From assembly GCF_003704095.1 (NCBI RefSeq), contig NW_020847248.1:124001-188000 (forward strand): 64,000 nucleotides of DNA, read 5' to 3'. Positions 1 through 64,000 of the stretch are shown in pieces (positions within the stretch are counted from its first letter, which is position 1; each line of letters opens with the position of its first letter). Below the pieces are notes generated by a model. That model saw only the letters and a list, made by a program, of their open reading frames with translations. It was not told the DNA's origin and ran no database searches. Made by a program: the position numbers and the translations under genes. Origin of the DNA: Pocillopora damicornis. Its lineage: Eukaryota.

Positions 1-2806
1 TTCTTCAATTTTATGGAGAATAAATTGAACACAAAAATTACGCAAAAAAATATGGGGCACCGTGCTCGTTCAAGAGCGAAAGACGATTGAAACTCTCTAC
101 CTGATCCATGGATTCAAAAACAATACCGTGTTCTCGGAGTGCGCGCGCGACCTAGTTCCTCTGAGTAGGCGATTTTTATACGCAGTACAGGATGCACAAT
201 GCAAAACTGAGGAATCACCTGGATAATAACTATTTTCATGTTCGTGCAGTAATGTAAGCGCAATGTAATACTATTGATTAGCTGACTGAAAGATTGAGAG
301 AAATAATTGAACCAGCATTGCCGATCTTTCATACCACGGTATTTGTTTACTTTGGACCACTTTGGCGTAAGTTAAATTAGGATTTGCGTCCGCTCCGTAC
401 TCGGCTCTTCACTTGAAAAGTCGTGCACTTTAGAATTTATCGTAAAAAACGTCGCACTTAATCGACAAACAAACTACTGAAATTTTCATTAATCACTTAC
501 TGATATTTTTTCATTTGTTTTCCTCTCGAGTGGGCTTGCACGCGTCATTCACTTCTCTGAAGTTTCTGCAAGTACAAGACAAAACTATGACTTGGACTGG
601 CAATTTCAGTGAGCCAACATTTTCTTTGAAAACTAATTACCTTGCAAAACCGTTAGGCTGTCGAGATAAGAGCTCAGAGAGCGAACAAACGAAAAGTAGA
701 CTCGAGTCCTCTCTGCAGCTCACCGGCGAGGCATGAAGTACTATTAAACACGTTTACTACATTTTTCAGTGGTTACTAGGCGACAATTATGACGTCACTA
801 GAAAGAACCATCTATCCTAGAAATCTACTCAGAAGTAACCCAGGTGATCGCATAAAAACTTTGCAGTTTTAATCTTTTCTTATTATTTTTCTGTTTTTGG
901 CATCAACTGGTCCGTATCATGGTATCACGGCATCAACAATTTATCTGCGGCAGAAAATATCCGCATTGCAAACAAAAAACGCTCTATCGGTACAAAGAAA
1001 AACCCCCATTGCAGAAGTCACGCTTCACGCCAGAGTTGCCAGAAATTAATTTTTTCAGTGGTGAGGGGTTACTCAGCCATTGACATACGGTGCAATCTTA
1101 ATTCATAATATTCGATAGCCTTAGGGGTTATTTTGCGTGAGGCTTTCAGTGCAGAAATTATTATGCTCCTAATGAAAAACAACAACATTGACCTAGACCC
1201 AAACCAAAAGGATTAGGATTAAGTTATTGGTCAATACTAGGAAAAAATACATTCACTAAAAAAGAGGCTAGAGTCCAAACTCTGAAGAAAATATGTTTTA
1301 AACTTGTTTACTAAACCACAACATTTGGCTTGAATAAAAACTCCTTAATTTCTTTAAATTCCAAACAAAGGGGCAACAAATTAGCACAAACGATGCTAAA
1401 AGAAGCAAAACGCCGTGAAAACAAACAACAAAAGTAACTGAAATGATAAAGGGAACTATTAAAATGAGTTTGAAAAAAACACACAATGACCCAATTATAA
1501 GTGTTTTGTAGATTAATCCAGGAAATTTTTTAAGGAGAAGCAGTTTGCCCCTGGAGGAGTGGACCCCCCTTGGTCACATTTTACTGTAAGCTTAGTCACT
1601 AAGGACAAAATTACTAAATAAACACCTTCATCTATTGCCACATCAAATGACCACAACATAAAATCATACCTTGTTGTAGCTAGCACTAAATTCATAAATT
1701 ACAAGCACAATTTAAAGTTTCAAACTTTATTATTTGATAAATTCAAACAATAAAAACATGCATGTTACCATGACACTGACACCTAAAAGACTTGTTAAAA
1801 TGCACAACATGCTATTGGGAGCAAAATGGGAACCAAAAATCGACTGTGATGAAACTGACTCTATGATGCAAATTAATAAGATAACAATGAAAAAGTAAAA
1901 TATGCTATTTTTTCCTAAAACTATTGACCATCTGTTCAGAATATTTCATTTTTTCTGACAAAGATAGAATTAAAGTAATAAATTTCAACACTTCCTAAAC
2001 ATACCATGCAGTGCACCTTTAAAGTTAACCTGCATGAGAAACAATTAATACAAATTATTCCCAGGAGGAAAGGATAGAGAAAGAAGGCTTGATATCATTA
2101 ATTTGTTTTAAATGCATATTTGCAATATTATCACCAACTATAAGTCTCTTTAGCTTAATAAAAAAAAAAAGATTTTTCCTTCTTCATAGAATTGGCAAAA
2201 CCCCCTATCAACCCTTACAAGCTTAATTAAAGCAGTCTACATTAATGAGAACTTTGTCGTTCAGTTTAAGGGACTGACAGTTTCATGAGATGGGGTACTT
2301 AAAATTAGTAAAAACAAACAACATCAGCATAGGTAACAGTAATTCTCTTGACTCTGTTTTTAATGAAACAGAGGATACTACAATTCAAACTATTTCTTAA
2401 AGTAATTTAAACTGAAATCCCTTTTAAAACTATAACATATTCCCATACAACATTAATTAAAAAACATCTAAATCATCCTGTAGCTGTAAAAGTGTCTGCC
2501 CTGACTAAGTAAAATCTGTTAAAGTACCATTGTTAAAGTACCTGTTAAAGCACTGATTAAAAGCACTATTGTTAAAGTACCTGAGCTTATGCGATTTGCC
2601 CTGCTTATGTTAAGTAATGGCCACAGACTGAAAAAAAAACCTCCTTCTTGGAAACTTATGACCATGGAAACTACACAAAGATCCAACATCTCAAGTTACC
2701 ATCAGCTAATTCTTATCATTACCAGGAATAAAAGAGCAATTTTTGGCCCAATAATAGCCGGCAAACTCTGTTAGTTTGCTGTGACTTTCATACTTGTCAT
2801 CTTACA

Positions 2807-4950
2807 TTATTCATATTTGTAAAGAAGAAAGTCCTTCATTATAATTGAGACTGGTAGCTTAGATATATCTTGAAGTCGTTTGGCACCAAGTGCTTCCCGA
2901 ATGACAAAACGGCAGGAATCTTGTAGACTCCTTGGATTTTCTGAAAATAATAATAACAAATTTCCTTTTTATTTTTACTTAACAGGTAATGCACCTATAG
3001 TTCATAATTTCAGGATTAATCAACAAATAATCAATTTTGTTCAGTTTTGTCTTTTGCAAGTTGGAAACTTCAAGCTAACAAGAAACATTCCAGTAGGGTA
3101 GAATAAGCTCCTACAAACTATCCATGCCACAAAATTGACAGGAATTGAGTTCAATAAGTCACTTAAACTTATTGAATATGACAGATGGTAAAGTTTGAGC
3201 TTAGTAGCAGAATGGAGAAAGATTTTAATTGACTTATCTGAGTGAAGGACAAAATATAACTACACCAATTCACATCCCTTGGGATGAGCTGATTTTATGT
3301 TCTCTCTGTAACCATTTGGTTACTTTACAAATGTTTGACCTTAATCCTGTATAGCATATGCAGAAATGCAGTACTACACACAACAAAGGTCTTTATTGTA
3401 CATTCATGTACACTTCTTGTAATATTTTGGTGAGTGTAATCAGGAAACAGAAATAGCCTTGCACATTCTGAATTATGAAAACAAGTACAAATAATAATAT
3501 ACACAACTAAGCATAGTAAAATACATAAAATGAATCACTGAAAAGGGTGAAGATCATGGAAAGAGGAAAGTGTGACATGTCCTCTTTTCTTGGAAGACAT
3601 ACATCAGTACCACTCATTTGCATTGCCCCTTTTTCATGACCATTTTCTTTTCAAGGCCATTAATGACAATGCCTCCCCCTTACCAAAAAAAATATTTAAA
3701 CATTTAAAAATGTTTACATATTTTTTTAAAAGTACTAAATTTCTTGTAGTTGACAATATTCTTCACTAATTTGCATTGTTCTTAATGCCATGTTCCACTT
3801 CTTCCAGCAAGCATTCTCTTTGTAAAAGTAATTGACAGCCCCACACCAACTGAAATTTAGTCTTGTCACATAAATATTTATGATCAAGGAGTACGATTTA
3901 CTTTTCCTAAAATCAATTTTCTCTCCTAAGTCTAATCAAATTACATTTCTCAAGGTAACTATGGATGGGAAATTTACCTGCGTAAAATAAATGTAAAAAG
4001 AAGAGTGGATTATTCTTAGTGTGCAAGAATGAGAGATACATTTCAAAGTGGAAGTTTGCCTTTTTCCCAAAATAGGTTTTTGCAAACGTCGATTATTTAC
4101 ATGTACACTTACTTGACACGCTGCTGAGAAAATCCAAACAGTCTCTATCGATTGAGTTTAGGTTGTACATCATCCTTGATATCGATAGAGGTGTAAGTCC
4201 TTCATCGTTGTAAACATTTATATCTGCTCCAAACTTATAGAGCAAGCGTGCCAAAGGTTCACTGTTCCTTAATGCGGCTAAATGGAGAGGAGTTTGGCCA
4301 TCCTCAGGCCTTTTGATACTTGTGAGAGCGCCGTGTTCAACCAACATTCGTACACAATTAACGTTACCTTTAATAACAGCATAACGAAGGGGGAATCCAA
4401 ATTGAACATCAATGTTAGCTCCCCAGTTTAACAAGACACGAATTGAACTCGTCCTTTCACGAATAATGGCTAGTTGAAGAGCTGTCGTGCCTTTGTCGCT
4501 TAACGCGTCTACAAAACCTTTTGATTCTAAAAGAAGCTCAACAAACGAGTCTCTACCGTAGTGTGCAGCCACATGTAACGGCGTCCAACCATCCTCACTT
4601 CTTGCATCGACGAGCTTTTCTTTGTCTAATCCTTTGAAATCTAACAACAGTTTTGCGATTCTTGTCCGTCCGTGCATGGCGGCGTAATGAAGAGCGGTGA
4701 AACCTCCGACGAAATCTCGCGCAAATGCATCGCCTCCTTTCTCGAGGAGCACTCTTAGAGCGCGTTCTTTCCCTCTGCTAGCAGCTAAATGAAGAAGCGT
4801 CCAGCCATTGCCATCCATCTGGTTGGCAGAGCAACCATCTTTGATGAGATCCCGCACGAGTTTTACATTCCCACTAGCAACAGCCTTTCTGAGTCGCTCT
4901 GCAGGACTATCAATCGATCCTTCCCTTCTTCTCGGTCGTTTTCTTGACAT
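2807..4950 (-). CDS. ASB7: Ankyrin repeat and SOCS box protein (ASB7-like), 2 exons: 4950-4113 and 2940-2807, 323 aa
   Basis: ORF 4093..4950 encodes about 7 ankyrin repeats (GWTLLHLAA, GFTALHYAA, GWTPLHVAA, GTTALQLA, GQTPLHLAA). A GTAAGT donor after 4113 splices in frame (phase 1) to a TTTTCAG acceptor at 2940. This adds KNPRSLQDSCRFVIREALGAKRLQDISKLPVSIIMKDFLLYKYE*, a typical SOCS box. Confidence 0.88.
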
Positions 4951-5228
4951 TATGGATACCTAAGAACACCGCAACGTATCGATCATGGTCTTATTTTACC
5001 TTCTGATGAACAATATTCTCACTGTTTTTTTAAACTGATTAGTCAACACTTTCGAATGACTCTTCGAACGCCATTCTTCCTTCCCAGCATACAACGCGGG
5101 TATACCCAATCGAAACCCGCAGTACGAAAACACAGTGGGCTCTAAATCACTAAGTGAAAAAACAAAATGGCGTCCCTTGCGACCTGGAAAAACTGAAAGT
5201 TCGAAAAATTATTTCCTGTAGCAGATAG
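4951..5228. promoter_or_regulatory. Bidirectional promoter shared by ASB7 and KATNAL2
   Basis: The start codons are divergent and only 278 bp apart. The interval retains CpGs and has a YY1-like CAAAATGGCG at 5163-5172. Confidence 0.65.
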
Positions 5229-12515
<7,287 letters not shown>

Positions 12516-15064
12516 TGAAGTAGAGAGACAACGTAAGCGTCATCCACCATATGGTCCACTAATGTGACTTTTCATCATCGCCATGGTAACACAAAGATGA
12601 TCATCTGAAATGTTTGCCAGTGATTGTCACTGCTCAGCGGTATCCAACCAACGTGTCTTCAGAGTCGTTCACAATTAGTCACCAGTGTTATTTATAGAAT
12701 GAACCTGAATGTATATACAGCTCTCGATAGATATGTGTGCATATGGACTGGATCGCGGGAAACGTGTGCTATTTGTTGACAGTCTCAACATGAGGTCCAG
12801 CTAGATTACATGATGATCGCACCCGCGCAATGTTTATGAAATTTCTACTGAATGCATATTTATTTTTCGTCTATTCTGCCTCAGTGACATCAACAAAATT
12901 ATCATTATAAAATTCCCTTTCAATGAAATGATACATTGTGGAGAGTTATTTTGGAAGAGTAAAGTATCTATTAACCAAAACTAAATCAATCTTGCAGCCA
13001 GTTAGAAAAGTAGTGAATATTAGAGTTAGCTCGCGAGAGGTGAAAGCTAATGAACGTATCCGACCGCGATTTGTTTAGAGAGAGATAAAAATTTCGTTGC
13101 AGGCAACCCCAAGGTGCAGTAATCCTCGACAGTTTTTCTCTCATAGTACGCCGTAATCACCTGAGAAATTTTATTAACAAGAAATAGTGGATGGGAAATA
13201 CAGTCAGATTGTGAGATTATTTTTCCAAACGTTTGTGTAAGGAACTTCAGATAAAGCAGCACACAAGGGATACAATGTTTATATGGAGTAAAAGCTTCCG
13301 CTCCAGGATTTCCTAAACATGAAGATAGACTGATGCTGTTTCTGAGTTTTTTATTTTGTAAATAAACAGATTCGTTTGAGATTCTTCAAGATTTGAGCTG
13401 AGATTACCAAGTATCGGACGAATGCAGCGACGTCTGTATTTTATGGCCGAGGGTGAAATATTTTCCGTCCGGCCTGACCGCCTAGTCAATAAGCAGTTTA
13501 TATACCCCCTCTCTTTATTCTTCCTCTCCTCTTCTGGCCTCAGTATCTTGCGAGGCTGTACGTTGCGCCGTGCGAGTATTTACGACCCTGCTCTCGCCAT
13601 CACGTGTGGCCCAAATACAGTGATGTTTTTAATGTTTTTGTTTCTGCTTTTTTTTTTTTTTTTTTTCGCTTTTTTGTTTTTTTTGTTTTTTTTGTTTTTT
13701 TTTTTTCAGTGAAGATGCCCATGGTGTCTTATGGGTCTTATGGTAATAAACTTAGACTTAGCCCATTGAAAAATCGTTTCTAGCCAGGTCATGTCCTCCA
13801 ATGCGCATTGATGAGATGATGGCGAAGAAGAGAACTGTGCCAAAATTAGATATAGATATTGTGATCATGGCGAGTCAACTGATTTTCCGCCACAGGTGAT
13901 TACGGGGTTTCAAATGTTTTACGTCCATCTTGGTGAATACACTACATGCCGACCACCTAATAAAATTATAGACATGTTTACGAAAATATGGTGATTTGCA
14001 TTGAGGTTACATAGTCGAACGTAAGTCCTCTCGACGGATAAAACTGTTTTATGTCAATTCTTTTTTAAGTTCAAAAATTTGAATGAGGCTGGACAGTTAG
14101 CACTTTTTTGATGGCCATTAAATAAGCGTGCCAAAAATATTGATTTAAAAGGACCACGTGTTGAGATATAAATAATTTAATTGCGCAAAACGAGAAAAAC
14201 TCGCAATTTTTTCCTTTAAAGCTTAAAATTAGGAGTTTCCTCTCAGGTCACACTTGAAAATACTAAAGGCCTAACCTTGGAAAGTTCGAAAGAAGAAATT
14301 GTCTCTCTTTTGTGGTCGTATCAGTGAACTTTTTTGTATATCAAATGTAAGTACCACTCTATTTAATTTATTTCTTCCAATATATATAATTTTGGATATC
14401 AGATAGAAGATTCTCTGTAGCTGCTGACTGACACATCCCTCCACTTAGATGTAAAAACAAATATTTACAAAGCGGAAATACATTCAGGACTGACCAGATC
14501 CCGGACGTTGATTTAAACGGAGCGTCACTTAATTCTCCCTTCATCCATTGCAATCCGCTAAGTAGCATTGGGATTATAATGTGCTTCACTTACTGCCAAA
14601 GGGTGTTAACTGCTTGCAAAAAATACCATATTGAGATCACCGATTAAGATACGTCCTGTTTATGGGGTTTAACGGGCTCGACTGAGAAGAGCAAACTCAT
14701 TTCAAGGTTGGACTGTTTCCTCAGTCAAATGTTTTCGTATGGGTTGCTATTTCTCAAGTTAGCTTTTTCAGTCGACTAGTTTCCTAAGAAGTATTATGTT
14801 ATTCTATTAAAACATTTTTTTTCTGTAGACGAGGAAGGGAATACATTTTCGAATGCCACTCTTATTCAAGCCTCCAGCTCGAGAATTTATATTTTCATAG
14901 GCTTTATCACTGGAAATTCGCCTATGTTCTTTGTGTCAACCAAATCTGAACCGATGACAACGAGCACCTACATTAACATCAGACAACTGCTGACCTTTAA
15001 GTGAACATTATTTCTTATCATTCCGTTGCGTAGTTTTAAACTTTTTTTCCTCTTAAATTTTCAG

Positions 15065-17489
15065 ATGCTGACCAAATTTTTTCTTCATCTGATTGTCATC
15101 TTGTCGCTGTTAGTTATCGCAAGTCACGCAGGTGGGTGCGAACACCTGTTTTTGTAGGAAACGTGATCTGGACTTGGCTATTTTTTAAGATAATGATGTG
15201 ACCCGAGGAAAAGAAACGAGGTTGTATGATGTTATACCGCAAATTCGCCATCTAAAATAGAGGTTTCCTTGAAATTTAAACCTGAGATTTATTCATTCAC
15301 CGGTTTTTAAGGGCTATACAGAACATTTCACTATGGTGGATTGACACACAAGGTGATTCATGGCACCTATCACAGCTATCGTCGTAAATAGCCTACCGTA
15401 GCCTGCTACACGCCGATGGCAAATTTCGTTATTTACTGCGATCGGGTGTACAAATAGTAAACTACCTATATCTAGAAATCAGTAATTCACCTTCGCTCTT
15501 TCTTGCGAATCACCAATACGGTCAATTAATCAAGATTGGCGACTAGATCTCGTGACTAAGAACAAAGAAGATGAACTTAGAGGTCGCAATATGCAATATG
15601 CAATATGCAATAGCTTGTAAAATCACTTGCATTGTATGTATTCAGCTTGACTGTCAAACCTTTATGCTAGGAAATGAAGTATAATTGACAATTATTCAAC
15701 GAGCGCGCGTTGGATATGAGATGATAGACACTCAAAGAGGCCCGTGGAGCCGAGTTTGCCATAATCATCTTATCAATATCCAGCAAGCGCAAGTGGAATG
15801 TGTTATTTAAAAAGCCCCAAATTATGGATAAATATTCCCAACTTTATTTTGTAAACTTTATATTTTGACATGTACACTCACTATATTTGTTGAGCATGCA
15901 TGGTGTAATGGCTAATGGCCAATGAAAACTCATGAATTGCGTTATCCAATTTTCGGCAATATATCATCTGTTTCTAATAATGAAGTATAATCTATCACTG
16001 CTACATAAACTGCTTTTATATGACTCGTAAAAATCATTTACTGAAAATAAAGGAAATTTGCAATACACCTATTTTATATGATTTTCGGCCTGAAAAACTG
16101 GTGCTTTTGACAGCTTTACTTTCCATGACAAGAAAGTCATCGAATGGCTTCCATTGGGGTCGAGCCATTTTAAGAATTTAGACAGTTTATAAACCTAGTT
16201 GTCTCTTACAGGTAGTATCGCAAAGGTTGTTGACCACAGTAAAGGAGTGTATATGCACGATCATCCTGATTTCCCATCGGTCATGGGAGGTAAGCATGTC
16301 GAACTCTGGATGAAATATTGAAACAATTACATTAAATTAAACTCAGCAACTCTTCCACACTGTAGTTTACCTATACAAGTCAACTCATTATAATGTTAAC
16401 AGATTTGTGAAATCGAAATGGTTTAAATGTCTTCTAAATTTCTCTATAACGGTCAAGAGTGGATGAACTCATAATCTCGCGACAATATCTTTATCCATAT
16501 ACAGTAGAGTTTGTTTGCTGATACTGTTGTTAACCAATGAATTTGTATGAGTAGAATGGCCAGAACTGACCAGTGTAGACACTTCCGACTTATTGAGGCT
16601 ACCCCTCGATCCAGGTTGTGCTAGATCAAAGACGCGTTTAGAATGATATTAACAAAATGAGATCGAGGATCAAGTTTGTATAATATGTTAAATTCGCATA
16701 GGTGGGAGCTTATTATTGATCATTGTTATTATCTGTTATCATCATGGCCGTGATGACGCCATTTTAGCTTTGCTACTCCTTGCTAGACCTAAGGCTGCTT
16801 TCCAGCTTTTTGCGGGTGTCCTGGGCTGAGTGAGGCATGTTGAGATTAAGGCGACTTTCCCAGGGAACACAACACAATGAAACGGCCTGGGCTCGAACCA
16901 AGATGCGCAGTAGACCAACGCATCAAACATGAGCCTTCCATACTGATCTCAAATGGCTTCTCTTGAAAATTTCGGCAATATATCATCTGGCAAACAGGTG
17001 ATGAGGATAGACAGACTCGCCCACTTGACACAATTATCTTGATGTAACAGAAAATTTTCCCAACAAACTTACGAGAAAATTCAGAGAGGCTAGCAGCAAG
17101 AATTACTAATCAGATCATTACCTTATAACCAGGGCCCGGCGGTCCATACCGCACTCACTACCTTCATTCTCGGTTTGGAATTGGTCACAGACGGAGGCGC
17201 GCAATAACGAATCTTCAGGTATTTTTGACAGTTTTTAACCTTTCAAAAACAACTGACAGAAATCCTCATAAAATTGAGTAGAAAAAATAAACAAACACAC
17301 GCAAACCGAAAAACACTAAAAAGAACAACAAGAAGACAGACAAACAAAAATAAAAAAGAATATAGAATAAGATAAAAATCACTTACTTTAAATTAAAATT
17401 CCTTGTTATAGAATTTAACTTCATTTGAATTATCAAAAATATTAATTTTTGCTTTCTTCATTAATCAGGTCCAAAATGAGGCAAGATAG
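15065..17489 (+). CDS. Small secreted peptide precursor, 83 aa; coding exons 15065-15131, 16212-16289, 17133-17218, 17469-17489
   Basis: All junctions are GT-AG with consistent phases (1,1,0), and a TACTAAT branch point lies before the 17133 acceptor. Protein: MLTKFFLHLIVILSLLVIASHA-GSIAKVVDHSKGVYMHDHPDFPSVMGGPGGPYRTHYLHSRFGIGH-RRRR-AITNLQVQNEAR*. AATAAA occurs downstream near 17823. Confidence 0.7.
16795..16925 (-). mobile_element. tRNA-derived SINE fragment
   Basis: The minus strand has a Pol III B-box-like GGTTCGAGCCC followed by CATTGTGTTGTGTTCCCTGGG..CTCACTCAGCCCAGG, the usual layout of a SINE head and core. Confidence 0.55.
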
Positions 17490-18274
17490 ATTCTGATTTG
17501 TACAAGAAATTCTCTGCTGAATCTCATTCATGGCATGAAAGAAGAGACATATTAAATGAAACTGAGCTCACAGAATTGTGGTGTAATGACTACGCAATTA
17601 TGAGAGTTCCAAGAATTTTTTACGACTAGATATATTAAATATATCTTCATTAACGTCTCTGATTCAAGACACTAATTTCTTCCCAGATCTGTTATCATTT
17701 GATTGTTAACATGCATGCAAAGCAATTTTGTAGTCAGTGTTAAACAGTTTTAACAGGTTTTGCTTCACCTCGTATTGCGATTGGTCTAACACTTTACGCG
17801 ATCCTTTGACCAATCAAATGTAAATAAAATTAATAGTGAAATAAAAACGGTTATATGAAAAATTTAGGCTAATGAAGATAAAAAAGGGACTATTCACTTC
17901 ACCTCTGAAATTTCTCAACAAATTTTCTTTATTTCCTTCTCAGCCTTGCGCATCATGATAAAAAATATAGTGCATTCAAAATGGTCTTTTTAAAACAATT
18001 ATTTCAACATCTTCAGTGTATAAACAAGGTTTCAAAAATTACATCATTTAAATAATGGAACGCTGTACATATCTTCAACAGGCGGGTTACAAAAAGATGC
18101 AAACGTGTAAAAGCGTAATTCAAATCCTTAAACGGATTACAACTAACAACTCTAGCCACAAAATATTGATGCTTATCAGTGGGAGAATATTTACACTTCT
18201 CGAAGCGAACTTATGGTTTTAAGTTACACTGCCAACATATTATCTCATTACACATATGTTCAGTGAGTGGGTTG

Positions 18275-21200
18275 TCACGTGTCATCGTCGGATGACTGCT
18301 CTAAAGCATTTTTGGGAAACCCGGATGTAGCATGATCCGGCTGCGTCTAAGATAAAGATATAAATGCAAATTGACTTAAGAAGAAAGAAATCTGTAACCC
18401 AAGTGCTTTCCATTTTAGATTTTTTAAACCAAACAGGACACTCCATTTCGTTCTGTTATAATCAAACGAATTCTCGGGGCAAATTTCAACATTGCTGAGG
18501 GAGGCAAATATCAATTACCCAATAATAACCAAAATAATAAAGAGGATCGAAGGAAGGTTGATTCGGGTCGACAAACAGGAGAGGTTTGGGTCGGGTTGAC
18601 AAACAGGAGAGGTTTGGGTCGGGNNNNNNNNNNNNNNNNNNNNNTTGACAAACAGGAGAGGTTTGGGTCGGGTTGACAAACAGGAGAGGTTTGGGTCGAG
18701 TTGACAAACAGGAGAGGTTTGGGTCGGGTTGACAAACAGAAGAGGTTTGGGTCGGGTTGACAAACAAAAGAGGTTTGGGTCGGGTTGACAAACAGAAGAG
18801 GTTTAGGTCGGGTTGACAAACAGGAGAGGTTTGGGTCGGGTTGACAAAAAGGGGACGTTTGGGTCGGATCGACCAAAAGGGGAGGTTTGGGTCGGGTCGA
18901 CAAAAAGGTGAGGTTTGGCTCAGGTCGCGTGACGAGCTGAATATTCTAGATCCCTCTCTCTAGACTCCTTTTGTAGAAATTTAGAATAGCTATGATATTC
19001 AGATCTAAACGTAGTTGAGAACATTTGAGCAACTCTTCTATCGCGACTTTCTGATACGGAGACACTGGGTGTTAAAAAAACTAATTTACTTACCATCAAG
19101 TCGAGAAGTCGATCGCTGATCATTTTAATGTCTTGGTTTTTCAAAACAAGATCATTTTTTAAGCTGATGAAAACAAAGAACAACGGTGATCAGTGATATC
19201 ACTACAGAACCTTGCCTCTAACTATTTAATACGTGAATAAAAACGCAAAATTTAAAAATAAATAAATGACCGAACGAAACGCCCAGAAAGAATTACGAGC
19301 ACTCAAGACTAGAATCGGTGTATTTTATAGGGCCAAAACACGAAATACCACTTGACTTACACACTATCTCATTCTGAAAAAGTTTGTGCCAACATCCTAA
19401 AGGTGTCATTGCAGAAAGAATATTCTGAAAGTTGACAATTCCATTTAAAAGGCAAGCAAGGCAAAGAAAAAGTCCTCACTCCAGCCTATTGGCCCGCTCA
19501 GCCTGAGCTCATACAGGTTTCCTTAGCATGAAGCGATTAGGAGTATCACTACTCCCTCCTGGTTGGGATGCCAGTCCATCGCAAGGTTACCCCCCGCATG
19601 TTATTAATAAGGAACCAATTGCCAATTTACTCACCGTTCAAGCTTGGCCAGCGCAGCTCGCTTCTGTTTCTGGATTTTCAAGCTCTCTTGCTCAGATGTT
19701 TCAAGGACTCTAAAAAAAATGTCAATTAAATACAATTGCCAGATGCCTTGACCACCGGTTATTCAAGTTAAAAAGAACACTAGTTATGAAGATCATACGA
19801 CATATTTGTACTGCAGGGTAAACAGATAAATATAAGACTTATCATCGCAGTTAAATTCACAACTAATGTTATTCAAAGGTTAAAGTATGGCCTTGAAAAA
19901 GAAATAAACGAGTAAACAAATAAATAACTGACATACAGATGGTATATAAATAAAGTAAAAACAAAATAAGTAAATAAATAAGGTAAAAACAAATCAAAAG
20001 AAAACCAATTATTCTCAAAGAAGGAGACTACTTGAATAATACTAGTGTTAAACGGTTAAAATAGAAATATATCTAATCTAAAATCATTGTAAGGATTTCT
20101 TATATTGGTGTTGGGAAATGAATGGAAATAATATATGACCATAAGCCATTCAGTAAACATTGTAGCAAGCCAGTTGATCATTTCTTATTCCTTTTGGCAG
20201 TCTTATCTTACAGGTAGAATTTCAATCGTAAATTTGACATGGAGACAGATGTTTTTGCGTAAACCGCGGTTTGCGGCTAAATATCGTTATATTTCCATTA
20301 TGTTGCTAAAAGATGTTTAATTACTAAGAAAATGACTTTACCTTATAAAAATTAATCCTGTACAGGAATTTCCTGTAAATAACCCTCCTTATACTTTTAC
20401 CTCTTTGATATTCTCGTTTTTAGGCTAAATCCATGTCGAATTCCCGACCACGCAAATAGTTCTTAAATTTTAATTTAGCACGTTCGACACCTCTTTTTCT
20501 TAGGTGTCTTTAGGTGTAAATATGTAGTACTTTTCATCTTCTACAATGAATTTATAATAAGGTAGCTTATACGAATAGCACGTAGCTCTTTTAGGGGCGG
20601 TACCTTGGGTACGACCTTTCTTCTCCGAATTTTCTGTTTATTCTGCTGTTATGTAACAGTCTTCGAGGACTATTTTCTCTTAAGATATCTTTTCAAGCAG
20701 GATTTTAATTCTGTTAATAAGTTCGTTATAATTTGTATATTACCAATATTGTTTTTGTTTTGTTCGACCTGGACCGTAAGACTAAGAAATTTTAAGTAGA
20801 AAGTCATTTTGTAAAGCGTAAACATCTCGAAGGTACCTAATTAGTATGCGAACTCCGCTCTTCATAGCTTAACGTGATTCGCTAGTTAAGTGTGAAAGGA
20901 TGACGAAGGTTAGAGATTGACAGCTACGTAAGTGTCACCTCTATAAGCGGTGACCCACACTTTCCTTGAGAGATCTGAGCTAGTACCCGTTATAGTAACT
21001 TGTGTAGAAAAGAAGAGAATAAAGAAATAATGAACAGATCGAGTTTTAGAGTTATACATCGAACACTGTTGTGCCTCACCTTTGATAATGATTATTTAAC
21101 GTTTTTGTTGTCTTTTTACAATCTCGTATAACTTGTTTGTAACTTGGCGCCGGAGCTCTAGGGACGAGTTAAGGATGTAATTAGTCAAAAAAAAAAAGTT

Positions 21201-24200
21201 ATTTTCTTGTGTGAAAGAACTGCGAAATATCTGCTCTGGAAGAATGATCACTTAAAATGCATAAAATGCACCCTAAATAATTATTTCATCATGTGAGTAC
21301 GCAGAGACAAACTCGACACGATAGCTCCCCTATAAATGGCAGATCAAAGTTATTCTTGATCAACAGGGAAACAAAAAAGCTCCTTCTTAATTTCAAAACA
21401 AAGGATACGGTAATTTGGCGATTTCAGTGCGTCCTACAGCCTGAATTGGTTGCTCTTCTTTTCCCATCAGTTCTTTCATTCGCAGGAAATGTGATACCAA
21501 AGGACTCCTCCCCAGGAGATTAAAACCGACGCGCTCAAACTCGGGACCTGGGCCGACTTCATGTGACTTGGGAACAAAATATGAAAAATAATGAAAGTGA
21601 AATGAGAACAGAACTAATGAAAAAAAAAACCAAAAACAACAACAACAGCAACAGTAACCAACAGGTAAAGGAACTAAGTCACGATTTTTTGCATCTTGGA
21701 TAATCGAAAAGTTCTCGCACGTGAATCATCTACCATATTCATCTAAGCCCAAGCATCCCACATGTACTTGAACATACTGTTAGAATAAGCAATTCGATAA
21801 GAACTACAATTAAGTCTTGAGGTTCTTCATTTAAAGACCATAGTATTGTGAACAAGGTAATTTGGTATTATCGACTGAGTTGATAATACAAATTGGCCAC
21901 CGTAAAGAGTTTCAAAGCTAACGTTTCGAGCATTAGCCCTTCGTCAGAGCGAATGGAGTTTCACACAGTTTCTTTTTCATTTTCCACAATTTCTTAAGAA
22001 ACTTGCCCCGTTTAGTTTGAACAAGGCTCACAGAGGTTCATAACTGATTCACTAGAAGTCTACTCTAATGATGACTAAAACCTAACCCTAAGCTTTAAAT
22101 CGAAAATCACACTTAACCCTTTAACCCCTGAGCGTGACTAGCATCTAATTTCTCCTTGGAAATAACCCCTCAATGAAACATTAAGGTCATGAGAATAAAA
22201 GAAATGATCACCAACTAAAGAAGCTCTTGATTTTTGAACAAATTCTCCCTGTCAGCACCTTTGGAAATGTATAGAGAACAGTATGGAGAATATGCATACT
22301 GATGTTAGGGTGGAAAGGGTTAAGGAAATAGCGTTGTTGAAGTGCTCTAAGATAAACTTACTTCTGCATTATCGAACGTTGGAATGATTGTCAGTCCCAT
22401 TCTGGAGGGGGAGTACGGAGCAGTGTGTGTCCCAGCTTTCTCCTTACTGGTGGGGACAGTGTCCAAATCATCCAAGTATGAGTCCAGATCAAACGACATG
22501 TTAGCTGAAAATAGTACCAACAAAATGAAAAAGAAACTAATAAACACACACACACAAACACTCTCAGATTTCTTAACACTTCGAAGCATTTAATTGTTTG
22601 GTGCGTCCAGACTATATTTCGAACTCTGAGATTACCAACTACAACAACTGCTGTCCCGTCTCACTGAACAAGGGAATGTGCTGCAGGGACACACGTGCTT
22701 GCATAACCAAGTCGCAGGCATAATGATTACTTGTCATCGTGTTCTACTATTTGCAAAATTCCCTTAGTACCAAATCCTTACCTTTGAGTGACTGAGTCCT
22801 ATCATCTTGCAGTTCTCGAATATTGCTTGGCTCCAAAAGTTTTAGGTTCCATTTCTTCCACGAGAAGGGTGGCGGCCTGGTACCTGTACATTTTAAGGAG
22901 GAGCAGTAAGTGCTTTATTCCTTAATTTCTGTAGAATGACCAACCAGGGTTAATTCTACCCATCTCTGTACAGATGGTATGGCTGTAGCCCATCAAATAC
23001 GATGCCTGTTACCACCCCTCCCCCTTCATTCCGTACTCCATAGCCTGCCTACGACCCAATTGGAATAAAAAATAGAAAACTCGTCAAAATCACTGAAATC
23101 AAAATCTTATTTATAGGGTCAAAACCGTGCGCGGCCAAAAAAAACGCTGATTGAAATTTTTCCTTTTTTTCTGGCAGTCAGTCACATGACATCTGAAGGC
23201 TAATAATCCGACTGAGGAGAAATAGGCACTTTTTTTTATGAAAGAAAAGACCGGAGCAATGACAATAACTTACGTAAATGCTCATTACTGACACAGTTAA
23301 ACTTGGTAAGCAAAGCGCTACAACTTGTTTCATGAGCGTCAATGACAGATCGCCAAATTGATGACACTAAAGCTACACATTTAGTTTATTCTCATTGCTC
23401 GCCATGGCAACCAAAATGGTTGCAGCCTGGAGCGCTGATTTCAAAGCATTTTCTTGTGTGCGTTATGTACCTGTCACCCATTCTGAGATGGTGTTCAGAA
23501 GAAAACTTTTAAAGTCATCATCGAACAACTGATAAGATCTTGGGAAAACCTCACAGTATGCAGCGTACACAGCTTGTGCCAGGCAGTCCGGAAAATACTG
23601 TAATTTAAAAAAACAAACAACATAAAATAACAAGTTGTGTCTACATGCATTGGAGCAGCGCTTTGAAGAGTACTGAATAGATATTCCTGATGGCACTGAA
23701 GGCTGAAGGCTTACGTAACTTTAGTCAAAAGACCAAGGTAATGGCTTAAGTATCTTTGGAAATTTAACGTAACTTTTTCAAGACCGCCATCTGCAATCCG
23801 AGTTAATTTTCTTCATGGTTAACCACCATCGTTCATTTTAGAATAGTTAATACCACTTTTGTGTTCACCTGCCTTAGTAACTGTTATTACCAGGTTCCAT
23901 TCTGTCTTAAAGTAGCTTTTTCCAACACCAAAGTAACAAAAAAAAGTTAAGTGAAACCAAGCGCGCTTAGCTTATAACTGAACTCTTTCTCTTTCTATCT
24001 CCTCTTCCGAGGAACTGATGGTACGTCTCTCTCAAGAACGAGGGCATTGCCACACCGAAAAGATCACAAAAACTTAAAATCAATAGACTAATCACTTTAG
24101 TACTTCATGGATTCACAAAGGGATAGGTACAGCACCTTAAAGATGATAGTTTATTTTACCTGAAAGAACCTGTCCTTAAAATCAGGACTAACACCAAAGA

Positions 24201-27200
24201 ACAAAGCAACAAAACTGTCAGCAATTCGGTTAAACAAGCCATCTTGAGCGTCCTTGGAATCAGGCTAAGAAGAGAAAAATCAGAAGTAAACACACAGATC
24301 TAGAGAATGTTTCCTTATTTCATCAATACACATGCATCACAGCTGGTCTTCCAACTTCAGATCACATAAAGCTTTGTGAAAAATTTAGACAAATCAAGAA
24401 GCGAAATGAACTAGAACAAACAATTTTAGGGATTTCATCAATGAGCGTCTCATGTTTAAGAAGGGCTTTACCTGAAATTTTTCTAGAAAGAACCACCAGA
24501 AAGTATCCTAAGAAGAAAACAAAAAAAAAGGGATTCAACTAAAGTGAGTTTTAAGATAATGATGCATTAACAAAAATTTTAATGAGAATTTAATATTCCT
24601 AGATATGCTATACTAACAGACTGTTTTTTTACAACTGACTGACAAAATGAGTGAACTGATCAAACCAACTAGGCAACTGACCAACTGTCTGATCTTTAAA
24701 GTTGTCACTTGGAAAGATGTATGTATTTTTCTTGAAATGAAAGTTGCCTCATGTACCCTATCACCTATTGATTTTAGCAATACTTTTCCATCTTAAGACA
24801 ATACATGTAACTCCACTAAATCACATGCCAAATGTCCCTGTGAACTGTATGTCAAAACCAAAACAAAATAATTATGAGCTGTTATAAACAGATGTACCTG
24901 CAACAAAATCACAGATCCTTCTGACAAAAACAGTTTCTTCCATCTCTTCCTGAGAATTGACTGGAATAAAATAAAAAGTGGTTGGACACAGATAATTTGA
25001 CCTGTATGTCTTGCTTCTATCTAACAAACTCATGAATAACTTGGAAAAAAAATTTTTAACTAAATCATCAATTGTTGCAAAAAAAAATCCCTCCATAAAT
25101 CAACAGATTGAAGGAGGAGTTAACACAGAGGATTAATTTGGGTTTTAAAGATCATATGCAAATCAAAGGATCCTGAGGCTGCTCTCTCAAAGTTTCTGGT
25201 CACTTAACAGGCCTGTAAAACTGTTCCACTTCCATTCATGATATGGTTTTCAAAATTTTGGAAAATTATACATAAAACTATCAGCTAAAAAAGAAACAAA
25301 ATGGAATGGTTCATGTGGCAGAACCTGCTTTCTATTCTTAGATATTGATTTTAAAATCCACTGCATGGCTGTAGGCCTATTAAGTTACTGGGACATTTGA
25401 GAAACAGGTCCCTGGGTAAGAAAAAAACTGTACCATGATAATAAATTTGATCAATGAACTAGGTGCTATATAAAACAGCCCAGGACAATATTTCGTCATT
25501 AACTGTGAGTAAACAAATTTTTTAAGTAAACCAATTTTTAGAGCTGATCTATCAACCATTAGTCCTTTGTTGCAGCAAATACAGATGTAGAAAAAGAACA
25601 ACTGCAGGTGGCATGGCTTCTTCCTTGTTAATTTCACTTGCTGATAAAGAGAGATTATTCCATAGAAAGTGTGCATGAAACAATTTTAATTCATGAGTAG
25701 GAAAGCATAAAAAAAAAAAGAAAAAGTGAGCGTGGCAAATGAGTGAGTTTTTTGCTGTATCACAACTAGTGAATAAAAATCATTCAAGCACTTTCCATGG
25801 CATAATGTTTTTATTCCATACATACTGGCAGAGATTTTTTCACATTTCAATTCAAAGATTGGAAACAAAGAACTACCCATGAAAATACGCTGTTGGTCCA
25901 ATCAGAGACATGAATGATGTAACTTCACAGTGTAAATCTTAGTATATATGAAATAACTGAACTTTCCACATGGTAGATACCTAGACCTCAGAAACCACAA
26001 CAATTTGTGCCTACATCACACTGACCTACATGACTGAATAAATTTACAGATCAGAATGAAATCCCTGAGTTTCCATGAAATAAATGATACAACTTACAGG
26101 GAATTGTTGAGCCTTTGTAACCCTGTTCAATAGCTGAGGTGCTTCCAGTTGGCCTGGTAATGGTGTTACTTCATGAGGAAAAAATCCAGGGTAAGATGTG
26201 AACTGTATGAAAGAGGAAAAAGATATCCTGTTCAAACATGCAACAAGAATCAGTGTGGGGTGTGTAACTTTGAGCACAAGGTGCATAATGAAAATAATCA
26301 TATCACTGGCAGGGCCTGAGGGCAATATGAAGCAAATACTACATTCTTATTGGCTACCGAGGCAACCAAGATGGGCTAATCAAGTTTGCCTGATGTATGG
26401 AGCAGACTTACAAAGTCTAAAGTTTTTTTTAACAATGCTGGCAATGGAGCCACAAAAAAGTGGTAGAAGAAAATCAAAACAAAGGAAAAAATCAACTCTT
26501 GTAGATTTATTGTGCTACAAACACAGCTGGCTGTCTTTTCCTGCTTGCAGAATAACCTAGTCATTCCTGATCTTAATAAATTAAAATATTCTGCCATATA
26601 CTAAATCCTTTATTGACCAAGCATATTCCGTCAAGATGGTTGGATACTAGCGACTTTGTCTCAGGACATAAAAATGGAAAAAAGAGGGCCAATATTTTCC
26701 AGCCATCTTGACCTCACACCTGGCCAAAAAGTAAACACATTTGTAGAGTCTGACTGAGCTGTACCTGAACACTTTTCATTCTGTTAGCTTGTTCATCTGC
26801 AAGGCCATACTGTTAAAATGAAGACAAACATACATCCAACCTCTGATTTTTGCATAAGATACAATGTTAATTAATGTGCATAACTATGAATCTAAAGGTT
26901 CACATCTCCAAAACTCAATTTTCCTTGAATATATTCAAAAGATATCCTGTCCTAAATTTTTATGCACTTCTTGTTAGGATATCAGTCTTCACTGTAGTCA
27001 GACTAGGTGTTAAGAAATGCAACATGTAATTATTATACTTAAAAATTGGTAATTTAACCAAAAACTATTTTTTTAAATGTCTTTCTTACCAAAGATACAG
27101 CTTTTTCCTTTTTGTTTATCACTTCCGCAGGAATATCTGCACTTGTTTGTAAAGCTGCACAAGATAAAAGTATATACATGTATGTGCATACCCATATATC

Positions 27201-28893
27201 CAGAGATAAAGTTAAAGAAGTTCCCCAAAAAAAACTTGTTAGCCACAATTATAACAGCTATAAAAAAAGTTAATACTGTAGACCAGCTGACCCTTTATAC
27301 CCTGACATAAGTATGCATATTCTTCATGGTGTTTTTTATAAATGTCCTAAGATGCTGACAAGGAGAATTTCTTAAACAATTGAGACCTTTGTTAGTATAT
27401 GATCATTTCCATAATCCTTGTGACCTAAATAACCCTTTAACTCCCATGATCTTATTAGTAATTCTCCTTACTGTCTGCCATACAGTTCTTGTGATGTTAG
27501 TTTGGAGAATTTGGTATTGGATCAACTTATAAACCCCTGACTGATGTTTTTCTCTATTCTCATCACTTGTCTTCTTGACATTGTATTGATATTGGAAGGA
27601 GAAATTCTTTCTTGGTCACTTACAATTCAGTGGTGATACTGTAAGGAGAAATCACAGTAGGTGCTAGTCACTCTCAAGGGTCAGTGGGTTTAGTACTGCA
27701 CTACAAACCAAATCATCTACACCATGCACTCAATAACAGTGATCCTTCTTGACCTCTCTGAGAAGGAAATAATCTACATCTGTGATGTTTATTTACCTTT
27801 CATCATTGCTGGGCTCATTGTCTCAGCTTTACTCTGTGGTCTCTCCTTGTCTGTCAAAACCTGACTTGCATAAACAGTAAGCTTCTTTTCCAATTCTTCT
27901 ATTTCATTGCTTACCTCATCAATCAAGCCAATGTCCAACGCTTATTAAAAATAACCGAGTTAAGAAAAATCATCAATTATTTTTCATTCAAAAAACTACT
28001 AGGCCCATCAACTAATGTAGCACAGATACATGTAAACAATTGTTTCACAGGATAATTCCTACCAAAGAAAATCTGCTCTTATCATGTTCACTCTCCAATA
28101 AACTCGGGTAAGAAATGTACTTTTTCTGTCTTTGATTGGTTCTTTTAATCCTCGTGTGAAGTTACAGTGTATATGCAGATTAAACAGTAACTTCATTGGT
28201 GAAGAAAAACTATTATATGACTATAAAACCATAATCGATCATTTGCTGTGTTCTCAACAACTGGCCGGTTGACTATAAATTGACAAAGTCAGACCTGCCA
28301 TTCTGAGAAATGCGTCGCTGACATTTCAAGCATTTTTCCCTTAGTCATTTGCTCTGATGAAAGACTAACGCTTTCGAAACTTCAGTATTAGAAACTTTTT
28401 ACGGTGGCCAATTCACTTTATCAACTCAGCTGATAAACCAAATTATATCATGTGTAATACACCACACCGACGCAGCACCGCAGTTTCTTTAGAAATGTAT
28501 CCCCTTTACTGAAAAATTTATAACTGAAGGTAAAGAAAATAATACTTACATCTTGGGAGTGAGAGATTTACTTCAAATACTGTACGTTTCTGTGTTTACG
28601 TTTTCTATTGCATGGAGAAGACTAAGATAAATTGAAAGGATACGAGCATGACCCCCCAAATCTTTCATTATTTCTTCCAAACTCCCTAATCCGACAGAAG
28701 CAACTGATATTTCAAACTCCTTTCCAATATCCACATCATCGGGCCATCGTTGTAAACCAGCTGGTCTTCTTTCCAACCATTGCTCATACGTTTTCGGCGG
28801 CTCAGGGGTCGCCGGCTTGTCGGCATGTTTTTCGGCTTCTCCTTTCTCATCATTTTCGTATTTCGCTAAAATAGCTTGTATTCGAGGATCCAT
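18275..28893 (-). CDS. FAM227B: FAM227B-like (FWWh domain) protein, about 16 exons
   Basis: Spliced exons give EPPKTYEQWL..RWP, YPGFFPHEVTPLPGQLEAPQL, WKKLFLSEGSVILLQ/DTFWWFFLEKFQ/PDSKDAQDGLFNRIADSFVALF..KDRFFQ/YFPDCLAQAVYAAYCEVFPRSYQLFDDDFK, WKKWNLKLL and GPGPEFERVGFNLLGRSPLV. The last exon, 18346-18275, reads TQPDHATSGFPKNALEQSSDDDT*. The ATG at 28893 is inferred. FAM227A versus B is not fully certain. Confidence 0.85.
18563..18922. repeat. 28-bp minisatellite (TTGACAAACAGGAGAGGTTTGGGTCGGG)n, about 12 visible copies, interrupted by an N-gap at 18624-18644
   Basis: The tandem units are directly visible. They explain the periodic spurious ORFs at 18486-18903. Confidence 0.95.
19480..19596. 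repeat. Dispersed SINE-like fragment; related copy near 40505-40610
   Basis: Both sites share the string GGCCC..AGCC.GAGCT.AT.C.GGTTT...G.A.TAGGAGTA...CTACTCCC. Confidence 0.45.
21158..21408 (-). other. U12-type (minor spliceosome) GT-AG intron in FAM227B
   Basis: The 5' splice site is GTATCCTTTG (starts at 21408). A TCCTTAAC branch site at 21175-21168 lies 10 nt before the end of the intron, with no long polypyrimidine tract. The frame is preserved (KLP/APAPSY). Confidence 0.9.
21915..21952 (-). ncRNA. Minimal type I hammerhead ribozyme motif in a Penelope-like dispersed repeat
   Basis: The minus strand reads CGCT-CTGACGA-A-GGGC-TAAT-GCTC-GAAAC-GTT-AGC. This gives a CUGANGA core, stem II, GAAA, palindromic ACGU helix III and a GCT/AGC stem I. 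Confidence 0.6.
22113..22323. mobile_element. TTAA-flanked piggyBac-like MITE
   Basis: It starts TTAACCCTTT and ends AAAGGGTTAA, is about 210 bp and non-coding. Related degenerate sequence lies at 37070-37253 and 27345-27690. Confidence 0.75.
27430..27620. mobile_element. TTAA-family MITE copy, truncated at the 3' end and nested in an older related MITE
   Basis: Highly similar to 48984-49195 (AACCCTTTAACTCCCA.GATCT.ATTAGTAATTCTCCTTACTGTCT...GGAGAAATTCT.TCTTGGTCACT). Confidence 0.75.
27941..28643 (-). other. U12-type GT-AG first intron of FAM227B
   Basis: The 5' splice site is GTATCCTTTC at 28643. A TTTCTTAAC branch site lies at 27967-27959 and an AAG acceptor at 27941. The frame is preserved (GHA/PLDIGLID). 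Confidence 0.85.
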
Positions 28894-30934
28894 TCTGCTA
28901 ATTCTAGTATCAAAGATAGTGTTCGTTGACAATCTCTTCTGTAAATCAGCATCTGATCACTGTTTTAAGAGAACGTATGCTTTGCCGCCATCTTTAAGCT
29001 ATGTAACCTGGTCGCCTCTCTTGCAACAAAATGATTGCATAGCAACAACATGATTCTCCCACAATGCACCCGTTACCGGCTGAACGGACCGAAGGACTAA
29101 GGAGAGGATATGAAGTAGCAACAAGACAATATCACTTTACATTCTCTTGGTAGCAACAGCTGCTGAGAAAAACAAAATGTCATCTACCAGTGTATCTGTA
29201 AGGGATAACGTATTATTCTCACCTTCTCGTTGTTTCTTATCGTAAAACGAAAGACTCCACAAAGAAAGAGATCCCTCTTTAGTGAGGGTAATAAAGTCGA
29301 TTCATTGTATTCGACGTTAGGAGAACGTTTCTGTTCTTGTCGCCTCTTTCTGAGCGCTGTGCAATTTCACGGTTTGGAAAAGGTTTGGGCGCCATCTTTA
29401 ACTGGCTGACCATTCGCTCCCATTTCATGCGAGAGCGTTCAATCTCACTGACTAGATGAGGTCCAAACAGATGACTATAAGTGAAATTCATGGCTGTTAT
29501 GTATAGCGCCTTTTAGTTCAGCAGAAAGCCAGTTCTGCAAGAGACAAAATCTGTTCACTTGCCTTGCTATGCACGTGTACAAACTCATCATGAGGGCACT
29601 TAAAATTGAAACCAGGTTTCATTCTTTTTTTTTCGTGGGAATGTGAAAATTCTAGTCGCGCAAGAGTCAGTGATCTTCGTTTTCCTGTTGGCCAGAACCT
29701 GTGTCGCTATCGCCATACGCCCTCCTACGAAAATAGGAATGCATTAACGCAGATTAAGGGCCCTTCTAAAGTAAATTAAAATATCTGTACAATGCCATTT
29801 TCCTTTAGAACTTTTATTTCGATACCGTGACTGTTTTTTTTTTTTTTTTAAGTTCTTCTTAATGAGTAAGTGAGAATTTTAACACGACAGAAGGTAAATA
29901 GATCCACCGGGGACATAATAGAATTAGTAACTTATCGACCTGCTTTTCGACCCTATTCGTTTATACAAGCATATCTTACTTTTAAGTACCCTTATACAAA
30001 GAAGAAATACCGGTTGCCGTTTCACCGTTTCGTTTGCGGTCTGAGGATCTGAGTAGACTCACGAAATTTATTGCATGCCAAATTTCATCTGCTCTGTCAC
30101 ATCATTAATGAATTTTTTGGATTTTCCCTTTCCTGTTTTGTTTTGTCTCATTCCTTCACGTCTTCACTTTTTTCGGCTGGTAAACGCGGAAAACGCTGTC
30201 CTCAAATTTAAGGTTTGTAGTTTCATGTGCGGAAACGGAAAACCACTCTTTCCTTGAACTACATATTAAAAATAGATTAAACGAATGTATCACGAAGTGC
30301 CGAATGATGACATTTATCGTGCACGACCTGACCATAGCTAACGAATATCTTCCTTCCTAAACAATTTTTTAGCTTACAATATCCTTTAATCAGTAAAGAA
30401 CTCGTCAGACATAATGATCATGTTTATATGATGAATATTTAGGACTCACTTTAGCTAATTTTGCTGTAATTTAAACAGCTGATTTATGAAACTTACTCGG
30501 TTAAAGGTTTGATGATTGAAGTAATAAAGATGCAAACATAACAATCATAATATCATCATTGTTTTAAAAAAAGAAGGAACATACCTGTCAGAGATCAGAT
30601 CTTGTCAACGCATTTTTCAAATGACAAAGTACCTTAACTTAATCGTTTTTTGATAACCCCTTGCGCTCGCATACGCTTCAGAAAAGCTCCGGAAATTCAA
30701 AGATTCTTTCACTACCGCTAGCTTCTTGGCAAATTCGTACATGGCTTCTTGTTTGAAGAGCTAGTGACGCACTCGTTTTGGGCAAATACATCAGCTACAG
30801 TGAACGGAGGAGGCCGTTAGTGGTTCAGATTTTGAAGAAGGTACAGCGTTATTTCTCCTTATCCGCTGTATACTGATACATAATTTTTTTTTTCTAATAA
30901 TCTGATAAGCATAAACAAACCCAGTCTCTAAAAT

Positions 30935-31087
30935 GCCCGGCAGTCAGACAAGGTCTTAAATGGACTAAATCTTGGCAGTAAGAAATTGTTTACGCTCGAG
31001 AAGTTTGAACCCTTCAGGGGGGAATTCTGAGAAAATTTTTGACTGCTGAGCATGTAGTCCATTTAAGACCGTACCTGGCTGCTGGGC
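30935..31087. repeat. Fold-back inverted repeat with arms of about 50 bp
   Basis: A perfect 16-bp pair GGTCTTAAATGGACTA / TAGTCCATTTAAGACC is extended by GCCCGGCAGTCAG/CTGGCTGCTGGGC and CTTGGCAGT/ACTGCTGAG. Confidence 0.75.
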
Positions 31088-34000
31088 TTCAGACAAGGCC
31101 TAATTCGAAACCAAGTGGTAAATTTTAGTTTATTATCTCTGTTTAGCTCCTGGTAACTGTCCTCTGCGGAAAGGCCGTCTTATTTCTGTTGTCGTTTTGC
31201 AATTATCCTTGCTGTTACTGACTGAACAACTTTAAGTGCTGAATAGTGGATAAAGAGACAGAGCATCTGAAGGCTTTCATGCTTCTGATTTAGTTTGTCT
31301 TTTGAAAAGAGAAGAAACCAACTAAAAGCCAGCTTTAGTCAGCCTTGCATCTGAAAGGTAAGTACTAGCGAGTCATTTTAGCTTGTAACACCGTTTAATT
31401 GACACTTATCACTGAAAATATTCCACACAAAAATAAATGCATCGCAGAGACGAAGAGCGCGATTGCAGGTAACATATTTAAATGGTAGCCGGTTGTGCGG
31501 GTAAAATAGATTTTAGAATCCACTTTTGTCCACTTTTGACTAAAATTAAATCAGTAGGTGGAAGGTAGCAATTTGCGTCTTCTTAACATAAAGAGAAACT
31601 GAATAATGTGTTAACCGTCCACAAAGAGGTTAATAGCGAAAATATTATAAGGTTATGATGTGCTACAACGCCACAAAGGCAAAAAATACTTGGTTTATCA
31701 ACCTTTTCGAGATCTAAATTAATCTTCGCTGCTTCAAACATTGAAATATAGGAAAAACGTAACTTGCAAGTGTCATGTTTAAAAGCAGACGGCCACAAAA
31801 CGGCGGACACAAACAGTATAAGGTCAAGCCATACGAATAACGTCTGGCGACATTTGTCACTATGTTTCGAGTTGTGACAGTTTTTCGTGTTCCTTTTTCC
31901 CCTTTCTGAGCTGCTATTTTAAGTCACGTGTATGGAGAAAATCAAAGCTAGAACTTTATGTAGGGGCGACTTAGTCTTTAGGTTCCACGATATATTTATA
32001 TTTTTTCTTTAACTCAATTATCCTCCGTTTCCGGTTACGATCAGTTGCTGGAGGTTAGATGAAATCCCTTTCAATTACATTTTTCATTACTACCGAGGTA
32101 ACAGATCAAACAGATGGAGATTCAATTAAAATTCAGTAGTTCAAACTGTTGCTTTCATTGTCGAGTTCCTTTATATAAATTTCCTTTCGGTAACGGAAGT
32201 TTTTTTAAACATTCTTCTGAACTAAAATAAGTTTCTTCCCAGCGCCCGTCAATCTTTTGACATCTACTTGAATTTAAAGAATTCGCTTACTTGAGCATAT
32301 ACATGTGCTAAGAGTGATAATTGGTCAAGGGTTATTTTGAATACAGAAGATCTTTGTTCCAGTCTGTTTCTTCACAAAATAATTTACAATATCAAATGTA
32401 GTCGAACCTATTGTGAGCGCTCACTCACGGAGAATGGCGGGGTGACCGCTTATAGAGGTTCCACAGATTAAGTGTCTTATAAAAAACCACAAACAACACC
32501 ACTTTATGGTATAATTGACCACTTGGTGTATAGAATCTCGCTCATAAACACTACTTTCTTTGATGTGGGGAAAGAAACGTGGATCAAAAATTACTTGAAG
32601 TAATAAAGTTAGTTTTATTTTAGTGGTTCCACTTTCAGTGATCGTTCAATACAGTACAATTTAAAAACCCAATACCTGCTGCAGATATTGGGTCATCATG
32701 GGAACGTCACGCACTTTTGCATATCAGCTGACTGTATACTCTCGACCAAGCAGAATTTTCATAGTAAGTCTAATGCAGAAAAATAGAATTTATCAAAAGC
32801 GAGGTGTCACTGGTGATCAGAAATCTGTTACGCAGTTACCCAAAAGTGAATCGAGGCAAATTGTTATTTCAGAGAAATACACATGTATGTAGCTGAAAAC
32901 GGGCCAATGTCTACATATGTTATTCATCAAAGTATGATAATCGTTGAGTAGACATTTGTGATTGTAATTTACGATAATTGTTTCTGTCTTGAATACTTCA
33001 CTTTAAGCCCTCTTCAAAATTGCATCTGAAATTCAAATTAAAACGATGTAAATGACGACTTTTTTATAAATTTGTGTTCGCTATTTGTAACGATTATCTA
33101 TGGTACAAGTCTCAGTTTTTCTCCATTAACGAAACAAATTACTCGATCAACAAAATATGCAAACACTTTTTCTCTTTATATTGCCTTTATCATCGTTTCA
33201 TTAAAAATGCAAATTCAAAACCGCCAAAAGACGATGTCGGTTAGAATCGTTTCGTTTACTTAAAGCTATATTCTTGGAATAAATATTTTTCATAACGTGT
33301 TTTATTAAGACGGAGTATCTATCTCTCAAGCACCAATTCAGCAGAACGAATTCAAGGCTGATAAATCTGCCCCATAAGCTACATTATCGGACACAAAAAT
33401 GAGAGATTAACAGAGAATCGACTGATGAAATGAGTCTGCTACCTGCGCAAAATAGAATTAAAACTGTTACGTTTCATAATTTGACCGGGTTAAGCTGGTG
33501 AAATGTTGGTGTTTGCCCTGCAATTTATTTTTTTGACGATCATTTCGGAGAATTCTCTAATTGCTAATCACATTTACAATAAAAAATAGAATTGTAATAT
33601 TTTTTAAAAAAACGGCTAAAATTGGACAGATCTCTGATCGTTTGTTTCCTTGCTCGCGAAAACAATTTATCGGTAACATGCGGAGAGTTCTAAAAGAAAT
33701 ATTTTAGTGTTAATTTTCACAAAACTGCTCGTCGGTGCTAATTAATGATTGTAATCAAACAGCATGTGACATGCAGTTGTTTAAATAGTTAGAGATATCA
33801 AGATGATAAGTGAGTTGTAGTTTATTCATTCTCTTTCAACGACTTAGTGTAATAGAGGGTGCGTTATTGAAGGTGTTTGATCGAGATTTCTACGATTTCT
33901 GCCCAAGAACTCAGCTGACCTCGTTTTACAAACACTACGAAAACTTCTGCAGCGGAACAACACCGTATTGCAGGTATAGGAGGAGGCCTTTTGTAAGAGT

Positions 34001-35903
34001 AGGTATAATGTAGAACCATTTGATAGTTTCAGTAAGATAGAAAAACACCCGAAAGGTAAAGATATATCAAGACAGAACAAGGAAAGCCGCAGATGGAGAA
34101 GATGGTTAGGGATTGCAGATACTGTAGATCCAGAAAGCACCACTCATCCTCCCTGCATTTCTTTTCAATCGCTCGATGGACTCCGCAGGGAACGAGGGAT
34201 TAATAGCAGTTTTGACACTTTTGCAAATGCGAAGGTTAAACGATATCCCTCTTCCTGTTAAAAACGTTCTGACATATGATTTTGAAAGCAATTAGAATAC
34301 TCTTCTAAAAGAGCACGAAAAGCAATAACTTTTGTATTGTTTTCGAAAATGTATGAATTTAGTTTCCTACTTTTCTTCGAATGGAAAATACGAAGTCTGG
34401 CGGATTTGGTAACGAAACAGATTACAGCTCTATTGTTTCTGAGTGAAACTCTTCCAGGAATTGCCAAAAGTGTACTTACATGGATATGGCAACGAAGATA
34501 CCATATTCTAGCAATGGAATTCATATAGATAACATGAATGAAAATGTACAATTCACTTACTAAACAAATAATACAATTCTATGTACAGAGCCAGGTGTGA
34601 TACGAAAAAGAATAAGAATTTTTTTTCATAAAGAAATCGAAGAGGAGGTTCTCAAACGTTCAGCGTCTATTTCGGCTTTCCTTGAACGTAGAGTTTTTTA
34701 TTTCAAGCAGTGATTCCTCGCCTTTAGGTAAAGTTAGGGATGGAAGACAAATGATAACTAACGGTATTGAAAAAAATGTTAATGAGTGCTAATTGGAAAA
34801 AAAAAAAAAAACGTTTCAAATGTAGGATATTGCATCATAATTTTTGTTATTTTCGCGTATTCAGTTTCTACTTTTTAAGCGTTTCGGTGGCATTCAAATC
34901 TTTAATTTTTTTTTTCTTTTTTTTTACAGACGATTGTCACGAAGTGGTTATTTTTTTACTGTCTCAGAAAAGATTATCCTTTCATTGAATTCTATAGGAT
35001 TAGTGGTAAGTAGACAGTATAGTCCCAGCAGTTTGAGTGCGAAAAAAAAATGCAGTAATCGAATCAGTGATTTAAAAGCTCCTCCAAACATTTCTGTCGT
35101 TTCAGCGCAAACCGAAAATTTATCGCAAGGTAATTTTATTAACTGTTAAGTTCAGTGTGAAATTTCATGAGAGGTCAAATGTGATCAGACCATGAGTCCT
35201 TTAGTTAAAGTTTACGGTACATTATTAAGTTGATCACGTTTTCAGTTATTGTGAGCAATGATATTTTTTCACAGCTCGTTTCAAAACGCAGTTAAAAAAA
35301 AAAAATGTTAGTTAAAAATAATTTCTTCCACCAGATGTAAGAAATAAGAAATTGACCCTCGTCAGTGGATTCCAAACAAGTACGACAGAAATAGACAATG
35401 AGACAAAACCAAATTCATTAGTTCCCAATTTAGCCATAAGTTATTCTTTGAACTTCTCAAAACCCTCTTAGCGACTTCAGAACCTCAGAAAAGAGGCACG
35501 AGAACTCAAAAGTAGAAGAAGAAGGGTCCATTGCCCTCTTTCTCCTTGAGTATTTTTATGAGAGGGAAAGATATGGCAGGTTTATATAGCAGGGAAAAAA
35601 TTGCGTGACGGTGAAAACTTCCATGACGGCCCGTGACACGATTTCAGATCAATTGACTCATCAAACCATTTCATGCTGGTGAAAGCCATATGGCTCCCAT
35701 ATGTTCTATAAAAATGTTATTCATCTGGTGTGCAAATTTCTCACACAAGATACTACTAATATACCCATCAGCTTCCCAGGAGTCTCCAGTCGTAATTGAC
35801 AAACGATGTTATGTATTATAATGTTTGGCATGGTCGATATTTGATGAATAGAGAACTTTTTCCGTGTGTACTTATCTTCATTGGACATCTCATCTCTTAT
35901 CGA

Positions 35904-35950
35904 CCAATCAGAGCGTTGGCAGAGTTTCAGTTATTCATACCAGTATATAT
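35904..35950 (+). promoter_or_regulatory. Putative CCAAT + TATA promoter of the lipoxygenase gene
   Basis: CCAATCAGA at 35904 and TATATAT at 35944. A candidate 5'UTR exon then ends at a GTAAGG donor (36004), with an AG acceptor at about 36090 just upstream of ATG 36125. Confidence 0.45.
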
Positions 35951-36124
35951 CGGATTTTGTGTTGCTTAGACCGCACACCAGGATTTGCATTTGCAGTGTT
36001 TATGTAAGGGTTCATTTTAGTTTTTACCCCTTCACATTTATCTCGCCGTTTGTAACAACGCGCCCATTTTTTTTTTTTCATACAGTATAGTTTCGAGACT
36101 AATCGGAGCATTTTGATGTTCATA

Positions 36125-39100
36125 ATGCTGTTGCAAATAATGACCCTCCTCCTGCTGGTCGGAGTGTTGGCATCAGAACAAAGGTAAGCGGCACCGCAAC
36201 ATCAACACATTTCAATATCTATCTTGAAATACGGTCCAAAAGTAAAGATCGCCCACGTCCGAAAAGAGGTTTGATGAGAAAACAAGGGCGAAATATCTTT
36301 TCTTAGACGTATCCAACAAACAAATACAATCCAGGGGCCTTTCTGAGGAAGAAGAAGGACAGGAAGTGACTATGAAAAAGGTCAGAAAGTGAAATGATGC
36401 ATTCAACAGTTATTTACCTAACGGGAAGGCCAAACCGCCGTTTGTAAATGAATACTCTGCTCTAGAGTTCCTTGAATCTTACCCTCTGATATACCACTTC
36501 TGCTTGTGGAGGCAGAAGAGAACAGATCCTTTAGGATAATTCGATAAAAACTTTGTTTAGACATAAATTTGTCTATAAATTCTTCCTGTTGGAAACCCCT
36601 GTATGGCAGTGGCACACCCCGCTGGTATGCATGCATGATGAACATCTCTTGGCTTCGTGATTCCCAGAAAAATGTTATGTTATACAGAATCAATATTACT
36701 TTAAAATACGAATAAAATATTTGTGTTTAGTCGAATATCCGGATTTACTGATTACAAATACTGCATGCGCCTTCGATCTTCTTTGCGATCAGCGTGCCTG
36801 AGTGCAGATGTTTTCTTTCACAGTACATTTTATATCTAAAAGTGACCCCTGGCTCCATAAAAATGGATAAAGTGAATTAATCTACACAATCTGGAGATGT
36901 TGGTTGAAGGACTTCCATAAATCCTCTTTGAATTTTCCGCGTCAAAAGAAATAATTCCAAGCTTATCTTTTTTTTTCGTTTGTCTGTTGCTTCACCAGCG
37001 TCGAAGAAAATCACGGACGAAGAAGACAAGCAAGGCAAGCTGGAGGTAAACGTTTCGAACATGAATCAGTATGCATATTCTCCATACAATCATTTACACG
37101 TTCCCTATGTTACTCAAAAGGAGAACTTGTCTATCTAACAAGATTTTCTTCAGCTGGTGATCATTTTCTTTATTCTCAAGACCCCAGTGTTTGTTTCAGG
37201 ACTGATACTGTAGGGAGAAATTAGACGCCAGTCACTCTCAGGGATAATGAGTTAAAAGCGGTACTAATCCTTCGACTCACAGAAGTTATCTATCCTAAAA
37301 AATCATTGCATTACCTGGCAGAAAGGTTATTTCAGCCAGGGTGTGATATCTCGATAGAAATCCAGTTCTCTTAGCCAAGAGTTTCAACAATTTGTTCCAC
37401 AAGCGGCTGTCGATGGTGTAATTGGCGGCCGTGTCCGAAAATGGGCCGTGAGGCGAAAGCCCAAACACGAAGTCCTGCTCGCGCGATAAAAAGATGGCCT
37501 TAAATGGGGCTTAAATAGGCAGCGGCAGATCGCTGGTAACTCGTATTCATTGAAAAATATGTGTGGAAATGCGTAGGAGCTTAATAAATTCCTGATCAGA
37601 TCTTGGGATTTGCTTGATTTCTTCATAAAAATCATTCACACTTTTTTTAGTGCGAGTACATTGTAAATTGTACATAAATTGACGTTTCAAGCGTTAGCCC
37701 TTCGTCAGAGCGATTGACGAGGGGCTAACGCTCGAAACATCAGGCTTTAAACTCTTTGCGGTGGCCAATTTACGTTCTCAACTCAGTTGCTAACACTAAA
37801 TTGCTTGCTTGTCACACAGTTGGTTATGGATTGGTATATCCTTGTGATAATTACATTGTTATAAAATAGCGATCAATAATGAAAAATCAAATTAAAGTTT
37901 AGTTATCACGCCATCTTCCTCTCGCGTCTTCTTCTTAGGGGGGTTAAATTGCCCCATTGGTCTTCCTCAGAAATCTACCGACGAATGCCGAGATATTCGC
38001 GAAAAAGACCTGGAAGTCCAGAGGGGAATTTATCAACTGGCAGTACGCGAACCTTTGCCTATGCCATTAGTTAATATGAGCGCGTTAACACTCATCCAAT
38101 TGCTTTCACAAGACGAGTTTGCAAAGGAACAGTTTAATGGTTACGTTGGTATGCTGAGGAAAAACAAAGGCTTCACCGCACAGTGGAAAAAGCAACATCC
38201 TGGAGAGATTACAGAGTTCCAGGATTATGCAAATATTTTTAACGATTTTAGAAGTACACTGGGAGATGATGTAAGTAATAAATGGTTTAAAAAGAAGCCG
38301 TTTACTTGGGATAATAAAATGGTATCGAGATCTCGGCCGATAGCTCGCCGGTAGTTGGTAGAGAATTGGTCGACAGCATGACCGTCCAATCGACCATCCA
38401 CCGACGGTCGGTCAGCCATTGGCCGACTATAGAACAACAATCAGCCGATAGACGATTGACTATTGGCTGATTTATTAAGCGACATATTCTTAAATATCCT
38501 TAAATTCTGGAGAGATTTTATTCCAAGTTGATTGAACCACAATCAGTCATTTTTCGTTGAGAACTAGATTTCATTATATACGTAACCAGCTTGAAGCATT
38601 CAAAACGTAAGAGATGGAGTTAAGAATGGTCTACATTTTGTAATTGATGATGTATTTGTCGGGAGCATTACTTGCTAAAAAGAAGTTCTCCAATCATTCC
38701 TTTCAAATCTTGGGAATCTTCATTTCCTCACTACTCAAAGCCTAGACCATAGGACAAGCAATTTTAAAATGAATTAAAATGTCTTTTAGAGGAAATCAAA
38801 GACTAAATATTCAAATGCCTAAAAGTTCGCCCAAGTGGGATATAACCTTCATCCTTATTTTAATTGCACCATTTTTTTAACTACAGGGAAGTACTGGGTT
38901 CTATCGGTACGTCACGAATGTCGAGCCATTTCAGAATATTTTGGAGGACTGGAGAGAGGATGATATGTTCACTGAGCAGAGGCTTAGTGGCTGTAATCCC
39001 ATGGTGCTTCGCAGGGTGACAGAAGATTCATGTAAGTTTAATTTGTGCCCATAAAAGTGAAGAGGAGTGTTAAGTTTAGGCTAGCCTGCTTTGCTGATTG

Positions 39101-42100
39101 TTTCGTGGATGTTTAAAGTATCGGAACAACGAAATGACGCTTTGAGTGGCCTAAAAATCTGTTAGCCAGTTTTCTGTCTTTTTTTAACTGAAAGTTACTC
39201 ATTTCTTTGAAGAGTACTCAGAATCGTTATTTCTGTAATTTCTTGATTTCACCAAGTCGCCGTCACAAAGTTTTTTTTTCAGAAATATTTTCCGCTCCAA
39301 GGATTTTACGATAGGGTTTTCTTTCGGCACTCTGATTTCTTTATATTAATACTAGTAGTTTGTGTAAGCATCATTTACCTCCACCCACAGCTCTTAGCTC
39401 CTGTCCTCTGCTTATTGGTTATAACAATGTTCAGTAGGAGCTGGGTACTATTGCATTTTTAGCTGAAGTGGGTCTCAGATGGTCAGAATTGGTCAAGACA
39501 CTTAGTCCAAGCTACGACTGGGAAAAGGCGATACAGACTGCGATGGAAACAGATGAATCGTTAGCACAGGTTTGTCTGCTACATTTCGGGCTCGTTTCTT
39601 GTAATCAAGGTCGATGTGGATCGAACGAAAGGGCACTGCACTGCTTAAAACAGTACAAATAAACGTTTTTTGGTCGGGACATCACTTTTCTCTCTCTGAG
39701 AGAGAATATATAAAGTCTTCAAGTGCATGGGTTTGAATCATGAGCTAATTAAACTGCATTTAATAATTAAAAGTTCAAGTTCAGAGGTAGATTAATGAGA
39801 AATTTAACCCTGATGAGAGACTTCATATGTGATGCTCCATTTTCTTTGACTTGATAAAAGGTAGACAATTAAAAGGTGGTGTATTTGGCGTAAATAACTC
39901 ATTCATCCTTATGACTTAACTCAATTACTCTCAGGCTATAAAGAATGGCGATGTTTATGTTCTGCGATATGAAATGTTTGATGACATGGCTACCTTCCCT
40001 GATTATTCTGAGAAGCGACCGGGTCGCACAATGTGGCCGTCGAAATCACCAATAGCTTTGTTTGCCCTGAACAAGGAAAAACGACTACGAGCAGCAGCAA
40101 TTCAGACCGATTACAAGCCAGGTTGGGCATATTGTTAAGAACCCTCTGAATCAAGATCTGATTATAAATCTTCCCTCTAGTTAGTGAAATATTCTTAAAA
40201 AGCAGTGAATAAAAAAGGGACTGATTCACGGCACAGCAAAAGTTTCACCCAGTTCAATCGATAAATAATGACGCACAACACTTCTAAGGAAGGGGTGGGA
40301 GGGGAACTTCAATGTTATAAAGATCGAAACGCTCCATCAACACCCGTTTCTACTCTTAATTCGCGCACATAGGAACTTGATGGTCACATTTGCAACGAGG
40401 GCATTGAAATATTGATGTTGTCTATCGGAGTATGGAATACCAGAATGAAGACCCCTTTACAGGATATAAGTTGGCACTAAGGGTAGAGTTTGTACTCAAG
40501 CTTATAGGCCCTCCAAGCCGGAGCTTATCCCGGTTTTCAAGCGGCGTGAAGTGACTAAGAGAATTATTACTTCTCCCTTGATGAGGGTCCGATGCTAGTT
40601 TTTTGCAAGGATAAGTAGAATCTGCCAAGTATTTAATGGCTTGAATACGGAAGTAACAGCTAATCGTCTGAATGTGGATAGCCCTGGAAAGAATTGTTGT
40701 CGATGTCTCTGCTAGGATCCTCTATACGATTACCTTCTGCCTACTGATAAAACTCTTTAAAGGGTCAAAGCAATTTACATACTTATTTATTCTTCTATTC
40801 TGATTTTTTTGTTACCAGATTCGCCCGTTTTCGCCCCTAGTGATGGTGGGTCCTGGATGTTGGCCAGACAGGTTGTCCAGGCAACAGATTACACGCACAG
40901 CCAGATGATAGAACATCTTCTAAAGGTCAGGAGTCGTCGTTTCCATTGTTATTGTCGTAATAAATATTTTGGTAACATTACTATTATTATTATTATTATT
41001 ATGTTATCATCATCATCATTGTTATGTTTATTGTATATACCATCATTACAACAAGCAGTTGGTCCTGCGAGAATTATTTCGCTCTCAGAGCTTTCAAAAC
41101 AATTTCAAACTTCTTCATGATTGAATTTTAATGGCCCTTAGGTCCATCTTTTGGCAGAACCCTTTTGCGTGGTCATGCACCGTCACCTTTCCTCTCAGCA
41201 CCCGCTGAATGAGCTCCTCAAGTACCACTGTAGGGGCCTTTTAGCTACAAACACCTTGGGCTCACCATCGCTGGTCAACGAAGGTGGTTACATGGACATT
41301 CTGACCGCCATAGGCCACAAAGGAACCATACTACTCTTGGAGCGAGGCTACAAGACGTTGGGTTGGAAAGACACAGATTTTCATCAGGACATAAAGGTAG
41401 CAAATAAGATTATCTTTGCCTTTTCGGAAAAAGAAAGAAAAAAATCGAATTAATTCCCTGTCCATACGAGGGGTGCGTCGTCTTGGCTTGAACTATCGGG
41501 AAATAAACTTTAAAAAGACCTTTACAGGTATTTCTTTAGGTGTTAAATTTCTGTTTGGTATATACTCGTCTTGAGAGTACAAAAGACACACCGCAGTAGC
41601 TTAGATGAATTCAAAGCACGTAGGGTACTTGAAACTCAAGCCAAGATATAAATAACATTACTCTAAATATCTCGAGCTCTCTTGGAGCGATTGAATGAAT
41701 GAATACATTAAAAACAGTTTTATCTTATCCACAACCCCTCTAATTTCAAATTCTTACCTTACTCCGTGAAGCGAACTCGCCTGCTGCCAGATTCCACAGA
41801 TTTTAATTGACGATGACGTCAGCATTTTCCCGCGAGATTAGGCGTCTTTCTCGCTTTTTCGTTGACGCGTTAACATATGAAATAGAAAAAAAAAAATTCG
41901 CCTATTTTCGCAGATGACTGAACCTCTAAAAATCTTAAGCTTGAATCAACGTCGCATTTTAACTTTGCAAGGCTCTCAGCCGTCAATGGGTACTTATTTT
42001 TCATCGTAGCAATCTTCAGGCAATAAAAAAAATCATTTCTCTCTCCAGAAACGGGGCCTTGATGACAAAATCAAATTTCCTTACTTTCCGTATCGCGATG

Positions 42101-44697
42101 ACAACAGATTGTTACTGATGGCAATATCAAGAATGGTGGAGGATTACATTTGGGTGTAAGTTAAAACATGAAAGCGAATTTTAATTTGCATTTATCCGTT
42201 CTTATTCCCATTCTCCTCTATGAACAAGAAAACCGTATTTCATAACTGTTTTTACCAATCTCTTGCATCTACTCAATTTGATGTAGATTCATCATCAGAA
42301 TGTCAACTTCGCCAAAATAAATACCTATTTTAGCCTTTGAGAACTATGTCAAGAAATTCTAAGCTATTATTTTTGGTCCATGAATACCGTGCTCAACTGG
42401 AGGGAAATCTTTTGCCAAGGTAAACAAAATATGACGAAAGAAGAACAAATAAAAACTGAACTGTATGAATGTTAGGTATGGCAACAAGAAACAAAGATAA
42501 CAAATTGAAAGTTTCTTACCTCAAAAGAAAGGACATTAATCCTATTTCGATTTTAAACACAAAGAAGATAGTGAAAAAGAAGATTGACTTCTCTCCGTAC
42601 AGAAGCTCAGTGACAGATAAAGTCATCCTTTCTCAGAAACAAAGCCGACACACGGGTAATAGCATAATGTACCCGTAACAGCCAAGATTCAGTGACATAA
42701 AAATAAAAAATTCAAAATAATGAAAAAATATCCGATGGTATGATCATTTTCTTTCAGTTTTTACAAACGAGACAAGGATGTCCGGGAGGACGAAGAGTTA
42801 CAAGCCTATGTAAATGAGTTATCTATTGAGGGGACTGGACCGAATGGTGGATCTGGCCAGGTAATGAAAAGACATGGAATGGGCCAAAACCGGAAGGTTT
42901 TAGTTTGCATTCACTACGAGAGCCTGGTATTAGTTATCCGGTGTCTAAATTTGCTACTAATAAATGTAGATAAAATACTGGAGCCCCTATACTACAAGGT
43001 AATCGGTAGCAAAAGTAATTGTTAAGGGTGAAAATAGGTCAAGAGCCCCCCTAACCACCATCATAAGCCAAGGGCGTAGCTAGGGGGAGGATGTGGGGTC
43101 GTGGGGTTTCCCGTGGACCCCCCTCCCTTTGCAGGTCTTTTTTGTCACATTAAGTAAAACACGGCGTGGTGGTCGATCTCACAATCCTTTAATTTCCCTC
43201 TGTTGGACACAGTGTGATCCCCCCTCTGAAAATCCTGGTTACGCCCTTATAGGCGATACCAACATTGAATTTATTACAACTTTGGCTGAAACGCCAATCA
43301 TTCTTCTTATAACAGCTGAAACCTGCTAAACCTAAAATAAGCTTGAAACTGCCAAAGGTGATCATATTGATCCAAGATATGTATGCAAGACTTTCCAAAT
43401 AAATTCTTCGCGTTGGTCTCCGTTTCGAGAGGGACTCGTTTATCAATCTTCGTTTTTCTCATTTTGTACGATAGGTTAAAGACTTTCCGGCCGTGTTGGA
43501 GACTAAGAGCGAGCTTATAGACGTGATAACGAGATTGCTGTGGTTGTTAAGTGTGAAGCATTCTACGGTAAATTATCCCGTGAGTGACTACGGAGCCTTT
43601 ACACCTGTCTTGCCAACCAAGCTTTATAATGACACCAGTGTACCGCCAGGAGTGTTCTCCGAGTTGAATTTACCAAATCGCAACATATCCCTTGTAAGTA
43701 TTTCTAGCCAATCAGTCATTCAATTGATCGATCCATTTCTCTTATTACAAATTAATGGTGTTACAGACGGTGTGTATTGGGCATTTGTTCCATCAGTAAT
43801 CCAGTTATAAGCAGGACTATTAATCTTGGAGAAATTTGTCAGAGAGTCTGTCAGACTGTCAATACGTCTAGTGGTCAGGAAGTTAGAGAACCGATCTGAA
43901 TGATAGTCACAGGTTAGTCACTCAATCGTTTGGTCGATTGAATGACAAAAAAAAACTTTCTTTACAATGATAAGAAATACGAAAAGTGGTGTCAGTTAGT
44001 CAGACAGGCTGTTTGATCGTCAGGAAGTCAGGCGGCCCAACTGACAGATAGTCACACGTCATGATCAGTCAGTCAATCGGTTGATCGATTGAACGGCAAA
44101 TTAAAAAATTTTTCCTCAAATACGAAATAAGAAAAGAGAAGAAATAGGGCAGGTATCTCACGAATTTTCAACTCCTCTCCTTAAAATGGAGGCCTTTCTC
44201 AAGATCTTGACTGTTACTCCCTTTACTTCCGCATAGATAGAAATGTAGACTACTAATCAGATGGGAGGATATTCTCATCTTTTTCTTTTGTTAGCTAGTT
44301 AGAAAGTTTATCTTAAGAGCGATTCTAATTTTCTAAAGAGCTTTATCTCAAGTAAAGATGACCATGTACGCGAGTTATTCAATTCTCTCTAATTTGAACC
44401 ATTTAATTTCCTTCAAGCCTTTCACCCTGCACATGCGCTAACAACCTCTTTTGTTCCCTATAGGCCCAGATCGAGGTAGCTATGAACGTGGGAACATACC
44501 ATTATGACACGTTATTTGATTACTACGGGCAGCTCAAGAATCCAGCAGCAAAGCAAGTGGTTAGGTTTTATTTCTATTACCTTAAGTATGCCGTCAGTCC
44601 CAGGCTTAAGTTCAGGAACTATCGGAGACTTAAGGCTGGCCATCTCACTTATCCATATCTACAACATCCTTGGATTCCAAACGGAGTCCAGACATGA
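36125..44697 (+). CDS. Lipoxygenase, 633 aa, 12 coding exons, predicted secreted and lacking the PLAT domain
   Basis: Exons 36125-36183, 36999-37045, 37939-38270, 38887-39031, 39463-39569, 39935-40121, 40819-40925, 41142-41396, 42049-42155, 42758-42860, 43475-43693 and 44464-44697 total 1902 nt in frame. LOX motifs: WREDDMFTEQRLSGCNP, HSQMIEHLLKVHLLAEPF, HPLNELLKYH, FPYRDD, HSTVNY and terminal WIPNGVQT*. Confidence 0.92.
37679..37745. ncRNA. Inverted pair of minimal hammerhead-like motifs (Penelope-like repeat)
   Basis: Minus copy CTGACGAAGGGCTAACGCTTGAAACGTC and plus copy TTGACGAGGGGCTAACGCTCGAAACATCAG are followed by the family tail ACTCTTT.CGGTGGCCAATTTAC. Confidence 0.5.
43071..43247. 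mobile_element. MITE with GC-rich TIRs (hAT-like) in a LOX intron
   Basis: Ends AGGGCGTAGCTAGG and CCTGGTTACGCCCT are imperfect reverse complements. Confidence 0.6.
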
Positions 44698-45611
44698 ATA
44701 ATAGACAGTTAGAATAAGTTACATTTAAAAGTTAAATGCGGGTATATTTTAGGAATGACAAATGTATTCTTCGTCGATGTGGTGAAGCTCAACTTTTTGA
44801 TCTGTTACAGACTCGGTCACCTCAAAAATTTGACTGTTGTTACAGGTCATTTCATAAAGCTAATTGTTTTAAACCTCTATCTTCTTGTGTACGCTGTGTA
44901 ATGGCGGATAGCTAATGAGAAAATGGATTGAAAATATGATGAGATGCCACCTTAATAGAGATATGGAGTCACAAACCGGCTCAACTTTAGTGTCTGCGTC
45001 CGCTCAGCAGAAGTGTCTGCTGACTACGGCTGTGTCTTACAGTAAATATGGGAAGTAAAAATTTAAAGTATGTTTGTCGTTCTCAAGTTCGCTTAGTACG
45101 GGTAATCCAATTATCATTATGTCCTTTTTCATATTTAGGCAATAACGAATGTAACGTTTCAATTGTTACTGAACAGATATCTTATTATCTCTGTTGATTC
45201 AAGTGTTCGTGATCTCTAGCTTGGCTGGCTTGTTACAGGCAAGGAAAGTTACACCACTAAAATTGTAAAATGATTTTAACACTTTATTGTAATGAATGAT
45301 CGTTATGGAATAAACTTGGAATGTCCATGGGAATCAACTGTGCCTTACTTTCTTAATCACTAATTGATATTATTCAAACGATAAATGGATTGATTTTGGC
45401 CTAATGTGCTAGCAAGAAACGGCTTAGAAATTTGGCCAATTTGGCCAAACAGTTGTATCTGATTTTGAAACCAGCTTACTCAAAAATTTTAAATCATTGG
45501 TCACCGAGATAGTAAATGGTGATGACCACTTTTCCAGATAAATACCTTCCAGCGAGTCATAAATGATCTGGTAAACTACGCTTTCCCACAACGGATCTCT
45601 CCTAGTCCCTT

Positions 45612-45656
<45 letters not shown>

Positions 45657-47362
45657 CATTTCAATCCTTCTTAGCTCTAAGTTTCCTGTGAATATTAGTC
45701 ATAAATGAAATATTTCAGAGAAACAGGAAGGTTAATATATAATTAAATTTTCTTGTCGAGTCTTGAAAGGATCATGGAAGAATGGAAAAAGCTTTCAAAA
45801 CATTCTTGAACTGAAAAACTGACCTCTGCTTCGTGCTCTGTTTGGAAATATTCCCCTCAGTCCCTATATTATCAACTTTTTAATTACCGCGTGGCTCATG
45901 CTAACTTTGAAGAATAACACTTTGGCGAATGCACCAGAAACAAAGCTTTCAATCAGTTAACCTCTTCATTAGCTTGTTGATAATAATGATAAAAAAATTT
46001 TTTACCTCTTCACTTTTCTTCACACATAAGTCAAAAGACAAGCCCCGGCTGAAGGTTTAAACATTGCATTTGCCGCACGCAAGATATACATTTCAATGAC
46101 ATTCCACACTCGAGTCTCGCGAAAAGTGGAAAATTGATTAAATATCCATTCATGAAAGCGTCACTTGCTCAGTGAGTGTGAACGGCACCTTCTTGGTGTA
46201 GAAAACACAGGAAATTTCACGATAGAACACCTTCTCATTCACCTTTTGTCTTCCTCGTTCTTTTGTTTCTTTTCTTTTCTTTTCTTTTTTTTTTTATTTA
46301 ACGTCAACTGTGTCTCTTACACCAAGTAAGAGCCGTGTGAACGAACCTCTCAGGTGACGCAGTATTAGTTACGCGAGGAGCAGTTGAGGATCTGAGCTCC
46401 CTGCAAGACATTGTATGTGACGAATGTTCTCCAGTATCACATTTAAATTGTGGGTAAAAATTTTGAGAATGAAACAAGAGCGCAGAGCATAAGTTTGATC
46501 ATTAAGGGTGGTTTTCAGATTGAAATCTCATGAAGCAATGAAAAGCTTAACTTTATAGGAAACAGCTGAATAACAAAAAAAGAAATACAAACCTTGAAAA
46601 TTTAATGTGGCCCATGCAGGATATAGTGTACTTTGGCGAATATTTCAGTTTGCTTTCACCGACCAACGAGCCACATGTGCGATGAAGGCCAGCAGCAGAA
46701 TGCTTTATATGTTTTTTAGGAGATTTTCATACGCACGATTAATATCGCATCTCCCACGAGATATAGGGTTCGCCTCTCACGCTGGTTAAGTACGTATTTT
46801 ACATTCTGCGAACGAAAAATAAAAAACAAGAGATAGTTCTTACACGAAAAGTTGAGAGAAATGACAATGTACAGAGTCTCTTGGAACACTGGTAATAGTT
46901 CCTACCAAGAATTCTTACACAGGTTGTGCCGCCCGACAGAACCTTGATTTAAGGACTCCTAGTATAACATTGGGAATCCTGAGATCTTGGCGATAAGTTA
47001 ACGGTTCATATAAATTTCGTTCTCTTCTTTTATTTTTTGTTTCTTTTGCCGCGTCTTTTGAGTTATAAACGCAAATATTTATTATTTGCGCGTAAAACCA
47101 ACGGTTGTGCAAGGATAGTGCGTTTTGTGGCAAAAAAATCACTCGAACTGTTCTTTCGGTGGGGCTGTGACGTTAACAGCAAAGTTCGACTCCTAGTTAT
47201 GTCATTCCCTATTAAATAAAGGAAATAGAGCGAAAGCTACACTCTAACGCATGTCTCTCATCAGTTGTCAAAGGAATTCTGTCCAACGCACTCAACCTAC
47301 AAAGGAATAAACGTGCCACAAATAAACCGCTGCCCACGGATAATTGCAGGTGCAAAATAAAG

Positions 47363-50109
47363 ATGGCGAACGAGGAGGAATCAGGAGGTTATCGCTGGTT
47401 AAATCAGTACGAAAGAACGTGGTACGTTTAGTGTGATATCCTAATATTTATAACCGCCTTATTTTTACAAATCATGTGCATATATATTTATGTGCGCACG
47501 TCCCAAGCCTTGGCAATTATTTTTTTTTAAGTACAAGCTGGGGATTGCCTCCTTTGCGCGAAACTATGCATGGCCTCTCCTGTTTTTTTTTTCTCTGTCT
47601 GATCTCGGCTCTCTTTTTCTATCCTATTGATTACCTTGCTCGTTGTACTGCACTCAAATTTCCGAGCTTCTCAACTGACAAATCAATTTTCAGGGAGGCA
47701 AAAACGGAAAAAAGTTTTTCTATTAATTAAATGAAATAACTTTGGGAAGATTTCTGCATAGCATCATACTATAGCACAACAAAGTGCTATAGAAAATAAA
47801 GATGGAAATCTATTTTTATAGAAAATCTGTTTTTTCGCCTTTTTTTTTTATTTATCCTACCATCTGCATAACAAGGTAGTGGGGTGGGTGGAAATCTTAG
47901 TATAACTTTAACAGTATAGATGTTTTTGTCATCATCATTCAGCAGCATTAAATCTATCAACTGCAACAAGTTATATGGCTACATGTTGTTGTATGGCTTG
48001 ATTTTTGGTGTTCTATAAAACCATATATTGAAATAAACCCGAGTAACCAAAACTTCAGACATACTACATATTAGAACCAGCATTCAGTATGGTATACTCA
48101 TAAATACTTGTTTTTGATTGCCCAGGGAAGTTATTCAAGAAGATGCTGAAGGTTCTCTTCAAACAGTGGTGGATGAAATTTCACACAGGACCAAAAGAAG
48201 GAGGTGGAACAAAAACTTTACAAAAACATCAGATTAGAAATTTGAACTCATTGATGCATAACCAAACATCTCTGGATCTTTGTAGTTCTATTTTTTTCTT
48301 TTTATTCTTCTTGTTCTTATTTCTTTCTTCTAGTTCTTTCCCTTTTAATTTGTACATAATACCATCTTTACATGTAGTGGAAGAGAGTATTCAAATGATT
48401 TGTATGTTCATGTAAAAGTTAAAGAGTAATCAATGGATAGTTAGATATTGCACTGCTTTCCAAGCCAGCCAATTAGGATCCAATTATTCAGTCTTTCAGT
48501 TGTATGTATAAGATTAAGATTTCTTAAAACAATTTACAGTGAAGAATCCACTAAATTACACTTTTAAAATGACAATGAAAAAGTGATTGATGAAACAAAC
48601 AGATGAGAAATAAAGAAATAAACATTTAAGTTCTCTTGAATGAGACTTTGAGAATAAGTAAACATTTACAACTGTGAGTCTGACTAAATGTTTTGCTGTT
48701 GTGAAATTTTTCAGAGTTATGGGAAGAAGTGGTAACATTCGACTTGGGATGGTATGTATTAGGTGGTAAATAGAATAAATTAAAGCTAATACGGACACAT
48801 TAAGAATATCTATTCTTCATTCTCTAAATTGATTGAAATAATGATACATGTTCATTCTTGAAGGAGAGGTATTTGCCAGAAATCATTAAGAAATTTTATC
48901 TCTGCCATTTGAAAGTATAACATGAAATTATTTTTGGGTTGATGAGAGGAACAAAAAGACGTTCAAAAACGTCTCCAAATGTGTTAACCCTTTAACTCCC
49001 AAGATCTCATTAGTAATTCTCCTTACTGTCTACCAAATGATTCTCATTTTGTAAGTTTGGAGAATTTGGTATCGGATCAATTAGCAATCCTATTATTGAT
49101 ATTTTTCTTTATTCTCATCACTTGTCTGCATGATATTGTATAGATATAGTAAGGAGAAATTCTGTCTTGGTCACTCACAGGAATTAAAGGGTTAAAACTT
49201 TGACTGTAGGTGAAGCCACTTTGAATTATTCAGTGCAATTGAATTTCATCTGAAATTTGGATATTAATGACATTTTAATGGAGAGGTATCAATTAAAGAC
49301 CTCTCAGAATGTTAAAAATATCTCAATTTTATAATGTGACAATTGCTTTTTTTATTGTAATTTTTAGATGAGGCACTTGTTTATCATTGTGGATATGTCC
49401 AGAGCAATGGAAGAAGCAGATTTAAAACCTTCACGCCTTGCATGTTCTGTCAAGGTACCTGAGTTAACTATTAGCGACATTTTGAGAGTTGAAAATAATA
49501 TGCAATGCCTCAGTTTGGTTTTGCCTATTTCAGAGATATTCAATGTAAAGTTAGTCATTATTGACAGTGATCTTGAACCAATATAATATCTTTTCTAACA
49601 GCTCTTGGAAACTTTTGTCACTGAGTACTTTGATCAGAATCCTATTTCACAGGTAAAGTATTATTTTTCTTCAAGGTGATACATCTGATTTTGATGAGTA
49701 AGAGCCAGTGTTATCAGTGTTAAATCTTCGGTTGCAGATTGGAATTATTGTGACCAGAAACAAGAGAGCTGAGAAACTCACAGAACTGAGTGGTAGGACA
49801 ACTGAAGATAACCTTTGCTGACTTCATTTTTTACAATCATTAATACTCTGACATTAGTCATATTCATATTATCATGATTGACCCTGGGAGACTAGAAAAT
49901 AATTGAACGTAACCAAAATTAAATTACAATATAATTTATTTTGTCCAACTGAGTTCATAATCCAAATTGGCCCCTGTAAAAAGATTCCAAAGCAAATGTT
50001 TTAAGCTTTAGCCCTTCATCAGAGCAAATGACAAAGGGCTAATACTTGAAACATCAGGTGGCCAAGTTTCATCATCAACTGAGTTGATGATGAATTTACC
50101 CCTACAGAT

Positions 50110-50146
<37 letters not shown>

Positions 50147-53100
50147 TTAAAAAAACAAATTAGGTGAAATAAAGTTATAAACAAGAGCATTTTGTGATTT
50201 TTGAAGACAAGTGTGAAGAAATTGACAGAAATTTTGATATATATATATATATATATCTACAATAATTAAATTGTTTTTTTGATGATAACTCAGCAATGAT
50301 GCCAGTGAGATATATAGTTTTATCTTTTTATCTCTAGAGTGACAAGTGCACTAAATGTTATTTTTCACACCTAGGTAATCCACAAGTTCACATTGGCACT
50401 CTCCAAAAAGCTGCTGCTAAACCTTGCCAAGGAGAACCATCACTGCAGAATGCCATGGAATCTGCTGTTCAGTCGCTGAGGTGAGTAACTTCGTGGATGG
50501 TTTTACAGTAGTGATTTAAGAAATATGAGAAGCCCAGTTGAATTTCAATGATGCAAAAGCACCTTATACACATTTAGGAAGACAAAAACAGACTGAAACC
50601 TCTGAACCTGCATGACAGGCTTATTTTCTGATAAGAGAATGTTCAGTTATGAGGCCACAATGATCCTACCTGCTTCAGGCTCTCCTTAATCTTTCTAATT
50701 CAGTGTAGCAGCTTCATCACTGCATTCAGGTTAGTAAGCACTTGCTTGCTATGCAGACTTCTAAAGCTAAGGAGATTGAAAGTGGATTGGTGGAATGTGT
50801 AAAGATAATAAACACTTTTTTATATTTATAGACATATGCCTGGCCATGCCAGTCGTGAAATACTTATTCTGTTTGGAAGCCTTACATCATGTGACCCAGG
50901 AGATGTCTTGGAGACTGTTCATGTAAGGACTGGCATTCTTCTAGATGTGTAAATGGGTATTTTTTTCTTTTTCATCCTTACAAGTTAGTTTGCTTGACTT
51001 TTGACTTGTTGACCATTTTCTTCTCAGACTCTTCAGCAACAAAATATAAGGTGTTCTATCATAGGCTTGGCTGCGGAAGTACGTGTTTGTAGAACAGTTT
51101 GTGCTGAAACACAAGGTTGGTGATCTGTTTTTCATTGATGTTATTGAGGCCTTTTTCCATTAAAAATGGCATATGCACAATATAAGTTCCTGATTTCTCA
51201 AAACAAAAACCTTGAGAGGCTCAAAAAAGCTTCCTTATTGGACACAATATATTGGTTGATGGATGAATACAACCAGGATTTTTGTCTTTTTCCTCAAGAT
51301 TGGTATCATGTAGATTTATAATTAGTTATCAGTTCAGGATCTTTTTCACTGATGCCAGATGTCACTACGGCAAGGCCACAACCTCATTAAAGAAAACTAT
51401 TTAATTTTGGCATTATAGGTAAAGGGTAGGTTAGGTTAGCTGTTCTTATTGTAAGGTGGCTCTGACATTTTCTCAAAACTTTGCTGAATGATGATTCTTG
51501 ATACGATGATTTCAATTCCAGAATAGAAAATAGCAGCCATTGTCATCTATTTAAAGGCTTTAAAAGCTAAAATTAGAGTTGTACCTATGATGATTTATGG
51601 TTTCTCAAAAAGACATTCAATTTATATTTGTATATGATTTGCACAATTGCTCTATACCATTCTCAACAAATCTGATGTAAAGCTGTTGTTGGTGCTTGAA
51701 AATAATGGAACATATTTAAGGATCCATTCATTTAACTTGGCTGGGTAAGCATTTCTTAGGGAGTTATGGTGAACATTCTGGATGAAACACTTTTGAGAAT
51801 CCATTGAACTTGGCTGTGTTAACTTTTTTTAGGGAGTTATGGTGTTATTCTGGATGAGAGACATTACCGTGAATTATTAATGCAGCATGTTACACCACCT
51901 GTGGCTAAGGTATGCTCAGGGATATTGATAAATCCTTCAGTGCTGTTGTTAACACTGAAACCAATTTTATTTTACAAATGTATTTTTGTTGTTCAAGAGA
52001 GGAACTCCATGAATCCAAAAACTGCAAAGCTATTTGGTCTTGAAGTATCATAATGATAGAAAACCTTTTCAAACTGTTTGATTGTTTCCATGAGAATGAC
52101 AGATTTATCAGTACTCACTGTTACATCTACAGTCTTATTAACAGGAATGAAGAAAAATATTAATGTACTTTTTGTAACTGAAATCGTTGTTCATGCTTAA
52201 CAACCAACCACCTGTAGGGTGAGATTTTCAGGTGGGCCTGTTCATTTAACTTCAGTGTGGTCTTCTGACCTGTTTTTCTATGTAAAAAAAACCCTTGTTG
52301 TTAATGAGCTAGTTATTCATTGCGAAGTTACAAAAAGTACTGTTGTTCATCACCATGACCCATAGTCTGTCAAACCTAAGAAGAAGATATCATCAGGGGT
52401 CTAACCTGTAGCCCTGTAAATTCAACTGTTACTCCAGGGTTCAATGTTTTTTCATTTGTACAGCTTTATTTCAAGATTATTTTTAAAATTGTTCTTAATT
52501 TGTAATAGACTGATACAGAAGCTGCTTTGATTCGAATGGGTAAGTATTGTTGATGTCTCAATCATTGCATATCGTTTTGAAATGCTTTACATGTACATAC
52601 ACTGTACTGTGCTTCACATTTGCTATAAGAGTCCTTTTAATGAGGATATGTATGCTATGTTAATGTGATAAATGAAAAGTGAAAATCCCCATGAACCTTT
52701 AGCCCAGCAAACGTCTAGAAGAAATGCTCATTTGCAGTGAATCCACAATAGAATGGTTGATTTCTGGTCTCTTCTGAAATTGTTCACAGGTTTCCCTCAG
52801 CATCTTTCGAGCGGACCACCATCCTTGTGCATGTGGTAATACATATAATTATTACGTAATTTGAGTGTTTCCCGCGCGCCCTATTTGTCACGACTTGCAC
52901 AATTTCATGTAAGAAGTACAGAGAAATAATAGTGGTTTAATTAAGGGCTGATGCCTCAAAGGGGCAATAATTAACATCCTCAACTTTACTCCGAACATGC
53001 TATTGCAGCCATGCACTGCACTTTATTCATTATTTCACTGGGATTAAACTCAAGTCGTAGTAAGTACTTCCTTCACCCACTAGAAGAAACGGTTGGAACT

Positions 53101-55731
53101 AAATGGTCCAAGAACCTCACATAATACTATGGTTCGATTTGGTTGAATCTCATTTAAGAGGATTAATAACATTCATGTTTGATTCATTCTACTAAAACTG
53201 GGATAGATTGGAGAAGATTCTCCTTCCTATCTTTTCTTTCCTCTTTTTGGCATCCAAAAAGCGCAATACTGCACAGGTTTTCACTAATATTTTTACGGTA
53301 TTTTAGAATACTTATCATCCATCCATTTGATTAGTATTTTGTTGTATTTTTTGTAGTCATTTGGATAGTAATGGTGTTAAAGGACTTAGCACATCAGGAT
53401 ACTTCTGTCCGCAGGTAAGATGAGCCTTTTCATTCCCTCTTATTTCCAAAGCTGCACGATAAGGGATGGCTAATACTGATTCTCCCTTTTTTCAACCATT
53501 TTTTAGTGTAAGAGCAAGTACTGTGACCTGCCCGTAGAGTGCAAAGTTTGTGGTGAGTTCCCATTTTAAGAAATCAATTACTTTCTATGAGGACCCATTG
53601 TTTAGACAGAGGTAAAATGGCTCTCGTAGGTATCGACGCAGAGAGGGTAATAATATCTTGATGAATCAGCATGTATTTTTGAGAAGTGAACCACGCAACG
53701 CTGATACACTATTTTTTTAAAAAAAACATTTAGGCTAAGATTAAGAACACACTAAGAACATACCTGGGCCATACCCTGGCTGAAGGTCATTTGAGTGCGT
53801 CTTTATTTTGCTTTTTTTTGGTTTTTTTTTTTTGAAAAGTATTATTAAATAAAAGTAAAAGAGCTGTAAAACTGTGTTCTAACAGGACAATTAACTCAAA
53901 TGCTTATGGAAATTTTTTAACCTTGATTTACTGAAATACTTAACCACACAACTTTAAGAACATGTGAGAACGGTGTCCTTCGCGGGGTAATTAAGTTCTG
54001 CTTATGCAATGTGATTTGATAGAACTTTTAAATTTCTTCTACCATGGTAGAAAAGACATGGAAAAGTCTTTGGACATTCGAGAATTGTTATATTTTACTG
54101 GAATACTAATAGTAATGTGACATGTGTTTACAGGTCTAACGCTTGTGTCTGCTCCTCATTTGGCTCGTTCGTATCAGCACTTATTCCCGCTTCCTCAGTT
54201 CACTGAAACAGATTTGTCAACTCCTATGGATGGACAAAGCTTACCCAGGTAAAATACACTGTTGAGATAACGATGCAAATTGAGTAGATCAAGGTCTGAT
54301 TTCAATTCTGCACTTCGTGTAGCGGTCAGAATGCCAAATGGGTGAAGTTTTATAATCGATCTCAATGTCATCTGCATAGTGCATGACATGGTTATGACTT
54401 TTTTAAAAAGTATTCAACCGTTGCTCATTGCTATTTGTTAGTCTGAGTTGATGGACTGATAAATTTTATGAGACGTTCGTATCTTTGGTTCCCTTGGGGC
54501 CACAGCTCTTTAACATTGCGTGTTGTGAAACCAAAGTCATCAAAACAGCTAACAAGAACAAAGATTACCAGCACAAAGAGACTCTGAAAACTGGGTTTTA
54601 ACACACCTAAACGACCTCGAGCGAGGAAAATCACAAGTGACTTAGTTGCAGTTGGTTTTATGTTTGCCCTTGTTTGCATTCTTCAGACGAATCGCGGAGC
54701 GTGTCAATAGTGAAAGACTTTAAGCACACAACTGAAAATCACGTTATTGTGTCATTCCCTCCCGATTCACCACTAAGAACAGCATTCAACGATCTTTTTC
54801 AAATTATTTGAATAATGCAAGATTCTTTTATAACCTCGATGTCGTTTTCAGGTTTTTTTCTTTTTTAATCTGTATAGACACAATTATTGCTTCGCCTGCC
54901 AAAGAGCGTTTACAGAACAAACGGTGAGCAATTTTCATATAATTAGCTGTTTTCCTTTTGTTCGTGTGATTTAATGTGATTGTGATCGATGCCGGTGTGG
55001 TTTTTGTTATCGCGAAGTTGTATTCACGGTTGTCTTATCTTTTCCTTTCGTTTGTTTTGTGACTCTTTGATGTTGTTGATTATTGAATTATTGAACAGAC
55101 CAGCATAGCTGTTCGTTGATCTAAAAAATATCCAGAAAAGCTTCACTCCTTCCTTGCGGTTGAAGGAGGAGGGCACAATAACGATCACAGTCGAGCGGAT
55201 TCCCACTGTCATTTTTCACAGAGGTGTACTAAAATTTCAAAAAGGAACCAATGGTGTGGACGAGTGCAGTAATAAATCTTGATAGATACATACGATTAAT
55301 GTCCATTTGTTGCTATCCAGCAGAAAAATAAAGCTTGTACAAGACTTTTCGCAATATACATTCTTCTTGTCACGAGTTCCTACGATGAATCGAACCCCAG
55401 ACCTCAAACCCACACTGCTTTCGGAGGCGATGTGTTTGGAAAAGTGCTTTTTGAATGGCCGAATTTTTTGACCGATTTACGTGCAATTTCGCTCTGACGA
55501 AGGATTAACGTTTGAAACGTCAGCTTAGAAACTCTTTACGGTGGCCAATTTATAATATCAACTTAGTTGTTAAAATTAAATCATCTTGATACGAGTATTA
55601 CGTTTGTTTTCTTGCAGATATATTCTTGCCCTCAATGTGCACAGTTCTTTTGCATGGAATGCGACATCTTTATCCACGACTCCCTCCACAGCTGTCCCGG
55701 GTGTACTGCCTCCCCACAAGGGGAGGGTTAG
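47363..55731 (+). CDS. GTF2H2: General transcription factor IIH subunit 2 (p44/Ssl1)
   Basis: Spliced exons give [143 protein letters not shown] and the C-terminal [23 protein letters not shown]. Confidence 0.95.
48984..49195. mobile_element. Full-length TTAA-flanked piggyBac-like MITE
   Basis: TTAACCCTTTAA...TTAAAGGGTTAA terminal inverted repeats. A second copy lies at 27430 and a degenerate copy near 62396-62592. Confidence 0.8.
55488..55572 (+). repeat. Penelope-like repeat copy with a degenerate hammerhead motif, in the last GTF2H2 intron
   Basis: TTCGCTCTGACGAAGGATTAACGTTTGAAACGTCAGC is followed by ACTCTTTACGGTGGCCAATTT. Same family as 21870-21952, 28315-28510, 37680-37805 and 49950-50140. 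Confidence 0.65.
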
Positions 55732-56162
55732 AGTTAAATTTATTTGCAAAGAGAATATGAAACATAACCGCAATGAATAAACAAACAAAACATTCTGAGT
55801 TTCGTTGCTTTCATCCTCTTTTATTTACACTGATCATGCAAAAGCGCCGGGTTTATTTCAATTAGGTAACTGTCAGTATCTCTATTGATGAGACTAAATT
55901 GTCTTACCGTTACATGTTGCTGATAATTCAAAATCATTCCATGAAATGTGAATCAAATCCCTAACTTAACATCGTACCTTCCTCTTCTCATGACTCTTTG
56001 TATGTGCTTTTGCTTTTAGGCTTACTTGAAACAAATTGGTCAGCTGATTGTGCGACACGAGCAAAATGCTACCGCCTTACTAACGCTAAACCTCTTAAAA
56101 TGTGCATGATTGCTAAATGTTGAAGCATTTCAGAAAAGTCTCAGGAGGATCTTTAAGAAATC

Positions 56163-59100
56163 TTAGACTTTTCCCCCGAAAATTACTCTAAAATCAAAAG
56201 TCACATCATCTCCAATCAGCATGAAGGGTGCCCACTGGCTCACAAGGGAAAACCCATTACGTCTCATCCACTTCATAGCATGGTGAAGAGATTCACTAGC
56301 ACTTTCACCACGTGCAAGGTGTGCGTAGAAGCACTTCATCAACTGCTCTGTTGCACTGTCTTCCAGGGCCCATAGTGCCACCAACACTGAACGTGCACCG
56401 GATCCTAAAAACGCCCGAGCAATGCCAACCACTCCCTCAGTTCTGATCTGTCCTTGTGCACTGTGACAACAACTCAGAACTACAAGTTTTGCTCGCAGCT
56501 TAACTTGAGATATGTCAGTCATTGATAAAACAAACTCTTCATCTCTTGGAGTATGGTGAATGGGACGGAGAGGTGCAAGTGCAATTTCTCCTCTGTCTAC
56601 GTTACCATGTGCTGCTAGATGTATCAAACTCACGGATTTGATCCTCTGAAGAACGGCCCTCTTGGTTGCTTGTTGTCCTATCAAAGGCTCGATGTTCAGC
56701 AGTCGTCCAATCATCTCTGCTTCCCTTCGTGCACAAGGCAATGGTGGTATTACTTTGCGGCGACCCTTATAAATGACTTCACCAACTTCAGGATCACCAA
56801 CAATCAATGCACCGGTTTGACTGTGGTAATCATCTGGACTGTCCTGAATGAGTTTAAGAGTCGTCAACGATGGTACGAAGCGAATCCTAAACATTTCGGA
56901 TAAAAATTTCCCATTCTTTGCCTGTAAAGCTGCAAATGGCACCCGAAACAACTGACGATCTGGAACGATGATGATGTTGGGCTCTTCAAGGAAGTCAGCA
57001 ATAGGAGCAATGATCATGTCATAATACAAACGTAGCTTTGGGTCAGGTTCCTGGTCTTCGTCCTCCTCTATAGGTCGAAAAGAAGCGAAATTACCTCCCT
57101 CAGTCGACAAATCTTTCGTTTGATTCTCATACGAATAGCGATCTTGATGACTTCCTTGGGACAAAACGCCAAACTGTCGAAAGCTTTCAGCGAAAAATTC
57201 ATCCCACGTTCTCAATAATCCGCCCTGCATTACATCACTGAATTCTCTTTCGTGGATTTTGAAGACACCGTTTCTCTTCAAAATCCACAGAACCAAATTT
57301 CGAGGTGTATACGAGATGTAGAGGAAAGTACTTTTCCTCTGTTTGTCCATGACATTTTCAATGCCGGTCCAGGATTGGAAATCAGTGGACACTTGGTTTG
57401 CTAATGAGTACTGGACTGACAGTGAGTCGGTTAAGGCCCGGGCTCTTCCGAGCTCTAAAACGCAGAGTGCCTGATTATAGTCTTCAGCCAAACGAAACAT
57501 TTCACTGAGAATCCAGTACGGGAAAACACACTGTTGTGCAAAACATATCTTAAATTGATCGCTGTCCCCAACAGCACCACGCAATTCCTCGCAATTCTGA
57601 ATGTTCGTAAAAAGACATGCAAATGCATCTAAAACAGCTCCTTCCAAAATTGAAACGTTTGTAAGTCTGCAAAGAATCAAGAACTCTTTTTTGCCGTCAC
57701 GAATCTCTCTGCTGATGGCAAGTGCCCTCTCAAGATATTCTTTAGCTTTGACGTTTTGACTGAGGGAGATGCATAAACTTCCCAGGTGTTCATAATCTCT
57801 TGCCAATCCTTTCTTGTCCCCGAATTCTTCACTGATTGACATAGCCTTCTCGAAGTATTCTTTGGCCGTTTGGTGGTCGCCAATAACGCGATGAATGCGT
57901 CCAATCATACTGTAAGATCCTGCTTCTCCCTGTCTGTAACTAAGTAGTTTTGAAGTTGAAAGCGCTTTTTGAAAATTTTCGTCAGCCTTCTTGTATTTTC
58001 CAAGACTGAAAAACACATTTCCGACATTTATGTACGACGTGACCTCCGCTCTTTTGTCTCCAATTTCTCTTCTTATCCCCACGTCTTTTTCGAAATAATG
58101 TTGTGCCTCGACATATTCTCCAAGAGAGAGAAACAAAGCGCCGAGGTTCCCATAGCAAGAAGCTTCACCTCCTCCATTACCCATTTCTTTATGGATTGTT
58201 AGTGCTTTCTCGTAGTAATCCTTCGCTTTTACATATTCACCCAAATGTTTAAATACAGTTCCTAAGTTTCCTTTACATAATGCCTCTTCTTTCCTTGCGC
58301 CGATTTCTTGGGCGATTGCAAGTGCTTTTTCGTAGTGATCCTTTGCTTTGAAATACTCATCTTGGAATTGGAGCAAAGTTCCACTGTGCAAGTGAAACGA
58401 GGCTTCACCTCTTCTGTTCCCGAGTTTTCGTATGATTGCCACAGCTTTTTCGTAATAATCTTTTGCCTTGCTATAATCACCCAGAATTTGATACACAGTT
58501 CCTAAACCATCGTAAGATGTAGCCTCACCATTGATGTCACCAATTTCTTGTTGGATTCTAATCGCTTTTTCGTAATAATCTCTAGCCTTTGCATAGTTAC
58601 CATAACGTTGAAACAAATTGCCTTGATTTCCATAACATGCTGCCTCTCCTTTTTTGTGTCCAATTTCTTGTTCTATGAAAAGTGCTTTCTGGTAATAATC
58701 TTGTGCCTTACGATATTTGCCAAGATGCTGGAACACATTTCCTAGATTTCCATAACATTTCGCTTCAACCAATTTGTCACCAGTTTTTACTACGATTTCA
58801 ATCGCCCTTTCAAAATAACCCCTAGCCTCGGTATATTCACCTAAATCGAGAAAGACAGTTCCTAGGTTGCAATAAGATGATGCCTCTCCGTCCTTGTTAC
58901 CAATCTCGTGCCTGATTTTCAGGCATTTTTCGTGATAATTCTTTGCCTCTAGATATTGACCAAGACGCTGTAAAACTATTCCAATATTTCCGTGACATAT
59001 TGCTTCTCCCATTTTTTCACCAGCTTCTTGGTACATCATAAGAGCCTTAACAAAATATTCTTTAGCTCTGGCATACTCGCCAAGAGATAGAAAAACAATG

Positions 59101-59885
59101 CCCAGGTTCACATAAGTCGGGGCTTTACCTTTTTGATCACCAATTTTTTGCTTAATTGCGAGTGACTTTTCGTGATGCTCTTTTGCCTTGTTATATTCAC
59201 CAATTCTCTCCAACACTGTCCCTAGGTTTCCATGAGAACTCGCTTCTAGATCCCTGTCGCCTGATTCTTTTGTGATAGAAATTGCTTTTTCGAGATACTC
59301 TTTCGCCTTTATGTATTTACCAAGAGACTGAAACATGGCCCCAAGGTTGGAGTAATTTCTGGCTTGTCCAGTTTTGTCACCCTCTTGTATTCTGACCTTC
59401 AGAGCATTCTCGAACGATTCCGTCGCTTTGACGGTTTTACCAAGAGAATTACAGACAATCCCCAGTTTCTCGTAGCAAAAGGCTTCTTCGCTACTGTTGC
59501 CTATTTCCTTATTGATTTCTGCTGCCTTTTGAAATAGTTCCTCTGCATCAACTAGTTTCCCATGATTTTCACAGAGAACGGCTAGTGTTAGGAGTAGGTT
59601 ACATTCTAAAGATTTCTCGTCATAGCTATGAAGGGTGTGAAGAAGCCTCTTTCCATATTCTATAGCACTCGAGTCCTCAGAGATTAAACAATAGATATCG
59701 AACATGGCCAGATGCAGAGCTTTGGACCATATGAGGATTCTGTGTATGATTCCTCTGTTGTGTTTGCAAACCAAGCATTTCTTACAAAATCCAATGACCT
59801 GTAAAACTCGACAGGTCTTGAGAAAGAAACTGGCGACGACGACGCCAATCAAGACGGACTGTATAACCTCACCTGTCTCGTTCAT
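56163..59885 (-). CDS. Intronless TPR-CHAT protein (TTC28-like; caspase/separase-related CHAT domain), 1240 aa
   Basis: A single 3723-bp ORF has 16 tandem 40-aa TPR-type repeats (EA..YGNLG.VF..LG.Y.KA..Y.EKAL.I..EIG). These are followed by ELGRARAL, IIVPD..LF.VPFAAL, IHLAAHG, LVVLSCC, FLGSGARSVLVALW and WAPFMLIG. Confidence 0.93.
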   Translation of the reverse strand: MNETGEVIQSVLIGVVVASFFLKTCRVLQVIGFCKKCLVCKHNRGIIHRILIWSKALHLAMFDIYCLISEDSSAIEYGKRLLHTLHSYDEKSLECNLLLTLAVLCENHGKLVDAEELFQKAAEINKEIGNSSEEAFCYEKLGIVCNSLGKTVKATESFENALKVRIQEGDKTGQARNYSNLGAMFQSLGKYIKAKEYLEKAISITKESGDRDLEASSHGNLGTVLERIGEYNKAKEHHEKSLAIKQKIGDQKGKAPTYVNLGIVFLSLGEYARAKEYFVKALMMYQEAGEKMGEAICHGNIGIVLQRLGQYLEAKNYHEKCLKIRHEIGNKDGEASSYCNLGTVFLDLGEYTEARGYFERAIEIVVKTGDKLVEAKCYGNLGNVFQHLGKYRKAQDYYQKALFIEQEIGHKKGEAACYGNQGNLFQRYGNYAKARDYYEKAIRIQQEIGDINGEATSYDGLGTVYQILGDYSKAKDYYEKAVAIIRKLGNRRGEASFHLHSGTLLQFQDEYFKAKDHYEKALAIAQEIGARKEEALCKGNLGTVFKHLGEYVKAKDYYEKALTIHKEMGNGGGEASCYGNLGALFLSLGEYVEAQHYFEKDVGIRREIGDKRAEVTSYINVGNVFFSLGKYKKADENFQKALSTSKLLSYRQGEAGSYSMIGRIHRVIGDHQTAKEYFEKAMSISEEFGDKKGLARDYEHLGSLCISLSQNVKAKEYLERALAISREIRDGKKEFLILCRLTNVSILEGAVLDAFACLFTNIQNCEELRGAVGDSDQFKICFAQQCVFPYWILSEMFRLAEDYNQALCVLELGRARALTDSLSVQYSLANQVSTDFQSWTGIENVMDKQRKSTFLYISYTPRNLVLWILKRNGVFKIHEREFSDVMQGGLLRTWDEFFAESFRQFGVLSQGSHQDRYSYENQTKDLSTEGGNFASFRPIEEDEDQEPDPKLRLYYDMIIAPIADFLEEPNIIIVPDRQLFRVPFAALQAKNGKFLSEMFRIRFVPSLTTLKLIQDSPDDYHSQTGALIVGDPEVGEVIYKGRRKVIPPLPCARREAEMIGRLLNIEPLIGQQATKRAVLQRIKSVSLIHLAAHGNVDRGEIALAPLRPIHHTPRDEEFVLSMTDISQVKLRAKLVVLSCCHSAQGQIRTEGVVGIARAFLGSGARSVLVALWALEDSATEQLMKCFYAHLARGESASESLHHAMKWMRRNGFSLVSQWAPFMLIGDDVTFDFRVIFGGKV

Positions 59886-62800
59886 GTTACAAGCTTCTAC
59901 AAGAATAAAAATATGAGAATATTGGGGTAAGGATCCATTGCTGTTTACATCGTCTTCCCCTCAGTCTGTTCGGTTCGTCATTCAATAAATCCTGCAATCT
60001 GACTATTTTAAACCTGCAATCTGACTATTTAAACTACGCAAGTTGGCATTTAATTTACCTCTTTTGGCTCTCTCCCTCTCAGCTTATCATAACAAATAAT
60101 TCATGCTTTTTGAAGACGTTTATAGGGAGCAATGGCTAACTTGTAAACTTCTCTTTCACAAGCTCATGTAACAGAATACACCCTGGTGCGTTTCTCTCCT
60201 GGGTATATCATTTCGTTTCGAAACCTTTTAAGGTTTTTAGGACTTTGGAGCGTTTGACGAAGTTTTAGGATGGTGACTAATGCACTGAAACCGAAATCTG
60301 CGGGATGAACTTCACAATAGTTTGATTTTTGCTTTTCGACAAGCAAAATTGTTGTTTAATAGTATGCATGAAAACGGCACAGGATAGCAGACAACAAAAA
60401 CATTAACACAAAAAGACAAAATTGCTGGAAAGAATATTGACCAAAAACGACCGAGGAAGGTCGGAAATGGAGAGGACTGGCACAGACTCAAGACGACAAT
60501 CGTAAAAACTTAAAATTTCTTGGAGAACCATAACCTACCTCGTAGCTTTTGCAAAGTAACTGAAGTAACGATTACTTTTTGACTATTTTTCTTACACCTC
60601 CTTCGAAAAAAATTGTATCTACCCTAAAACATCTTATAGAACTTGTAAGTAGACCACTGATCATGAACGCTCATTTGGCGTGACCATAACTTCATGTCGT
60701 AATTTGCGATTTTCCCAGTCTGTGTTAAGTTTTTTTTTCCAGTAGCAAACGTTTATATGGTTATATTAGACCTCTCGATCACATTAAAACTACTAGCGTT
60801 AAAATAGCCAAATGTTGAAAAATTAACTCGAAATTAAAAGGTGGTTATCACCTAAGCTGCCGGAACTGAGTCAGCTGTACGATTGAAATCCGGAACGAGC
60901 CTACTTCTTCACACTGAAAACAATTTTGTTAATTAAGGGAACCAAAGGATGGCTTCCATTCTAAACTATGCAAAGCTAAGAACAGCACTCGGAAGCAAAA
61001 TTTAAAAAAATAACAACAACAACAAGTTATACCCACCGCTTGGTATTTTAGGAACTGGAAATCGGTAAATGTCTTATCTTTGCTAAAATCTCCTGGAAAC
61101 AAAGCTTTTGTGGTAGTAGGGCTGAAAATTCACCAAGAGCAACAAGTAATTCTTAATCACTGTGAAAGCGTTCTTCAATTTCAGAGAGAGTTTGCCTTCC
61201 ACTGTCGAAAAAAGAAGGAATGATAGGAGTAATCATCAACCTTTCTTAAAAAGGACCTTTTGGTTTCGGAAGAAATTTAATCGATGAAAAAAAATTTATT
61301 TATATAGGAAAAGTGGATAAGATAAGATAAGAGATCAGTAATCACTTTCGCCCCATTCCCACGCGAGGCTCCCGGTCCGCTCAGGAATGGAAAGGCTTCC
61401 TATCCTTACTTCCTTTTCACTGCTGAGAATTGTTTCAATCACTCGAAAATGGAATTGTTCTAAACGGCTGAGTCATTTATCATACAACACGCACTTTAAC
61501 GCGCACTTTCCTCGAAAAAATTACGACACTGATTACTCGAAAGAGAGCCATACGCGAAGAAGTGGGCACGGGCCAGAAAAAGCTGTACAGTCTGGCGTAC
61601 GGCCCACCAAGATGCGAGACAGAAACAATCAGAAAAGAAAGAGAGAAAGCAGCGGCAATGTTAAAAATCATATTGGCGCTCCGTTGCCTTAATACGGTAA
61701 AATGGCGTAATGAATGGTGGAATGATGAATTCATGTTATTCTGTGAAGGTCGACATAGGCCCACGGTCGCTGGATCGAGGATTGACAACAGTCGTTCAAA
61801 CGACAGAGCAACATCTGGATAGTGATTTTAATAGAAATCGAATTTTTCGCAATGACCCTGTTTGTTTCACACTTATGTGACTTACTACTCAATATTTCGA
61901 CTAAGCTTAGATAGATACATGTGATTACATAAACAATATAATTTCAGTAGTTCGCGACTACCGCACAAACCTAATATCAATTGAAACTAGACGGAGTAAG
62001 GATGCCTAACAATTGCAGGATTCCTACTGAGTTGGTTTCCGCCCAACAAACAGATGACAAACAGTCTCCCTTTTAAAAAACTACCCGTTCTTCGTTTTGC
62101 AAGACGCCAAAGCGCATTACATGTTTCTCTTCCCGAAATTACTAAACATCCTTGCTTAGTTGTTAGTCAGTAGGATTTTTGTGAACCAAGATATTTATAC
62201 GTTATCTTACAGAAGAGATATTTCATATGAGCTCAAAAGAAAAGTAACTTCATGGTAAATTCTTATGCAGTAACGAGAAGTAACTGTCTTTAGGTTCTCA
62301 GATTTAGAATTTCCTGCAATAGTTTAGCAAACAATACAATTCCCCTAATAATACAGATCTCTATAGGTTTTATCTATTAAGAATACAGATCTTATAACCT
62401 TGAACTCCCTTGATTTGACTCGCAATTCTCCCTTCAGACTTTCATACATTCCCTAGTGAATTAGGCGGAGAATTTGGTATTATACCAAGCTATACCATGT
62501 GAGTGATAATTTTGTGTACTCTTGTCGACTTTGCTTGATAATGTACGAAGTTTGTAAGGGTAAATTACATTTGAATCATATCTGGGAGCTATGAGGTGAG
62601 GGAAAGTTTCTTTTACGCTTAAACTAACCAAATCTATTTCGTCAAACGCAAAGGCAGAAACTGCCGCCCTGCGATAAACGCAAAACTGAAAACCCTCTCT
62701 AGCCGTCGTTATTTTTACAGGAGGAGGCTTCTACTTGACCTCACTGAAAGAGAAGAAATTCTTTTCCTTGCATCTTACGAAGGTCAGCTTTGAGGCACAT

Positions 62801-63422
62801 TGAGACTTACACGTACGTGAAATTATACACAAAATTGTTGTTTTCTTATAAATCTACCAACATAGCTAATCACCGAACAGTTGCCGCAATAAATACAAAA
62901 ATTAGGGCAATTAACAGCGACAATGTTACATTTATAAACAATTCTCAAAGAGCCTTGACATAACCTGCTCCCTGGGTGTGACGGCGGGGTAGGGCCGGAG
63001 GGGGGGTGGTGGTGAGAGGAGGGTAGAGAGGGGGGAAGACCCCCCTTTTCTCTACACTCGAGCTGAATTTTAGCGCAAATCCAATGTGCTGATCATAATT
63101 CAATCCCCTGACTATATTAAAATGTAAGCATTAAATTACTGTGCGTCATGTTTCTTTATATATAATTAATCTCCATCAAGTTATTCGTATCCCCTTTGAT
63201 GATTTAAACTTTTCTACGCCGTTATGATTGCCTCTCCTTTAATAAGGATAATGATCACTTGTTCTCCCTCAATATACAAACAAACACGTTTACCAAAGTT
63301 CAAAACTACCATAAAAAAGCGGTCGACAATATATTACGTCGAAATCGTACACAGCTACCAATGTATTCCGTTATATCATTTATCTACACTAGATTCATTT
63401 GTCTTGTTTTACTGGTTTGATC

Positions 63423-63950
63423 TTATGCTTCTTCGTAGAAACCGTCGATCTCATCTTTGAACATTTTGTTCACAATTGGCCGCCTCAGCTTCAGAGTGGG
63501 ACCTAGAATAAAGTACAAATATAACATTAGGGTCAACAAATCAATATCAACTATATCTCGTATGATATTACAGCGTCCCTTTCAATGCCATTTTTCTCGT
63601 TACGTTAGCGAGCGAATCTCAAAGTTTGCCAGTCAGAGTTCCTGAAGCGATCAGGATCCAAATTCTCCATTTAATCTTAATATACTGTAAAACAGACGAG
63701 TACTGAGAATTACGAAAATTATCGACGAGGGACTATCGCCTGCATGAAACACAAAATTTACAGGAGTGGCCAACAAAGGAAGGCATGGTCATCATATGGG
63801 AGAGTTGACTCTCAGACCTTTGGAGTGAAAGAACAAGGACGGAGCTAAATTGAGACCAGAGTAAACCATTCTTAATTATTCAAACAAATTCTTACCCAAC
63901 TCTCCCCCTGGAAGGGAAAAGTCTTTTTCCAAGATGCGCCACTTCTGCAC
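63423..63950 (-). CDS. Long-chain acyl-CoA synthetase, bubblegum family (ACSBG1/2-like); last two exons only, gene continues beyond the window
   Basis: Exon 63950-63896 (VQKWRILEKDFSLPGGEL) splices in phase 1 to exon 63502-63423 (GPTLKLRRPIVNKMFKDEIDGFYEEA*). This matches the characteristic ACSBG C-terminus. Not in the ORF track. Confidence 0.85.
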
Positions 63951-64000
63951 CTGCAAGAGACAGTAAATTTTAAGATAAGAATTATCGGATAGGACGTGTT

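What the first reader, a model, noticed from the sequence alone, without database searches (positions are those of the whole stretch)
56163..59885. Intronless TPR-CHAT with an intact His/Cys dyad: candidate sensor-protease of an animal immune or cell-death system
Seen: a 3.7-kb single exon sits among intron-rich genes. The CHAT domain keeps both catalytic motifs, IHLAAHG (about 56602-56621) and LVVLSCC (about 56461-56490). Known: TPR-CHAT caspase-like proteases act as ligand-activated effectors in bacterial defence (for example Csx29 in type III-E CRISPR), and TTC28-like genes are expanded in cnidarians. Inference: an active protease gated by its TPR solenoid, spread by retroposition, duplication or ancient transfer. 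No substrate gene is evident in the window.
Basis: partly seen in the sequence, partly recalled or inferred. Interest (0 to 1): 0.7.

Follow-up and report, generated by a model that had tools for sequence, protein, structure and literature searches.

The report
Coral TPR-CHAT sensor-protease gene copy
This is one old, conserved copy of a gene family already known to be multiplied many times in reef corals; it joins a repeat-protein coil to a protease-like domain that keeps its cutting residues and likely acts as a binding-triggered cutter, whereas the ordinary animal relative TTC28 lacks that cutting motif.

Summary
Confirmed: one 1240-aa reading frame (56163-59885, minus) with 16 40-residue TPRs and a CHAT domain; His1093/Cys1140 align with a solved CHAT dyad. 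It belongs to the published coral TPR-CHAT expansion (PMC12314368): 53 near-complete CHAT domains in this genome (25). The scan met this family before on other DNA. Retroposition is unlikely: a splice acceptor precedes the ATG here and in 11 of 21 family starts (9.8% background, 60), and the genome's true TTC28 also holds its TPRs and CHAT in one long frame (78). Origin is unresolved (66). Added here: the dyad is kept in 122 of 123 coral relatives, while 0 of 105 TTC28 orthologues keep His-Gly and 90 lack the Cys (47). An Asp 36 residues after the Cys is invariant in 123 of 123 (81), hinting at arginine specificity (inferred). Young paralogs diversify at groove positions (pN/pS about 1.6; 55, 78). 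This copy is old and under purifying selection (pN/pS 0.20; 69), with one locally divergent variant. Activity, ligand, substrate and immune role are untested; transcription is not shown.

The parts
56163..59885 (-). Single coding exon, 1240-aa TPR-CHAT protein
59610..59885 (-). N-terminal cap (aa 1-92) with a motif shared by family members
57690..59609 (-). 16 tandem 40-aa LGN/GPSM2-type TPRs (aa 93-732), 38-70% alike in DNA
   Evidence: nearest natural solved relatives GPSM2/Pins, E 4e-42
58356..58631 (-). TPR units 9-11 (aa 419-510): 20 of the 44 differences of cluster member P0132 fall here
   Evidence: 0 of 20000 permutations reach it
57036..57689 (-). Helical plus beta linker (aa 733-950), aligned with the matching region of Csx29 and separase
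57045..57170 (-). Predicted disordered loop (aa 906-947) with family-conserved E-D-R-S motif (here Q914-D-R916-Y) and R937; candidate self-cleavage or pseudosubstrate site (inferred)
   Evidence: pLDDT under 50; R916 98% and R937 94% in 80 aligned sequences; EDR motif in 109 of 123
56208..57035 (-). CHAT caspase-like protease domain (aa 951-1226)
56607..56609 (-). Catalytic His1093 codon
56466..56468 (-). Catalytic Cys1140 codon
56358..56360 (-). Asp1176 (W-x-x-x-D), candidate arginine-binding pocket residue (inferred)
   Evidence: D in 123 of 123 coral relatives, 47 of 49 own copies, 11 of 11 bacterial, 37 of 105 TTC28
59897..59920 (-). Polypyrimidine tract and AG: likely acceptor of a 5' intron
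49380..55540 (+). Neighbour: intron-rich Ssl1/p44 (GTF2H2) gene, tail to tail with the TPR-CHAT; ends approximate
61815..64000 (-). Neighbour: last exons and 3' UTR of an acyl-CoA ligase-like gene (ACSBG, recalled); ends approximate

Best explanation
The gene is an old, selectively conserved member of the coral-expanded TPR-CHAT family and likely encodes a cytosolic cysteine protease that is predicted to stay off until a protein ligand binds its TPR groove. Shown: architecture, dyad, fold match, family size, purifying selection on this gene and on CHAT domains, diversification at groove positions in young paralogs. Inferred: (1) an extended peptide binds the groove, as in LGN-type TPRs; (2) binding realigns His1093/Cys1140, as in Csx29; (3) the enzyme cuts after arginine, using Asp1176, possibly first in its own E-D-R loop; (4) the family serves non-self or damage sensing. 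Copies likely spread by DNA-level duplication and decay often.
For: Dyad in 122 of 123 coral relatives and 42 of 49 distinct own-genome CHAT frames; 6 family copies and divergent L069 lack it. True TTC28: His-Gly in 0 of 105, Cys in 15 of 105. Model of aa 716-1240 (pLDDT 80, pTM 0.84) matches Csx29 (Z 27.3, rmsd 3.5, 380 aligned) and separase (Z 26.2, rmsd 3.7, 316 aligned). CHAT dN/dS median 0.29 over 18 disjoint paralog pairs; 15 silent and 11 replacing among the 26 coding differences shown, pN/pS 0.20, p 6e-5. In 122 repeat pairs at least 85% alike from 32 of 46 TPR frames, unit positions 40 and 4 have pN/pS 1.60 and 1.58, bootstrap intervals above 1 at all 3 thresholds tried; whole repeat 0.6. 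Unit position 4 is TPR position 2, 11 is TPR 9, 14 is TPR 12, ligand-facing in PMC1261162. Human separase D2070 binds the P1 Arg, 41 after its Cys (PMC12609080); Scalindua-type Csx29, which cuts after Leu, has Ser at the aligned place.
Against: No activity, ligand or substrate is known. DdvA keeps both dyad and Asp, yet no cleavage was triggered in its study. This copy's own repeats are old (at most 70% alike), and its variants are no denser in TPR (49 sites in 640 aa) than in CHAT (24 in 276 aa), with unequal cover and some frameshift tails counted. It has Q-D-R-Y, not the family's E-D-R-S. Equivalence of Asp1176 with separase D2070 rests on spacing and a recalled motif; no call aligned them. 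The Asp is also in 11 of 11 bacterial CHATs and may be structural. RNA cover is low and like intronic cover. pN/pS is a simple count on non-independent pairs; position 40 was picked after seeing the data.
Confidence: 0.55

Rival explanations
1. An active or scaffolding TPR-CHAT with a developmental or cell-division job, like TTC28 or LGN, not an immune sensor.
For: LGN-type repeats; this copy is stable, sits between housekeeping genes and is under purifying selection; PMC9145168 suggests a cell-cycle role (passages).
Against: The genome keeps its own TTC28; birth, death and groove diversification across the family fit conflict better (PMC12314368 section 15).
Confidence: 0.2
2. A binding protein whose CHAT domain is kept for structure or signalling and does not cut.
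For: TTC28 shows that animal CHAT domains can be conserved without the catalytic motif; DdvA dyad mutants behaved like wild type in the resting state.
Against: His, Cys and the W-x-x-x-D Asp are among 20 columns invariant across 11 coral and 9 bacterial CHATs; TTC28 lost them, this family did not.
Confidence: 0.15
3. A family acquired separately from bacteria (for example cyanobacteria) and then expanded; this concerns origin, not function.
For: CHAT is 39% identical to cyanobacterial CHATs against 32% to the genome's TTC28; coral plus cyanobacteria as one clade is not rejected (p-AU 0.29).
Against: Coral plus TTC28 is not rejected either (p-AU 0.41); the 58-row quick tree groups all 47 animal rows, SH-aLRT 91; TTC28 shares the long-exon layout. 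Only 10-11 bacterial rows, all from plasmids, were sampled.
Confidence: 0.15
4. A retrocopy or neutral by-product of repeat-driven duplication.
For: Single coding exon; many broken copies in the genome.
Against: Acceptor upstream of the ATG in 11 of 21 family starts against 1680 of 17108 control ATGs; purifying selection; cluster of 261 members, including full-length variants.
Confidence: 0.04

Closest known systems
Coral TPR-CHAT domain-containing proteins, 'TTC28-like' expansion (PMC12314368, PMC9145168, PMC6208414)
   Same: Same architecture, same clade of many paralogs, variable TPR number, birth and death of copies.
   Different: Nothing that sets it outside; this copy is solitary and old. 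The passages read do not discuss the dyad, specificity or selection on repeat sites.
Metazoan TTC28 (TPRBK)
   Same: LGN-type TPRs followed by CHAT; long exon layout in this coral.
   Different: Separate clade (100/100); about twice as long; His-Val/Ile/Met instead of His-Gly, Cys mostly absent.
Csx29/TPR-CHAT of type III-E CRISPR (Craspase)
   Same: Best fold match (Z 27.3), TPR plus CHAT, His/Cys dyad.
   Different: 12-13% identity; no CRISPR locus; the Scalindua-type protein lacks the Asp at W+4; Craspases cut non-Arg sites.
Separase
   Same: Fold match Z 25-26; helical repeats gate a clan CD protease; cuts itself in a flexible insert.
   Different: Single-copy mitotic enzyme; about 13-16% identity; the coral loop motif is E-D-R, not ExxR.
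Fungal NLRs with high-internal-conservation repeats (PMC13449251)
   Same: In paralogs: near-identical repeats with a few diversifying positions.
   Different: No NACHT/NB-ARC ATPase; this copy's own repeats are not near-identical.

Membership tests
Coral TPR-CHAT expansion | N-terminal TPR array followed by one CHAT domain | tested here: met
Coral TPR-CHAT expansion | Falls in the multi-copy coral clade | tested here: met
   clade support 97/87; 136 and 138 matches in the genome; named hits are coral TTC28-like or uncharacterised proteins
Coral TPR-CHAT expansion | Lies in a tandem cluster in a non-syntenic region | tested here: inconclusive
   nearest paralog 33 kb away on the same contig, opposite strand, with fragments further on; no second haplotype or relative to compare
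TTC28 orthologues | Groups with bilaterian and anemone TTC28 | tested here: not met
   the true orthologue is G000:C3436 (L074)
TTC28 orthologues | Degenerate catalytic motif (His-Val/Ile/Met, Cys mostly lost) | tested here: not met
CHAT / clan CD cysteine proteases | His-Gly and Cys at the dyad positions | tested here: met
CHAT / clan CD cysteine proteases | Caspase-hemoglobinase fold of Csx29/separase type | tested here: met
   (predicted model)
CHAT / clan CD cysteine proteases | Cys-dependent cleavage, gated by the TPR region | not testable with these tools
   needs an assay
CHAT / clan CD cysteine proteases | Separase-type Asp pocket for P1 arginine | tested here: inconclusive
   Asp1176 invariant; not aligned to separase by any search (86, 95, 96)
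Craspase Csx29 | Encoded in a type III-E CRISPR locus with Cas7-11 and Csx30 | tested here: not met
   flanks are spliced animal genes
HIC-repeat NLR-type receptors | Repeats 80-100% identical within the gene | tested here: not met
   this gene at most 70%; 29 of 46 TPR frames in the family reach a mean nearest-repeat identity of 0.80 or more
HIC-repeat NLR-type receptors | A few repeat positions under diversifying selection | tested here: inconclusive
   seen in young paralogs; not measurable in this copy's old repeats
HIC-repeat NLR-type receptors | Central NACHT or NB-ARC ATPase | tested here: not met
   none among the 25 of 27 Pfam families shown; aa 93-732 are all TPR
Retrocopy | Loss of all introns, including the 5' one | tested here: not met
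   acceptor signal kept here and across the family; sequence signal only, no spliced read seen
Retrocopy | Poly-A tail and target-site duplication | tested here: inconclusive
   no long A run seen downstream by eye; old copies lose it; no repeat search run

The most novel reading that the evidence does not exclude
Corals run an NLR-like immune arsenal without the ATPase: dozens to hundreds of one-chain receptors in which a fast-diversifying TPR groove switches on an arginine-specific, separase-like protease that cuts its own conserved E-D-R loop or a shared death substrate, the animal counterpart of bacterial TPR-CHAT defence, while bilaterians kept only the dead paralog TTC28.
Probability: 0.3. 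Interest if true: 0.75.

Novelty: new member of a known kind. Interest (0 to 1): 0.38.

Why it matters
The gene itself is an ordinary member of a published expansion. The family matters: it is among the most expanded in reef corals and has no assigned function in the papers read. The contrasts found here (catalytic motif kept in the expanded clade and lost in TTC28, diversifying groove sites, a candidate arginine pocket and self-cleavage loop) turn 'function unknown' into direct assays for a possible receptor-protease arm of coral immunity or cell death.

Tried and rejected
Bacterial relatives by back-translated patterns in genome contigs: 55 pattern matches, none confirmed; plasmid tblastn used instead. 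Longer fused forms: 3 hits among 1685 candidates. A one-to-one orthologue in other corals: none evident among listed hits, best TPR identity about 50%, so the synteny test in relatives could not be done; the genome tool holds no relatives. Linked substrate: one gasdermin match, on contig C3447, which is not among the CHAT-bearing contigs listed; a weak test. Splice joint upstream of the ATG: none listed in RNA contigs of X1, X2, X3, X5. Aligning Asp1176 to separase: profile search gave no separase hit, one search was swamped by TPRs, and the relevant exon of the genome's own separase was not found. The careful 58-row tree did not finish; the quick tree is quoted, then a 28-row careful tree that left out L069. 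Dyad distance could not be measured, as the model's coordinates are not returned. No complex was folded. Literature searches: (0 papers); none of the listings showed a biochemical test of an animal TPR-CHAT; subscription papers and supplements were not seen and may hold dyad or selection analyses.
Full report
Observation. The minus strand holds one 1240-aa frame at 56163-59885. Pfam finds TPRs and a CHAT domain at aa 951-1226. The repeats are 16 units of 40 aa at aa 93-732; their nearest natural solved relatives are GPSM2/LGN and Pins. IHLAAHG and LVVLSCC lie at 56604-56624 and 56466-56486. In the alignment to DdvA (8ROT, E 3.5e-4), His1093 and the second Cys, Cys1140, fall on H862 and C907, which PMC11506125 names as the dyad (passages). 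A profile of 11 coral and 9 bacterial CHATs also aligns these motifs with Csx29-type chains. A model of aa 716-1240 (pLDDT 80.4, pTM 0.84) matches Csx29 (Z 27.3, rmsd 3.5, 380 aligned), separase (Z 26.2) and DdvA (Z 23.3).

What it is. The named relatives are coral TTC28-like or uncharacterised proteins, about 70-75% identical in CHAT (120 listed of 4473), so the host is a reef-building coral by inference. The genome gives 136 matches to the CHAT query and 138 to the Pfam model; by hand count 53 of the 138 are near-complete and stop-free, one of them TTC28, and the rest are pieces or broken (lower bounds). This is the expansion described in PMC12314368 (section 15, part 1 of 2, and passages: 276 and 304 genes in two Acropora, 6-362 across corals, tandem duplication), PMC9145168 (passages) and PMC6208414 (passages, which already suggest an apoptotic role). 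Five earlier notes of this scan cover the same family.

Not TTC28. G000:C3436 (L074) encodes the true TTC28: its CHAT region retrieves anemone, arthropod, amphioxus and vertebrate TTC28. In trees TTC28 (100/100) and the expanded family (97/87) are separate clades. The dyad is kept in 122 of 123 coral-family database proteins (chosen for likeness to this CHAT, so biased), 42 of 49 distinct own-genome frames and 10 of 11 bacterial ones. Of the 105 distinct TTC28 CHATs retained from 120 listed hits, none has His-Gly and 15 have Cys in the catalytic column. So TTC28 looks like a pseudo-protease and the expanded clade does not. Whether the family is sister to TTC28 or to cyanobacterial CHATs is unresolved (p-AU 0.41 and 0.29), although cyanobacterial CHATs are closer by identity (39%, against 32%).

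How it spread. A polypyrimidine tract and AG end 11 nt before the ATG. By one fixed rule, 11 of 21 family starts with the shared N-terminal motif (this gene included) have such a site, against 1680 of 17108 control ATGs; several others show T-rich tracts that miss the rule. The coral's TTC28 also carries aa 123-1709 in one open stretch. Both argue for DNA-level duplication of a long-exon gene rather than retroposition. The gene lies between an Ssl1/p44 gene and an acyl-CoA ligase-like gene (name recalled); its upstream 1.5 kb has one match in the genome. It is old: synonymous distance to its 6 nearest paralogs is 1.45 or more.

Selection. Of the 40 differences shown (39 more hidden), 26 are in the coding region: 15 silent, 11 replacing, pN/pS 0.20. 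CHAT dN/dS has a median of 0.29 over 18 disjoint paralog pairs. Across 46 TPR frames (588 units) from the window and 56 fetched paralog stretches, 29 have near-identical repeats (mean nearest identity 0.80 or more); this gene has 0.64. In 122 disjoint within-frame pairs, positions 40 and 4 have pN/pS 1.60 and 1.58 (p 1e-4, 3e-4 of 40 positions), 11 and 33 have 1.38, and the whole unit 0.6. Bootstrap intervals for 4 and 40 stay above 1 at identity cut-offs 0.80, 0.85 and 0.90, with or without a transition weight; those for 11 and 33 do not always. Unit positions 4, 11, 14 are TPR positions 2, 9, 12, ligand-facing in PMC1261162 (passages). This resembles fungal HIC repeats (PMC13449251, passages). 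In this gene, variant sites among 14 cluster members are no denser in TPR than CHAT, but member P0132 has 20 of 44 differences in aa 419-510 (0 of 20000 permutations): a conversion tract, an old allele or a sister species; protein data cannot tell.

Specificity, inferred. Asp1176 is present in 123 of 123 coral relatives, 47 of 49 own frames, 11 of 11 bacterial and 37 of 105 TTC28. Human separase D2070, 41 after its Cys, binds the P1 Arg (PMC12609080, passages). The Scalindua-type Csx29 has Ser there and Craspases cut after Leu, Met or Ala (PMC11106740, abstract and opening text). I recall a similar W-x-x-x-D motif in separase, but no call aligned the two. A loop predicted disordered (aa 906-947) holds C-E-D-R-S at 90-98% and R937 at 94% amid variable sequence; a cyanobacterial relative has D-I-R-G-R in the corresponding region (by eye). 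Self-cleavage or a pseudosubstrate there is a testable guess. This copy reads Q-D-R-Y, and 6 of the 14 cluster members read E-D-R-Y.

Expression. RNA contigs of 2 studies cover parts of the frame at depth 2-8, but intronic pieces are covered as deeply, so transcription is not shown.

Verdict. Real gene, known family, no new system shown. Most likely a ligand-gated clan CD protease spread by duplication (0.55); the immune role is inferred from family dynamics. Papers seen only as search listings are not used as support; PMC8195603 and PMC4626109 passages added nothing on this family. No supplements were read.

Noticed in passing
G000:C2762:170065-177772 (L071, L072): Two tandem CHAT genes with an intron in the CHAT domain and His-Ala plus LSCCE motifs, distinct from the main family.
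   Followed up: partly
G000:C1291:362418-363188 (L069): Divergent TPR-CHAT with Tyr in place of the catalytic His, on a long branch outside both main clades.
   Followed up: partly
window 37896-43807 (+): Lipoxygenase gene; two exons hit PF00305.
   Followed up: partly
window 4093-4959 (-): Large ankyrin-repeat exon.
   Followed up: no
window 48984-49196, 50110-50145, about 55552: Short stretches that draw very many RNA contigs with loose ends (summed depth up to 62,790): probably a dispersed repeat.
   Followed up: no
window 60115-61700: Run X17 covers the gene at depth about 52 up to 60114 and almost nothing upstream; either a different upstream haplotype or an RNA run that starts there.
   Followed up: no
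window 18486-18959: Tandem repeat that reads as open frames on the minus strand, with an N gap; no Pfam match.
   Followed up: no
L059:3428-9981 (+), also L042, L046, L079, L086: Long open frames on the strand opposite near-identical TPR arrays, probably a by-product of the repeat.
   Followed up: no
G000:C3447:190775-190957: Single gasdermin match in the genome, on a contig without a listed CHAT match.
   Followed up: partly
L092:1013-1207: A cyanobacterial plasmid TPR-CHAT is followed directly by an annotated caspase-domain gene.
   Followed up: no
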